Source: Candidatus Poribacteria bacterium
GTDB lineage: Bacteria; Poribacteria; WGA-4E; WGA-3G
DNA length: 64,000 nucleotides
Direction: 5' to 3'
Assembly (NCBI GenBank): GCA_965197475.1
Contig: CBDANF010000002.1
Span: forward strand, 320,001 to 384,000
Positions 1-64,000 of this stretch are shown here, piece by piece. The position numbers and the translations under genes were made by a program. How positions within the stretch are numbered: the first letter of the stretch is position 1; each line of letters opens with the position of its first letter. The notes under the pieces are model-generated. The model was not told the DNA's origin, searched no databases, and saw only the letters and a list, made by a program, of their open reading frames with translations.

Positions 1-4
1 CGGA

Positions 5-1342
5 ATGGCATTCACACAGTTTGGCGGTACAGCCTATTGGGACATCGCTGGTGTCGCAACTACTCTTGGTGTGGTGACGAAGAATTCCCATGACGGTGCA
101 GTCATTAAAGCAATTCAAGTTGATCCCTTCGTCAGAACGACAAATCAACGAAAACAGATTACCGACTACTATAGACGAATTGCGCCTGCCCTCGACGGAA
201 TTCGCAACCAGATTGCCGAGCTGGAAAAACGCAAAAATGAAATCAGAGGCAAAAGTTCATACTCTCTAACAACCGTCTCGGTTCAACCTCGCACGACGCG
301 GATATTACCGAGAGGGAATTGGCTGGACGATTCGGGTGAAATTGTTGAACCGATGATACCAGAATTTATCGGAGATCTTGGTATTAAAAACCGCCGTCCG
401 ACCCGTCTTGATCTCGCGAAATGGGTAGTGTCAAGGAATAATCCTTTGACTGCTCGTACATTTGTCAATCGTCTCTGGGCACTCTATTTCGGAACTGGCA
501 TATCACGGGTGCTTGATGACCTCGGCGCACAAGGTGAACCGCCAATACATTCAGAGTTACTTGATTGGTTAGCAGTGGAGTTTATGGAAAGTGGGTGGAA
601 CGTCAAACACATGGTGAAACTCATTGTTTCTTCAAACGCCTATCGCCAGTCTTCAAAACCGAATGAAGTCCTGCGCGAAAAAGACCCTTACAACCGTCTT
701 GTCGCTCGCCAGTCACTTTGGCGATTGGATGCAGAAATCGTGCGTGATAATGCACTTCTGCTGAGTGGACTTCTCGTGCCGAAAATTGGTGGACCCAGTG
801 TTAGACCGTATCAACCAGTAGGATATTACTCAAACTTGAACTTCCCCAAGCGTAAATATGTGCATGACACTGGTGAAAGTCAATATCGCCGAGGGCTTTA
901 TATCCACTGGCAGCGTACCTTCTTGCATCCAAGCATGATGGCTTTCGATGCACCGAGTAGGCAGGAGTGTACGGCGGAAAGATCAACCTCCAACACGCCG
1001 ATGCAGGCACTTACGCTGCTCAATGATCCAACCTACGTTGAGGCAGCACGCGTGTTTGCAGCACGAATTATCAAAGAAGGTGGGCAGACCCCAGAAGACC
1101 GTATCAATTGGGCATTCCATCAAGCGTTGTCACGTCTGCCGCAGCCCAAAGAGTTAGAGGTTATGACAGGATTGTACGAAAAGCATAAAAACGAGTATAC
1201 TGATAATCCGGATGCTGCGAAAACATTAGCGGCAGTAGGTCAAACTTCTGCAACACAGAGTATTGAACCTATCGAACTTGCATCGTGGACCTCTGTCGCA
1301 CGGGTGATTTTGAACTTGCATGAGACGATTACTCGGTATTAA
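5..1342 (+). CDS. DUF1553 (PSD1)-domain protein, C-terminal part (gene probably starts before the window)
   Basis: Motifs RLDLAKW...NPLTARTFVNRLW...G, HSELLDWLAVEF, LIVSSNAYRQSS, RLDAEIVRDNAL, RRGLYI, FDAPSR, TPMQALTLLND; DUF1501 partner downstream. Confidence 0.9.
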   Translation: MAFTQFGGTAYWDIAGVATTLGVVTKNSHDGAVIKAIQVDPFVRTTNQRKQITDYYRRIAPALDGIRNQIAELEKRKNEIRGKSSYSLTTVSVQPRTTRILPRGNWLDDSGEIVEPMIPEFIGDLGIKNRRPTRLDLAKWVVSRNNPLTARTFVNRLWALYFGTGISRVLDDLGAQGEPPIHSELLDWLAVEFMESGWNVKHMVKLIVSSNAYRQSSKPNEVLREKDPYNRLVARQSLWRLDAEIVRDNALLLSGLLVPKIGGPSVRPYQPVGYYSNLNFPKRKYVHDTGESQYRRGLYIHWQRTFLHPSMMAFDAPSRQECTAERSTSNTPMQALTLLNDPTYVEAARVFAARIIKEGGQTPEDRINWAFHQALSRLPQPKELEVMTGLYEKHKNEYTDNPDAAKTLAAVGQTSATQSIEPIELASWTSVARVILNLHETITRY

Positions 1343-1362
1343 TCGTCAATTGTTTAAACCCG

Positions 1363-1385
1363 GTAGGCGCGGTTTTCAACCGCGC
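1363..1385 (+). repeat. REP-like palindrome with GTAG foot
   Basis: GTAG GCGCGGTT ttc AACCGCGC; 8-bp stem, intergenic. Confidence 0.5.
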
Positions 1386-1391
1386 TTTCAT

Positions 1392-2303
1392 TATAGTAAA
1401 TCCCGTAATTACTTATACACTTTTATAATATCATCAATAGAAGTCTGAGCATTGTATTGACGTATCCGCTTGATGTTGGCGAAATCCTTCTCAATCGGAT
1501 TCAACTCCGGTGAATACGGCGGTAAAAACAACAAACTCGCACCGCAATCCCGGATCAATGCTGCCGTCTGTGAACCTTTGTGGAAAGACGCATTATCCAT
1601 AATCACAACATGGCTATCGTCAAGCAATGGACACAACATTTCCGAAAGCCAACTGTTGAAGGCGACCGCATCGCAACTGCCCTTGAAAAGCACAGGTGCT
1701 GTGAAACATCCATCAAGCCGTGCCGCAATCAGCGTCGTGGTGTGGTATACCGATGGCTTGGCACTTTATCTTCAACACGGACACCTTTCGGGGCATAAGC
1801 ATACCGACGGAAAGTGGTTTCAGTGAAACCACTTTCGTCAAGATAAACCGGTTTTTTGCCATGCTCCTGTGTCTCTTGTTGAAGTGCCGAAAGATACTCT
1901 TGGCGTTTTATCGGACACTGTTCTTTGTAGGTCGTTGTCTTTTTTCGCGTAATATTGAGTTTTGAGAAGGCATAAAAGATGCCGTTTGTTGAAACACCGA
2001 AGTGTTTGGCACGTTCGGCGAGTGTGGAATCTGGGAAATCGGCAACATGTTGCTGAAGTGCGTCATAATCAATATCTCGGGGACCTTTGGGTCCCGGTTT
2101 TTCACAGGCGAAGGGGTCTTCTGCTTCCAACCAGTTATAGATCGTTCTTCTTGAGACACGAAAAGTGCGTTCTGCGGCGGCTTTACTGCCACCATTATTG
2201 ATGAAATCAAGCACGCGTTTGCGTCCATCTGTTGAATATGCCATAATCATAAAGGCTAACATAAATCACAGAAAATGTAAACTTATTTTCAGGATCTACT
2301 ATA
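1392..2303 (-). mobile_element. IS630-family insertion sequence
   Basis: Imperfect TIRs TATAGTAAATCCCGTAATTA / (rc) TATAGTAGATCCTGAAAATA, TA at both ends; encloses IS630 transposase. Confidence 0.9.
1409..2262 (-). pseudogene. IS630 transposase, frameshifted near 1742
   Basis: MAYSTDGRKRVL HTH, YLDESGF, VIMDNASFH, LPPYSPELNPIE; split over 1729..2262 and 1409..1693, frame break at YTT|TTLIAARLDG. Confidence 0.85.
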
Positions 2304-2405
2304 AGTATTGAAGAGATTCTTGGAGATTATCAATGAAATCCATTAATTTTAGTACGGACGGGACCTGTGCGGTAGGACTGAAAATTGACGATAGGAGGAA
2401 TAGGT

Positions 2406-3403
2406 ATGAGAATGGTATTGATTTTTTGTATGATTATCTTGCAGCTGATGTGTGTGCGGGTATGTCGGGTTTTAGCCGAAGCACCGACGACACCGAAAAT
2501 CCTGTTTACCTCCAGGCAGGATGGCAATTACGAAATCTACATGATGAATCCGGATGGCTCCGAACAGGTGAATCTCACGCAGCATCCTGCTATCGATCTT
2601 CAGGCAGCCTGGTCGCCGACGGGTGAGCAGATTCTGTTCGTCTCGGATCGCGGGGGCACGCGAGACCTGTATTTGATGGATGCCGATGGCAGGAATGTCC
2701 GCCGCGTCTTTAAGAAAAAAATAACCGCTTGGAGAACAGAACCTACCTGGTCGCCCGATAGCAAACAGTTTGCTTACCAGTGCAAGGACTGGAACCGCCG
2801 CATAAAAGGCGGTCTCTATCTTGGGACGTTTGGCGAAGAAGATGCCGAATTCATCGCGAATTACCATTCCCCGGTGTGGTCTCCCGATGGTTCAGAAATA
2901 GCCTGCTCTGAACATCACCCACTGGGGGCTCGACTTATGTTTATCAACGTCCGCACACGGGAGGCGGAACAACCGCTACCCGATGAAGCACTCCGCTGGC
3001 AATTCGAGCCGTCCTGGTCTGCTGCGGGGGACAGACTTGCCTTTGCTGGGAACAGGCACCCGTTGCCGGTCATCTTGGATAGGGAGCTGCACCGCGCATG
3101 GAAGAACAAACAGACGATCTACATCGTTAACCGAGACGGCACGGGTCTGCGGCAGCTTGTTGATGAAGCGGGCCCCATGCAGAGTATCCTGCGTTATCGC
3201 CAGACAGATCGGAAGTGCTTTATACACAGGGTAACGGGACATCCCAAATTTTCAAAGTTGATGTAAACAGCGGGGTTCGGACGCAGCTGACGCATATTCA
3301 AACGAATTTTAGCGGAGATTGGTTTGATCCTGCGTATGCGTTGCCGGTTTTACCTCAGTCAGAGTTGCTAACGATAACATGGGGAGAACTGAAAAAGGAT
3401 TGA
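2406..3403 (+). pseudogene. TolB-like PD40 beta-propeller secreted protein, frameshifted near 3175
   Basis: RBS AGGAGG then ATG 2406; signal peptide; repeats FTSRQDGNYEIY, AWSPTG, TWSPDS, VWSPDG; C-terminus in ORF 3215..3403 ending LLTITWGELKKD. The break could also be a sequencing error. Confidence 0.75.
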
Positions 3404-3454
3404 CTCAAATTATCCAACATTTTCCAAAGATTAGGAATAGGAGGTATCAGATAT

Positions 3455-4894
3455 ATGTTAAATGGTATAAATGAAGAAACTAAACTTCGTCTCACAAGAC
3501 GCACATTTTTAGGGAAAACAGTGCGTGGCATTGGCTCGCTTGCACTTGCATCTCTATTATCACCATCGTTGCTGAATGCTGCACCACAGATTGAAAGATG
3601 GTCCGGAATAATTGCCGAACCGCACGTGCCACCAAAAGCAAAGTGTGTAATCCACCTCTGCATGGCAGGTGGTCCCTCACATTTGGAGACTTTAGATTAT
3701 AAGCCGAAACTGGCGGAAATGCACGGTAAACCGATGCCGCAGTCATTCACGAAAGGTCAACCGATTGCGCAGCTTCAGGGTCAGGCAAACGCGCTCAAGT
3801 GTCTTGGACCAACTCACGAATTTAAAAAATGGGGAGAATCGGGACAGGAGATGAGTACGGCGTTTCCACACACCGGCGGACTCGCAGACGACATCTGCAT
3901 CGTGCGGTCTTTGCGAACCGAGCAGATTAATCACGATCCCGCGCACACCTTTATGAATACCGGCACTGCCATCTCAGGTAGACCCAGCATGGGATCGTGG
4001 CTGCTCTACGGACTTGGCAGTGACAACGAAAACCTGCCGGGGTACGTCGTCCTTGTCTCCTCTGGCGGCGGGCAGGACCAACCGATTGCAACCCGGCAGT
4101 GGCACAGTGGATTTCTGCCCGGACAATTTCAGGGTGTTCAGTTCCATTCAAGTGGCGACCCCGTTCATTATGTCTCAAGCCCTGGCGGTGTGAGTCAGGA
4201 ACAGCAGCATGACGTTGTTGGAGCAGTACAGACCTTGAACGGCATGTTAGATGAAACTGTTGACGACCCAACAATCTCGACGCGTATCAATCAATATGAG
4301 ATGGCATTTCGCATGCAGACCAGTGTCCCAGAATTGACCGATATATCCAAAGAACCGCAGGATATTCTTGATATGTATGGTGCCAAACCGGGGGGCGGGT
4401 CGTACGCATCAAACTGTCTACTTGCGAGAAGGCTAGCGGAACGCGGTGTACGCTTTATTCAACTCTACCATCGTGGATGGGATCACCACGGCGGAATCCA
4501 GAACGCCATTAAGACAACTGCCGGATATGTTGATAAGGCAACAGCAGCACTCGTTAACGATCTGAAACAACGCGGTATGTTAGATGAGACCTTAGTTATC
4601 TGGGGCGGTGAGTTCGGTCGGACTCCGATGGCACAAGGCAGCGGACGTGACCACCACATTAAGGGATTCTCAATGTGGATGGCAGGCGGCGGTGTCAAAG
4701 GCGGTATTAGTTACGGTAATACGGATGAACTCGGCTACAATGCGGTTGAAAACATCGTGCATGTCCATGACTTCCACGCCACAATGCTACATGTTTTGGG
4801 TATTGACCACGAGAAACTGACATACCGTTTCCAAGGTCGAGATTTCCGTCTCACAGACGTGCACGGACATGTTGTCCGCGATATTTTGGCATAA
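3455..4894 (+). CDS. DUF1501 family protein (Tat-like leader, sulfatase-like fold)
   Basis: LTRRTFLG leader; AGGPSHLETLDYKP, LLARRLAERGVRFIQL, GWDHH, WGGEFGRTP, GRDHH, HVHDFHATMLH. Confidence 0.92.
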   Translation: MLNGINEETKLRLTRRTFLGKTVRGIGSLALASLLSPSLLNAAPQIERWSGIIAEPHVPPKAKCVIHLCMAGGPSHLETLDYKPKLAEMHGKPMPQSFTKGQPIAQLQGQANALKCLGPTHEFKKWGESGQEMSTAFPHTGGLADDICIVRSLRTEQINHDPAHTFMNTGTAISGRPSMGSWLLYGLGSDNENLPGYVVLVSSGGGQDQPIATRQWHSGFLPGQFQGVQFHSSGDPVHYVSSPGGVSQEQQHDVVGAVQTLNGMLDETVDDPTISTRINQYEMAFRMQTSVPELTDISKEPQDILDMYGAKPGGGSYASNCLLARRLAERGVRFIQLYHRGWDHHGGIQNAIKTTAGYVDKATAALVNDLKQRGMLDETLVIWGGEFGRTPMAQGSGRDHHIKGFSMWMAGGGVKGGISYGNTDELGYNAVENIVHVHDFHATMLHVLGIDHEKLTYRFQGRDFRLTDVHGHVVRDILA

Positions 4895-4930
4895 GGTAAG
4901 AGACAAACTCTATGTGCCACACACCCAAAT

Positions 4931-5212
4931 ATGAAAAGCAAACCGCTTCAACTTCAATTTTATACGAAGTCGGATTGTCCACTTTGCGACGAGGCAAAAT
5001 CGGTGCTGCAAAGTATTGCAGCGAAACTGTCGTTTTTTGATGTGGAAGAGATTGACATTACGACAAATCTGGGTCTGTTTACAAAATATAAACTTCTAAT
5101 TCCAGTACTTGAACTGAATGGAAAGCAGCTTTTTGCACATCGCGTGGATACAAAAAAGTTGGTGTGGCAGTTAAGATGGCATCTGTTGCTAAGGCGTTTC
5201 ATTAGGAACTGA
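4931..5212 (+). CDS. Glutaredoxin-like protein (DUF836 type)
   Basis: YTKSDCPLCDEAK (CxxC), EEIDIT, IPVL. Confidence 0.8.
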   Translation: MKSKPLQLQFYTKSDCPLCDEAKSVLQSIAAKLSFFDVEEIDITTNLGLFTKYKLLIPVLELNGKQLFAHRVDTKKLVWQLRWHLLLRRFIRN

Positions 5213-5583
5213 GTGGGCGTTTAAATGATCCACCCGAAATATATTGTTGCTGTCTCTGCATTGATAAGCCATCAGAAAGAGGCAGGAGTTACGGCATCAA
5301 TTGGGGCACTGGTTGGTATTTCCTCAAACATCAAGTCTCCGATTAAATTGGCGTTTAGTTTTTTAGCCGATTAAGTCAGTGGTGAATTAGTTGAGGGTGT
5401 GCCTAATTATTTGGTCCAGCAACACAGACAGTAACGCATTTCAGGTGCCGCTTCATTTGTAGAAGTGCGTCTATAGTCGCGCAATTACGCGTCTCTTTAA
5501 TTTGTGTGCGGCACGCGGCGCGTGCCTATTACCTTTAAGTACACATCTAACACTGAATTATTTATGCACACCCTTCAACTAAT

Positions 5584-5925
5584 TTACCCCCACGAGGGTC
5601 GGTGTCCAGTTAACTTTTCTAAATACTCAGCCGTTCGCCGAACTTCCTCTTTAAGTTTTTTCTGTGCTTTCTGTTTCCCTGCCTCTTCAGTTCTGTATTG
5701 CACTCGATAGGTGCCTTTGTCCAGTCGCCGTAAAGCAAATTCACCAGAAACATTCCGGTTCACATACGCCAGCATGTCGTGCAACAACCAATAGACATCT
5801 GTCGGTGTGTACTCAAAGTGGCAGTGCTCGGATTTTTCCTTCACTTCATCGAGGGTTTTCTGCACTAACTCAACGACTTCAGCAAGGGTATAGGATTTAT
5901 TTTCTTCCAAATTAATCTTGTTCAT
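5584..5925 (-). CDS. Hypothetical protein
   Basis: Part of ORF 5584..5976; likely start MNKINLEE at 5925 with GGAG RBS, overlapping the XdhC-family stop. Confidence 0.55.
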   Translation of the reverse strand: MNKINLEENKSYTLAEVVELVQKTLDEVKEKSEHCHFEYTPTDVYWLLHDMLAYVNRNVSGEFALRRLDKGTYRVQYRTEEAGKQKAQKKLKEEVRRTAEYLEKLTGHRPSWG

Positions 5926-7042
5926 TTTCAACTCCTGACAATTTAATGGTAGGCATCCGCGCAGGTTGCGCTTCATAAGGTTGCACCTTCTCCATCCCGT
6001 TGCACACCTGAATTAGCTGGGAAGCAATGCTAACTGCTATCTCAGGCACAGTTTTGGAGTTAATATCCAATCCGATTGGTGCGTACACTCGCTGCAGCTT
6101 TTCCATAGGAATTCCAACCTCCAGCAGATCGTCAAAAATCAATTTTATTTTTCGACGGCTACCGATCAATCCGATGTACCGCGCGTCTGATTCAACAACG
6201 CTATGCAGTGCAGATTCATCGTGCTGGTGTCCACGTGTTACGATGACGACATAAGTTAAATGGTTAATGCGATATTTCCGAAGTTCCTCAGCAATGTCAC
6301 CGATGATAATTTCGTCCGCTTCAGGTAACCGCTCAGTTGAGGCAAAATCTGCCCGGTCATCAACGATAGCAATGTCGAAATCTAACCAACTTCCGAGGTG
6401 GCAAAGTGCCTGTCCAACATGCCCTGCCCCTGCAATTAGCAAAGTGGGTCGCGGTTGAAGCGGTTCCAAAAAAACGGATATCTTTTTATCTTTTTGAAAT
6501 ATAGACGGTCGGTTCCGCTCAAGAATGTCAGAGATTTCAGTTTCTACATCCGCTTCCAATGCAGAATTCCCCAATGTCCCTATACGGTCACCGTTCGTTC
6601 CGAAAACCATCTTCATACCAACATCTACACCGTTTTGTTCACTTTCCACAACTGTTGCACAGATAAGCGGCACCTTCTCGGCATTCAGTTTCTGTAGGCG
6701 GGTGAACATTTCAGCTTCCGAGCGAGTTTTCGGCAAATCTATAAATATTTTCATATTTCCGCCACAGATTAGACCATCGTCCCAACCGTAATCACTATCC
6801 AATTGAAACTCAAGCAAGCGAGGTTTACCGCCCTGCATTAGACCAATGGCTTGTCGGCGTGCTTCTGCTTCCACACAACCACCGCCAAGTGTGCCGATAT
6901 TCCGCAAATTCGGTAGAATCAGCAGTTTCGACCCCGGCTTTTGCGGTGTTGAACCTTTGGTCTCAATAACAGTACAGTAGGCACCGACTTGAGCCGATTC
7001 AATCAATTCTGAGATTTTTTGATATATTTCTCTCATCTGCAA
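5912..7042 (-). CDS. XdhC/CoxI family molybdenum-hydroxylase accessory protein
   Basis: GSTPQKPGSK, GTLGGGCVE, GLICGG, GAGHVG, VTRGHQHD, YIGLIGSRRK, APIGLDINSKTVPEIAVSI. Confidence 0.92.
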   Translation of the reverse strand: MQMREIYQKISELIESAQVGAYCTVIETKGSTPQKPGSKLLILPNLRNIGTLGGGCVEAEARRQAIGLMQGGKPRLLEFQLDSDYGWDDGLICGGNMKIFIDLPKTRSEAEMFTRLQKLNAEKVPLICATVVESEQNGVDVGMKMVFGTNGDRIGTLGNSALEADVETEISDILERNRPSIFQKDKKISVFLEPLQPRPTLLIAGAGHVGQALCHLGSWLDFDIAIVDDRADFASTERLPEADEIIIGDIAEELRKYRINHLTYVVIVTRGHQHDESALHSVVESDARYIGLIGSRRKIKLIFDDLLEVGIPMEKLQRVYAPIGLDINSKTVPEIAVSIASQLIQVCNGMEKVQPYEAQPARMPTIKLSGVENEQD

Positions 7043-7121
7043 TATACTTTTTCACTTGAGGAGCGATAAAATCAAGGATGACTCCTCGGTTTAAACCGTA
7101 GGTGAAGCTTGAAACTATATT

Positions 7122-8045
7122 TCAACTAAAGTTTTGGGCTGCTGCACTTTGTGCGATTAGTTGCTTAAATTGTCCGCGTTGCCGTTCTGTTAGTTCCAAT
7201 GGAATAATGTTTTCTATGCCGTTACTGCCAATTTTTGATGGGACATTCAGGAAAACTGATGTTGTGTCAGTTGAAATCAGCGCACCAACACTCATAACCC
7301 GTTTTTTATCAAGACTGATTGCTGAAACAACCTGCAAAATGTGACTTGCCAACGTATATTCACTTGCCGAAGTGTATGGACAACGAGCAGCTATCGCTGC
7401 TAATAGTTTTTGGATATCGGATTCATCCATCAATTGGGAAAGGGGAATCCCGTTAACCCTGCAATACTGCGGTAACGGATGCGTCACTTCATCATTTCCG
7501 ATTGCCAACGTGGACACATCCTTCACTGAGAGTCCAAGACGGTTCGCTATTTCAGATTTCAGATGCGCAGTGGAAACACCGTTTGCAATGCCGATCACGG
7601 TTTCTGTCCCGTGTGTCTGATGTATCCATGCCGAGATGTAGTTTGCAAAAGGCATGGCGACCAAAATTTTGGCATTCTGCACGTACTCCAGAATCTTCGG
7701 CACAATTTGACGAGCTATAGAAAGATTCGTTGTTTTCAATGCTTGTGCCGAGTGAAAACCAAAGGGTAATGCCGTAGGCAGCAGAACAACTATATCAGAA
7801 TCAGATAGTTCTTCACCAGAATTTGTGAATGAAATATCAGTGTCGCTTGCACTCATGGCAGTTGCAAAGGTAATATCCTCTACACCATCTGTAAGTGGTC
7901 GTGGGTTTCTCGAGAGGCGGTTTCCCGGTTTGCTACCGGATTGCGTGTCGGTGAAGAAAACGATTTTCTGAGCCAATTCTGAATGACATATACCCCAAGC
8001 AACTGTAAGTGCTAACTGGCTATGTCCTAACAATGCTATTTTCAT
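7122..8045 (-). CDS. Malate/lactate dehydrogenase-fold protein with degenerate active site
   Basis: MKIALLG, SDSDIVVL, IANRLGLSVKDV, VNGIPLSQL, LDKKRVMSV, VPSKIGSNGIENIIPLELTERQ match the MDH/LDH layout; catalytic motifs are altered. Confidence 0.75.
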   Translation of the reverse strand: MKIALLGHSQLALTVAWGICHSELAQKIVFFTDTQSGSKPGNRLSRNPRPLTDGVEDITFATAMSASDTDISFTNSGEELSDSDIVVLLPTALPFGFHSAQALKTTNLSIARQIVPKILEYVQNAKILVAMPFANYISAWIHQTHGTETVIGIANGVSTAHLKSEIANRLGLSVKDVSTLAIGNDEVTHPLPQYCRVNGIPLSQLMDESDIQKLLAAIAARCPYTSASEYTLASHILQVVSAISLDKKRVMSVGALISTDTTSVFLNVPSKIGSNGIENIIPLELTERQRGQFKQLIAQSAAAQNFS

Positions 8046-8056
8046 GCAGTTTGTTC

Positions 8057-10810
8057 CTATAAAAGAGTCCCAACAATTTCTTGAAATCGAGATTCAAGGT
8101 TTTCGCGTTGGACATCCATCTCAGAATTGGCTTTCAGTTTAGTTTGCAACAATTCATCGTAGCGTTCAACGTATTCCATTAAGTTTTCTACCTCTTTTTC
8201 ATAACATATTGCCGAAGTTAAAACCTTTTCCTTAACAACAACCGGAAGTTCTTCAGAAGTAATCTGTGTTAATTCCCAACGCCACACTTTTTCGGAAATA
8301 TAGGTAATAAACCGATCCAGAACTTCACCTTCATAACTACTTTTCTGAAGTTCTTGTACCTCTTGAATTAGTCCTAATACTTGGTTAAAAAGTGAATCGG
8401 ACAAAATATTGCGTAATTCCATCAAAATACGTCCCGTTGTTGAAATTGGCAGCTTATTTTGAAGCAGGAACACGCGGAGATTTGGATAGTCTTCCAAAGT
8501 TTTTATTTCGGTGAGCCACGTTTCACCTATTGAAGGGAGTTCACTTAAATCAAAACTCAATACTTGTTGCTTCCGAATTTCTTCAAGTTTAGCGGCACTC
8601 TTATTAAGTCCGGCGTTCGCGAGCGTACTAATAACCTCTGATTCACCATAAGGTTTCAAAAAGGCAATCATTTCACTGACTTTCGTCTGTTCTGCTTGAA
8701 TTGTCTCAGGTGTTGCGTTGCCGTTGCTACGCGCTTGATCAGAATTCCGTTTTTTACTTTTCCGTGTCGGGTTCGTAAGTCGACTGGCACGTTTTGTTAA
8801 CGTTTCATCGTACCTCACCAATTCTTCGCGCAGCAAAGAAAGCGTAACATCTCCATGGATTGCAAGTTTCTCCGCTGTCGCAATATCACGCAGGTTGTGT
8901 CCGGTTTTCACAACAAGTGCCCTATTCAGATTCCGCTCAAGCACTTTCCGATCCTTTTCGTTTTCAACGACAAGTTGGCTTCCCAAAGTGAGATTCATTA
9001 ATCGCTTCGTCTGATCTGGCACGCTGAGATTGATGTCACAAGTAGGTTGAAAATCCCCAAGGAGTTTCTCTCGTGATTTTCCATAAAGCACTAAGACCCA
9101 CAATGTTGTGTAATAAGTTTGGAGATTTTCAGATTCTCGTGGTGCTTGCTCAATCCACCGTTTTATGATCGGAAAATGATCTCCCACATGCGTCAAGAGT
9201 TCTTCAAATTCCGCGTCTGCAACCTCAAATCCTGGGAATTTTGATTGCGTTTGCCGATTCGTTCGGTTGTTTCGCTGTGCAGTCGCGGGTTTCGCAGCTA
9301 AGAGAATATTCTGAAGTGGCTGAATTACCTTTTCAAAATCTTGATTGTGCTGACTTGCATAGTTAGCGATTTCAAGAAAAGCCAGCCACACGTTCCGCAT
9401 TCTTTCAATTTGCATCGGATCCAAAGTGGAACGAAGACCGATCCGAGTCATCTTTTCCCGAACGGTACCAGATGTCCATTCAGGTAGATATATTTCGTCT
9501 TGCGGAATGTCATTCTCAAAGATGTTCAGTTCAACCGGGGTGACAAGTCCCTTAGCGATCAAATCCGTTTCAAAAACAAGGTCATGAAAAAGCCCTACTG
9601 CCTTATCTAATACCTGGCTCGTCAATGTATAACTTGATTGAATCATGTGGTTGAGCGTAAACTGTTGGTTCTCTTGTAGCTGCCAAAACTCAATCATCGG
9701 GTCAATGTTCTCTCTAAGGATATCTGTTTTTGTTGCTTCATCCTCAAAATGTTCGCCCAGATAATCGGCGTAGAAATCAGAAAACGCAAAAATCGTATTT
9801 CGCAATTCACGAATAACAAGGTCATCCCAAACTTTATTGTGAATACGTTGCCCACGATTGAGCATTAAAGCTCTCAACCGACTTTCAACACCTTGATGAA
9901 ATTGCGTCATCAACTGGTACGCATGCTGGGTCGCTTTGATCATATAGTCTTCAATTTTCGATGAACTTTCAACTATTGCCTCCTCAATTTCCTTAGTTGG
10001 CGCGCTGAATGCTATTGGAACAAGCCTTAGCACTTTGGGTTCAAGCGGATTGAAAATAGCTGCTGTTGATAAAACCCGCACAGATGGCTCGGTTTCAGAA
10101 TCATTATCATCTAAAAAGCGACTATGAAGCGTTAAACTGTATTCTAAATCAAAGAGATCAGGATAGTTTTTAATATGAGTCCGCAACACTACCAAAACCG
10201 TATCAAACCCATCTTTCTCAATCTCAGTCAACATCACGTCTTCGTTGAGATTTACTCGGTGGATATGAGTCTGTTCCGGAATAACGACCTTCACTGATGC
10301 AAAATCAGTGTCAGCGGTCTTTGCGAGTACAAAACCACCTGTTTTGATAGTACTCGGCACCATCAAACGGGATTGTAAAACCTCTTCAGTCAGTTCAGAA
10401 AGTGTAAGAGATTTTCCTAAGTGTTGTATCGTAATATTCGCAAGAACACCATCAGCAAAATCGGTGATTTGGCGTGTGTTGCGTTCTAACTCCTGGACAC
10501 TTTTGTGAACGCGGTCATAATCGTCAAGTGCAGAAGCCTGTACCTTCGCTTCATCAATCCAAGATACCCAAGCTCCTGGACGATGCTTCATTTTTAAGGT
10601 GAGTTTTCCATCTTCGGAATCAAAGCCTGGAAGTATCTGACTTTCGGAGGTGACTTTTGGTGTCCAGACAATCAGGTGTTTATTGTTTTTGCCACCGAGT
10701 CCAATTCCAAATGTGTCTCCCCAACTCATCCGACCTTCAACACTGGCTTTGATTTTATCAGTTAATGTAAAGAGTGATTTAGCGTGAAAATTTAGTGAAA
10801 TACCTTGCAT
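8057..10810 (-). CDS. Large hypothetical protein (917 aa, helical/coiled-coil rich)
   Basis: Long uninterrupted ORF co-oriented with neighbours; no family recognised. Confidence 0.8.
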   Translation of the reverse strand: MQGISLNFHAKSLFTLTDKIKASVEGRMSWGDTFGIGLGGKNNKHLIVWTPKVTSESQILPGFDSEDGKLTLKMKHRPGAWVSWIDEAKVQASALDDYDRVHKSVQELERNTRQITDFADGVLANITIQHLGKSLTLSELTEEVLQSRLMVPSTIKTGGFVLAKTADTDFASVKVVIPEQTHIHRVNLNEDVMLTEIEKDGFDTVLVVLRTHIKNYPDLFDLEYSLTLHSRFLDDNDSETEPSVRVLSTAAIFNPLEPKVLRLVPIAFSAPTKEIEEAIVESSSKIEDYMIKATQHAYQLMTQFHQGVESRLRALMLNRGQRIHNKVWDDLVIRELRNTIFAFSDFYADYLGEHFEDEATKTDILRENIDPMIEFWQLQENQQFTLNHMIQSSYTLTSQVLDKAVGLFHDLVFETDLIAKGLVTPVELNIFENDIPQDEIYLPEWTSGTVREKMTRIGLRSTLDPMQIERMRNVWLAFLEIANYASQHNQDFEKVIQPLQNILLAAKPATAQRNNRTNRQTQSKFPGFEVADAEFEELLTHVGDHFPIIKRWIEQAPRESENLQTYYTTLWVLVLYGKSREKLLGDFQPTCDINLSVPDQTKRLMNLTLGSQLVVENEKDRKVLERNLNRALVVKTGHNLRDIATAEKLAIHGDVTLSLLREELVRYDETLTKRASRLTNPTRKSKKRNSDQARSNGNATPETIQAEQTKVSEMIAFLKPYGESEVISTLANAGLNKSAAKLEEIRKQQVLSFDLSELPSIGETWLTEIKTLEDYPNLRVFLLQNKLPISTTGRILMELRNILSDSLFNQVLGLIQEVQELQKSSYEGEVLDRFITYISEKVWRWELTQITSEELPVVVKEKVLTSAICYEKEVENLMEYVERYDELLQTKLKANSEMDVQRENLESRFQEIVGTLL

Positions 10811-10896
10811 TGGATCAATTAGAACGTGTCCTCCATAATAGGTAATTTATCTATCGAAATATAATATTGATTTCGTAGATAATTATTAATAAGCAT

Positions 10897-11460
10897 CTAT
10901 ACCGATTTAGATTTAATCTCAAGTCCCCACACATCCCAACCATCAACTTCCTTTCGAGCGAAAAGCTCAAGTTTACTCTGTTCGGGAAACATCTCTTCAA
11001 TACGCCGTCGTACCTCATCCGGTTTTTCCGAATGCCGTGTCCGCTCCGATTGCACAAGCTGCCTAATATTTCGCATACCCCGAGGTTGCGGAATTGTCCC
11101 GCGTTTAAAAACGAGACACAATTCGCACTGACTCATCGTATAGAAGCCTGGATTTACGCGGCATTTGTCCCATACAAACGCGACTGTTGCCCAACGAAAT
11201 CCCCAAGCTTTTCCCAACATGATAGCTTGGTCAAGGTGCGGTGATGAACTCCACATAAACAGCAGGCAATTTTTAGTGGTAATAGCCTCAATATTCCATT
11301 TCTCCATCTCTGATACAGATATGGTCGGATAATGTAGAACTGCACCACCACTATCATTGCCGCCAGCACCTGTGTGCTGCAGTTGCCCTTTGTAATCCCA
11401 AGGGGGGTCAGCATAGAGTATTTGATACTGTTTGTTCGGAAACGGGGGATGTAATACCAT
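10897..11460 (-). CDS. MT-A70 family adenine methyltransferase
   Basis: YQILYADPPW, LFMW, WGF, FVWDK, GFYTMSQCELCL, RHSEKP, KLELFAR, GWDVWG. Confidence 0.9.
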   Translation of the reverse strand: MVLHPPFPNKQYQILYADPPWDYKGQLQHTGAGGNDSGGAVLHYPTISVSEMEKWNIEAITTKNCLLFMWSSSPHLDQAIMLGKAWGFRWATVAFVWDKCRVNPGFYTMSQCELCLVFKRGTIPQPRGMRNIRQLVQSERTRHSEKPDEVRRRIEEMFPEQSKLELFARKEVDGWDVWGLEIKSKSV

Positions 11461-11554
11461 AGTATGTTTACAGACAGATTACCCTCAAACAGGCATACTG
11501 ACTGAATTACAAGCGCGCACGAAGCATCATGGGCAGCGTCCTGCTTATATGTTG

Positions 11555-12103
11555 CTACTGTGCATCAACGCTCAGTCCTTCTTGAGCGATGTCGTTATTT
11601 GCGACTAACATATCTCGGTTAAAGATAAAATCACTACGGGAACTTCCAAGGTTTTCCCCTTCTGCCTGACGTTCACGGAAGTATTGCGGAAGTGTTAGTC
11701 CTGTCATGCGAATAGCATCTTCGGGACATGCTTCAATACAATAACCACAGAATATACAGCGGAGCATATTGATTTCAAAAACATCAGGGTATTTTTCCCG
11801 TTGGTAACCTTCTTTGGTTGTCCATCCATCAGGAGCGGGGGCTGCTTGTATCGTGATGCAGTCAGCTGGGCAAGCGGTTGCGCATAAGAAGCATGCAACG
11901 CATTTAATTTCATCCTTGTCAGTCGTGGTTAATTTATGGATACCTCGATACCGATCATTACGTTCATTGACGCTTCTCGGATCTTCGGGGTACTGAACTG
12001 TTAATTTCTTCTTAGGGATGTGTTTTAACGTTGTGAACATCCCCTTAATCAACGCTGGGATATAGAGTCTATCCCAAAATGACATCTCTTCGTTAACTTT
12101 CAT
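11555..12103 (-). CDS. nuoI: NADH-quinone oxidoreductase subunit I
   Basis: TVQYPE, RYRGIHKL, CVACFLCATACP, RCIFCGYCIEACP (two 4Fe-4S motifs). Confidence 0.93.
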   Translation of the reverse strand: MKVNEEMSFWDRLYIPALIKGMFTTLKHIPKKKLTVQYPEDPRSVNERNDRYRGIHKLTTTDKDEIKCVACFLCATACPADCITIQAAPAPDGWTTKEGYQREKYPDVFEINMLRCIFCGYCIEACPEDAIRMTGLTLPQYFRERQAEGENLGSSRSDFIFNRDMLVANNDIAQEGLSVDAQ

Positions 12104-13740
12104 AAACGGAATTCCTTTCTGATTACAACTTTCACAAAATTAATTCTTTCCTACACGTTCTCTCGTGTTTGCGCGATACGCGCGGTATCACCTGCCAACG
12201 CAGGTATTAGTAGACACACGATTTTCAATCGATTTTACATAAAACTTCAGTAGTCGTTATTCTTTTGCTGTTGCTGTCGCTATGTTTGAAGCTCCACCTT
12301 CGCCCTCACTATTCACAGCTCGCACTTGGAAGCCATAAAGTTCACCGCCTGTACGTTCGGTTACCGTTACAAAAGTATATGTTCCGACTGTAGAGAACCA
12401 CGATGTCCAAGCACTCCATCCCGAACTATAGTATCTCCGAAACCGCGCCTCATAACCGGTAATCGCAGTGCCCCCATCATCGCTTGGCGCATCCCAAGAC
12501 AGATATACCGCGCCGACTATTGTACTATGTGTTGAAGCTCTGAGATTAGTCGGCGCACCCGGCACAGTCGTAGATGATTGTGGCGTGACAGTGACTTTAG
12601 ACGATTCTGGACCTGACCCAGAACTATTCACTGCACGCACTTTAAACGCATAAACCGTGCCATTCGTTAAGCCCGTTAGCGGAACGGACGTGCTGCTACC
12701 GTTGTCCGTGGATGCCCAAGATCTCCAAGAACCATCGTCATCGGTATCTCTGCGATATTCGTAACCTGTAATCGCACCTCCACCATCTGAGGATGGCGTA
12801 TCCCAAGATAACGTGACCTGTCCATCACCTGCGGTTGCCTGTAGATTCTGAGGCGCACCTGGTGTTGATATTAATGGTAATTGCGGTGTGCCGGTGGCAA
12901 TATCTGATTCTGAACCTGCTGCACCCACGCTATTCACCGCACGCACACGGAACTCATATAGGGTGTCATTCGTGAGACCCGTTACGGTTTCCGATAAATC
13001 TATCCCCGCGGATGTCCATGAACCGAAATCGCCGCTGCTCCCTTCGCGATAACTGTATTCGTAATCGGTAATTATTAAACCCCCATTTGAATTGGGAGCA
13101 TCCCAGTAAAGTGACACTTCACCATCACCCGCGGTTGCGTTTAGATTTTGCGGCGCACTCGGTATAGTGGCTGGCGTTGCATAAGCTGTCCTTGATTCGG
13201 TACTTTCACCCGCGCTATTCACAGCTCGTATCCGGAACTTGTATCCCGTGCCGTTGGTCAATCCAAAAACCGAATTAAGAGTGTTGGTATTACCCCACGA
13301 TGTCCATGATGAACCGAAACTTTGAGAGGTGCGGCTATATTGGTATTCGTAATCGCTAATATCCGCACCGCCATCATCGCTTGGTGCTGTCCAAGATAGA
13401 CTGACCCACCCATTGTAACCGTAGCCACTCAAACTTGTGGGGGCACTAGGCACCGTCGCAGGCGTTGATTCTAAAGACTCGGTAGCGGCACTTGCACTCT
13501 CACCATTCATCGCTTTCACCTGGAACTTAAAGTCGTCCCGTTCGTTAACCCCAAAACATCAAAAAATGTGTTCGACCCCGCGGGTATCCAAAGACTCCAT
13601 ATTGAAAATGGCACATCCACGCGATACCGGTATTTGTAACCGGTAGTCGTACCACCGCCAGCAGTCCAGGAAAGACGGACTTGACCATCCCCAAAAGACG
13701 CACTAAAATTTGTCGGTGTATCTGGTGGTGCGGTGTCTGT
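11973..13740. repeat. 1768-bp near-identical direct repeat, copy 1 (nuoI 5' part, intergenic region, FN3 stalk)
   Basis: Matches 25933..27700 at offset 13960; differences noticed at 12099, 12126, 13693 and 13729. Confidence 0.95.
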
Positions 13741-15732
13741 ACTAGTAACAATATCGGTGTCAGTGTCTTGACTGAGTTGATTTTCAAGGTTTTCCTCGTT
13801 GACGGGATGCTCTGTCCACTCCGGGTCCTCGTTCCCTTGCGGCGCACCTAAATCATACTCATAGTGGTGAAATACAGGGTAAATAGTTTCAGGATAAATG
13901 CCATACGCACGGGGGCCCGACATATAGTAGTCATAGTCCATAATGGATCTGCCGTAGGTATACGTGAAGGGACCCGTTGATATTCGAGACTTATTACCAC
14001 TATAAGTGTGGAATTTGAGCGTAAAAGTCGTAGTTTTCTTATCAGCATACTCATCCTCTGAGTCGGAGATATTCCAATAAAGATTTCGTTTTTGCAATGC
14101 TATTTGGTAGGCATCCGTCTCTCTATAGTCATTGCGGGCTTTCTCCGCATTCTTCTCGGCTTGCTCTCCTGCTTCGGGCGTTCGCTGGGCGGGGGGTAAG
14201 GCGTTAAATGCACTTACGATCTCATCATACTTGGCAGTTGCTGTCCGTGCTTCTGTTTGCCATGCTTCGAAAATCGATACCCTTCTTGCTATTTCATCAT
14301 GGGCTGCTTCTCTTTTCGGTTTGCCTGTATTGTCGAAAGCATACAAACCGATCCAGCCGGTTGCGGTACTCCCAAGTTGGAGACTGGCATCTTCCTCGAA
14401 ATCAAGTTTAGGATACACTGCCTTCTCTGCATCGGTCAGTGTAGGAACGCCTCCGTTAAAAGAGACTTTCCAGGGGTGCTTCAGTCCGATAGCATGTCCT
14501 ATTTCATGTCCTATCGTAGAATAAATAATTGCATCTTTCGTTGTCAGTTGATTTCCATCGTTATCTGTCTGTCGTGCAAGCCACTCAGGAAATCCGAGAT
14601 AATTATCACCATTGCCAACCGCGTTAGCCCTATTATCAATGGTATTGGTATAAATGTCAATAGTGTCATCCGCGTTTGTCCACCCCAAAAGGTTTGTCGT
14701 TGTCGTCTGTTTCTCAACCCATATCGCCTTTTTCGGCATGATCCACCAAGATACGTCGGCAGTATCTCGGATCGCTGTCGGCGCACCAAGCTTGTTAAAG
14801 TTGACGATGCGGTCATTTTTACCATCTTTCGTCTCGGTTTCCAGTATTTCGTATATAACGAACACACCCGGGAGTTTGTAGGCAGCACCGATACCCGATT
14901 TCGTCAGCCCTTTTTCACCAAACTCAGCGTATTGACTGTAAACAAAGATGTCTTTATTTTTCGGGTTCAAGCGTGTATGACTTCCACCAACCATGAACCC
15001 ACGGTATTCTTCAAACACGCACAGACCATCACCGATATGTGTATTCGTTTGCACACGGTTTTCATCGCCACCGGTTGTCGGACCCTCCTCAGTGTCCGCG
15101 GGCGGTATATGTCCGGTCGCGCCATCCCACTTATCTTTTTCCCATGAATCGGCAATGTAGTCGCCGTTGTCGTCCTTCGGAATAAATTTATTATCCGACC
15201 CCTGGCTCGTACCCGTAGAATTTGACAGTTCTGCAACAAGTCTGCCATACGCACCGCCATCTTCACAGCGAACGGTTATTGTAAACGTGATAGTAGCTCC
15301 AACATTGCTGTCAGAGTTAAACTTGACACCTACGCTGTCCCGCACGGCTATATTAACATTTGTCAGTTCTCTACCGACGAGGTCATTCCAGATGGCCGGT
15401 TCCCATCTTAAACCCGCAGGAAGCGGCACCTGATCTGCCGGATAGAAACGCAGATCAGGGTCGGTGCCAGGATTTTCACGGGGCATGTTCATACAAATAC
15501 CTATCCAACTCGAAACCTTTTCAAAACTCAAACTGACCGACCCCTCAGAAAAATCGATACCAGAAACCTCAACAGTGAAAGTTATTTTGCCCTGATCCGT
15601 CGGTTTCCAATCATCATAATCCATCGGAGGTCTCAACTCCACAGACGCAGCACGCGTATCAGAGGGAGACAAACCTGCCAACGTTGTTAAAAGACATAAT
15701 AGTATGATGTAAACAAATAAGCGATCTGTCAT
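12257..15732 (-). pseudogene. Secreted metzincin-like zinc metalloprotease with 5 C-terminal FN3 domains; 1-bp frameshift near 13530
   Basis: Signal peptide; HEIGHAIGLKH and Met-turn SIMDY in 13516..15732; FN3 repeats in 12257..13519; adding one A (ACT TAT AAG TTC CAG GTG AAA GCG) restores LTNGTTYKFQVKA and a ~1158-aa protein. Confidence 0.85.
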
Positions 15733-16883
15733 TATTCTGTCTCCTTACTCTTATCAATTATAAGTTTCCTGGTTTTTTCATCGTAAATGTATTTTGGAGC
15801 CGGCCCGAAATACGAATATCCCTTGCGCTGCTCATAAACTTTATCTTGTGCCTTCTCTATACCATCAAGACTATTACTATATGGCAACCTTTGTATCCAA
15901 GATAATCCCTGATAGGCAGCGACAGAGTTTTCCCACTTACCGAGTTTCGCATAACATTTTGCTAACAATGAGTTCTTTTTCGCAATACGGCTATCCAGTT
16001 GACAGGCTTTCTGAATGTGCTCAAGAGCTAAGGCATACTTGTTCTTTATATAGTAGTACCACGCGATATCTTCGTGTGCAAAGGCAGCGTTTGGGAACTT
16101 TGCCAGCAGCTGCTTGTATGCTTCAATCCGTTCATCGTATGGATCGTATGGATGACATTTTACCCAGACGCGCATCGCCTCGACAGAGTTTGGGTTTTCC
16201 CGCATCGCACGCACTGCATACTCAAGACCAAACGTTTCGCGGGTGAGAGAGGAGCTCATAAGATACTTTGCAGCGGTGAGAGTATCTATGCCTTCAAACA
16301 GAATCTCAAGCCTTTTTCGTTCACGGACATCTTCTGGGAGCGTTGTTGGCAGTGCGTCCATTCGCTCCTCTTGTCCCTTTGTCATGTAAAAGATTTTACC
16401 TGTGAAAGGTGCCTTATTCTTATCCACCGGATAGTCTACAAAGATAGCACCGGGGTAGCCGCGAACATCATCCCATATCGGTTTTCCTTTTTGGTCATAA
16501 GGGAGGATTTTTATCTTGTCTTTGAAAGGATTGGTGCCGATAAGAGCAGGATCATAGAGTGCCTTTATCGGCACAGCAAAGTCTGGTTTCCACAGCAGAT
16601 CAGGATTAGCAATAACTTCTTTTTTGCGTTCAATAGATTCCGGGTAGCCTCTATTTTCAGCGACATCTGCCTTGAATTGTTCTATAAGCCGCTCAAAACT
16701 CGGTTCTTGGAACGGGGGCAGTTTGACCGGTTTACGACTATTTGCAGGGACGGGACCGTAGGCAGCTTGGTTATACGGATCTGCGTGTTCGGGCACAGTT
16801 TCCACGTCACAGCCACTGTAGCCTGCAAGCAGGATAACGGTTAGCATCAGTCCGGTTGTGAGGGTATCAATACGAAATTTCAT
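15732..16883 (-). CDS. TPR-repeat lipoprotein, cassette G
   Basis: Start MKFRIDT at 16883 after AGGAG; lipobox-like LAGYSGC; TPR helices (AFAHEDIA...ALEHIQKACQLD...LAKCYAKLGKWE); stop overlaps the protease start. Confidence 0.85.
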   Translation of the reverse strand: MKFRIDTLTTGLMLTVILLAGYSGCDVETVPEHADPYNQAAYGPVPANSRKPVKLPPFQEPSFERLIEQFKADVAENRGYPESIERKKEVIANPDLLWKPDFAVPIKALYDPALIGTNPFKDKIKILPYDQKGKPIWDDVRGYPGAIFVDYPVDKNKAPFTGKIFYMTKGQEERMDALPTTLPEDVRERKRLEILFEGIDTLTAAKYLMSSSLTRETFGLEYAVRAMRENPNSVEAMRVWVKCHPYDPYDERIEAYKQLLAKFPNAAFAHEDIAWYYYIKNKYALALEHIQKACQLDSRIAKKNSLLAKCYAKLGKWENSVAAYQGLSWIQRLPYSNSLDGIEKAQDKVYEQRKGYSYFGPAPKYIYDEKTRKLIIDKSKETE

Positions 16884-17006
16884 CAGTTTTCTCCTTTTGC
16901 TTGACTTGCTGAGTCTCAACAGTTTATGTAGCAAGGTTAGCGACCGTATAGTTCGGTGCTTCCTCCGTAATATCAATATCGTGCGGATGGCTTTCTCGGT
17001 AACCAC
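16884..17006 (-). repeat. guaB 3' tail copy 1 (83 bp, 16924..17006) plus 40-bp RBS spacer
   Basis: Encodes GYRESHPHDIDITEEAPNYTVANLAT*, the IMPDH C-terminal ESHPHD...EAPNY motif. Confidence 0.9.
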
Positions 17007-17116
17007 CCATTATACGCATCCAAATTCGCTGGCTCTATAGAAACACTCGGTGGACCATCCGCAGCGGACGGATTCAGCACACTAAACAATGTCAAAACAG
17101 AAATGCGATATTTCAT
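17007..17116 (-). pseudogene. 5' stub of secreted partner protein (cassette F)
   Basis: MKYRISVLTLFSVLNPSAADGPPSVSIEPANLDAYNGWLP; ATGA overlap with TPR stop; WxP motif shared with other partner N-termini. Confidence 0.75.
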
Positions 17117-18222
17117 TTGTCATATCCTTCTTGTATTAATTCTATAAGTGAATACCCTTTTCGTTGCTTCCGAATCTTATCTTTTGCTATATCCAACTCA
17201 CTATCCAACTTATATATCCGCAATGGACTTGGTTGGAAAAAATAATCCATTCCCTGATAGGCAGCAACGGCTTTCTCCCATTCCCCAAGTGTGAAATAGC
17301 ATATCGCTAACAAGTCATTCGTTTTGGCAATACGACTGTCTAACTGACAAGATTTTTGCATATGAACCAGTGCAGCCTCCGGGTCATCTTTCTCGTAGTA
17401 ATAGTGCCACGCGATTAGCTCGTGAGCAAACGCATCGTTGGGGAACTTTGAAAGCAGCTGTTGGTATGCCTCAATCTTTTGATCTTCAGGATGGCATTTG
17501 ACCCAAATACGCATCGCTTCAACAGAGTTCGGATTTTCACGTATTGCACGCTCCGCATATTCAACGCCAATAGCTTTTTTGTTAGGAGAATTCATTTGGC
17601 TCAGGTGTTTTGCAGCAGTGAGTGTATCTACCCTCTCATACACAATCACAGCACGTTTTCTATAGTAGTTAATATCTGCGTCCGAATTTGGATTCAAATG
17701 CCTCCAGTTTTGCCGTACAGCATCCAACCTCTCCTCTTGATCTTTTGTTTTGTAGATAACTTTGCCCGCAAAAGGATACACTTCTTTGTCATGATCATAG
17801 ACCCCGTGTATAGGTTTTCCTTTTTCAGAATAAGAGCGGACTTTTATCTTATCGCGTGTTGGATTGTAGCCCGGCAGTCTTGGGATTTCATCGAAATTTA
17901 GTGTGGGGGGCACCTCAAATCCGATGCCATCCCACAGTATATCGGGGTTGGCAATTGCTTTTCTTTTGCGTTTGAGCATCTCTGGGTCCCCCTTATTTTC
18001 AGTGACATCTGCTTTGAACTGTTCTATCAGTCTCTCAAAACTCGGTTCAACAATGGTTAGTTTTACGGGCTTTCGGCTATTCGCCGCGACGGGTCCGTGT
18101 TCTGCTTGGTTATAAGGGTCTGCGTGTTCGGGGGCGGTTTTCTGTCCGCAGCCAGAGCAACCAGCGAGCAGAGTAACGGTCGTCAATAGTAAAGTTGTGA
18201 GGATTTCAATACGAAATTTCAT
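17113..18222 (-). CDS. TPR-repeat lipoprotein, cassette F
   Basis: Start MKFRIEILTT at 18222; lipobox LAGC; TPR C-terminal half. Confidence 0.85.
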   Translation of the reverse strand: MKFRIEILTTLLLTTVTLLAGCSGCGQKTAPEHADPYNQAEHGPVAANSRKPVKLTIVEPSFERLIEQFKADVTENKGDPEMLKRKRKAIANPDILWDGIGFEVPPTLNFDEIPRLPGYNPTRDKIKVRSYSEKGKPIHGVYDHDKEVYPFAGKVIYKTKDQEERLDAVRQNWRHLNPNSDADINYYRKRAVIVYERVDTLTAAKHLSQMNSPNKKAIGVEYAERAIRENPNSVEAMRIWVKCHPEDQKIEAYQQLLSKFPNDAFAHELIAWHYYYEKDDPEAALVHMQKSCQLDSRIAKTNDLLAICYFTLGEWEKAVAAYQGMDYFFQPSPLRIYKLDSELDIAKDKIRKQRKGYSLIELIQEGYDK

Positions 18223-18491
18223 CAGTTTTCTCCTTTTGCTTGACTTGCTGAGTCTCAACAGTTTATGTAGCAAGGTTAGCGACCGTATAGTTCGGTGCTT
18301 CCTCCGTAATATCAATATCGTGGGGATGGCTTTCTCGGTAACCGCTGCTTGACATACGGACAAATTGGACATCTCTGCGTAACGACTCAATATCTGGTGT
18401 GCCGCAATATCCCATAGCGGAACGAATCCCACCTACTAACTGATAGACAAAATTGCTCAGTTTGCCTTTATGAGGCACTCGACCTTCAATA
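18223..18491 (-). repeat. guaB 3' tail copy 2 (229 bp, 18263..18491) plus RBS spacer
   Basis: IEGRVPHKGKLSNFVYQLVGGIRSAMGYCG...ESHPHDIDITEEAPNYTVANLAT*, the IMPDH C-terminus. Confidence 0.95.
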
Positions 18492-18625
18492 ACACGCCAT
18501 CACCTATTTTAGCACCAATACGCACAGTGTGCAAGCGTTTTGACGTGTGTTCAAGGATAAATGCTTTTGTGTCTGCAGCATCCGCAGCGACAGAATTTTG
18601 TTTGTGTTTTTCATTTGCATTTTAC
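18492..18625 (-). pseudogene. Internal fragment of a GspC-like gene
   Basis: Frame SVAADAADTKAFILEHTSKRLHTVRIGAKIGDG aligns with TVSQNSADSKAFILERRSNRMHIVKVGDTLDD of 41559..42026; repeated at 25798..25931. Confidence 0.75.
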
Positions 18626-18633
18626 GCAAGCCC

Positions 18634-18797
18634 CCTTCAATAACAGGGCTATCTTTTGCTGGGTACCATGGCTTCGGTACAGAAACCTTTATCTTATTGT
18701 TATTAGTGGGAGCTTGTTCTGCAGCACCAATAGCATTGTCAATAAAATATATGTGTATACTCAACAAAACTAATAAAAATATGATTGCCCTATTCAT
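18634..18797 (-). pseudogene. 5' stub of secreted partner protein (cassette E)
   Basis: MNRAIIFLLVLLSIHIYF...PKPWYPAKDSPVIEG; signal peptide; start overlaps the end of the TPR gene. Confidence 0.7.
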
Positions 18798-19806
18798 TGG
18801 TTTTCTCCTTTTTGGGTCGCCCAATCTTACCAATCTTGTTATCTCGCTGCATCGTCATAATATGGTATTCTGCACCTTCTGGGCCATACTTAGACAAATG
18901 CTTTAATGTTTCCAACGCTTTGGCATCTTCTTCTGTCCAGTAAAAGTATGCTTTAGCCAATTCAAACAATATACCTGTTTTCAAAAAAGTTGGGTGGTCT
19001 GCTGGCACATCGGGTGCGTATTGATATGCTTTTTTCAGTAAAGGTATTGCCTCCGCAGAATACGTTATATCCCCTAACCTATAAAGCGCGTAAGGTGCGT
19101 TTGGACGCATTTTCAATAAACGCCAATAGCCGTCCCTTTTTTTGTCATAATTCCGTTGGAAGCGTGTCCAAACGAGTAACGTGTGGTAATCGTCTGGGTT
19201 GTCATCAAGGGCTTGTTGCGCATACTTCAAGTCTCGGTCTGTGTAAATATTGTGCGCAGCAATATATTTCACAGCATTCAGTGGGGTCATGCCTTCCGTC
19301 ATTATCTCTGCCCGTTTGTCTGCTAATTCTGATTCGATTTCTCGGATAATGTCCCCTCTGCGTTTTTCTGATGTTACGCCTTCAATTCTTTTTTTGAGTT
19401 TATCCCTATATTCGTATTCGCGTTGTTCATATCGCGCCCATTTCTCCGCATGGTTAGGCGCGATTGGCACCATGTCATTATATTCCGCTGGTGTATCCTC
19501 AATCTCCCATTCATAGTCAAAATCGGGTATCCAAAAAATAGGGTCGTCTTGATAGTCGGGCGGTGGTGCTGTGCCTGTTGCCGTAAGGTCTTCATACGGG
19601 TTTTCGGGTGGGTAATATGTGGTCGGTATAACTTCCGAGTCCAGTATCTCTGTCGGGGGCGTGCGTCCATCTGTTATGTCCGCACCGTTTTTCTCCGACT
19701 CGGCTTTTTCGTCGGTAATGTTTTGCTGTTGACACCCTAAACTTCCAACAAATAAAATAAAGGCTGTCATCAGTAAAGTGGTGATGTGTGCTGTGATAAG
19801 TTTCAT
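18790..19806 (-). CDS. TPR-repeat lipoprotein, cassette E
   Basis: Lipobox SLGC; paralog of 19922..20932 (shared YPPENPYEDLTATGTAPP, NPDDYHTLLVW). Confidence 0.85.
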   Translation of the reverse strand: MKLITAHITTLLMTAFILFVGSLGCQQQNITDEKAESEKNGADITDGRTPPTEILDSEVIPTTYYPPENPYEDLTATGTAPPPDYQDDPIFWIPDFDYEWEIEDTPAEYNDMVPIAPNHAEKWARYEQREYEYRDKLKKRIEGVTSEKRRGDIIREIESELADKRAEIMTEGMTPLNAVKYIAAHNIYTDRDLKYAQQALDDNPDDYHTLLVWTRFQRNYDKKRDGYWRLLKMRPNAPYALYRLGDITYSAEAIPLLKKAYQYAPDVPADHPTFLKTGILFELAKAYFYWTEEDAKALETLKHLSKYGPEGAEYHIMTMQRDNKIGKIGRPKKEKTNE

Positions 19807-19921
19807 CGTTTGTTCCCCTTATTGATTTGAAGTATGCAGTTTGCTTTTATAAATGCTCGTTTTATCAATAAATACTACCATCTGATATGACTATCTTAAA
19901 ACGAATATAAATATGATTGCT

Positions 19922-20932
19922 CTATTCATTGGAAGTCTCCTTTGTGCCACGCACAAACATACCAATCTTGTTATCGCGTTGCATAGACGTAATATAGTAT
20001 TCTGCGCGTTCTGGGTTAAACTTTGACATATACTCCAACGTTTCCAACGCTTTTGCATCTTCACGAGTCTCGTAGTAGTATTTTTTAGCCAATTCATACA
20101 ATGCACCGTATTGTATATTAAACCCGCTGGGTTTAAGTGGTTCTTCTGGGGCGTATTGCAGTGCCTTCTTGAGTATAGGTATCGCCTCGGGGGAATGTGT
20201 ATAACGACCTAACCTATAAAGCGTGTAGGGTGCGTTGGGGCGCATTTTGACCAAACGTTGATAGGCTTCCCTTCTTTTATCTAAATCAACTTGTGCTTCT
20301 GTCCAAACGAGTAGGGTGTGATAATCATTCGGGTTTTCATCAAGGGCTTGCTGCACATATTTCAATACATGGTCTGTATTCATGTTATGTGCAATCAAAT
20401 ACTTTGCAGCATTGAGGGGTGTCAAGCCTTCGGTCATTATCTCTGCCTTGATGACCTTTAATTTCGACTGGTTCACTTTGTAAATTTGCAACAGCAATTT
20501 TTCTGATGTTACGTCTGTTACGTTTTTCAGTTCTTCCTCAAATTTATCGTCAAATTCTTTCTCGTGTTGTTCAAACCGTGCCATTTTCTCCGCACGGTTG
20601 GGTGCTATAGGCAAGGATACTGCATATTTCTCTGTGATGTCAGATTCTAACTCATATTCAAACGCTGGTATCCAGAAAATAGGGTTGCCTTTATAGTCGC
20701 TGGGCGGTGCCGTTCCTGTTGCCGTAAGGTCTTCATACGGGTTTTCGGGTGGGTAAAAGGTTGTGGGAAGTGTTGTATCCGCATCTGCTTCGGGGAACGG
20801 TGTAACATCCTTTTGCGTATCCGCTTGCGGTTCAACTTGTTCTGGTGGTTTCTGTTTATCCCCATTGCAGCCAACGAGTAGAATAACGACTATCATTAGT
20901 AAAGTTGTGAGTATTTCAATACGGATTTTCAT
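19922..20932 (-). CDS. TPR-repeat lipoprotein, cassette D
   Basis: Start MKIRIEILTT at 20932; lipobox LVGC; TPR helices; followed by degenerate stub MNRAIIFIFVLR*. Confidence 0.85.
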   Translation of the reverse strand: MKIRIEILTTLLMIVVILLVGCNGDKQKPPEQVEPQADTQKDVTPFPEADADTTLPTTFYPPENPYEDLTATGTAPPSDYKGNPIFWIPAFEYELESDITEKYAVSLPIAPNRAEKMARFEQHEKEFDDKFEEELKNVTDVTSEKLLLQIYKVNQSKLKVIKAEIMTEGLTPLNAAKYLIAHNMNTDHVLKYVQQALDENPNDYHTLLVWTEAQVDLDKRREAYQRLVKMRPNAPYTLYRLGRYTHSPEAIPILKKALQYAPEEPLKPSGFNIQYGALYELAKKYYYETREDAKALETLEYMSKFNPERAEYYITSMQRDNKIGMFVRGTKETSNE

Positions 20933-21150
20933 CAGTTTTCTCCTTTTGCTTGACTTGCTGAGTCTCAACAATTTATGTAGCAAGGTTAGCGACCGTATAG
21001 TTCGGTGCTTCTTCGGTAATATCAATATCGTGCGGATGGCTTTCCCTGTAACCACTGCTTGACATACGGACAAATTGCACATCTCTGCGTAACGACTCAA
21101 TATTGGACGTGCCGCAATATCCCATAGCAGAACGAATTCCACCTACTAAC
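20933..21150 (-). repeat. guaB 3' tail copy 3 (178 bp, 20973..21150) plus RBS spacer
   Basis: LVGGIRSAMGYCGTSNIESLRR...EAPNYTVANLAT*; divergent allele. Confidence 0.93.
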
Positions 21151-21428
21151 ACCCGATCCGCGATGGTAAAATATAGATCAGCATCGTCGCCTGTCCCTTT
21201 GTTCATGCATGTCTCTTCCCAAGTGGATACATTGGTCAGATTTAACTCGATGGAACCTGTGGATTGGGCACCTGCGACGGTCACAAGAAAAGTGACCGTG
21301 TCCCCATCTTCAGGTAGCCACGCATTAAACTCTGTTTCATTTAACGGTTCTATACAGACGTTTTGCGCGTGTGCAAACGGTAATAATGTAAACAATAAAA
21401 GCAAAATAGTGAGATAATAATTTTTCAT
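21151..21428 (-). pseudogene. 5' stub of secreted metalloprotease (cassette C), fused in frame to the guaB tail
   Basis: Signal peptide; NAWLPED, VSTWEETCMN, DADLYF match VSSWIGICMN..DPDLRF of the 15732 protease. Confidence 0.85.
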
Positions 21429-21478
21429 AAAATAAACCCCTAATTAATAATCTAAGGTATGACATTAACGATTGATGT

Positions 21479-22600
21479 TTATTGTGAATTGTCTATAGGC
21501 TCCAATTTTTTAGGGTTGTAAAATGAACGACCTTTTCGCTGTATAAATACCCCGTCTTGTGCTGTCGTAAGATGTGTATAGACTCCACCCCCCAACTGAC
21601 CGTATGAGTCTATTACAGATATGCTCTGATAGACTGCGACCGCTTTCTCCCATTCCCCAAGTGTCTCATAACAGGAGGCTAATCCAGCCTTTGATAATGA
21701 TTCGTGACGACTATCAAGTTGTATCGCTTTTTGGTAATGTGGGATGGCTAACTCAGGAGAATCCAGCTTTCTGTGGTATATATAACCAAGGATTGAATGG
21801 GAATTGGCATCGTTAGGGAACTTTGCTAACAACTTTTCATACGCATTTTTTTTATCTTCTATAGGTTCCCACGGAACGCAGCCTGTCCAAATAGACATCG
21901 CCTCTACAGAGTTTGGGTTTTCGCGCACGGCACGTTCAGCGTATTCAAGTCCGATGGTATGTGCAACACTTGCAGTCTCTTTGCTCAGATACTTTGCCGC
22001 TGTGAACGTATTTATACCCTCAAGCTTTATCTCATACTTTTTACGTATTCGCTCTTCTATTGAGAGATCGTAGGTATGTGAGATTGCTGCCATTCTCTTC
22101 TCTTGTTCTTTTGTAGTATAGAAAACCTTACCTTTGAATTCATACTGAGTGTCACCACCATCCGCGAAGGTGGCGAGTATCGGTTTTCCTTTCTGACTCT
22201 CACGCAGTATCTTTATATCTCTTCTAAACGGGTTTCCCCCTGGAGCAAATCTGGGGTCTTGAAAGTTGTGATTCGGGACACAAAATCCAGGTGTCCATAG
22301 CTGATCAGGGTTCTCGATCGCCTGTTTTTTACGAGCAAGCACTTCTGGGTCGCCACGGTTGGCTGCCACATCTGCTTTGAATTGTTCAATAAGATTCTCA
22401 AAACTCGGTTCGGGGAAAGGATCCAGTTTTGCCTGTTTGCGCGTGTTCGCTGCGACTGGTCCGTATTTAGATTGTTCGTTGTGATCGTCTGTCGGTTCAA
22501 TCCCTTTGAGGGCGTTTTTTTGTGCACATCCAGCGCATCCGCTTAATAGGATTATCACTGTAAGAAACACAGTTGTGAGGGTTTCTATGCGAAATAACAT
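21479..22600 (-). CDS. TPR-repeat lipoprotein, cassette C
   Basis: Lipobox LSGC; EPSFENLIEQFKADV, YAERAVRENPNSVEAM, LGEWEKAVAVYQ shared with cassettes B, F and G. Confidence 0.88.
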   Translation of the reverse strand: MLFRIETLTTVFLTVIILLSGCAGCAQKNALKGIEPTDDHNEQSKYGPVAANTRKQAKLDPFPEPSFENLIEQFKADVAANRGDPEVLARKKQAIENPDQLWTPGFCVPNHNFQDPRFAPGGNPFRRDIKILRESQKGKPILATFADGGDTQYEFKGKVFYTTKEQEKRMAAISHTYDLSIEERIRKKYEIKLEGINTFTAAKYLSKETASVAHTIGLEYAERAVRENPNSVEAMSIWTGCVPWEPIEDKKNAYEKLLAKFPNDANSHSILGYIYHRKLDSPELAIPHYQKAIQLDSRHESLSKAGLASCYETLGEWEKAVAVYQSISVIDSYGQLGGGVYTHLTTAQDGVFIQRKGRSFYNPKKLEPIDNSQ

Positions 22601-22724
22601 TTTGATTCTCCTTTTTGCCTGGCTTGCTGAGTCTCAACAATTTATGTAACAAGGTTAGCGACCGTATAGTTCGGTGCTTCCTCCGTAATATCAATATCGT
22701 GCGGATGGCTTTCTCGGTAACCAC
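22601..22724 (-). repeat. guaB 3' tail copy 4 (83 bp, 22642..22724) plus RBS spacer
   Basis: GYRESHPHDIDITEEAPNYTVANLVT*; same junction as copy 1. Confidence 0.9.
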
Positions 22725-22834
22725 CCATTATACGCATCCAAATTCGCTGACTTTATAGAAACACTCGGTGGACCATCCGCAGCGGACGGATTCAGCACAC
22801 TAAACAATGTCAAAACAGAAATGCGATATTTCAT
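22725..22834 (-). pseudogene. 5' stub of secreted partner protein (cassette B)
   Basis: Near-identical to 17007..17116 (offset 5718). Confidence 0.75.
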
Positions 22835-23949
22835 TTGTCATATCCTTCTTGTATTAATTCTATAAGTGAATACCCTTTTCGTTGCTTCCGAATCTTATCT
22901 TTTGCTATATCCAACTCACTATCCAACTTATATATCCGCAATGGACTTGGTTGGAAAAAATAATCCATTCCCTGATAGGCAGCAACGGCTTTCTCCCATT
23001 CCCCAAGTGTGAAATAGCATATCGCTAACAAGTCATTCGTTTTGGCAATACGACTGTCTAACTGACAAGATTTTTGCATATGAACCAGTGCAGCCTCCGG
23101 GTCATCTTTCTCGTAGTAATAGTGCCACGCGATTAGCTCGTGAGCAAACGCATCGTTGGGGAACTTTGAAAGCAGCTGTTGGTATGCCTCAATCTTTTGA
23201 TCTTCAGGATGGCATTTGACCCAAATACGCATCGCTTCAACAGAGTTCGGATGCTCACGCATCGCACGCTCCGCATATTCAATGCCGATAATTTTTGTGC
23301 TGGGATGATCAGGATCATTGAATTGACTCAAATATTTTGCTGCTGTGAGTGTGTCTATTCCTTCAAATGTAATCACATACTGTTCTCGGTAATAGTCAAC
23401 ATCCGCTCTTGAGTTCGGATTCGCATTATGCCAGTTTTGGCGCGCAGCATCCTTCCTTTCCTTTTGCTCTTTTGTGATGTAGATAACTTTGCCCGCAAAA
23501 GGATACACTTCTTTGTCATGATCATAGACCCCGCGTATAGGTTTTCCTTTTTCAGAATAAGAGCGGACTTTTATCTTATCGCGTGTTGGATTGTAGCCCG
23601 GCAGTCTTGGGATTTCATCGGAATTTAGTGTGGGGGGCACCTCAAATCCGATGCCATCCCACAGTATATCGGGGTTGGCAATTGCTTTTCTTTTGCGTTT
23701 GAGCATCTCTGGGTCCCCCTTATTTTCAGTGACATCTGCTTTGAACTGTTCTATCAGTCTCTCAAAACTCGGTTCAACAATGGTTAGTTTTACGGGCTTT
23801 CGGCTATTCGCCGCGACGGGTCCGTGTTCTGCTTGGTTATACGGATCTGCGTGTTCGGGCACAGTTTCCACGTCACAGCCACTGTAGCCTGCAAGCAGGA
23901 TAACGGTTAGCATCAGTCCGGTTGTGAGGGTATCAATACGAAATTTCAT
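22831..23949 (-). CDS. TPR-repeat lipoprotein, cassette B (mosaic of G and F)
   Basis: Start MKFRIDT at 23949; N-terminus identical to cassette G, remainder nearly identical to F except a central segment. Confidence 0.88.
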   Translation of the reverse strand: MKFRIDTLTTGLMLTVILLAGYSGCDVETVPEHADPYNQAEHGPVAANSRKPVKLTIVEPSFERLIEQFKADVTENKGDPEMLKRKRKAIANPDILWDGIGFEVPPTLNSDEIPRLPGYNPTRDKIKVRSYSEKGKPIRGVYDHDKEVYPFAGKVIYITKEQKERKDAARQNWHNANPNSRADVDYYREQYVITFEGIDTLTAAKYLSQFNDPDHPSTKIIGIEYAERAMREHPNSVEAMRIWVKCHPEDQKIEAYQQLLSKFPNDAFAHELIAWHYYYEKDDPEAALVHMQKSCQLDSRIAKTNDLLAICYFTLGEWEKAVAAYQGMDYFFQPSPLRIYKLDSELDIAKDKIRKQRKGYSLIELIQEGYDK

Positions 23950-24109
23950 CAGTTTTCTCCTTTTGCTTGACTTGCTGAGTCTCAACAATTTATGTGTTCA
24001 GGTTAGCGACCGTATAGTTCGGTGCTTCCTCCGTAATATCAATATCGTGCGAATGGCTTTCTCGGTAACCACTGCTTGACATGCGGACAAATTGGACATC
24101 TCTGCGTAA
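23950..24109 (-). repeat. guaB 3' tail copy 5 (120 bp, 23990..24109) plus RBS spacer
   Basis: LRRDVQFVRMSSSGYRESHSHDIDITEEAPNYTVANLNT*. Confidence 0.92.
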
Positions 24110-24514
24110 TGTCTGTCTCGAACCGCTTCGGTTATCTTCTTCTCGGAAAAAGAGATCTACTGATCTACCGGTGTCATCGTCCCCGTTAGCATTCATGCAG
24201 ATGCCAGGCCACTCAGAAGAATCAAGAGTAAACGTATACGTCACAGAATCAATTCGGACAGATTGTCCTGTTTTAGTTTCCCCCTTAAGTGTTGCCACAA
24301 ACTCTGCGTTTGTCTTATATTCAGGTCGCCAATCTGCCCATGTTGTTGGAGACGCCGGTTCAAGGTTCAGCTCGAATGTCGGCGTATTGGCATTTCCGTT
24401 TGCCTCTGCCGAGCCAACAGGTAAGTAAAACGGTAAACAAATAACCAATGTTAACAGTATCAATGAAATAATAACATTCTTTCGCATAATATTCTCCTTA
24501 ATTGATGTCATCAA
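24110..24514 (-). pseudogene. 5' stub of secreted metalloprotease (cassette A), fused in frame to the guaB tail
   Basis: Signal peptide; WADWRPE, YTFTL, WPGICMN, DLFFR match WEDWRPA, YTFTL, YPGFCMN, DIYFR of 27505..29385. Confidence 0.85.
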
Positions 24515-24521
24515 CTTCTCT

Positions 24522-25529
24522 CTAACGCCGCAGTGGTGTCGGCAGATGGGGACCGAGGATCGGTAGTCCAGCCTTTCTTATCTTTTCACGCACGTCCTCA
24601 CCTTTGCCCCCACTGTTCACAACATCTTCCGCTGTAAGGAACAACGAACTGATCGCACCGATGATGTAAGAAGGTTGTGAGGTTGCCACCGCATATTGAT
24701 GTGAACGCCGGAACGATGCTAATGCCTTTTGGTAATCGCCCATTTGATAATAACACATCCCCTCAAGTCCTAATGGAAGATAACGCGGGTCTAATTCTTG
24801 TGCTTTTTGTGCATAACCGAGTGCCTCTTGCGGATTCGTTCCTAAAATACATTTAGCAAGTCTATGCAGGACCCACGGATGGTTTGGATTCATTTCATAC
24901 AAACGACGGGTCGCTGCCGTTTTTTCTTCACCATAAGGGTTTGCCAAATTTCCACCTGCGAGCACCCACAGCAGCAAGGTATCAAAATCATCAGGATTTT
25001 CGGCATACGCAAGGTTTATTAAATTGCTCACTCTGTGATCAATCGATCCACTTAGTTCAATGTCCAGCTGCGCGGATGCGACAAGACCATATTCCCGAAA
25101 ATATTGAAGGGCTATTTCATCAGACTCTTTAGCAGTTATCGTCTTTTGTCTTCCGGCTTTAAGCAATTTTCTTGATATTTCCACGCGATTTATCCACCAC
25201 TCAATAGGAACAACGATTGGGTCCCATGGCAAAGGAATGCCAGCTTCATTTTTACGCGATATCTCAATGTATTCAATACCTTTTAGGGACTTAAGGTAAT
25301 CCAAATCACTGAAGTTCTTTGGAGATAATTTTGCGGTTTTTCCGCGTGGTTTGGGTTTTGTCCCATTTTGCTTTACTCCGGATAACTTAGGCACCCTATC
25401 TGGTGTTGATTGATTCGGTGGTGTGATAGGTGTATCGGGATCCGTTTTTTGTCCGCAACCAGAGCAACCACCGAGTAGTATTACCACTATCAAAAGTAAA
25501 ATTGCGAGGTTTTCAATACGAAGTTTCAT
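24522..25529 (-). CDS. TPR-repeat lipoprotein, cassette A
   Basis: Lipobox LGGC; ENPDDFDTLLLW, ALGYAQKAQELDP, GMCYYQMGDYQKALASF. Confidence 0.88.
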   Translation of the reverse strand: MKLRIENLAILLLIVVILLGGCSGCGQKTDPDTPITPPNQSTPDRVPKLSGVKQNGTKPKPRGKTAKLSPKNFSDLDYLKSLKGIEYIEISRKNEAGIPLPWDPIVVPIEWWINRVEISRKLLKAGRQKTITAKESDEIALQYFREYGLVASAQLDIELSGSIDHRVSNLINLAYAENPDDFDTLLLWVLAGGNLANPYGEEKTAATRRLYEMNPNHPWVLHRLAKCILGTNPQEALGYAQKAQELDPRYLPLGLEGMCYYQMGDYQKALASFRRSHQYAVATSQPSYIIGAISSLFLTAEDVVNSGGKGEDVREKIRKAGLPILGPHLPTPLRR

Positions 25530-25797
25530 TGTTTTCTCCCTTGGCTTGACTTACTGAGTCTCAACAATTTATGTGTTCAGGTTAGCGACCGTATAGTTCG
25601 GTGCTTCCTCCGTAATATCAATGTCGTGGGGATGGCTTTCTCGGTAACCGCTGCTTGACATACGGACAAATTGGACATCTCTGCGTAACGACTCAATATC
25701 TGGTGTGCCGCAATATCCCATAGCGGAACGAATCCCACCTACTAACTGATAGACAAAATTGCTCAGTTTGCCTTTATGAGGCACTCGACCTTCAATA
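25530..25797 (-). repeat. guaB 3' tail copy 6 (229 bp, 25569..25797) plus RBS spacer
   Basis: Same extent and junction as copy 2 (offset 7306) but ends TVANLNT*. Confidence 0.95.
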
Positions 25798-25931
25798 ACA
25801 CGCCATCACCTATTTTAGCACCAATACGCACAGTGTGCAAGCGTTTTGACGTGTGTTCAAGGATAAATGCTTTTGTGTCTGCAGCATCCGCAGCGACAGA
25901 ATTTTGTTTGTGTTTTTCATTTGTATTTTAC
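25798..25931 (-). pseudogene. Internal fragment of a GspC-like gene (second copy)
   Basis: Near-identical to 18492..18625. Confidence 0.75.
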
Positions 25932-25932
25932 A

Positions 25933-26063
25933 CTTCTCGGATCTTCGGGGTACTGAACTGTTAATTTCTTCTTAGGGATGTGTTTTAACGTTGTGAACAT
26001 CCCCTTAATCAACGCTGGGATATAGAGTCTATCCCAAAATGACATCTCTTCGTTAACTCTCAT
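25933..26063 (-). pseudogene. nuoI: nuoI 5' stub
   Basis: MRVNEEMSFWDRLYIPALIKG...TVQYPEDPR, then breaks into the GspC-like fragment. Confidence 0.9.
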
Positions 26064-27700
26064 AAACGGAATTCCTTTCTGATTATAACTTTCACAAAAT
26101 TAATTCTTTCCTACACGTTCTCTCGTGTTTGCGCGATACGCGCGGTATCACCTGCCAACGCAGGTATTAGTAGACACACGATTTTCAATCGATTTTACAT
26201 AAAACTTCAGTAGTCGTTATTCTTTTGCTGTTGCTGTCGCTATGTTTGAAGCTCCACCTTCGCCCTCACTATTCACAGCTCGCACTTGGAAGCCATAAAG
26301 TTCACCGCCTGTACGTTCGGTTACCGTTACAAAAGTATATGTTCCGACTGTAGAGAACCACGATGTCCAAGCACTCCATCCCGAACTATAGTATCTCCGA
26401 AACCGCGCCTCATAACCGGTAATCGCAGTGCCCCCATCATCGCTTGGCGCATCCCAAGACAGATATACCGCGCCGACTATTGTACTATGTGTTGAAGCTC
26501 TGAGATTAGTCGGCGCACCCGGCACAGTCGTAGATGATTGTGGCGTGACAGTGACTTTAGACGATTCTGGACCTGACCCAGAACTATTCACTGCACGCAC
26601 TTTAAACGCATAAACCGTGCCATTCGTTAAGCCCGTTAGCGGAACGGACGTGCTGCTACCGTTGTCCGTGGATGCCCAAGATCTCCAAGAACCATCGTCA
26701 TCGGTATCTCTGCGATATTCGTAACCTGTAATCGCACCTCCACCATCTGAGGATGGCGTATCCCAAGATAACGTGACCTGTCCATCACCTGCGGTTGCCT
26801 GTAGATTCTGAGGCGCACCTGGTGTTGATATTAATGGTAATTGCGGTGTGCCGGTGGCAATATCTGATTCTGAACCTGCTGCACCCACGCTATTCACCGC
26901 ACGCACACGGAACTCATATAGGGTGTCATTCGTGAGACCCGTTACGGTTTCCGATAAATCTATCCCCGCGGATGTCCATGAACCGAAATCGCCGCTGCTC
27001 CCTTCGCGATAACTGTATTCGTAATCGGTAATTATTAAACCCCCATTTGAATTGGGAGCATCCCAGTAAAGTGACACTTCACCATCACCCGCGGTTGCGT
27101 TTAGATTTTGCGGCGCACTCGGTATAGTGGCTGGCGTTGCATAAGCTGTCCTTGATTCGGTACTTTCACCCGCGCTATTCACAGCTCGTATCCGGAACTT
27201 GTATCCCGTGCCGTTGGTCAATCCAAAAACCGAATTAAGAGTGTTGGTATTACCCCACGATGTCCATGATGAACCGAAACTTTGAGAGGTGCGGCTATAT
27301 TGGTATTCGTAATCGCTAATATCCGCACCGCCATCATCGCTTGGTGCTGTCCAAGATAGACTGACCCACCCATTGTAACCGTAGCCACTCAAACTTGTGG
27401 GGGCACTAGGCACCGTCGCAGGCGTTGATTCTAAAGACTCGGTAGCGGCACTTGCACTCTCACCATTCATCGCTTTCACCTGGAACTTAAAGTCGTCCCG
27501 TTCGTTAACCCCAAAACATCAAAAAATGTGTTCGACCCCGCGGGTATCCAAAGACTCCATATTGAAAATGGCACATCCACGCGATACCGGTATTTGTAAC
27601 CGGTAGTCGTACCACCGCCAGCAGTCCAGGAAAGACGGACTTGACCATCCCCATAAGACGCACTAAAATTTGTCGGTGTATCTGGTGGCGCGGTGTCTGT
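25933..27700. repeat. 1768-bp near-identical direct repeat, copy 2
   Basis: Matches 11973..13740; ORF 26217..27479 translates identically to 12257..13519. Confidence 0.95.
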
Positions 27701-29385
27701 GCCTGACCATCAGTCCCAGTGCCATTGTCGTTATCTTCATCGTTGTCTAGTTCCCATTGTGGCTTGGTTTTACGGGGCGGATCCAGCAACGGCTTGGCAA
27801 GATGTGCTGCACGAACATCGGGGGCAACGAATTGGTATTCACTGTTATGGAAGTCGGGGTACTCTTTGCTCCCTTCGTAACCGGACATGTAGGAAGAGGC
27901 AGCCGCGTTATATCCCTTATTAGAATACTCGCCAACGACGTGAGGATCACCGTAATCCATTATGGTTTCACCAGGTCTATTAAAAAGGAACGTTCCCAAC
28001 GCACCACCAACTCTATCTGTTAACCAAGGATGATACAAGTTGATACCGTGTCCAAGTTCATGACCAATATAACGTTTTATCATTTCAGAGGTGGTTGGTA
28101 ATGCCTTATTCGGTTCATGTTCTTCCATCTCCGCAACAGCAGCTTTATTTCGTTCTTTGATGTATTCATGAAAAATGTAGACATATAACACCTGATGACA
28201 TGGACCGACAACCGGTTCAATAATACCATATATTCCAACATAATCTGTCCCGTTTGAGTGTGTGTAACTACCGTTTGCGTTCTCATGCTTTCTGACCCAG
28301 AGGTCGCGCTGTTTTACGACTTGTAAGGCGTTACCGCAACTTCGAGAATTCATAACACATGGATCCCCTTGAACGTCTATCACGGGATTCCCTTGAGCGT
28401 CCATCACATCATTCCCTTGAGCGTCTTTCTTTATGGGATCATTCATTTCCGCAAACAGGATTTGGTGAGTTGTTATGATATCATCAGGTAGGTTACTTGC
28501 ATAACCGATGCCCTCATCAAACTCGGAATGGATAAAGAGGTCTTTCTTCCTTGAATCCGTGCGGATATGCTCGCCTTGGACGATGAAACCACGATATTCT
28601 TCAAGCACGGTGAAACCATCACCGCGGAAAGTATTGTTGCCGGGACCGGTTTCTTCATCTGCCCACGGGTCATAATCGTGTATCGCGTCGTCTTGCCACC
28701 CATCGGCGATGTCGTTGCCATTATTGTCTTTGGGAATCGAAAGACTGTCGTTTGCTGAGGTGTTATTGCTTGGGGTGCCATCTTCCTCTTCGCCTTCTGC
28801 ATCTTCCTTATCGTTGAGGCTTACAAAACCATCAAGTATGCCGTGTCCACCATAGTCATCAACGTAAAGATATATGGAAATACCTGTATGAGGTGTTTTG
28901 CAGGTAACCGTCAGGATCGGCCCATTCGTCCCGCTAACCCGATACTTTAATTGATCAGTGTCTGCGGGTTGGTCTGTTTGACGAAAGTAAATATCCTTTT
29001 GAGAGTCGGACTGATCGCCTTTATTCATGCAGAAACCTGGGTAATCGGAAACATTATTTCGCAGCGTAAAAGTGTAGGAAGTTGATGTGATGGCATCAGT
29101 CTCCTCTGAACCCGCAATGATATAGGCAGAAATAGTAAGGACTGTTTTCTGGGCCGGTCTCCAGTCCTCCCACGTAATATTTTCAAATTCACCATCGGAT
29201 TCCTTAGCCGCAGTGGGGTGAAGTTTTAGTTTGTAAGTGTCATCACCATTTGCTGCACAAGGCTGCTGAGAAATGACTAAACTGATAACGACGATAGGTA
29301 ACAAAGTCAAGATAAGATATTGAGGGTATTGGTTAAATAATGATGCAAGAATTAGCGGGATACCCTCTGAACCGCGCTGCATCAT
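26217..29385 (-). pseudogene. Second metzincin-like metalloprotease allele joined out of frame to the duplicated FN3 stalk
   Basis: HELGHGINLYH and TIMDY; IPKDNNGNDIADGW, GDGFTVLEEYRGF; frame breaks near 27700 and 27490. Confidence 0.82.
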
Positions 29386-29577
29386 ATTTCAGTTGCGGTA
29401 ATGATAACACTTACTGATATTTCTCAGAATAGTCTTGAACCTAATAATAATCAATAGAAACAAGGTATAGCACCATGAAAATGCGTTTTTGCTGTGTCCA
29501 TTTTCCTTGACTTTTATAGCATGAGATAGCATCCTAATTACAGATTTGAATATAAACAAACATTAGGAGGATATCTC

Positions 29578-30732
29578 ATGCTAACTCAGCTTATCAAATC
29601 TACCACTTTTTTTCAAGAACTTCTATCTTCACAGTTTCGGACCTTGAAACAGCATTTTGTTCATACCTTAGTGTTTTTGTCAACCTGCCATCTGTTTGGG
29701 CTCACTAACCCGGATCAAGTGGCGGATGCGTTGTCTATTCCGAAAACGAGGCTATATCGGGAACTGAACACGATGAGTCTTTATCTCTGGCAGCATCTTT
29801 TTGTGCGTATCGGGTGTTCTATTGCGTTAGAGGTGCTACAGGAGGCAGTATCAAAAAGTGCTGCTTCTCTATCGCGTCTGTGTATCGTCATCAGTGTGGA
29901 TGATACCTTTGTTTTCCGCTATGGAGAGGGTCTCGCCTACACATCCAATTGGTGGTCTTCTCAAGCAAAACAGCCGATGAAGGGGCAAAATATATTGGGG
30001 ATCGTTCTAAAGATTGGAAAACGGATCATTCCCCTGAATATGCGACTGATCAGCAAACAAGGCCGCGGGAATACGGATAAACCCTCTTGTGTCATCACTA
30101 TGTTCAAGGAAGTGGTGTCCTTCTTTGAAGAGACCGGAATAGATATTCGAAACTATCCGGTCACCTTTGATTCGTGGTATGGTAGCCGCCACTTGATTGA
30201 CACCTTGCGAGAAATGGGATTTGAAACGATCCTTGTGCACGGAAAAAGCAACTATGTGATGACGATTGATGAAAAAAGGGCGAAACTCTCGGAACATAAA
30301 AAGTCGATCCAACTCCTTTCCAATCAATGGGGGTGCGATAAACCGGTCTATCGGACTAAAGCCACAAGTCCAACTTTTGGAAAAGTAGTGGTGTTGTTCT
30401 TGGCAGACCGTGGCAAAGTCCGAACAATGCTCGTATTCGGGAAACCGCTGCGTGCGTGTGAAATCCTACGGATATGGTCTCAACACCACGGTATAGAACA
30501 GTATTGGCGGTATCTAAAAACAGACCTAAACCTTGCATCCATGAGCCTAAAAGGACGGAATGGCGCGTATGTGAACTTAGGTGTGAAAGTGATGAGCTAC
30601 CTTTTGATACAGCAGGTCAGTCGCTCCGTGCGAAAAACCTTTCATCAAGGACAACTTGAACTTTCAGGACAGAGGCAGATGCTGTCTGATCTCAGCGAGC
30701 ATTTTCATGAACAAATACCAAGAAAACATTGA
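29578..30732 (+). mobile_element. IS701-like DDE transposase
   Basis: ISVDDT, VTFDSWY, HHGIEQYWRYLK (DDE with R/KxxIExxxRxxK-type signature); AGGAGG RBS. Confidence 0.8.
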
Positions 30733-30785
30733 TAAACATTGACATATGAAGAATTTTGATAAATATCAGACTTATAACGAGAGTT

Positions 30786-30818
30786 GTCAATGAAAAAATC
30801 AGACTGATTTTCATTGAC
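30786..30818. other. Strong hairpin between the two transposases
   Basis: GTCAATGAA aa AATCAG a CTGATT TTCATTGAC. Confidence 0.55.
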
Positions 30819-30879
30819 TTATATGCCTAAAACCTGTATCCTCATTGAAACAACTCATTTCTACTCACAGGAGGATACC

Positions 30880-31616
30880 ATGAAAGCGTGTCCAAGATGT
30901 CAACATATTCACTTCGTCAAAAACGGGTTCGTCAACGCAAAACAACGCTATAAATGTCCAAGTTGCCACTATCAATTCACACGCAAAACACCACGAGGTA
31001 AACCCCAGACACATAAAACCCTCGCTCTGCTCTTGGACTGCCACGGTATTTCAATGAATGCTATCTCAAAACTCTTCAACATTCATGTAACAACTGTTCT
31101 CAAATGGGGACGCTCCTATGCGAAAAAACACGCCCCGAAACGGACATTTTCACCCGGATCCACCGTAGTTTTGGAGCTTGATGAAATGTGGCATTATATC
31201 GGAAAGAAGAAAAACAAACTTTGGATATGGAAAGCACTTGACAGGAACACAGGATACCTCATAGATTGGCAATGCGGCGGACGCAACACAGAAACCCTTG
31301 AAAAACTGACGCATCGCCTCAAAGCCTTGAATGTCAAAATGTCCTACACCGACAAGTGGCAGGTGGACGAATCCATCCTACCTGCTTCAAAACATGTTCA
31401 AACGAAAGCGGAGACACATCGCATTGAACGCAACAATTGCTTGATGCGGCACTGGTTCGGCCGGTTCAAACGTCCGTCCATTATTGTTTCAAAAAGTGTG
31501 GAGATGGTGAACCTAACGATTGCCTTGTTCGCACGATTTCGTGTTAATGGAGACGTGTTTGACATTTTAAAACTTGGCGGAATGGAAACCATGAATATCA
31601 TTAGTTAGGCAATACC
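30880..31616 (+). mobile_element. IS1-family transposase (single ORF 30880..31608) and right terminal repeat
   Basis: Zinc ribbon CPRC..RYKCPSC, HTH, ELDEMW, YTDKW, IERNN; right end rc GGTATTGCCTAACTAATGATATT. Confidence 0.88.
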
Positions 31617-31617
31617 C

Positions 31618-31983
31618 TCAATGCGAAAATAGGGTTTGCCGAAGATCGCGCATAACGTGTTGTCCGATCATTTGCATGCGATATTCCTCAAAATAGGCAA
31701 ACACAAACTCGCCTATCAATCCAAATACAAGAAAAATTGCAATCGTGCTCAAACCTTCCAATTCACCCAGAGTAATATGCTCATCGATAGCGATTTGCAT
31801 CAGAAAGGGTCCAACCAAACGAGAAAGTGTGGTACCAATCATAAGCAATGCAATCACAAACAATTGAACTTTATAGGGTTTGAGATATGAAAGGAGTCGC
31901 TTCATCAACACCCTGTCATACACTTTCCCGAGATCGTCCTCTTCCTCGCTATATTCATATAGACCGCTTCCCATACCGAACAT
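31618..31983 (-). pseudogene. ABC exporter subunit, 5' part truncated by IS1
   Basis: YDRVLMKRLLSYLKPY, GPFLMQIAID, IGQHVMRDLRQTLFSH then the IS1 end. Confidence 0.85.
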
Positions 31984-31997
31984 AAGTTTGTTCCTCT

Positions 31998-33770
31998 CTA
32001 AAGTTGTTCAAGTTCATCCTGCAAGAGCTGTGTTTCATAAATACCAGCGTAAATACCGTTCTTTTCCAGCAGTTGCTCATGTGTGCCAGATTCAACGATG
32101 CTGCCATCATTCAAAACGATAATGTGATCCGCTGCTTTGACTGTTGAAATCCTATGTGAAATAAGGATAGTCGTCCGATCTTGCATGATTTCTGCAAGTC
32201 GGCTCAGAATTGTATCTTCTGTCAGTGTATCCACATTTGCAAATGCGTCATCAAGTATAAGAATTTTGGGTTTAATCATAATCGCGCGTGCAAGGGCACT
32301 CCGCTGGCGTTGTCCACCCGAAATTGTGATCTCACGTTCGCCAAGGAAAGTTTGCAATCCGTCTGGAAACTCCTCAATTTGCGACAGCAGATCGGCACTG
32401 TGCGCTGCCTCCCTTATCTCATCGTCATTCGGGGTGTCCACGCCGTAAGCGATGTTATTCCGTAAATAATCTGAAAATAGAAATGGCTCCTGTTCTACAA
32501 ATCCGATATTGGAGCGAAGGACGCTCAACGGTATATCCCGAATGTCTACGCCGTCAATAAAAATGGTGCCGCGCGCGGCTTAGCGGATGCGCGGAATAAG
32601 ATTAACAAGGCTGGATTTTCCTGATCCTGTTCCACCTACAATTGCAAGCGTGCTGCCTTGTTTAATTTTAAGATTGATATTTTTTAGTACGGGCTGCCTG
32701 TCAGGATAGGAAAAATTTAGGTTCCTAAATTCAATTGCACCTTCAATGCCTTTAATGTTCCATTTAACGTTTTCGCTATCGTAGATTTCTGGTTCTTCAC
32801 TGAGGATTGCGTTTATCCGATCCATTGATGCGGCTCCCCGTTCAAACGTATTTACAATGAAACCGAGCATAATCATTGGGCGAACAAGCATCATGAGGTA
32901 GGCGTTGAAAGCCACAAAATCGCCCAGCGTTATTTTTTCTTGAATTACATGGAGTCCACCCATCCAGAGAAGTACCACGCCACCGATTCCCCGCAGAAAT
33001 CGGAATAGCGGAAAGAAGAAACTCATCAACCGGATCTGTCCGTGGTTACGATTGACAAATTCTTGATTCAGTTCCTTGAAGTGTTCGGCCTCATTCGCCT
33101 CAAGGGTATATGCTTTGACAACACGCACACCAGATAAATTCTCTTGCACTTTCGTGTTCATTGTTGAAAAAGCCTCTTGGATGCGTTCGTAGCGCACATG
33201 CAAGCGTTTTCCAAGGAAGCGAATTATAATTGCAAGTATAGGGTAGGGTAACAAAGCGACGAGCGTCAGCGTAGCATCAATACGCAACATGATCGCGAGT
33301 GCTAATCCAAAAAACACCGTGGCATCGGCAGTATACATGATGGCACTGCTAAGAACCATCCTGATAGCGTTTAGATTGCTGGTTGCGCGTGTCATCAAAT
33401 CGCCAGTGCGGACATTATCGTAATAGGAGGCTGATAGTTTTTGGAGATGAAGAAAAAAGTCCGCGCGGAGATGAAATTCCATCTGCCGAGCAACACCTTG
33501 AATAGTGTGGCGTTGAGCGAAACGCAGGATTCCACCAACAAGCGCAACGCCAAAAATGAGAGCTGCAAAAAAGAGAATCCGCCCTTGAGACACCGTCAGG
33601 TTCGGGTCTCTATCCGCTTGTTGTAACTCATCAAAAAAAGTTTTCAGTATCTGCGGGCTAATCAGAAGAAGTCCATTTGTTAAAACAACGAGGATGAAGC
33701 TAAACAAGATAGCGTATTGATAACGTTTAACGTATTTACCGAGACCAAGTAGACTGCGAATAGTCAGCAT
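31998..33770 (-). pseudogene. ABC exporter (TMD+NBD) with in-frame TAA at 32580..32582
   Basis: TGDLMTRAT, Walker A GGTGSGKS, then RIR*AARGTIFIDG in the same frame as ISGGQRQR and LILDD. Confidence 0.88.
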
Positions 33771-34050
33771 CCTTTCCGCGCCGGCGAATCTGGACCGCGT
33801 GTGTTGCTTAAAATTTGGTATTTCATTTTGACGTGAATTTGTGTAGGGTGTTTAATCGAGTTTTACGACAAGAATGGATGAGGCGGTTTGCATCCACACC
33901 ATTTTGTGTAGTGAAAGGCATAAAAGTGCATCCAATAATGTGTATAAGTGAATCATCATTTTTATATTTTGGTGAAAACCTGCCCGCTTCTAATCGTGGG
34001 AAGGAACGCCAACATAATCCTAAATATACCAATTACCAAGAGGACAAATT

Positions 34051-36044
34051 ATGCAAAATAGTAAAAAATGGACGCCTGCTTTAGAGCAGACTGAAAACAG
34101 TGATATAACTACCTGGGAACTTCCTGAGGGTGCTATTGCGCGATTAGGACAAGGAATAGTAAGGCGTGACCCGGCATATTCTCCCTGTGGGAAGCACCTT
34201 GTATTCGGAAGCGATATCGGGGTATGGTGGTATGATATATCTACTATGTCCCCTATTGCTTTGTGGGACACAGAGCGCGGATATATCTCTGCCGTCTCCT
34301 TTTCTCCAAACGCCAAATGGCTTGCTACTGGTGATGGAGATGGTCTCGTCAAAGTATGGGATGTACAGCGGGCTGTTTGCATCTCCCAAATGGAACGAGA
34401 TGAAGCGGAGAGACCTTATCATAGGGTTTCCCGCCTCATCTTTTCACCGGATAGCGAGTTTCTTGCTGTTTCCAGTCAGCGTGACTACATCCTATACGTC
34501 TGGAACACTGAAACAGGAGAACAGATTGCCAAATTTCACGAAAATACCAATTACAGATGGTTTCCTTTTCTACTACGCCCTATTGTCTTTTCTCCGGATG
34601 GCAGTTTGATCGCTTGCACAATGCCTGATGATAGCTTATTCGCACATGCAGATCGCGGTGGTACAATCCGTCCTCCCGAACATTCTTCCAACTATATCGC
34701 TGTATGGAATATAAAAATAGGTGAACAACTAACTTGTCTTACAGAACATCCTGATTTTGTTTATAGTGTTGTCTTTTCACCCTGTGGAAAGTTTCTTGCA
34801 TCCGGAGGACAGAATGGCGCAGTCCGGGTTTGGTCAGTCGTGAATTGGGAGTTGATCCACACTTTCCAGAATTACGGAACAGAACGGAAAAGGGTTTTCT
34901 ATTCTCCAGAGGGTATGCTATACGCTTTAGAAGTATTTGATGATGCCTTCATCGTGTGGGATGTAGCGCGCGGTGAAAAGTGCAACTTCTACCTTGAAGA
35001 GCACAGTTTTCTCCATGATGCCCACGTTCCCAAGGGCACCCCATTCGTTTTAGCTACCTACAATCCCAATGAATTTAGAAAATGGACGGTGGGTAATTCA
35101 GAACCGTGTTCGTTTCCTCATTTACACTCGGGCGTTTCATTTTCACTTGTTTTTGCGCCAGATGGGAAAACACTCGCAGGCGGGGGGTTGAGCAAAAAGG
35201 TGTCGTTGTGGGACATTTCCCAACCATCTTCACCGCCATCTTGTTTCAATCTACCTGGAAAAGTATACACACTCTCTGTGTCCCCGCAGGGGGAAATCTA
35301 CGCAACAGGGCGCGACGGTATAACAGCAAAGATGTGGGACATTGGAAACACGGATGCGCCAGTTGCCACTTTCACACTCCCAGAAGAAAAAAACCTCTTT
35401 CCGAACAAGAATGGCAGGTGTCAACAGCAGCGTTCGCACAGAAAAACAACCTGTTGGCATGTGGGGATAGTGATGGCACGCTATATGTGTGGAATGTGCA
35501 GCAACAGCACATACAACACGCGTTCAAAGCACATGATGGATGGATTCATTCAATAGCTTTTAGCCCAAATGGAAAACTACTTATAAGCATTAGGACAACT
35601 GGACCTGTTGCCCGATTATGGGATATAGAAAGTGGTGAACCGATTGACACGTTCCCAGAAAAAACTTATGCTTTTGCTTTCTCACCTTGTAGTGCCTTAA
35701 TTGCTATCGGTAAGGGAAAGGAGGTTCTTTTGTGGGATATTGAGCATGGTGAAACTGTCATGACTATCCCTCACCCGAGGGATAGTTGGAGTCCATTTGC
35801 GTTAGCTTTTTCACCGTGTAGTCGTTTTTTGGCTTCTGGTGCGTGGTGGATACGTGGATTTGGTATGAAAAAGTGTCCCGTGCTGTTATGGGATGTTTCG
35901 AGTGGTAAAAATATCGCCGCCTTCCGAGGACACAGCAGTGATGTTCAATGTCTCGCTTTTTCTCCGGATAGCGAGATTTTAGCGAGTGGCGGTTATGATG
36001 GCGCCATCATGCTTTGGGATATCAAACCTTATATAGACTCCTAA
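34051..36044 (+). pseudogene. WD40 repeat protein, frameshift in A-run near 35390
   Basis: TTWELPEGAIARLG; many FSPxG..WD repeats; split over 34051..35556 and 35106..36044; colinear with 36124..38145. Confidence 0.8.
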
Positions 36045-36123
36045 ACACCAACAAGTATAACACTATACTAAGCCATAAACAATCTCTAATCAAAATTATA
36101 AATCTTACAGGGAAACTGAATTC

Positions 36124-38145
36124 ATGCAAAATTGTGAAAAATGGACTCCTGCTTTAAGGCAAACTGAAAACAGTGATATAACGACTTGGGAACTTCCTGA
36201 TGGTGCGGTTGCGAGATTAGGACAAGGACAAATAATGGACGATATAACACCGCAACCAATTGCGCCCTCACCAGATGGGAGATATATCGCTGTAGGCAAT
36301 AGAATGGGAGTTTGGTGGTATGATGTTTCCACCATGATACCTGTCACCTTGTGGGACACAGGGAGGGGATGGATTACTGCTATCTCATTTTCACCCAATG
36401 GCAAATGGCTTGCTACAGGTGACGGGGAAGGGGTCGTAAAAGTATGGGATGTGCAACGCGGTATGTGTATTTCACAGATGAAACGAGATGAGACGAAGAA
36501 AACAGAGCAAAATGTGTCCGGAGTAAATCTTGTATCACATTTAGTCTTTTCTCCAGATAGTCGTCATCTTACATCCTCAGTCCTTCGTGACTATATCGTG
36601 TATGTTTGGCAGACAGAAACAGGTGATAGGGTCGCAAAATATCATATTGAAACCAATTTCAGATGGTACCGTGGCAAACCTCGTCCTATTGCCTTCTCCG
36701 CCGACGGCACCCTACTGGCATGCACGATGCCCGACTACAATTTGCTGGCTTGTGCAGACTCTTTAGATAGAATAATTCGAATTCCTGAACACTCCTTTAA
36801 CTATATTGCGGTATGGAATATGAAGACCGGTGAACAGATCGCTTGTCTAACAGAACCTACGGATTTTGCTGTGAGTCTCTGCTTTTCGCCGTGTGGGAAG
36901 CTTCTTGCATCCAGTGAACAGAAAGGTGCGGTTAGGATTTGGACACTTGACAATTGGAAACTGAAACGGGAATTCCACAATTATGGAACAGATCCAAAGA
37001 AAGTCTTCTATTCGTCAGAGGGTGTACTATATGCTGCTGAAGTCTCTGATGATACCTTCGCCGTGTGGGATGTAGAAAGTGGTGAAAAGTCCGACACGTA
37101 CCTTGAAGCACACCATGCCCTTCAAGGCAACCATTTACCAAAGGATTGCCCATTATTCTCCGTAACCGATAAGGAGTTTAAGGTGTGGAAAGTCGGCGAC
37201 TCCACACCGAATACGTTTAGTTATTTAAATATAGGTATTCCTAATTCGCTCGCCTTTTCTCAGGATGGAAAAACCCTTGCAGCCTCATGTTCGGGAAATA
37301 CATTGATGTTCTGGGACACTGCCAAGCTTTCTCAACCTCCAAAACGTTTTAACAAGGCGCGGGGAAACTTCACTTTTTCTATGTCACCGCTCGGTAAATT
37401 GTATGCGACTGCACCTGAGCAGGGCACTACGAAAGGACGGATTATAAGTGTATGGGAAATTGGAAAGGACAAGATACCAATTGCCTCTTTCACGTTCCCT
37501 GAGCAAGAAAATCCAGTAGCACTGTATAGTTCAGTATTCGCACCGACATGTAACTTGATCGCATGTGGAGATAATGAAGGTACACTCTATGTGTGGGATG
37601 TAGCGCGAGAGAAGATGTTACATCAACTCAAAGCACATTCCTCTTGGATACATTTTATTGCATTTAGTCCGAATGAAAAACAACTTGTGAGTATCAGGCG
37701 TGCAGGTCCCGTATCTCGAATGTGGGATGTTGAAAGCGGTGAAGCAATTGAAGCATTTCCAAACAAAGTCACGCACATTGCATTTTCACCATGTAGTTCC
37801 ATTGTCGCTTGTTGTGGCGAAAGAGAAATTCTATTATGGGATATTGAGCATCGTGAAATGATCAAGACCATTCCGCAGCCGAAGGATAGTTGGGAGCAAC
37901 TGTATGCGTTAGCATTTTCACCGTGTGGACGATATCTTGCGTCCGGCACGTGGTGGAATGTGTGGATGGATAATATGCTAATTAGATTGTGGGATGTTGA
38001 AAGCAGTGAAAATATCGTCACTTTTCGGGGGCACAGTAGCGATATACAAGAACTTACCTTCTCACCAGACGGAACGATTTTAGCAAGTGGAAGTTATGAT
38101 AAAACTATTCTACTCTGGGATATGAAACCTTATATCGGAAGTTAG
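36124..38145 (+). CDS. WD40 repeat protein
   Basis: TTWELPDGAVARLG; GH..FSPDG.ILASGSYD..LLWD repeats. Confidence 0.92.
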   Translation: MQNCEKWTPALRQTENSDITTWELPDGAVARLGQGQIMDDITPQPIAPSPDGRYIAVGNRMGVWWYDVSTMIPVTLWDTGRGWITAISFSPNGKWLATGDGEGVVKVWDVQRGMCISQMKRDETKKTEQNVSGVNLVSHLVFSPDSRHLTSSVLRDYIVYVWQTETGDRVAKYHIETNFRWYRGKPRPIAFSADGTLLACTMPDYNLLACADSLDRIIRIPEHSFNYIAVWNMKTGEQIACLTEPTDFAVSLCFSPCGKLLASSEQKGAVRIWTLDNWKLKREFHNYGTDPKKVFYSSEGVLYAAEVSDDTFAVWDVESGEKSDTYLEAHHALQGNHLPKDCPLFSVTDKEFKVWKVGDSTPNTFSYLNIGIPNSLAFSQDGKTLAASCSGNTLMFWDTAKLSQPPKRFNKARGNFTFSMSPLGKLYATAPEQGTTKGRIISVWEIGKDKIPIASFTFPEQENPVALYSSVFAPTCNLIACGDNEGTLYVWDVAREKMLHQLKAHSSWIHFIAFSPNEKQLVSIRRAGPVSRMWDVESGEAIEAFPNKVTHIAFSPCSSIVACCGEREILLWDIEHREMIKTIPQPKDSWEQLYALAFSPCGRYLASGTWWNVWMDNMLIRLWDVESSENIVTFRGHSSDIQELTFSPDGTILASGSYDKTILLWDMKPYIGS

Positions 38146-38218
38146 CACCTCAGCGTGTGCAGGTGCAATTTCCAGCTACAATCTTATCAATACATACAAA
38201 CCTAATCAAGGAGTAAAT

Positions 38219-40356
38219 ATGAAACAAAATAGAAGACCGGCACTATTCAACGTTGTGCCGGGTGACACGGAAGGAACTACATGGGCATTACCAGAAGGTG
38301 CAATCGCTCGACTCGGGAAAGGTAGAAGTCATAAAATAGCACTCTCCCCAAATAGGAAGTATTTCGCTGTTGGAACACTTGTGGGACTATGGTGGTATGA
38401 AATGTCGTCACAAGCACCTATCGCTTTGTGGGAAACAGAACGAGGGATGATTTCCACTCTGGATTTTTCACATAATGGTGAGCGGATTGCTATTGCCAAT
38501 GATGACGGTATAATCAAAGTGTTGGATGCTCAGAGTGGTGAGTGCCTCACGCAGATGAAACGGATGCAAGAACATAATGTTTATTGGCACATTGCATTTT
38601 CCTCGGATAGTAAGTGGATTGCCACAGCAAATCAGAACGGAGTCGTTGAGGTTTTGGATGTCCATGAAAGTGATTGCATCGCACAGATGGATCGTAGTGA
38701 ACGTGAAATCATTTCCAGTAATATTATCCGCTTGGCATTCTCTCCAAATGGAAAGTACGTGGCTGCTACTGCACATAATCCCGGATCAGAAGGAACACTA
38801 ACTTCCATCTGGTGTTCAGAGACAGGTGAGTTAATGTTTAACTTCAATGGTGATAGTTTTGTATTCTCTCAAGATGGTCATCTACTGGCTGCAGCCATCC
38901 CTGTCGAATCCAACGATGATAACAGTGCAGAACATGGCGTAGTGTGGAATATTGTTACGGGTGAACGTATTACAAACACATCAAGTCATGACGACTGGAT
39001 AGAGATTATCACCTTTTCGCCCTGTAGCAAATTCCTCGTATATACTGATAGTGATACAATTCTATATGTAAGGGACATCGTAGAGAATGTAAATAACAAG
39101 GTCGCTCATGTAAAAGGTGTGTGCGGTTATTTTCATGAAGGCAATGGCCACACGGGTTAAATTTTCATTTGCACTCATTCTTTACATGAGCCAACAAGGT
39201 TTGTACTGATTTTTCAATGCATAGGACACTGCCATTTTACACACAGGAAGGGGAGTTATTTGCAATTGTGAACGGTGAAGATACTATGGAAGTATGGAAT
39301 GTTGAACGCGAAGAAAAACTGCCTATTCCTGAAATACATCCTAAAAGCATTGATGCTATGTGGTTAAAAGAGTTTCCACAGTTGGCACTTACCGACATAT
39401 CGTTGAACAAAATGTCAAAGTTAGGTAACAACATACACCTAATCCCAACGCTCCGTAAATTTGATCATGTGCCACAACCTGTTCGATTTTTGCCGGATGG
39501 AAAGACTGTTGCAAGCACAAGTAATCGTATGGGAATTGTGTTATGGGATGTTGAAAGTAGAAAGGTCCGGGATACGTTACTTGGGAACATAGTAATTTCT
39601 TCTTTTCTTGTTTTACCTTGTGGGAATATTATTGGGGATTGTACCTTTGACAATAACGTAAATGTGTGGAGTTCTGATGAATTGGACAAACCCATTGCTG
39701 AATTCTCAGAAACCGAACAAACTGAATTGGGTCGTGGTAGAGCATTTGCACCTACAGGGGACAAATTTGCTATTGGAAGTAGAGAAGGAACAATCTATCT
39801 ATACGATTTTAGGAATAAGGAAAAGTTAAAGCCACTTATAGGACACAGAGATTTCATTTGGTCAGTTGCTTTCTCACCAGACGGTAAAAGGATAGCAAGC
39901 GGTTCTGTTGATAGAGTTCCACGTTTGTGGGACGTTGAAACAAGCGAAGAGATTGCCGCACTGCCTTTAGACAAACCAAGGATACTTATGGGGATTGCCT
40001 TTTCGCCATGTGGGAAAGTGATAGCTGGTGGGATGTATGGTGAACTACGAATCTGGTGTGCCGAAACCCTGACAACGCTTTTTGCAATACCGCAGCCAGA
40101 AACACAGAAACCGTATGCACTTGCATTTTCACCGTGTGGGTACTACCTCGCATCTGGTACTTGGTGGCAGAAGGGAATGGAGAAAATGGCAATTAGGTTA
40201 TGGGATGTTGCAAGTGGTGAGAATTTCGCCACTCTTTGGGGGCACCCGACAGATATTCAATCGCTCGCATTTTCACCGGATGGTATGCTGCTGGCGAGTG
40301 GTAGTTTTGATGGCACCATCATGCTTTGGGATATGAAACCTTATATCGGAAGTTAG
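38219..40356 (+). pseudogene. WD40 repeat protein interrupted by a MITE
   Basis: Removing 39103..39200 fuses 38219..39160 and 39217..40356 in frame (ENVNNKV-CTDFSMHR). Confidence 0.88.
39103..39192. mobile_element. 90-bp MITE with 8-bp target duplication
   Basis: TIRs CGCTCATGTAAA / TTTACATGAGCC; TSD AACAAGGT at 39095 and 39193. Confidence 0.9.
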
Positions 40357-40426
40357 TACCTCAGTGTAGGTGCAAAGTCCAATTTACACACAATTTAAGG
40401 TTGACATAGCAGATGGAAATATACAG

Positions 40427-40462
40427 AATGAGTGGATGATAAATATTCATCCACCACTCATT
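40427..40462. terminator. Hairpin between convergent genes
   Basis: AATGAGTGGATGA...TCATCCACCACTCATT. Confidence 0.5.
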
Positions 40463-40480
40463 ATAAATTATGTGTAGGTT

Positions 40481-41323
40481 CTAAGACTGAGATTTTTCCA
40501 ATGTTTTGATACCGGGCCAATCTCGCCACATATCTTCATTCGGCGGCTCTTCTTGTGTTTCCGACAATTCAGTTTTTCTGAAATCGTAGAGGACCGCCTG
40601 TCGAAGCTGCCGCGAATAGTTATGCCCAGCAGCATGTCCGATGCGATGATGCCAAAAAACTATATCACATGCGTTCCCATGGCATTCAACACCGGATTCT
40701 CTGCTCAAACGTTCACGATCAACATCATATTGTGGAGTCGGTTCGTTCTTATATTGCGATTTGTAGTCGTAATATAAGATTTTATGGCTTCCGGGCCAGA
40801 CGGTAAACGCACCACCTTCGGGCGGAACATCATCAATATACCCAACAACCCCGAGGTGAAACGGATGCGCATCAACGTGACACCCGATTGATTTTTTCGG
40901 AACATCCCCGTAAGGAAGTGTGCAATAAATACCGCGCACACGTTCGGGACGCACCAAATTGCCTTCACCTAAAAACTGTTCTGCCATTCGCCACACGTTC
41001 GGATCGGTGGCAAGCAACCTGACCATCCACTCTTCACCGCCGGGTTCACGGAAGTTCCAGCGAAAGCCTTTTCGCCTATTTTTATTATCCTCATTCTCTT
41101 CTTCAGGTTTGAAGGGGCCAACCCATGTTTCGGGGTCTTCGCGTCGTCTTCCCTCCGGAGCACCTTCCCATAACTTCACACGCGCCCGTTCCATGAGTTC
41201 CGGGTTTAGAACGTTCCGTTTAACCAAATAACCTTCGTTTTTGAAAAATTCAATATCTTCTGGCATCAGTTCAACCATAGTCAGCTCCTTTCTTATAGCA
41301 AATTTTAACGATTTCTTAAGCAA
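40481..41323 (-). CDS. Phytanoyl-CoA dioxygenase (PhyH) family protein; likely start 41278
   Basis: FFKNEGYLV, HVD (HxD), FTVWPGSH, DIVFWHHRIGH. Confidence 0.88.
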   Translation of the reverse strand: MLKKSLKFAIRKELTMVELMPEDIEFFKNEGYLVKRNVLNPELMERARVKLWEGAPEGRRREDPETWVGPFKPEEENEDNKNRRKGFRWNFREPGGEEWMVRLLATDPNVWRMAEQFLGEGNLVRPERVRGIYCTLPYGDVPKKSIGCHVDAHPFHLGVVGYIDDVPPEGGAFTVWPGSHKILYYDYKSQYKNEPTPQYDVDRERLSRESGVECHGNACDIVFWHHRIGHAAGHNYSRQLRQAVLYDFRKTELSETQEEPPNEDMWRDWPGIKTLEKSQS

Positions 41324-41419
41324 AAAGCAACATAAATTTGAAAATGTGCGAAATCGTTAGGTTTTCTGCATGCAGTTATCAGGATAATACAAGAATTAAA
41401 TGGCTCTGAATATTTATGC

Positions 41420-41520
41420 CAGAGCCATTCAATTCTCAAGTAGTTGCTACTTTCTGATAACGGTCTTTCCGCTGTAGGAGCGATCTCCGAATCACGACTT
41501 TTCGGATAAACTGGACAAAA
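41420..41520 (+). repeat. MITE-like repeat, left truncated copy
   Basis: CAGAGCCATTCAATTCTCAAGTAGTTGCTAC... direct repeat of 46718..46818; preceded by an isolated opposite TIR at 41394..41408. Confidence 0.8.
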
Positions 41521-41558
41521 AGTCTAAAACTAAATAACCTTGTGGGAAGAGGAAGATG

Positions 41559-42026
41559 TTAGAAAAACTGCAGCCTACCGCCATGCAGGACTATGTCTTT
41601 TCCTGCTTCATGCAGTGTAACACGTTTCGATTGAATCTCTTTTACACGCGCATCGTCAAGGGTATCCCCAACTTTGACGATATGCATGCGATTTGAACGC
41701 CGCTCCAATATAAACGCCTTTGAATCTGCTGAGTTCTGGGAAACTGTTGTGCCGATAAGGGTATAGTCCGGCTGTTTTCTGGGCGGTTGCCAACCGAGTG
41801 GATGGAAGATATTGTTGTCAATGATAGTCTGGTAGAATGAATCGGGTGTGCTATCGGTGTTCCTTGTGGTAGCATCGCGCTGCATCGACTTTGATGTTCT
41901 TGATGTCGCTCGCGTTTGTTCCACAGCTAAATTGGCAGGGGCAGCTGGACGCAGATAAAGACTGCCCGCAGTCAATAAAATAAGCAATCCAACAAAGAGA
42001 AGTCCGAATATGCGAAGGTTCATCAA
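41559..42026 (-). CDS. Small membrane-anchored GspC/PilP-like (HR-domain) protein
   Basis: N-terminal TM helix; NIFHP, YTLIGT, AFIL, VKVGDTLDDARVKEIQSKRVTL resemble the T2SS GspC HR domain. Confidence 0.6.
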   Translation of the reverse strand: MMNLRIFGLLFVGLLILLTAGSLYLRPAAPANLAVEQTRATSRTSKSMQRDATTRNTDSTPDSFYQTIIDNNIFHPLGWQPPRKQPDYTLIGTTVSQNSADSKAFILERRSNRMHIVKVGDTLDDARVKEIQSKRVTLHEAGKDIVLHGGRLQFF

Positions 42027-42103
42027 AGTGTGCCCGGGTGAATAGAAGAAAGGCAGGCACCACTACAAGGTGTCTGCCTTTTGGGTTGAGAGTTTCAGCA
42101 TCG

Positions 42104-44239
42104 CTATTGCGCCCAATGATAGACATGTGTGCCCGAATCACTGGTGCAGGGTCCGCTGTTGCATCGTGTGAAGGTTTGCCCGCAGCCAGCACGTCTACAA
42201 GTGAAAGTTGTTGTGTGATCGTAGGACGCGCCAGTAATGCATGTCCAGTAATGCCCTCCACAATTACCACAATCTATGCGATGATCAAAACGTGTACTTA
42301 GCTGAACATCACACTCCTGCCGAGCACACGAAACTGTGGTAGGCGGATACTCGTGTGTATGTGTCTGACACGCATAGAAGTTAGTCACCGTACAACTATC
42401 GCCATTCGCATTCGTTTCGGAACAACTCGCTTGCAGCGAATGGGAACTGGATTGACAAACATAGATCGTATGTCCACACCCCCAAGTTTCTGATCTATGG
42501 TCGTAGTCCGAGGATGAACCTAGCCAATAGGTATGTCCACAAGGGCCGATGGCAGGAGCACTGGTGTCTGTAGTACCAGTGTCGTCACTTGCCTCTGTGT
42601 CACTGCTATCACTACTCGGCGCAGCTGGACAGATACACCACCGATGCCCACACAATCCATTAGTACTGGAATCCGTAGCGGATCCACACGTGCCGGTGTC
42701 TGTGCAATAGTCATTGGCAGCATTGTAATCGCATCCATGCTCAAGACTGATGCCGGTGTTCGTGCTGATGATGGTGTTACCACTGCTACCGTTTCCATTG
42801 CTACCAGCAACCGCAGGAGCAGGATCAACACCAGGTGGTGTAACTTGAGATGGATCTACTGGTTGCGCAGCTCCGTTTTCTGTATGTGCATCGTAATACG
42901 GATCGTGCGGATTTCCAAAAACAGTGCTGGTTGATGTACGATCTCGATATCTATCCATGTAACAGTAGGTGTCTGATCCATCTGGACAGGTAGTCGTTGG
43001 ACAGTGGTTCAATCTAACACAGTGCGCAACCTCGTGTGCTATCACGTTTTTGATAGCATTATCAATATCACCTTGAGGGCTACCATTATGATGGTCACTA
43101 ATATTGTTGGTATAGATAGTCACAATGGAATCGTGAGAAGGTATTGAGGGAGAAGGGGTTGCGCGCCCAAATACGGGCTTATCCTCCGCCACACCCTGGT
43201 CATTTACTACTTCGGTCGTTTCTCGGTGAGCATCTGCTCTGACAAAAATCGCGTAAACTCTTTTGTGTCCAGGTATTCCTTCGTTGTTGTAATTCACCCA
43301 TTTTGTGGTATCCTCATCAATTGACTCGTTAGGGTTGTTTATATAGGATTGTTCGACGAGGTTGACTTCCAATGGCATTTCATCAGCGTATCCCGCTTTA
43401 TGCTCACTAATATTCCCGCTCCATGTCACGAAAATATCCTTTTTCCTGGGACTGGTGTATTGCCATCTGCTACGCGAGTATTTATAAAGCTTAAAACCTC
43501 TATATTCCGCAAAGATAGAGAGTCCATCGCCATCATTAGTATTAGCGTCTCCGGGACCGGTTTCTACATCTAACTCGACATCTTCTTTTTCAGCAGCGGT
43601 TAAATTGACATCTGGCTTGTCTTCCCATATATCCGCGATTTTGTTTTTGTTATCGTCGCGTGGGATACGCACGGTGTTACTGTCTTTAGACTTGTAGTCT
43701 CCAGCACCGCCGTAGTCATACAAAGTTGCCGTAATTTTGCCAAACGCACCATAATCTTTACAAGACACTTTGACAGATATTGAAGAATCGTTTCGCCCGA
43801 GTGTACGGCTAAGAGTACCATCGTATTGCTTATAACCATTAATGACACTTTTATTCTTATACCATTCACTATTATGTGAGTCAGTTCGTTCTAAAACAAG
43901 GTCATCGTTTTCAAGATGGCTTGGCAATGTAGAGTATTCTGAATCGCTGTCATTCCCACAGATACCTTTCCATTCAGTGACCTCCGAGAGGAACACTTTG
44001 ACATACGGCAGCTTTTTCGAATTTGGATCTGTTGGAAAATCTACATTTTGGAGAGTTATTGTCACGTTAGCATAGGTTTTTTCTTTTTCTTCGTCTGTGG
44101 AACAGTCGGAAATTGCACGTGGGTGCCAGTTGATATCAAGAGGTTGGATTGTGATTGTAGAAGCTTCTATAGGAGTGCCGATGCTAAAGATGCACAACAG
44201 ACAGAAGCCGCTTGCTAAAAGTAGTCTAAAAAATTTCAT
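42104..44239 (-). CDS. Secreted metzincin-like metalloprotease with Cys/His-rich C-terminal region
   Basis: Signal peptide; WKGICGN, DYGAFG, IPRDDNKNKIADIWE, GDGLSIFAEYRGF, HEVAHCVRLNH, CYMD; homologous to the 15732 and 29385 proteases. Confidence 0.85.
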   Translation of the reverse strand: MKFFRLLLASGFCLLCIFSIGTPIEASTITIQPLDINWHPRAISDCSTDEEKEKTYANVTITLQNVDFPTDPNSKKLPYVKVFLSEVTEWKGICGNDSDSEYSTLPSHLENDDLVLERTDSHNSEWYKNKSVINGYKQYDGTLSRTLGRNDSSISVKVSCKDYGAFGKITATLYDYGGAGDYKSKDSNTVRIPRDDNKNKIADIWEDKPDVNLTAAEKEDVELDVETGPGDANTNDGDGLSIFAEYRGFKLYKYSRSRWQYTSPRKKDIFVTWSGNISEHKAGYADEMPLEVNLVEQSYINNPNESIDEDTTKWVNYNNEGIPGHKRVYAIFVRADAHRETTEVVNDQGVAEDKPVFGRATPSPSIPSHDSIVTIYTNNISDHHNGSPQGDIDNAIKNVIAHEVAHCVRLNHCPTTTCPDGSDTYCYMDRYRDRTSTSTVFGNPHDPYYDAHTENGAAQPVDPSQVTPPGVDPAPAVAGSNGNGSSGNTIISTNTGISLEHGCDYNAANDYCTDTGTCGSATDSSTNGLCGHRWCICPAAPSSDSSDTEASDDTGTTDTSAPAIGPCGHTYWLGSSSDYDHRSETWGCGHTIYVCQSSSHSLQASCSETNANGDSCTVTNFYACQTHTHEYPPTTVSCARQECDVQLSTRFDHRIDCGNCGGHYWTCITGASYDHTTTFTCRRAGCGQTFTRCNSGPCTSDSGTHVYHWAQ

Positions 44240-44259
44240 TGAATATTCACCTTTTATCT

Positions 44260-45789
44260 TCAGTTTTGTTTTTTGTTCTGGTGCGGCGTGCGTTTCTCTG
44301 CAAGAAGCTGCTGCACCTGCTTTGCAAGATCAGGATCGGCTTTTTGGAGATGCTTGATCCCTTCTGCCGGTCCATAACGTTCCATGGTTTCAAAAGCACG
44401 GACAATCCGATCAGGTTCAAACTGTGCTTGCCCGCCTTTGAGGTGTGCTTCCATCTCTTTCATCAGGAAGTTATTGGTATCCATGGGAGAGTCAGCGTTC
44501 ATGATGGTTTCTGCCCATTGCAGAAAATCATCAAGTTCCTTTTGTGAAAGTTCTGGATGTTTCAGAAAGTCATCATGTGCCTGTTGTGCTGCTTCCGCTG
44601 CAGCGCGTCTTCTCTCAGCATTTTCATCACGCGTGTCGGAAGTAGTGAGGCGTTGGACTTCGCGGGCCGGGTCATCAGGAAGGACTTCATGTGCGTGTGT
44701 GTGTTCCTGTGGCACATGAGGTGCCTCCGTATTTTCCAGTGTGTACGCGTATGTCGGCGCGGGAGTGGATGCTTGCGGAATCGGTTTAAAAACAGGATCA
44801 CCAGCTTCAATCCGCTCAATATGGTATCTCATAAACACTGCCAACGGATCATTTTTATGATGCAGCGGACCTGCAAGTGCCCTTTTGTAGTATGTCCAGG
44901 CGGTTTTCACATCCCCTAACTTTTCATAAGCTTGCCCTAACCACGCATCCGCGGGATGACCGGAACCTGGCCCCGCAATACTGGCCGCAACACTGTTATG
45001 TTTTTTTAAATATGGGATGGCTTCCGCTGGCTTGTCATTATTCACCAAAATAACCCCTAATCCAGATAAGGCACCTTGAAAATCTGGATCAATCTTCAGG
45101 AGCACTTGATACGCAGCCACTTTTTCGGCAAGGAATTCCTCGCTCGATGGTATTATCTCTCGCGCGATATAATAGCGCGCTTCAAATTCAATAGGGGTGT
45201 CGGGGTTTTCAGCGATGACACGTTCCGCATACTCGCGAACTTCGGGTCTACCACTGTCTAATGCTTTCAGGTATCGGTAAGCGCGCACAGTATCCAGACG
45301 TTTTAGCAGGGCACGACTATAGAGACTAACTGACTCAAGGTACTCGGCTGCCTGTTCAGGTGCCATGTCACCGCACAAGATTTCCAGCTGCTTTTCATAA
45401 TACTCCTCTGAATATAGAGTCTCTTCCCGCGGGCCAGCAAACCTGCATTCCCAATGACGTTTTCCTATCACCTTGTCTCTATACTGTTGGCGTAACTGGG
45501 TCAGTTGTTTTGAGACTTCTTCTGTGATACGTTTTCGCCTGGTAGGACTTTGGTGTCCATGTGTGTGTGAGTGAACATGCGTTGCGTGTCCGCTTGTCTT
45601 CCCACGCTTGTTTTGCGAGGTGTGGGGGGTTTGCTCATGTGTTTTCCGTTCCATGTGTTGTCTCCTTTCCGTGTCGGTTTCGGTAGAGTGTGTCCTGTCC
45701 CATCGTCCCCACATCAGTATACCACTGATAAAAAGTAGTCCGCCGATGAGGGTAAAGATAACGGGACGACTTATCAAAATTTCTTTCAT
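44260..45789 (-). CDS. Membrane-anchored TPR protein
   Basis: N-terminal TM helix; YAERVIAENP, AYQVLLKIDP, AEAIPYLKK, LGQAYEKLGD; directly upstream of the protease. Confidence 0.85.
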   Translation of the reverse strand: MKEILISRPVIFTLIGGLLFISGILMWGRWDRTHSTETDTERRQHMERKTHEQTPHTSQNKRGKTSGHATHVHSHTHGHQSPTRRKRITEEVSKQLTQLRQQYRDKVIGKRHWECRFAGPREETLYSEEYYEKQLEILCGDMAPEQAAEYLESVSLYSRALLKRLDTVRAYRYLKALDSGRPEVREYAERVIAENPDTPIEFEARYYIAREIIPSSEEFLAEKVAAYQVLLKIDPDFQGALSGLGVILVNNDKPAEAIPYLKKHNSVAASIAGPGSGHPADAWLGQAYEKLGDVKTAWTYYKRALAGPLHHKNDPLAVFMRYHIERIEAGDPVFKPIPQASTPAPTYAYTLENTEAPHVPQEHTHAHEVLPDDPAREVQRLTTSDTRDENAERRRAAAEAAQQAHDDFLKHPELSQKELDDFLQWAETIMNADSPMDTNNFLMKEMEAHLKGGQAQFEPDRIVRAFETMERYGPAEGIKHLQKADPDLAKQVQQLLAEKRTPHQNKKQN

Positions 45790-45892
45790 TAGGAGTCCTC
45801 CTTAACGATTGCTACAGTTTCTATAGTAGAATCCACAGCAACCGAGTTGCAAACTATGTCTGTAAAATCGGTCAAACGCTAAAGATGCCAAC

Positions 45893-46213
45893 TCAACGTG
45901 TCAATGCGTCCCTACCTTGCGTTTCTGTGTCCAGCGAGCAGCGCGGTATGGTTGATTTTGGACAAGGCGTTTCCTGTTTTTCCAATATGATACTGTCAGA
46001 TCCGGGTTGTTCTGTGCAGTCAGGTTTATCCATCTGTGTTGCGCGTGTCATTTTAATAGCACCGGACAGAATAACCCCGCTAATCAAAATGAGAACGACT
46101 GCAGTGATGAGTCTCCGCCTGTTTTTCCGGTATGCAGCCATGGCTGCCACGTCAACTTTTGTAGTTAATAACTTCGTTTTCACAATTGTATATCCTCCAT
46201 TAAAATATGTCAA
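45893..46213 (-). CDS. Small hypothetical membrane protein
   Basis: Basic stretch then one TM helix; GGAGG upstream of an internal GTG. Confidence 0.45.
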   Translation of the reverse strand: MTYFNGGYTIVKTKLLTTKVDVAAMAAYRKNRRRLITAVVLILISGVILSGAIKMTRATQMDKPDCTEQPGSDSIILEKQETPCPKSTIPRCSLDTETQGRDALTR

Positions 46214-46717
46214 GCCAAATTAACGTACAGCAAATGCAGCAACAAAAGCCCGCGACGAGACACTCCGTATGAAACAGAGCGCGTGCGTGCGCGAAAAATC
46301 GCAGCTGCTAACATCTGCGATAAGATCTTGTGAAGTAATAAAATTAACGAACGTGAAGTGGAGGGGGGGGTATTAACTTATAGTTAAAATTCGCCAACCG
46401 ACGCATGCCGCGTAGGCAAATCCTGCTCAGGTGGCGGATGTCCAGCGCGGTCACTTTCTGGATTGTGGTATTCATATCTCGGTTTTTCATTGTTAAATCC
46501 CCTTATGCAAAATATGGTTAATGGCAGTGTAACTTTCTCTCCCTATAAATCTCTTTACACAGCATAATTTCCATATTTGTGGCATTTAACGAGGAGATTA
46601 AATATTAGGTTGCAGAAATTGTAATTTTTTTCTAAATATCTGCAAAATTTCATGTGTTTTTACCATTTTCCCTGAATTTACTCGTAGATACGGATTTACC
46701 AATTTTCTTTTTATAGA

Positions 46718-46837
46718 CAGAGCCATTCAATTCTCAAGTAGTTGCTACTTCTGCTAACGGTCTTTCCTCTGCAGGAGCGATCTTCGAATCGCGATTTTAC
46801 GGAAAAACGTGTAAAAATCGACAATTGAATGGCTCTG
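46718..46837 (+). mobile_element. 120-bp MITE-like element
   Basis: Perfect 15-bp TIRs CAGAGCCATTCAATT / AATTGAATGGCTCTG; internal palindrome GCGATCTTCGAATCGC. Confidence 0.85.
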
Positions 46838-46871
46838 AATTTATGCCTGCAAAATTGCAAAACACAAATAC

Positions 46872-47258
46872 ATGTGGTATAATAATGTTATGAAAGATTA
46901 TATACTGCTATTTTTTAACGTTCTGTTGACTGTAACCGGACAAATTTTGCTTAAAAAAGGAGTCAGTACGGTCGGGCGGATTGGTAACTTTCGGGAACTA
47001 TTCCCGAAACTAACGCAAGTTATTCTGAATCCGTATGTTGTTGGGGGAATTTCGATCTACGGCTTCACAACTTTCGTTTGGTTAGTCATCCTCTCGCGTG
47101 TTAAGCTCAGTATTGCGTACCCAATGTTGAGCTTAGGATATGTCCTGACGATCCCGTTTTCATGGTGGATTTTCAAAGAATCTATCCCTAAAGTTCGTAT
47201 CATCGGTGCTATCATAATCTGTATCGGTGTTTATCTTGTCGCACAAGGAGAAGCTTAA
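46872..47258 (+). CDS. EamA/SMR-like (ArnE/ArnF-type) small transporter
   Basis: GQILLKKG, WLVILSRVKLSIAYPMLSLGYV, FKE...IGAIIICIGV. Confidence 0.85.
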   Translation: MWYNNVMKDYILLFFNVLLTVTGQILLKKGVSTVGRIGNFRELFPKLTQVILNPYVVGGISIYGFTTFVWLVILSRVKLSIAYPMLSLGYVLTIPFSWWIFKESIPKVRIIGAIIICIGVYLVAQGEA

Positions 47259-47261
47259 TTT

Positions 47262-47738
47262 ATGCGAGAATCTGTTTCCAATCTCCGCTCAGATTCTGAT
47301 ATTTCAGCACACAGACAGCTCCCGTCCACTCCTCCTAGATCTTACACTGCGATGGTATTGTCGGCAATTCTGCCTGGACTTGGGCAGATTTACCTAAACC
47401 AATTCGTAAAAGGTTTTATAGTTTTTATCGTATTTACTTCGGCAATTGGTATCTTCTATATCAACTCATATCCGGTGAGGGGATGGAGTGATTTATTACG
47501 TTTTAAACCCACCACACAAGCTGGAACTTCTACTGATGACAACGTATCTTCTGAAACAGATACCGACAGTTCCATTGCACTCTGGACACTTGATGATGGG
47601 AAAACGTTGATGTTTCGCCCCACTTGGATACTAAAAATTACTTCCTCTATCCAAGCACTAATATGTTGGATCTATGCAGTTTATGGTGGATGGTGCGGCA
47701 GACGTGAATTCAGCGAACATCAATTCGAAATAGATTAA
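47262..47738 (+). CDS. Hypothetical membrane protein
   Basis: AMVLSAILPGLGQIY..KG motif; TM helices. Confidence 0.7.
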   Translation: MRESVSNLRSDSDISAHRQLPSTPPRSYTAMVLSAILPGLGQIYLNQFVKGFIVFIVFTSAIGIFYINSYPVRGWSDLLRFKPTTQAGTSTDDNVSSETDTDSSIALWTLDDGKTLMFRPTWILKITSSIQALICWIYAVYGGWCGRREFSEHQFEID

Positions 47739-47782
47739 AACGCAATCCTCTTAGTTTATCCGGATATCTTTGAGGACATAAC

Positions 47783-49198
47783 TTGCAAATCTCGGATATT
47801 AAACTGAAAGCGGGTCTACAAAAGATAGATTGGCTCAATATGTTTAAAGTAAATCAAAAAACAAATCTGAATTCTACCTTTTTTATTAAGTGTACTATGT
47901 TCTTGGCACTGCTAATGCTGGGATGCCAAAATAATTCCCTAAAAAAGATCGAAGGACTTTTGTATGCTGGGATGCCACAAGAAGCTGCTGAAAAACTGGA
48001 GGTTTTTATTGAAACGGAACCCAACAATCCCCAAGCACGGATGTTGCTCGGAAAAGCATATAACGAATTGGGACGTTCTAATGATGCGGTTGTGCAGTTT
48101 CAAAAAGCATCTCTACTCTATGCCGCGCAACCGGAAAAACGCATGGATGCACGGCTTGAATTAGCGCGCACCTATCTCATATTCGGTGATAGAAATTCTG
48201 CTTTTCATATACTCAACATCGTTCAAAAAGGCACTTCAGACTCCAAAGTCTTGCAAAAGATTATTGAACTTTCAGGAGATAGTTATACAACAAAACAACT
48301 TACAAATGGTGCCTCAGACAATTATTCGCCTGCCTTTTCACCAGATGGAACACAAATCGCTTTCACATCTTTTCGCGTTGATAATAGCGAAATCTATTTG
48401 ATGGATTTGAATGGAAGGATACAACGCAGAGTAACTTACACTACAGACTTCAACGACAACTCGCCTGCATACCTAAAGACTCCCAATTATATTTTTTATA
48501 GCAGTGAGCCAAAATCGTCACGAGAAGTTCAAGTTGTCATTCAGAGTAGCGGTTCAACCCCGATTTATGCGGGGTTCAATCTTACACATATCCACAGCAA
48601 AATAACCCATATCGTTCTTCCCATCAGTTTTGGTGCACGTGTGCCGCGTTCCTCCCCATTCAACAACCAAATAGTTTACGAATCAAATACTGATGGAAAC
48701 TTAGAACTATATCTCCTTGATTTAAAAGAACTTGACCTTGCACATATCACGCCTCAGGACATTAACCCTAAACGTATTACTAACAATGAAATTGATGATG
48801 GAAGCCCCGCATTCTTTCCAGATGGAAAACGCATTGTGTTTGTCTCCTCAAGGGATGACGTGCATCAACTCTATACCATAGACATTGATGGGAAAAATGA
48901 AAAACATATCAATCCAAACCGCTACGACTGCTACAATCCGACTGTCTCACCCGATGGAAAAACAATTGCGTATATGTCCGCGAGGGATGCAGATTGGGAA
49001 ATATATCTCGTTGACGTTGATGGGAAAAATGAGCGACAGATTACAAATGGCATAGGAAGATCTATTCAACCTGCCTTCTCGCCTGGTGGACGCTACATCA
49101 CATTTGTTTCCGATAGAAGTGATACCTTCCATATCTATCTGATGGACCTTGAAAACCCTGTTACCCGTGAGGATTTAATAAAACGTTTGCAGCAGTAG
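47783..49198 (+). CDS. TPR + TolB-like PD40 lipoprotein
   Basis: MLGC lipobox; TPRs; SPAFSPDGTQIAF repeats. Confidence 0.85.
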   Translation: MQISDIKLKAGLQKIDWLNMFKVNQKTNLNSTFFIKCTMFLALLMLGCQNNSLKKIEGLLYAGMPQEAAEKLEVFIETEPNNPQARMLLGKAYNELGRSNDAVVQFQKASLLYAAQPEKRMDARLELARTYLIFGDRNSAFHILNIVQKGTSDSKVLQKIIELSGDSYTTKQLTNGASDNYSPAFSPDGTQIAFTSFRVDNSEIYLMDLNGRIQRRVTYTTDFNDNSPAYLKTPNYIFYSSEPKSSREVQVVIQSSGSTPIYAGFNLTHIHSKITHIVLPISFGARVPRSSPFNNQIVYESNTDGNLELYLLDLKELDLAHITPQDINPKRITNNEIDDGSPAFFPDGKRIVFVSSRDDVHQLYTIDIDGKNEKHINPNRYDCYNPTVSPDGKTIAYMSARDADWEIYLVDVDGKNERQITNGIGRSIQPAFSPGGRYITFVSDRSDTFHIYLMDLENPVTREDLIKRLQQ

Positions 49199-49249
49199 AT
49201 ATAATGCCTAATTCGATATTTCAATAGAAGATACCGTTGGAGATAAAAC

Positions 49250-50209
49250 ATGTTTCGGGTAATCAAACCAGAAGGATTCGGTAATATCCAACTTGAAGAG
49301 GTGCCGATTCCAGAGGTAAACGCAAACCAGATTCGCGTAAAGACAGATACAACCTTAATCAGCCGCGGTTCTGAACTATTTAGGCGATATATCCTTGAAG
49401 AAGCGGTTTCTCCTGCCATCATGGGGTATTCTCTTACTGGTACTGTGGATGCTGTTGGCAATCAGGTTACAGATTATCATGTTGGTGAACGAGTAATGGT
49501 CGTAGCACCGCACGCCGAATACGTCGCCGCTGAACCTAACCCAACTGATGGTCGCACCGTCTCACTTCCGAAAGATGTCAGTTTTGAAGTGGGTACTTTT
49601 CTTCCGCTTGCGACAAGTTCTGTCGCTTGGGTGGACTCATCTGGTGTAAAAGCTGGGGATACCGTAGTTATTTTGGGGCAGGGTTTGGTTGGCAGTTTGA
49701 TGATGCAGGTTTTGCGAGGGTATTCACCCGAACGGATTATCACTATAGACGCGTTGCCGTTTCGCTGTGAACTTTCTGTTCAACTTGGTGCAGAAGTGTC
49801 AATAAACGCTGAAAAAGAGGACCCCGTCCAAGCTGTTCGCCGCCTTACCGATGGAAAAGGTGCTGACTTGGTAATAGATTGTGTCGGTGGGCATGCGGGT
49901 GTTAAATCGTTCGAACAAGCCCAAGATATGGTGCGGCAATTCGGTATTATTCAACTCATTGCGCTCTATCAACAAAAACCACTTCCTTTGCATTCCTCAA
50001 AAATGATGAATAAACGGCTCGTGGCGGGTATCCTAACAGACGAACCTCGTGCTAAAATTGCTACACGTGCTGTGCAAAAGATACAGAACGGTGATATCCG
50101 TGCATCTGAAATGGTTACGCACCGTTTTCACTATACAGAAGCAAAAGCAGCATTTGATCTACTGTGGAATTCACCAGCGGATACACTCGGTGTCCTTATT
50201 AAGTGGTAA
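49250..50209 (+). CDS. MDR-family (zinc-ADH-like) oxidoreductase
   Basis: ISRGSE, MGYSLTG, GQGLVG Rossmann motif, GKGADLVIDCVG, MVTHRF. Confidence 0.85.
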   Translation: MFRVIKPEGFGNIQLEEVPIPEVNANQIRVKTDTTLISRGSELFRRYILEEAVSPAIMGYSLTGTVDAVGNQVTDYHVGERVMVVAPHAEYVAAEPNPTDGRTVSLPKDVSFEVGTFLPLATSSVAWVDSSGVKAGDTVVILGQGLVGSLMMQVLRGYSPERIITIDALPFRCELSVQLGAEVSINAEKEDPVQAVRRLTDGKGADLVIDCVGGHAGVKSFEQAQDMVRQFGIIQLIALYQQKPLPLHSSKMMNKRLVAGILTDEPRAKIATRAVQKIQNGDIRASEMVTHRFHYTEAKAAFDLLWNSPADTLGVLIKW

Positions 50210-50228
50210 AGGACGAATCTTCTAAAGT

Positions 50229-50801
50229 ATGACATCAGAAACACAATCAGAAATCACCTTTCACACAAAATTGCGCGGATTCGACCTAACTTTTTCCACG
50301 ACGTGGGGACTTTTTTCACCAAAAGCGATAGATGCTGGAACACAAATGTTGATTGAGTGGTTGGAAATTGAGCAAGACGACACATGCCTTGACCTCGGAT
50401 GCGGGTACGGTGTCATCGGGATAACTATGGCAAAATGCACACAAACTGCAAACGTCTACATGGTGGACAAAGATTTTGTCGCGGTAGACTATGCTCGTAA
50501 AAACGTGGAACAGAATCATCTCAGCAATTGTCATGTTCTCTTAAGCAACGGTTTTAGCCATCTTCCAGACATTCAATTTGATGTTATTGCTTCTAATTTA
50601 CCCGCAAATGCCGGTAAGGAACTTTTACAGATTTTTTTGACTGGCGCAAGACAACATCTCAAACATAATGGTAGACTCTATGTTGTTACAATTTCTGGGC
50701 TTAAAGAGTTTATCAAACGCAATTTCCTGAAAGCTTTTGGAAACTATCGGAAGGTTAAACAAAAGAACACGCATACGGTTGCTATGGCAACTGTATCTTA
50801 A
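50229..50801 (+). CDS. RsmC-like class I SAM-dependent methyltransferase
   Basis: GLFSPKAIDAGT, LDLGCGYG, SNGFS, ASNLP. Confidence 0.85.
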   Translation: MTSETQSEITFHTKLRGFDLTFSTTWGLFSPKAIDAGTQMLIEWLEIEQDDTCLDLGCGYGVIGITMAKCTQTANVYMVDKDFVAVDYARKNVEQNHLSNCHVLLSNGFSHLPDIQFDVIASNLPANAGKELLQIFLTGARQHLKHNGRLYVVTISGLKEFIKRNFLKAFGNYRKVKQKNTHTVAMATVS

Positions 50802-50898
50802 ATTTTTCATCTGAAAATATATGGACATTTGTTATAAGCGCGCGCTCAATTTACTCACACAACTATAGTATAAACTTACTAAAAAGAGGAAATAACTC

Positions 50899-52392
50899 AT
50901 GAAACTATCAAAATTTTTCTGGCTATCTGTTCTATTGTTTATTATTTCATACCCTATTTGCGAAGCTGTAGAGATTGAGGAAGGGGAATTCGAGAAAATG
51001 CTAAAACATCCACAAGAACATTGGTATGACTTGGCAATGATGGGAATGAAAATTGGACACATGCACATATATCTCGAAAAAGCCGAGTATCAAGGGGAGG
51101 AAATGCTTCGGAGTAGAACAGATATGGTGATGCAACTTAAGGGGTTTGGTAAAAAAATGAAAATTGAGATAAACCGAATTGAGTACTCGGATTCCAATTT
51201 TATACCTCGTTATTTTGTGTCAACTTCTAATGAATCAGGACTGAAGCAAGTTGAGGGAAAAATTAAAGATGGTGTTGCATACATCACGACAACACTAAAT
51301 GGTGAAACAACCGAATCAGAAGTTGCTGTCCCTGATGATACGATCTCCGATACCGTAGCAGTAACCTATCTGTTATCTAAAGACCGAATGAAAATTGGAG
51401 AAAAACTTGACTATCGCACGTTCAGTTTTGACTTTTTTCAACCCATCAAAACAGAACTCAGCGTTGTAGAGGAAGCGAGTTTAACATATCAATCTGAAGA
51501 AAAACCTGTCTATATCCTTGAACAAAAGCTATACATTATGGGCGGTATTAACGCACGTTTGTGGGTTACCCGTGACGGCACAACCTACAAATCTGCGACA
51601 GATATGATGGGGCTATCTATGGTAGCAACTAAAACAGATAGAGAAACAGCCCTTGGTGCAGCAGAAGAAGTTGATATTATGTTGGGAACTCGCATTATCC
51701 CTACAGGCAAAAAACCTAAACGGGGCGCATCACAGTTTGTAGCAAATGTACAACTCTCAAAAGGCAGCCTCAATGAAGCTATCATGACGAACAGCCGCCA
51801 GAACCTTGAGTTGAATTCAGAGCGATCTGGAACACTTTCTATTAAGATGCCAAAAGTTGATGAGAAAAATTGTGCAGAACTACCGATCCAGGATACAGAA
51901 CTTCAGACCTTTCTTTCGCCAACTGTATATGTTGAGGCAAACCATCCGGACATACGCGCAAAAGCAGTGGAAATCTTGGATGGCGAAAACAATTCTTGGC
52001 AAGCAGCAAAAAAATTATGCAGATGGGTGTACAAATCCATCACCGAAAAAAATTTAAGCGGCGGCTTTAGTTCATCACTGACAACCCTTGAATCGCTTTC
52101 CGGTGATTGCACAGAACACACCGTCCTGCTGCTAGCAATGGCGCGTTCGGTCGGAATTCCCGCACGAATCTGTGCAGGATTAATTTATTCTGGAAATGCG
52201 TTTTATTACCATTTTTGGCCAGAAGTATATGTTGGAACATGGGTGCAAATGGATCCTACATTAGGGCAGATCATCGCCGACGCTAATCACATTCAACTTC
52301 AAGGAAACACCCTTGAATCTGCAACGATGACTGAATTCACAGAAGGGGTTTTCCGTACTCTCAATCAACTTGAAATTGCTATTGTTGAATGA
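50899..52392 (+). CDS. Secreted transglutaminase-like domain protein
   Basis: GDCTEH, ARSVGIPAR, YHFWPEVY, MDPT (Cys-His-Asp triad). Confidence 0.88.
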   Translation: MKLSKFFWLSVLLFIISYPICEAVEIEEGEFEKMLKHPQEHWYDLAMMGMKIGHMHIYLEKAEYQGEEMLRSRTDMVMQLKGFGKKMKIEINRIEYSDSNFIPRYFVSTSNESGLKQVEGKIKDGVAYITTTLNGETTESEVAVPDDTISDTVAVTYLLSKDRMKIGEKLDYRTFSFDFFQPIKTELSVVEEASLTYQSEEKPVYILEQKLYIMGGINARLWVTRDGTTYKSATDMMGLSMVATKTDRETALGAAEEVDIMLGTRIIPTGKKPKRGASQFVANVQLSKGSLNEAIMTNSRQNLELNSERSGTLSIKMPKVDEKNCAELPIQDTELQTFLSPTVYVEANHPDIRAKAVEILDGENNSWQAAKKLCRWVYKSITEKNLSGGFSSSLTTLESLSGDCTEHTVLLLAMARSVGIPARICAGLIYSGNAFYYHFWPEVYVGTWVQMDPTLGQIIADANHIQLQGNTLESATMTEFTEGVFRTLNQLEIAIVE

Positions 52393-52422
52393 GGAATTCA
52401 AGGTTTTAAAAGAAAATAACTT

Positions 52423-52515
52423 GGCTCATGTAAAGAATGAGTGCTAATGAAAAAGTTAAACCCGCGTGGCCACTGCGTTTATTGAAAACAACAGCACACA
52501 CTTTATACATGAGCG
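52423..52515. mobile_element. 93-bp MITE, same family as 39103..39192, opposite orientation
   Basis: TIRs GGCTCATGTA / TACATGAGCG; TSD AATAACTT at 52415 and 52516. Confidence 0.9.
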
Positions 52516-52558
52516 AATAACTTTTATAGGTGATTCCTATAACAGGAGCAGATGACGA

Positions 52559-54637
52559 TTGGCTTTTCTCAACCCACTTTTCCTCTTTGGCTTATTCGCT
52601 GCTGCGATTCCACTGGTTATCCATCTTTGGAGCCGCCGTCAAGCGGTGGCTGTAGATTTTAGTAGCTTGATGTTCCTTGTTGCAGCACATCGTCAAATTG
52701 TTCGTCGGATCCAACTCAAACAACTTCTGATTCTGTTATTAAGGATGTTAATCGTCGCGCTTATTGCGCTCGCTTTGGCGCGCCCCTTCCTCACACTCGG
52801 TCTTCCACTTGCAGCTGTGCGGACCAAAACTGACGTGGTAATCGTTTTAGACAATTCCTATAGCATGGCATATCAAGACGTTGATGGGGTGTGGTTTGAC
52901 AAAGCGAAAACCTTGGCAACTGATGTGCTCCGCTCACTTCGGCATGGTGATTCCGCCGCCCTCATTTTAATGTCGGATATTCCCAAACCTGCCTTTCGGC
53001 AACTTACACCTGACATTGACATTGTGAGAAAAACAATTCGAGATACAGAGGTGTCTTATCGAGGTACAAACGTGCAACCGAGCATTGAACTTGCACACGA
53101 AATTCTTTCTGAGTCAACCCAACAAAATAAAGAATTGTATCTAATTTCAGATTTTGCCGAGAACGGATGGGACAACTGGGGAGTGATTCCGAATCGATCT
53201 GGGGCACGGATTGTTTTACTTCCTGTAAACAAAAGAAACCCACATAATACAAACATTGAAGAAATATTACCATCTCATCAACTAATTGGTGTTGATTTAC
53301 CGTTCCACTTAAATGTTACTGTAAAAAATCATTCCGATGCCGCTCTTGCGCAAACCACGCTTACGTTTTTTGTGGGGGACCAGAAAAAACAAACGCAAAC
53401 CTTTTCTGCTGATGCTGATGAATCGATTATGACGACTCTAACGCATACTTTTGCAGCACCTGGTGCACATACTGGCTATTTTGAGTTGACTTCTGATCGC
53501 TTGAATATGGATAATCGCCGGTACTTTGCACTTGAAGCACTCGGAGAAATTAGGGTGCTTTGCGTTGGTGAGCACACAGAATACCTCAGACTGGTACTGA
53601 ATCCATTGGTAAACAAGCAAACTGCGGGTGTGCCACTTCAGGCATCTATGATACAGCCGACATCTTGTACTCCCACGGAATTTGAGACATTTCCACTTCA
53701 AGAATATGACGTTATCGTCCTTGCAGATTTAGCTTCGATTTCTACGACTGCCCAAACGCAGTTAAGTGAGTTTATCCGACAAGGCAAAAGTATAATCGCT
53801 TTTGCCGCTGACTCAAACAATCTTTCATGGGCACCAGCCCAATTCGGTCAACCCATAATATGGCAGATTCCACAGCAGGTCAGTGAATATGAGGAGACGC
53901 ATCCTATTTTTGACATCTTTCCGGAGAACGTTTTTTCTGGTCAATACGGACCGCGATTTTACCAAGGCATGACAGTCACTCCAACGCCAGATGCAACCGT
54001 TATTGCACGTTTCGGGGATGAGACACCTTTTCTGATAGAACGACGCGAAGGGAAAAGTCATCTTCTATTCTTTAACTCAGGTCTTCACCAACAAACGGGA
54101 AACAACGAATTACTTGTAAATCCTTATTTTTTGCCACTCTTGCAAAATACAGTGCTGTATGCAATTCACTCTGCCACTCAGAAAAACATCAATATTGGCG
54201 AATCCTATACTGCAAGCTATCCCCGAAGTTCTGGGGCACCAGCTTGGGTCAAACGACTTGAATCGCCAGATGAAGATACCATGACAGCTGTGCCGATTAA
54301 TGAAGACGGTGCTATCCGTTTTGAGGCTACAGAACGCCCCGGTATTTATCAAGTAGAAGTAAAAGCACAAGATAGACTATTTAGAGATTTTTTTGCAGTT
54401 AACACCCCAACATCTGAAGCGAATTTAGCACCGATTTCACTACAGCAGGCATCTGATAGAGTTAATGCACAAGCCGGATCCACAAATGAGACCGGAGAAT
54501 TAGATACCGAAGCATTAGACATCAAAAGACACGGCAGGGAAATCTGGGGCGAATTGCTTATTTTAGCTGTATGTCTTTTGCTTCTTGAAGGTTTTCTTTC
54601 TAACCGTGAAAGCACATTAACTGCAGGTGAAGCATAA
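52559..54637 (+). CDS. BatA N-terminal + vWA domain protein
   Basis: FLNPLFLFGL..IPLVIHL, LLLRML..ALARP, MIDAS DNSYSM, C-terminal EIWGELL TM helix. Confidence 0.88.
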   Translation: MAFLNPLFLFGLFAAAIPLVIHLWSRRQAVAVDFSSLMFLVAAHRQIVRRIQLKQLLILLLRMLIVALIALALARPFLTLGLPLAAVRTKTDVVIVLDNSYSMAYQDVDGVWFDKAKTLATDVLRSLRHGDSAALILMSDIPKPAFRQLTPDIDIVRKTIRDTEVSYRGTNVQPSIELAHEILSESTQQNKELYLISDFAENGWDNWGVIPNRSGARIVLLPVNKRNPHNTNIEEILPSHQLIGVDLPFHLNVTVKNHSDAALAQTTLTFFVGDQKKQTQTFSADADESIMTTLTHTFAAPGAHTGYFELTSDRLNMDNRRYFALEALGEIRVLCVGEHTEYLRLVLNPLVNKQTAGVPLQASMIQPTSCTPTEFETFPLQEYDVIVLADLASISTTAQTQLSEFIRQGKSIIAFAADSNNLSWAPAQFGQPIIWQIPQQVSEYEETHPIFDIFPENVFSGQYGPRFYQGMTVTPTPDATVIARFGDETPFLIERREGKSHLLFFNSGLHQQTGNNELLVNPYFLPLLQNTVLYAIHSATQKNINIGESYTASYPRSSGAPAWVKRLESPDEDTMTAVPINEDGAIRFEATERPGIYQVEVKAQDRLFRDFFAVNTPTSEANLAPISLQQASDRVNAQAGSTNETGELDTEALDIKRHGREIWGELLILAVCLLLLEGFLSNRESTLTAGEA

Positions 54638-56604
54638 TGGAAGATATTAACGGAACGTCCCATTTTCGCTGTACTCTTCTCCTTTATGTGCGTCATCTTA
54701 TAATCTGTGTATACCGTAGTTTTTTGTATTTTGTAGTGTTGTTCTCCCTCAACTCACAATCTGTGTTTGCAGACCAAGCGAACATTGTCCGTAGTGTTTT
54801 TACAAAAGGAAATCAATCATTTTCCCAAAAACAGATTCTCAGCCTGATACAAACAGAAGAAGGACAACCTTATGATGCTGACGTGTTGAAAAAAGATGCT
54901 GAAAAGATTTCTCGTTTTTTTCGCAACAATGGTATCACTTATGCAAGAGTGACTGAAAAACCGATAAAACTTGACGATGGGATTTATATCGGAATTGAAA
55001 TTGATGAAGGGAAAATCGGAAAAATTACGTTATCTGGTAATACGAAAACCAAAGATAATGTGATCTTACGTGAACTACTGTTTCAAGAAGGTGATATCTA
55101 CACAGAAGCAGATAAAACAGAAAGCGAACGGATATTAAGACAGAAGACTTATATCGGCGCAGCAAAGATTGAGCCGCAGTGGAATGCGGAATTGGAAAGG
55201 GTAGCAATCCAGGTCAGTATTACAGAGTTTTTCGCATTTCCAGGGGCAATTGACCCAGGACTGACCAACCAAAGTAGATATCGTCTCGTCCAATTGACGC
55301 AGCCAAATCTATTTGGATCAGGTCAAAGCGGACAAATAAGATATGAACGGATTAGTGAAGTGGGAGAAAAAACTCGCGGTTTTCTGACATTGAAATATCA
55401 GATGCCTCGGTTGGTTGATTCCCACTGGAACTTTGATGGTGAATATATCCAAAAGCGCGAAGGTGATTCATGGAGTGTGTTATTAGAACGACCACAGTAT
55501 ACTTTAAAAAGCCGTTGGAGTGCAGGTTTCAGTATCTCTGAATTGATTAATCAGGTACGTTGGTATGAAAACGGCATAAAAACCGATACGTTTGAACAAA
55601 CGTTCCATAGGACATCCGGAAATATACGTCAGTACTTTGGAGATCGCCATCAACAAAACTATATCGGGGTCTGGTCAGACTTCGTACGTTCAAAATACTT
55701 ACCAATTGAATCGATCGTCGTATCAGATGCGGCACCTTTAAATCGTAACATAAAACGGGTAGGTATTACCGTTGGCAGGAAAAAGGTTGATTTTCATCAA
55801 ACCCGTTTTCTCAGAGGGATGGGTGCAGATGAGGATTTTTTCACCGGTTCTCAATACAGTGCTTCACTCGGATATTCCTCACCTTTATTCGGAGCGGACC
55901 GTGCTGAATCTTACGCAATGCTCGTCTATAATTCCGGATGGGCTCGTCATAATCGTTTTTTCGGTACGTCGTTAATCGCATTCGCCACAACCTTCACAGA
56001 TGAGATTGAACGGTCTGTTCTTCAAGCACGAAGCTCGTGGTTTTGCCGCGATGTATTCAAAACGGGCGACATCTACAGGGTCGATACAGGATTTCGTAAG
56101 AATGGTTTATTCGATTTTCAACAAACATTTGTTGCACAATTTAAAACGGAGCTGCAGTTTGGGTGGCGCGGTGAAAGTCAAGTCACTCTTGGATTTGACA
56201 ACGGTTTGCGCGGTTATAGATACCGTCAGTTTAACGGTGAAAATATGACGTTGCTAACTTTAGAAAGCCGCACACTATGTGGTGGCACGTTTTTTGGAAA
56301 AATTAACGATGGTCTTACAAATGTAGTGACTTTCGTACTTAAGCCTTTTGTTAAAAACCGCACTGTTGACCCGGGGCTTGTTTTAAGTGCAATTGCTTTT
56401 GCGGATATAGGGTACATCTGGGACAACTATAACACATTCGCGATTAATAAACCTAAAAGGAGTTTAGGGTTTGGCTTACGCGGCAGTCTTTCTCGAGTAA
56501 GCAATACAGGTATTGGTCGCATTGAGCTAGCCTTTCCGCTTGATCCCCCTTTCCCATACTCATCAAAACCACAGATTTTTTTCGGTATTGAGCGAGCCTT
56601 CTAA
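54637..56604 (+). CDS. Omp85/BamA-TamA family outer membrane protein with POTRA domains
   Basis: GNTKTKDNVILRELL, PNLFGSG, GLRGY, FADIG, GFGLR, terminal F. Confidence 0.85.
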   Translation: MEDINGTSHFRCTLLLYVRHLIICVYRSFLYFVVLFSLNSQSVFADQANIVRSVFTKGNQSFSQKQILSLIQTEEGQPYDADVLKKDAEKISRFFRNNGITYARVTEKPIKLDDGIYIGIEIDEGKIGKITLSGNTKTKDNVILRELLFQEGDIYTEADKTESERILRQKTYIGAAKIEPQWNAELERVAIQVSITEFFAFPGAIDPGLTNQSRYRLVQLTQPNLFGSGQSGQIRYERISEVGEKTRGFLTLKYQMPRLVDSHWNFDGEYIQKREGDSWSVLLERPQYTLKSRWSAGFSISELINQVRWYENGIKTDTFEQTFHRTSGNIRQYFGDRHQQNYIGVWSDFVRSKYLPIESIVVSDAAPLNRNIKRVGITVGRKKVDFHQTRFLRGMGADEDFFTGSQYSASLGYSSPLFGADRAESYAMLVYNSGWARHNRFFGTSLIAFATTFTDEIERSVLQARSSWFCRDVFKTGDIYRVDTGFRKNGLFDFQQTFVAQFKTELQFGWRGESQVTLGFDNGLRGYRYRQFNGENMTLLTLESRTLCGGTFFGKINDGLTNVVTFVLKPFVKNRTVDPGLVLSAIAFADIGYIWDNYNTFAINKPKRSLGFGLRGSLSRVSNTGIGRIELAFPLDPPFPYSSKPQIFFGIERAF

Positions 56605-56624
56605 TCATAAACAAATATATAAAT

Positions 56625-58532
56625 ATGGATAAACCGCCGCGCTTATCAACGGAAAATATCACATGGCGAGCCATAACTATAGGACTGCTGTCGCTTCCAC
56701 TTAATATCTACCTTGTTGTTCAAACAGAGACGGTCTGGACAACGCAATACCCCACCACGATGGCGATCTTTTTCAACGCCGTTTTTACGCTTTTTGTGGT
56801 TGCAATCTGCAACCTTTTTCTTACACGATACCTCCCAAAATGGCAACTCACACAAGCAGAAATGCTGACGATATATCTCATGGTAACGCTTGCATGTGTT
56901 GTCTGCGGGCATGATCTATTGCAGGCAACGATGTGCGTCCTTGGGCACGCCAGTTGGTTCGCTACACCAGAGAATGAATGGCAATCCCTTTTCTTCCGAT
57001 ACATACCTGACTGGATTGCTGTGACGGATCGCCGCGCCCTAACAGGTTATTACGAAGGCACATCTAACCTGTTTGAAATGGAACATATTCGTGCATGGAT
57101 TACCCCTGCTTTGTTTTGGTTGATCTTCTTTTCTGCGCTCACTTTTTCAATGATTATGCTCAGTGCAATTCTACGCAAACAGTGGATTGAACATGAAAAG
57201 TTGAGTTACCCGATTATATTACTCCCTTATGAAATGACGAAAGGACGTGCTTTCTACCGTAATCGACTCCTCTGGATCGGTTTCGGCATTGGATTAGGAC
57301 TTGACCTGCTGAACGGGGTAAATTATCTTTTTCCTTTTGTTCCAAGCATCCCTATCCGTCATGATATTGGTCGGATGTTCACAGAAAAACCCTTTAACGC
57401 TATCGGTTCAACCCCGATCTACCTGAACCCTTACGCCATAGGAATTGGTTTTTTAATGCCGCTTGATTTATCGTTATCCTGCTGGGTATTCTATCTGTTC
57501 TGGAAGGTGCAACTCATTTTTGGATCTATGTCAGGATTGAATCAGACACCCGGTTACCCACACATTGATAAGCAGTCGCTGGGTGCATACTTCGGACTAT
57601 GCTTCTTTGCCCTCTGGATAACACATAAGCATTTATGGAACGTATTGCGTAACATTCTGGGTTTGAAAACCGCTCTTGACACGAAAAATGAGCCGATAGG
57701 CTATCGCAGCGCGTTTTTCGGATTTCTGATTAGTATTGCTGTTGTATTTGGTTTTTGCCTGAAGGCGGGCATGTCGTGGTGGGGAATCCTTGGATTCTTC
57801 AGCATCCATTTCATATTGGTTTTAGCATTCACGCGGATGCGAGCTGAACTTGGAACACCGACACAGGATTTCTATCGTGCGGGTCCCAGTTTTTTCCTCA
57901 CTTCACTCTTTGGATCAAGAAAGATTGGGGCACAGACGTTAACAGGGTTCGCTTTCCTATACGGTTTCACCCGCAACTACCGTTCACAACCGATGCCGAA
58001 TCAACTGGAAGGTTTCAAACTCGCCGACAAAGGTGCAATCAACAGCCGGCAACTGCTTTGGGTAATGTGGGGATCATCGGTTATTGGGCTACTCATCGGT
58101 TTTGTTGCTTTCCTACATGCCGGTTATCTACACGGAAGTTTGGGAACATGGCGGGGACAAGAGGCATTTAATGATCTGCAACGCTGGTTGACATTTCCAA
58201 GTGATACTGAATGGAGACAACTCGGTTTCTTTGGCTTCGGAATTGTTCTCACACTCAGCACACTTTTCATGCGGTTACGTTTTATTTGGTGGCAACTGCA
58301 CCCGCTTGCCTACCCACTTGCTGGCAATTGGAACTTCGGCAGGCTTTGGTTTCCCGTTTTTCTGGCGTGGGGAATTAAATCCCTACTTGTGCGACACGGC
58401 GGAATTGGCGCGTATCGTAAGGCTCTCCCGCTATTTTTTGGCGCAATGCTGGGCGAGTTTGTGATGGGCAGTCTATGGGCTATTTTGGGTTTATCTTTAG
58501 GACAACGGATGTACTCGTTCAAGCATTGGTAA
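56625..58532 (+). CDS. Polytopic membrane protein (DUF6785/DUF6784-like putative transporter)
   Basis: ITWRAITIG, RKQWIEHEKLSYP, RMRAELG, WWQLHPLAY, PLFFGAMLGE. Confidence 0.7.
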   Translation: MDKPPRLSTENITWRAITIGLLSLPLNIYLVVQTETVWTTQYPTTMAIFFNAVFTLFVVAICNLFLTRYLPKWQLTQAEMLTIYLMVTLACVVCGHDLLQATMCVLGHASWFATPENEWQSLFFRYIPDWIAVTDRRALTGYYEGTSNLFEMEHIRAWITPALFWLIFFSALTFSMIMLSAILRKQWIEHEKLSYPIILLPYEMTKGRAFYRNRLLWIGFGIGLGLDLLNGVNYLFPFVPSIPIRHDIGRMFTEKPFNAIGSTPIYLNPYAIGIGFLMPLDLSLSCWVFYLFWKVQLIFGSMSGLNQTPGYPHIDKQSLGAYFGLCFFALWITHKHLWNVLRNILGLKTALDTKNEPIGYRSAFFGFLISIAVVFGFCLKAGMSWWGILGFFSIHFILVLAFTRMRAELGTPTQDFYRAGPSFFLTSLFGSRKIGAQTLTGFAFLYGFTRNYRSQPMPNQLEGFKLADKGAINSRQLLWVMWGSSVIGLLIGFVAFLHAGYLHGSLGTWRGQEAFNDLQRWLTFPSDTEWRQLGFFGFGIVLTLSTLFMRLRFIWWQLHPLAYPLAGNWNFGRLWFPVFLAWGIKSLLVRHGGIGAYRKALPLFFGAMLGEFVMGSLWAILGLSLGQRMYSFKHW

Positions 58533-58606
58533 AATGTCAATATCTCTTGAGAACCCTACTTGAATAGCGCGTAAATTGTCCTAACTTTTGTAAATCATAA
58601 AGATAT

Positions 58607-58737
58607 CTATTTATAGGCTTCTGCTTGCATGTGAAGGAGATTCACGTATGTTCCAGTTTTCGCAATGAGTTCCTGAAGAATTCCCTGTTCTATAATTTTA
58701 CCTTCTTTCTTTATACAATAGATAGCGTTTGCAAGCA
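58607..58737 (-). pseudogene. Remnant C-terminus of an ABC ATPase
   Basis: LANAIYCIKKEGKIIEQGILQELIAKTGTYVNLLHMQAEAYK*. Confidence 0.55.
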
Positions 58738-58899
58738 ATTGGATTCGCTCATAATCCTAAAACCGTACGTTTCTCCTCAAATATCCGTACGGAAGAATTT
58801 CAAGAACGCGACAGATGTAATACCATTTCTTGTATATATTTATCCTTTTAAAAGTTTTCAATTTCTGCTATACTTTTTCCAATTATACAAATCATAGGA

Positions 58900-59565
58900 T
58901 TGATACCAATGCACATAAAGCCTCCAGAGATTACAGAAAGTGTTTCAGAGTTGAAAAGGCTGTTGAGAAAGACATCAGTAGGTTATCAAAAGCAAAGATT
59001 GACAGCCCTTTACCTATTTCGTAGTGGTCAAGCAATAACTCGCAAGCAAGTCGCTGAGAGGTTAGGTGTCAGCCGAAAAACGATTGGACACTGGATAGTG
59101 ACTTATGAGACTGAAGGACTTGATGCGCTTTTGGATCGTGATTATTCCCCGGGCATCCCCCTCGGTTATCCAAAGAACAACAAGAGCTGCTGCGAGCGGA
59201 ACTTCAAAAACCAGAAGGTTTTTCCAGTTATCAACAGATAACAGATTATATTGAAGAAACCTTCGGTGTCCAAATGCACTATAAAACAGTTCATGCGTTA
59301 GTTCGGTATAAATGGAATGCGAAACTCAAAGTGCCTCGCAAAAGTCATAAAAAAAAACGATGTAGCGTGTGATGCGTTCGTTGCTAACTTCGCTACCAAA
59401 GTTGAGGAGGTGATTTCGGAGAAGGCATCTTCTTTTCAAAGCGTCCGACTTTTTTGCCAAGACGAGTCAAGGTGTGGTCTTTTGCCTGTGTCGTCTCGGC
59501 GTCCCACCTTACGCGGTGTTAAACCGATTGCCAATGTTGATCACACTTACCAGAGCCTTTATCTA
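58900..59565 (+). mobile_element. Truncated, frameshifted IS630-family element
   Basis: HTH RKQVAERLGVSRKTIGHW..Y..EGL, KLKVPRKSH, A8 run, LFCQDESRCGL; sequence then runs into the 3' end of the convergent TPR gene. Confidence 0.8.
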
Positions 59566-60641
59566 TTTTCAAGATGTTGGAATATTTCCTCTATTTGGGT
59601 TTTGAGTGCCACATCACCATTTTGTTCTGCAAGTTGTAATGCGATTTGGAAATCCATTTTTGCTTCCGAATAAAGATTTAGGAAAAACTTGGCAGTTCCT
59701 CTATTGAAATATGGAAGTGCAAAATCAGATTTTATTGCTATTGCTTGGTCAAAATCACAAATAGCTTCAGCGTGAAGATTTAACTTTGCTTTTGATATTC
59801 CTCGACCAAGGTAGGCTACTTCATAATCAGATTTTATTGCTATTGCTTGGTCAAAATCACAAATAGCCGAAGAATATTGACCTTGTTTGTCCTTTGTATC
59901 TCCACGATTATAGTAGGCATGGTAATCGTCAGGATTAAAATTTATGACTTTGTTGAAATCAGAAATGGCGGCAGAATATTCTCCAAGGTCAGCATGAGCA
60001 GTCCCTCGGTTTAAATATGCATCAACGTAGTCATGTTTTATTTCTATTGCCTTATCAAAATCAACAATGGCAGCAGTATAACGTCCTTGTTGGCATTTCA
60101 TAAGTCCTTGGTTATGGTGGCTTAAGGCATCATCTGGGATATTCTGAGATGCGAAATCCAGACACATTTCCTCAATCTTGGCTTTAAGTGTATCGTCACC
60201 AGTCTGTTCTGCCGTCCTCAATGCCTCTTGGAAGTCATGATTAGATGAAGACAACTGTCCTAAATTCCTCTTAGCAATACCTCTATTTGCGTATGCCTCA
60301 GCAAGATCTGGTTCAAGATTGATTGCTTCATTATAATCAGCAATAGCGGCAGTATGTTGTCCCAGCTTATCTTTTGCTAGTCCGCGATTACTATAGACCA
60401 TTGCGTGATCTGGTTTTAATCGGATTACCTCGTCATAGTCAGCAATTGCAGCATTATATTGTTCCATGTGTTGATAAATAAGTCCACGAAGAACATAAGC
60501 ATTTACTAAAGTTGGATCCAACTTAATTGCTTTGGTATAGGCTGCAATAGCACCATCAAAATCGCCTTGTTTATGTTTCATATATCCAAAATCGAGGTGG
60601 GTTTCGGAAGAGGTAGATGCTTTCCTGTTTTGATGTGTCAT
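59559..60641 (-). CDS. TPR repeat protein
   Basis: About 9 canonical TPRs (AY.NRG.AK..LG.Y..AI.DFD.AI). Confidence 0.92.
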   Translation of the reverse strand: MTHQNRKASTSSETHLDFGYMKHKQGDFDGAIAAYTKAIKLDPTLVNAYVLRGLIYQHMEQYNAAIADYDEVIRLKPDHAMVYSNRGLAKDKLGQHTAAIADYNEAINLEPDLAEAYANRGIAKRNLGQLSSSNHDFQEALRTAEQTGDDTLKAKIEEMCLDFASQNIPDDALSHHNQGLMKCQQGRYTAAIVDFDKAIEIKHDYVDAYLNRGTAHADLGEYSAAISDFNKVINFNPDDYHAYYNRGDTKDKQGQYSSAICDFDQAIAIKSDYEVAYLGRGISKAKLNLHAEAICDFDQAIAIKSDFALPYFNRGTAKFFLNLYSEAKMDFQIALQLAEQNGDVALKTQIEEIFQHLENR

Positions 60642-60717
60642 AAAAACTCCTATTTTTACATACTTCTCAATAATTGCACAAAATTAATTTGTATAAAAGA
60701 AATGGTATAACTCTATA

Positions 60718-63393
60718 CTAAGCAGACAAGAAATTCCGAATCACGTAGTCCAGAATCCCACCGTGCTTGTAGTATTCAACTTCTACGGGGGAATCAATTC
60801 GGATTAACAATTCGGTTGTGTCTGTCTCACCGTTTACGCGAACAATCTGCATTGTTGCTGTCTGTCCATGTTGCAAATCATCAGCAAATCCTGTGATGCT
60901 GATAATCTCGCTACCGTCAAGATTGAGGGTTTGTGCATTTTCCCTATCCTTAAACTGCAATGGCAAGATTCCCATACCGATGAGATTGCTGCGGTGGATC
61001 CGTTCATAACTCTCTACGACGACAGCCTTAACACCAAGAAGTTTGGGACCCTTTGCAGCCCAATCCCGTGAACTTCCCATACCGTAATCCTGTCCGGCAA
61101 AGATAACGGTAGGCACTCCATTTTCACAGTAGTGGAGTGCCGCTTCATAGATAGTCGTCTGCGTTTCTTCTGGATACTGAAGTGTATATCCACCTTCAAC
61201 ATCAGGTGTCATCAAGTTTCGGACACGGCGATTGGCGAACGTGCCACGACTCATCACCCGGTCATTCCCGCGTCTTGCACCGTAGGTATTGAAATCTCGC
61301 GTCTCAACCCCGCGTTTCTGGAGATAACTCCCTGTTGGACTTGCCGCTGCTATTGCACCTGCCGGAGAGATATGGTCTGTAGTGACAGAATCACCGAAGA
61401 TACCAAGGATTCGCGCATCAGTAATATCTGAAATCGGCGCGGGTTCGCGTGAAAATCCTTCAAAGAAGGGTGGATGCTGGATATAGGTGCTGCTTTCATT
61501 CCACGGATAAAGCACACCTGTTGCACCAGCAAGTTCTTCCCATTCCGGTGCCTGATTGCCGATAGATTCGTACATCTCCTTAAACGTCTTTCGGTCTACA
61601 GCTGCGCCAACCATATCAGCGATTTCTTGACGTGTCGGCCAAATGTCCCGTAGATAAACAGCTTCGTCAGCATCATTATGACCGATGGGTTCTGTAGCAA
61701 GGTCAATATCGATCCGTCCTGCGAGTCCGAATGCTACGACAAGTGGCGGCGACATGAGGAAATTGGCTTTTATCTCTGGATGTACACGCGCTTCAAAATT
61801 CCTGTTTCCACTTAAGACGCTGGCGGTCACCAAATTTTCCGCATCAATTGCCTCTTGAACAACTTCATTGAGCGGTCCGCTATTACCGATGCAGGTGGTG
61901 CAGCCATACCCTACTACGTTATATCCCAACTTTTCCAAATAGGACAATAAACCTGTGTTCTGCAGATACTCCGTTACGACTCTCGAACCCGGTGCTAAAC
62001 TTGTTTTGACATAATCGGGAACACGTAAGCCTTTTTCAACCGCTTTTTGGGCAAGCAGCCCCGCACCAATCATAACAGATGGGTTGCTCGTATTTGTGCA
62101 ACTGGTAATCGCAGAGATTACAACAGTCCCATGAGTGATATCGCTATCACTTGCCACTTCCGTTACACCAAATCCATCTTCCGCTATAGGGAGGGTAAGG
62201 AGTTTATTAAAGGTCTCTTTGACATCTGACAAGGCAATTCGATCTTGTGGTCGTTTTGGACCGGCGATACTCGGTTCAATATCGTTGAGGTCAATTTCTA
62301 GTATATCGGAGTATTCAACTTCCCCAAGGCGCGGAATGCCGAATAATCCTTGTGCTTTTAGATACGTTTCCACAAAGTCAACATGTGCTTCGTCGCGTCC
62401 GGTAAGACGGAGGTAATTTATTGTCTCATCATCGGGCGGGAAAAATCCGATCGTTGCACCATATTCAGGACACATGTTAGACAGTGTCGCTCGGTCAGGT
62501 AGCGAAAGTGCCTCTACACCTTCGCCGAAGAATTCAACGAATTTACCGACAACCGCAGCTGCCCTAAGTCGTTGCGTAACGGTTAATACCAAATCTGTTG
62601 CAGTCACACCTTCTTGGAGTTTGCCTTTCATGTGAACACCGAGTACTTCAGGAGTCAAGATGTAAACTGGCTGTCCCAACATCGCCGCTTCTGCCTCAAT
62701 ACCGCCAACGCCCCAACCGACAATACCTAATCCATTAATCATGGTGGTATGCGAATCTGTGCCGACAAGAGTATCAGGATATGCAATCCCTTCTTCTGTC
62801 ATAACAACCTGTGCGAGATATTCCAGATTCACCTGATGCACAATGCCGATGGAAGGTGGGATTATATTGAATTTCTCAAACGCCTGCTGTCCCCATTTCA
62901 GAAATTCATAACGTTCTTTGTTGCGTTCGAACTCCCTGCGGGTGTTAAATTGAAAGGCGTTCTCTGTGCCGTAAGCATCAACTTGGATAGAGTGATCAAT
63001 AACCAAATCAACAGGGACGAGTGGTTCAATCATTTGGGCATCACCACCGAGTTCGGCAACAGCAGTCCGCATCGCAGCAATATCAACAACAAGCGGTACT
63101 CCTGTGAAATCTTGCGCTACCACGCGTGCGGGTTTGAACGGAATTTCCGCTGCTTTTGGGGAATTCGCATCCCAATTTGCCAAATTGATAACATCCTGTT
63201 CGATGATTTGATGTCCATCATAATTTCGTAATAGCGATTCAAGTAGAATGCGAATACTGACAGGTAAGGTTTCAATTGAACCCTTACCTGCTTCTGCTAA
63301 GGCAGGAAGTGAATAATAGGTATGTTCAAACCCTCCGCTTTCAAGGGTTCGGCGCGCATTAAATAAATTGTGAGAGGGGTGAGGCATCTGCAA
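60718..63393 (-). CDS. acnA: Aconitate hydratase A
   Basis: [70 protein letters not shown]. Confidence 0.97.
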
Positions 63394-63468
63394 ACTCCTT
63401 TGTATAGTAGATGTTTTTAAGTTATTCTACCACAATAGACGTTGGATTTCAATTATTTTAAAGAGTAG

Positions 63469-63643
63469 GGGTGTGTAAAGTTTTTGGCAAAAGCTGTCCA
63501 TCTTTATTGTAGGGGCAGGTCCCTGTGCCCCTCCGTTGCTTGGATACACTAGGCATAGCGGGGCACAGGGACCCCGCCCTACACTAAAAAACACGAAGGA
63601 TTCTTCATAAATTGAACCTATGTGACAAAATATTTACACATCC
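63469..63643. repeat. Inverted-repeat element enclosing a REP doublet (63508..63583)
   Basis: Outer IR GGGTGTGTAAAGTTTTTGGCAAA / rc GGATGTGTAAATATTTTGTCACA; inner TGTAGGGGCAGGTCCCTGTGCCCC...GGGGCACAGGGACCCCGCCCTACA. Confidence 0.75.
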
Positions 63644-63829
63644 AAGAGGATATACTTTTCCTATGAATCCGTTTATGAGAACCCCTACATACAACGGTTA
63701 GGTCGTGAGCGGTTCTCTACCAATACATTTAGACTTATTGTACTAGTGATATAAATTATCACGTTTCTTAATGGGATTAGCAAGGAAAATCATATTTTGC
63801 AGAGAAATTCAATTTCTATCCAGTACCCT

Positions 63830-63919
63830 AATCCGTGCAATCCGTGAAAATCCATGATTCAGACAAAACCTCTACAATCCTGAAAATCTGCAAATCCTGT
63901 GAATCCTGGTTCAGACAAA
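63830..63919 (+). repeat. Two units of (AATCC...)n-TTCAGACAAA short tandem repeats
   Basis: AATCCGTGC AATCCGTGA AAATCCATGA TTCAGACAAA ... AATCCTGAA AATCTGCA AATCCTGTG AATCCTGG TTCAGACAAA. Confidence 0.65.
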
Positions 63920-63936
63920 TACCACACGAAAAAAAC

Positions 63937-63965
63937 TTGACAGAGACCAATAAATCTGCTATAAT
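63937..63965 (+). promoter_or_regulatory. Consensus sigma70 promoter for a gene beyond the window
   Basis: TTGACA-17 bp-TATAAT. Confidence 0.8.
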
Positions 63966-64000
63966 TCTATAATTGATCCCTTTTGATAAAGGATACGTAG

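What the first reader, a model, noticed from the sequence alone, without database searches (positions are those of the whole stretch)
15732..25931. guaB-anchored cassette array: repeated IMPDH 3' tails each followed by a different TPR lipoprotein and a truncated partner gene
Seen: six copies of the guaB C-terminal coding sequence (83, 229, 178, 83, 120, 229 bp) all end at the guaB stop. Each is followed by a ~40-bp AGGAG spacer, an intact divergent TPR lipoprotein gene, and then a 5' stub of a secreted partner that breaks into the next unit. Only cassette G keeps a near-full partner. No integrase or attC-like site is visible. Inference: the ancestral locus is guaB-TPR-protease-(GspC-like)-nuoI. 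New alleles were added serially using the guaB 3' end as a homology anchor, e.g. single-crossover integration of circularised DNA or homology-facilitated illegitimate recombination. This would preserve guaB, keep each TPR gene and discard most of its partner, giving an integrase-free allele-collection array analogous to orphan immunity arrays of polymorphic toxin loci. I do not recognise it as a described system.
Basis: partly seen in the sequence, partly recalled or inferred. Interest (0 to 1): 0.92.

Follow-up and report, generated by a model that had tools for sequence, protein, structure and literature searches.

The report
guaB-tail cassette array in Poribacteria
A sponge-symbiont genome carries a row of different lipoprotein genes, each preceded by a leftover copy of the end of a housekeeping gene, which records repeated capture of foreign gene cassettes by recombination without a dedicated enzyme.

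Summary
On the minus strand, six fragments of the guaB 3' end (229, 120, 81, 177, 229 and 81 nt) each end at the guaB stop. Each is followed by a conserved 39-41-nt AAGGAG spacer and an intact TPR lipoprotein gene. The window holds no complete guaB; that gene lies on another contig with its own array.

In 31 genomes of this Poribacteria genus, guaB and nuoI are directly adjacent in 22. Seven genomes carry one to many TPR/metzincin/FN3 cassettes between them.

The tails differ from the resident guaB almost only synonymously (omega 0.00-0.11), so they come from functional guaB alleles of other lineages. Neighbouring TPR genes are 24-60% identical. Cassettes shared with another species have dS 0.08-0.24, against 0.84 for guaB.

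Junctions fall at 12 different guaB positions. No integrase lies nearby.

Best reading: serial capture anchored by homology in guaB with an illegitimate far join, then internal duplication and IS-mediated fragmentation. This matches the sequential-displacement model for orphan immunity arrays in Vibrio cholerae, so it is a new variant and not a new kind. Cassette function is untested, and long-range order was not checked with long reads.

The parts
25926..26063 (-). nuoI 5' fragment (codons 1-46), part of the upper copy of a 1774-bp direct repeat (25927-27700 = 11967-13740, 99.66%)
   Evidence: tblastn 95.7% to nuoI codons 1-46; repeat
25798..25931 (-). X element: 134 nt of cassette 3' flank with a promoter-like site (TGCACA-16-TAAAAT, TG-extended), joined to tail A
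   Evidence: related sequence lies upstream of nuoI in G003 (L020 3285-3347)
25569..25797 (-). guaB tail A, 229 nt, ends at TAA
   Evidence: 15 synonymous and 1 nonsynonymous difference from resident guaB
24522..25529 (-). TPR lipoprotein w1 (delta class, 335 aa)
24110..24514 (-). 5' stub (134 codons) of a protease2-like secreted partner, fused in frame to tail B
23990..24109 (-). guaB tail B, 120 nt
22831..23949 (-). TPR protein w2 (alpha class, 372 aa; lipobox Cys replaced by Tyr)
22723..22834 (-). 38-codon partner stub (MKYRI...), joined to tail C
22642..22722 (-). guaB tail C, 81 nt
21479..22600 (-). TPR lipoprotein w3 (beta class, 373 aa); 95% nt identical to a copy in species G003
21150..21428 (-). 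93-codon partner stub, fused in frame to tail D
20973..21149 (-). guaB tail D, 177 nt
19922..20932 (-). TPR lipoprotein w4 (gamma class, 336 aa)
18790..19806 (-). TPR lipoprotein w5 (gamma', 338 aa), tandem paralogue of w4 without a guaB tail
   Evidence: (families D10, D14, D15, D17)
18626..18797 (-). 57-codon stub of a secreted partner, joined to the second X element
18492..18625 (-). X element, second copy (99% identical to 25798-25931)
18263..18491 (-). guaB tail E, 229 nt
17113..18222 (-). TPR lipoprotein w6 (alpha', 369 aa; 89% identical to w2)
17005..17116 (-). 38-codon partner stub, second copy, joined to tail F
16924..17004 (-). guaB tail F, 81 nt
15732..16883 (-). TPR protein w7 (383 aa), the only one followed by a full partner
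13516..15732 (-). Secreted metzincin-like protease 1 (HEIGHAIGLKH), 738 aa
12257..13519 (-). FN3-repeat ORF, probably the C-terminal part of protease 1 (relatives are fused; read contigs carry +T after 13529)
11555..12103 (-). nuoI-like 2x[4Fe-4S] gene, the conserved right border of the hotspot
27505..29385 (-). Protease 2 (626-aa ORF), a second divergent partner upstream of the array; its 3' end lies in the 1774-bp repeat
26217..27479 (-). Second copy of the FN3-repeat ORF (identical protein)
29578..31608 (+). Two insertion sequences (DDE_Tnp_1 and IS1) that bound the locus; the same pair lies beside a TPR gene at C3:2851.7-2853.8 kb

Best explanation
The window holds the nuoI-side piece of a hypervariable gene-cassette hotspot that lies between guaB and nuoI in this genus of sponge-associated Poribacteria.

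The cassette. It is an operon-like unit: guaB stop, a 40-nt spacer with a ribosome-binding site, a TPR lipoprotein gene, and then a secreted metzincin-like protease with FN3 repeats.

How cassettes arrive (inferred). New cassettes come from related lineages as DNA that still carries the donor's guaB 3' end. That end pairs with the resident guaB by homologous, RecA-type recombination. The far end of the incoming DNA joins illegitimately inside the resident guaB 3' region or inside the resident cassette. The incoming molecule could be linear (homology-facilitated illegitimate recombination) or a circle that integrates by a single crossover. Either route keeps guaB whole. It pushes the previous guaB end downstream as a 'tail' and truncates the previous or the incoming protease to a 5' stub.

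Later changes. Gene conversion and duplication within the array copied some blocks (tails A and E, the alpha copies, the 1774-bp repeat). Recombination between insertion sequences then split the locus. As a result guaB with four cassettes sits on contig C3, and seven TPR genes with nuoI sit here.

Expression (inferred). Cassettes are probably expressed by read-through from guaB and from promoter-like sites carried in some junctions.

Shown here: the anatomy, the spread across the genus, the selection signature in the tails, the lateral sharing of cassettes, and the lack of a fixed attachment site or a nearby recombinase.

Inferred: the recombination pathway, the IS-mediated split, the mode of expression, and any function of the TPR genes.
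For: 1. Six tails are in register with the guaB stop, and each has the same spacer and a TPR gene.

2. Genus survey, 31 loci examined of 40 genomes. guaB and nuoI are directly adjacent in 22 (in G055 the array lies upstream of guaB). One to many cassettes lie between them in 7 (G003, G005, G006, G009, G049, G052, G054). G044 has an array that runs to the contig end. G000 is split. More than one guaB-tail match occurs in 8 of 40 genomes.

3. Tails against resident guaB give omega 0.00-0.11 in 11 of 11 comparisons. Functional guaB orthologues give the same range over the same codons (0.00-0.10). Unique substitution events are 109 synonymous to 25 nonsynonymous (26:7 in G000). An in-situ decay model is rejected, P about 2e-18 overall and 6e-5 for G000.

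4. TPR genes in the array are 24-89% identical in protein sequence, and adjacent ones mostly 24-60%. That is far more diverged than the tails, which are 90-97% identical in nucleotides to guaB.

5. TPR pairs between G000 and G003 have dS 0.079-0.33, against 0.837 for guaB. The best stretch is 95% identical over 1373 nt, against 85% for guaB. The same 81-type junction occurs in both species.

6. There are 12 junction classes, at guaB positions -29 to -473. The upstream partners of the junctions are protease stubs or the cassette 3' flank.

7. G012 (empty site) against G049: left homology ends at the guaB stop and right homology starts at guaB -120, so a 4.7-kb insert is flanked by a 120-bp duplication. 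guaB identity falls from 59-60 to 54-58 matches per 60 nt after about nt 660.

8. No integrase was found among the ORFs of 170 aa or more in window 1-49 kb.

9. No terminator-like site lies on the minus strand within 15732-25931.

10. IS copies bound the pieces in G000 and in G003.
Against: - Long-range order of the array was not verified. Only short assembled contigs of public runs could be laid, and they break at the repeats.
- Depth differs about ten-fold between segments: 17-20 against about 200 in run X7. The genome bin has 6.97% contamination. A chimeric assembly of co-resident strains is therefore not excluded.
- Some blocks are near-identical inside the array (tails A and E 97.8%, the 1774-bp repeat 99.66%, the w2/w6 3' ends 98%). 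Internal duplication therefore also builds the array.
- A second TPR array elsewhere (C2:1134-1143 kb) is plain tandem duplication at 88-94%.
- The synonymous bias would also arise if the resident guaB allele, and not the cassette, had been replaced by recombination after each duplication.
- The tail-lineage changes alone are less one-sided: 29 synonymous to 21 nonsynonymous overall, and 10:6 in G000.
- Microhomology at junctions could not be shown, because no intact parent of any stub was found.
- No circular or linear intermediate, and no transcript, was observed.
Confidence: 0.66

Rival explanations
1. Ordinary in-situ tandem duplication by unequal or illegitimate crossing-over of a segment running from guaB -n to the protease 5' end, followed by divergence of the copies. 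No DNA is imported.
For: Recent internal duplicates exist: tails A and E, the alpha copies w2/w6/c1 with dS 0.18-0.34, and the 1774-bp repeat. Another TPR array in the same genome is plain tandem duplication at 88-94%. The junction anatomy is what a tandem duplication gives.
Against: Tails have omega 0.00-0.11 and 109:25 synonymous to nonsynonymous events, which rejects neutral decay in place. Adjacent TPR genes are 24-60% identical while their tails are 90-97% identical to guaB. Cassettes are 4-10 times closer to copies in another species at synonymous sites than guaB is.
Confidence: 0.12
2. Assembly artefact: haplotypes of co-resident Poribacteria strains were concatenated, so the array does not exist as one molecule.
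For: This is a metagenome bin with 6.97% contamination. There is a ten-fold depth contrast along the array, and runs from other studies hold only 18.7-22.3 kb. A 99.66% repeat flanks the array. No long-read check was possible.
Against: The units differ in structure and sequence, so they are not allelic duplicates. The window lies 320 kb inside a 1.5-Mb contig. Single-contig genomes of other species (G003), and also G052 and G055, show the same architecture. Contigs from two samples cover every part at 95-100% and bridge several gene boundaries, for example 13814-16965, 19586-20744 and 24084-25573.
Confidence: 0.08
3. Site-specific integration: small integrative elements use the guaB 3' end as attB, catalysed by an integrase encoded elsewhere, and accrete in tandem as islands at tRNA genes do.
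For: A direct repeat of a gene's 3' end at both ends of an insert (G049) is the classic scar of such elements. A recombinase acting in trans cannot be excluded.
Against: There are 12 different tail lengths (29-473 nt) and no shared core. The junction partners are truncated genes. No integrase lies within about 15 kb on either side. No attC-like or other RNA or DNA family was matched.
Confidence: 0.05
4. A programmed variation system: the array is a store of alternative lipoprotein alleles that recombine into the guaB-proximal, best-expressed position through the conserved tail, spacer and signal-peptide segment, in the manner of pilS or vls silent cassettes.
For: TPR genes are mosaic. w2 and w7 share their first about 40 codons, and w2 and w6 share their 3' ends. 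The conserved 5' module covers tail, spacer and signal peptide.
Against: All cassettes are complete genes with their own ribosome-binding site, not silent fragments. No conserved 3' recombination module was found. No within-population switching was observed.
Confidence: 0.07

Closest known systems
Orphan immunity-gene arrays of Vibrio cholerae T6SS clusters, formed by sequential displacement (Kirchberger et al. 2017, PMC5361080; passages read), and the related C-terminal displacement arrays of Rhs and CDI loci (cited in that paper; otherwise recalled)
   Same: A conserved upstream stretch acts as the homology anchor and the far end joins illegitimately. New modules enter next to the anchor and shift older ones downstream. 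One gene of each pair stays intact and the other is truncated. Array members resemble genes of other strains more than they resemble their neighbours. No integrase is involved.
   Different: The anchor is a housekeeping gene outside the system (guaB), and a piece of the anchor is duplicated at each step, which leaves dated scars. The retained gene lies upstream of the truncated one. The proteins are a TPR lipoprotein and a Sec-type secreted metzincin with FN3 repeats, with no T6SS, Rhs or CDI context. A toxin-immunity relation is untested.
Tandem strings of non-identical T7SS immunity paralogues (esaG, tsaI) in Firmicutes, which evolve by recombination between paralogues (PMC9484751; listing and abstract only)
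   Same: Tandem arrays of diverged paralogues that are reshaped by homologous recombination among the copies. Mosaic genes result.
   Different: Those arrays are described as paralogue recombination within the array, not as anchored capture with scars from a housekeeping gene.
Genomic islands integrated at the 3' end of a gene or tRNA, with tandem accretion (for example SGI1 tandem integration, PMC2297512; listing only)
   Same: The insert is flanked by a direct repeat of the target gene's 3' end, the target gene stays intact, and repeated insertion gives tandem arrays.
   Different: Those elements need an integrase and a fixed att core. Here the repeat length varies from 29 to 473 nt and no integrase is nearby.
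Unconventional circularizable structures: segments between direct repeats that excise and reinsert without a recombinase of their own (term found in listings; details recalled)
   Same: The cargo is bounded by direct repeats, no dedicated recombinase is present, and loop-out and reintegration are expected to depend on RecA.
   Different: Circles were not observed here. The repeats are pieces of a chromosomal housekeeping gene, and the units are shared between species.

Membership tests
[quoted passage not shown]
   A guaB 3' fragment lies at every one of the 6 window tails. Tails behave as pieces of functional guaB alleles (omega 0.00-0.11).
Sequential-displacement / orphan arrays formed by homology-facilitated illegitimate recombination | Array members are acquired laterally, not duplicated in place | tested here: met
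   dS is 0.079-0.33 for TPR pairs between G000 and G003, against 0.837 for guaB. Neighbouring TPR genes are 24-60% identical. Some blocks are nonetheless internal duplicates.
Sequential-displacement / orphan arrays formed by homology-facilitated illegitimate recombination | One partner is truncated and the other retained intact | tested here: met
   7 of 7 TPR ORFs in the window are intact. Partner stubs are 38-134 codons long. Only the last cassette has a full partner.
Sequential-displacement / orphan arrays formed by homology-facilitated illegitimate recombination | Illegitimate join at microhomology | tested here: inconclusive
   Junction positions vary, with 12 classes. A possible GGTTACC overlap exists at the 81-type join, but no intact parent gene was found.
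Sequential-displacement / orphan arrays formed by homology-facilitated illegitimate recombination | The retained genes are immunity genes against the displaced toxin | not testable with these tools
Fold searches gave only a generic TPR fold.
Integron or recombinase-associated cassette array | An adjacent integrase and a conserved recombination site at cassette ends | tested here: not met
   No integrase family was found in the 35 ORFs scanned. Junctions have no common core.
Integrative island at a gene 3' end | A fixed att core repeated at both ends, plus an integrase | tested here: not met
   Tail lengths are 29, 41, 81, 103, 120, 159, 174, 177/178, 229, 233 and 473 nt. No integrase was found.
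IMPDH (PF00478), for the tails | Match to the C-terminal end of the profile above the curated cut-off | tested here: met
   Scores are 64.1, 64.1 and 41.2 bits against a cut-off of 25.6, at profile positions 289-345 or 305-345 of 345. The 81- and 120-nt tails were found by blastn only.
Metzincin-type zinc metallopeptidase, for the partner | HExxHxxGxxH motif and family profile match | tested here: inconclusive
   The motif HEIGHAIGLKH is present, and H409, E410, H413 and H419 are at least 90% conserved. Reprolysin_4 scores 22.1 bits against a cut-off of 22. The serralysin model scores 21.2 against 500. The catalytic domain was not matched by Foldseek. The atlas gave Reprolysin-like leads at 0.89.
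TPR lipoprotein | Signal peptide with lipobox Cys, and TPR repeats | tested here: met
   TPR profiles pass their cut-offs in w1, w3 and w6. The model of w7 has a TPR superhelix at residues 199-364 (Z 11, rmsd 2.9, 155 aligned). A lipobox L-x-G-C is present in 5 of 7. w2 and w7 read LAGYSGC.

The most novel reading that the evidence does not exclude
The TPR lipoproteins are specific neutralising partners (immunity-like) of a new class of Sec-secreted, polymorphic metzincin-FN3 proteins. Co-resident Poribacteria species in a sponge would use these proteins against each other. On this reading the arrays are community-shared collections of orphan protection genes. They would move as RecA-dependent units that use the end of an essential gene, guaB, as a landing pad, as an expression signal, and in effect as an attachment site without an integrase.
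Probability: 0.2. Interest if true: 0.85.

Novelty: new variant of a known kind. Interest (0 to 1): 0.6.

Why it matters
Each capture leaves a piece of a slowly evolving essential gene, so the tails act as datable scars. They give the order, the relative age (dS 0.13-0.5) and the relatedness of donors for successive gene transfers in bacteria that cannot be cultured.

The result extends the sequential-displacement model beyond toxin loci with built-in conserved domains. It shows that a housekeeping gene can serve as the anchor, and that the same hotspot is empty, singly filled or multiply filled across one genus.

It also marks an unstudied pair of protein families, a TPR lipoprotein and a secreted metzincin with FN3 repeats. 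The pair is confined mostly to Poribacteria and is exchanged between co-resident lineages, so it is a candidate system for symbiont-symbiont or symbiont-host interaction.

Tried and rejected
The queue was full nine times, and then the tool was declared unavailable. Nothing was folded.
- Foldseek on the protease model (pLDDT 69.3) matched only its N-terminal beta-sandwich, E 7e-5 or weaker. The VIA wide search on the TPR model gave only generic TPR folds, Z up to 11. Neither gives a function.
- PDB sequence searches found nothing useful for the protease and only designed TPR proteins for the TPR gene. NCBIfam gave only weak sub-threshold hits.
- Rfam found no family in 11-32 kb.
- Promoter-like sites are not enriched: 43 against 34.3 +/- 6.2 in shuffles.
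- Hot spots in guaB were considered, because pairs of junctions lie at 229/233, 174/177 and 120/120. By a rough estimate of my own, not a call, about 1-2 such near-coincidences are expected among 12 classes. I rejected this as unsupported.
- In-frame stub-tail fusions occur in 2 of 3 coding junction types, which is not beyond chance.
- A search for an intact parent of the 178-type stub failed. C3:211173 proved to be another stub-tail copy, cut by an IS3 after 32 nt of tail. No parent of the 38-codon stub was found in G000 or in the fetched loci. A guessed 11-nt parent motif has no match in the window.
- Read laying cannot confirm long-range order, because unitigs end in the tails. A joint 27685->18679 in X8 (side 37 nt) and a loose end at 18679 in X7 hint at other neighbours in more abundant relatives. 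They are too short to interpret, and the X7 loose end does not match window 27656-27685.
- Earlier notes of this scan had nothing on this locus.
- One search was a mistaken repeat search on 10 bases. One search failed on a term format and was not repeated.
- Literature searches for a guaB-anchored array in Poribacteria found none in print. These were keyword searches of open-access text only.

Full report
OBSERVATION

All genes of the finding lie on the minus strand. Six stretches match the 3' end of guaB without gaps, and each ends at TAA in register with the guaB stop:
- A 25569-25797 (229 nt)
- B 23990-24109 (120 nt)
- C 22642-22722 (81 nt)
- D 20973-21149 (177 nt)
- E 18263-18491 (229 nt)
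- F 16924-17004 (81 nt)

The IMPDH profile PF00478 matches three of them above its cut-off.

Each tail is followed by a 39-41-nt spacer that is nearly the same in all six and contains AAGGAG. An ATG and an intact ORF of 335-383 aa follow, with a signal peptide and TPR repeats. A seventh TPR gene (18790-19806) is a tandem paralogue of its neighbour and has no tail.

Between one TPR gene and the next tail lie 5' stubs of a secreted partner, of 134, 38, 93, 57 and 38 codons. Only the last TPR gene is followed by a full partner. That partner is a 738-aa protein with the motif HEIGHAIGLKH, followed by an FN3-repeat ORF and nuoI.

The window is G000:C2:320001-384000, in a 5.70-Mb genome of three contigs. 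It contains no complete guaB. The only full copy is at C3:203306-204817.

That copy has its own downstream array:
- a TPR gene
- an 81-nt tail and a TPR gene
- a stub with a 178-nt tail, then a frameshifted TPR gene
- an 81-nt tail and a TPR gene
- a further stub whose tail is cut after 32 nt by an IS3-like element

Upstream of the window array lie a second, very different protease gene (27505-29385), a second FN3 ORF and a 46-codon nuoI fragment. These form the upper copy of a 1774-bp direct repeat at 99.66% (11967-13740 = 25927-27700). Two insertion sequences follow (29578-31608).

The same IS pair, and IS3 copies like the one on C3, lie beside a further TPR gene at C3:2850-2855 kb. I infer that one ancestral guaB...nuoI locus was broken into at least three pieces by recombination between IS copies. 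This is an inference. In species G003, a second-site array likewise ends at a DDE transposase.

THE GENUS

One homologue carries the NCBI name 'Candidatus Poribacteria bacterium'. The runs that hold the sequence are sponge metagenomes or coded organisms. Earlier notes of this scan call the genome a sponge-associated poribacterium.

Of the 40 genomes in the genus sample, 39 match the tail sequence. Eight have more than one match: G000 10, G003 8, G052 4, G055 3, and G007, G013, G049 and G050 2 each.

I fetched the guaB locus of 30 other genomes, so with G000 there are 31 loci. Nine genomes of the sample were not examined: G004, G011, G013, G016, G018, G019, G041, G042 and G045. In G013 no full guaB was found.

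The 31 loci fall into these groups:
- guaB and nuoI are neighbours with nothing of this family between them in 22. In one of these, G055, an array lies upstream of guaB. It starts with the guaB promoter fused to a 473-nt tail.
- Cassettes lie between guaB and nuoI in 7: one TPR gene in G054; a TPR gene plus protease parts in G005, G006 and G009; two TPR genes, a protease, FN3 and a 120-nt tail in G049; and several cassettes with tails in G052 and G003.
- G044 has an array without tails that reaches the contig end.
- G000 is split, as described above.

The empty state is thus the common and probably ancestral one, and the site is a hotspot with variable content.

ARE THE TAILS LOCAL DUPLICATES OR IMPORTS?

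If a tail had arisen by duplication in place and then decayed, its differences from guaB should be largely nonsynonymous. They are not.

Over the shared codons, tails against the resident guaB give omega 0.00-0.11 in 11 of 11 comparisons, with dS 0.13-0.97. Five pairs of functional guaB genes from different species give omega 0.00-0.10 over the same codons.

I then counted each substitution once, in 12 tails of 120 nt or more from five genomes. Shorter tails were left out, and so were the two G013 tails, which have no resident guaB. Three guaB genes with odd ends (G023, G043, G053) were left out of the outgroup. The result is 109 synonymous and 25 nonsynonymous events, and 26:7 in G000 alone.

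A model of neutral decay in the tail plus purifying selection in guaB predicts at most 44% synonymous changes. It is rejected, with P about 2e-18 overall and 6e-5 for G000.

Changes assigned to the tail lineage are 29:21 (10:6 in G000). This is still more synonymous than neutral (P about 1e-5 and 0.005). It also shows an excess of nonsynonymous changes over the resident lineage (37:4), as expected for some decay after capture. Polarisation at fast synonymous sites is unreliable: 43 events were ambiguous, and all of them were synonymous.

The tails are therefore pieces of functional guaB alleles that had diverged from the present resident allele.

A second argument is independent of the first. 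The TPR genes next to the tails are 24-60% identical to each other in protein, apart from the alpha copies at 79-89%. The tails are 90-97% identical to guaB in nucleotides. The gene copies cannot date from the events that made the tails.

For contrast, a second TPR array in the same genome (C2:1134-1143 kb) is a plain tandem duplication with copies 88-94% identical.

LATERAL SHARING

Between G000 and G003, guaB has dS 0.837, and its flank is 85% identical. TPR cassettes have dS of 0.079 (w3 against a copy at G003 5.77 Mb), 0.099, 0.117, 0.233 and 0.241. The best DNA match is 95% over 1373 nt.

The 81-type junction, including its 50-nt upstream stub sequence, is the same in both species: 4 copies in G000 and 3 in G003. 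The 229-type junction recurs in G000, G013 and G050.

The w3-like copy in G003 lies at a different locus, next to RNase PH. That locus corresponds to the second array of G000, so cassettes also move between hotspots.

TPR genes evolve under moderate constraint (omega 0.17-0.53), so the orphans are not decaying pseudogenes. These comparisons do include history from before the genes became orphans.

In the public runs, segments specific to this genome have depth 17-20 in X7. Segment 18.7-22.3 kb has about 200 in X7, and it is the only part present in two runs from other studies, at 99-100% identity. More abundant relatives therefore share that block.

NO DEDICATED MACHINERY

Across all fetched loci, the junctions fall into 12 classes, at guaB positions -29, -41, -81, -103, -120 (two different partners), -159, -174, -177/178, -229, -233 and -473.

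The sequence joined to a tail is one of three things. It can be a truncated partner gene. It can be the non-coding 3' flank of a cassette. In G055 it is the guaB promoter. The same flank is joined at -229, -174 and -29 with different end points. There is no common core.

No integrase family was found in the 35 ORFs of 170 aa or more scanned in window 1-49 kb. Only transposases of IS630, DDE_Tnp_1 and IS1 type were found. Rfam found nothing.

A NATURAL BEFORE/AFTER PAIR

G012 has the empty site. G049 is 99-100% identical to G012 in the first 600 nt of guaB. In G049, homology to G012 on the left ends at the guaB stop, and on the right it resumes at guaB -120. A 4.7-kb insert (two TPR genes, protease, FN3) is therefore bounded by a 120-bp duplication of the guaB end.

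Identity within guaB drops from 59-60 to 54-58 matches per 60 nt after about nt 660, as expected for a donor-derived 3' part.

MECHANISM

The simplest account is capture anchored by homology in guaB, with an illegitimate join at the far end. The incoming DNA could be linear (homology-facilitated illegitimate recombination), or a circle carrying tail, cassette and stub that integrates by a single crossover. Both routes give the same product. Once a unit is flanked by guaB repeats, it can loop out and re-enter by homologous recombination.

A possible 7-8-nt overlap (GGTTACC) exists at the 81-type join. It lies between guaB and the conserved W-L-P-E codons of partner genes. No intact parent gene was found, so microhomology is not shown.

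Near-identical blocks inside the array show that internal duplication and gene conversion also act. These blocks are tails A and E, the w2/w6 ends and the 1774-bp repeat.

Expression by read-through is plausible. No terminator-like site lies on the minus strand in 15732-25931. Two junctions carry a promoter-like site with an extended -10. In G055 the guaB promoter is fused directly to a tail. None of this was measured.

FUNCTION OF THE CASSETTE

The partner has a signal peptide, an N-terminal beta-sandwich, a zinc-binding HExxHxxGxxH motif and FN3 repeats. Evidence that it is a metzincin is borderline.

It has only 24 relatives in the large protein collection, and the TPR protein has 42. Most are unnamed, and one is named as poribacterial. 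In relatives, the protease and the FN3 part form one protein of 1030-1193 aa. Read contigs carry an extra T after 13529 and after 27703. The split in this assembly is therefore probably an indel error or a recent frameshift.

The TPR model is a generic TPR superhelix with an unmatched N-terminal domain.

My best guess, with odds of roughly one in five for the immunity-like version stated in the novel case, is that the TPR lipoprotein is a specific partner of its protease: a neutraliser or an export helper. Orphans would then be kept because they still act on proteases made by neighbours. The binding test could not be run.

COMPARISON WITH KNOWN SYSTEMS

Kirchberger et al. 2017 (PMC5361080; passages read) describe arrays of orphan immunity genes in Vibrio cholerae T6SS clusters. 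They propose the same route: a conserved upstream stretch acts as anchor, the other end joins illegitimately, the old effector is displaced and its immunity gene is kept. They link this to Rhs orphan arrays.

The present case shares the anchor, the lateral origin, the asymmetric retention and the absence of an integrase. It differs in three ways:
- The anchor is an unrelated essential gene whose end is duplicated at each step.
- The protein families are different and have no T6SS, Rhs or CDI context.
- The order is reversed, because the retained gene lies upstream of the truncated one.

It fails the defining tests for integrons and for integrase-borne islands. I found no description of a guaB-anchored array or of this gene pair in the open-access text searched.

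VERDICT

This is a real and well-marked feature. The claims of attachment to guaB in this window, of the ancestral gene order, and of novelty of kind are not supported.

It is a new variant of a known kind. Interest is 0.6.

The main open points are long-read confirmation of the order, the recombination intermediate, and the function of the gene pair.

Noticed in passing
window 13516-13529 and 27479-27703: The protease and FN3 ORFs overlap or abut. Relatives are single proteins of 1030-1193 aa. Contigs of public runs carry an extra T after 13529 (X8) and after 27703 (all four runs). This points to an assembly indel or a recent frameshift that splits one gene.
   Followed up: partly
G000:C2:1134489-1146619 (outside the window): A second array holds four TPR genes that are 88-94% identical, with one IS between them, followed by a 1002-aa partner. 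It lies between a PhyH-like gene and RNase PH. The homologous locus of species G003 (L054) holds a cassette 95% identical to window gene 21479-22600.
   Followed up: partly
L031 4346-4539, L034 1807-2056, L023 9620-9867: The empty guaB-nuoI spacer of several species contains a roughly 110-nt element with inverted ends (GTAGGTTGGGTAG ... CTACCCGACCTAC). It could be a small MITE or a structured RNA.
   Followed up: no
window 22831-23949 and 15732-16883: Two TPR genes share an identical N-terminus in which the lipobox reads LAGYSGC instead of LAGCSGC. The usual lipidated Cys is therefore replaced by Tyr.
   Followed up: no
window 8057-11460: Downstream of nuoI lie an MT-A70 family methyltransferase (187 aa) and a 917-aa protein with no Pfam or NCBIfam match.
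   Followed up: no
window 31998-33770: An ABC transporter gene appears split into two ORFs next to the IS pair. One ORF carries the membrane domain plus the start of the ATPase, and the other carries the rest of the ATPase.
   Followed up: no
window 34051-40356: A cluster of five consecutive WD40-repeat ORFs on the plus strand.
   Followed up: no
L022 (G055:C21) 6225-15102: In this species the array sits upstream of the intact guaB. The guaB promoter is fused to a 473-nt guaB tail, and a second copy of the promoter region precedes the intact guaB.
   Followed up: partly
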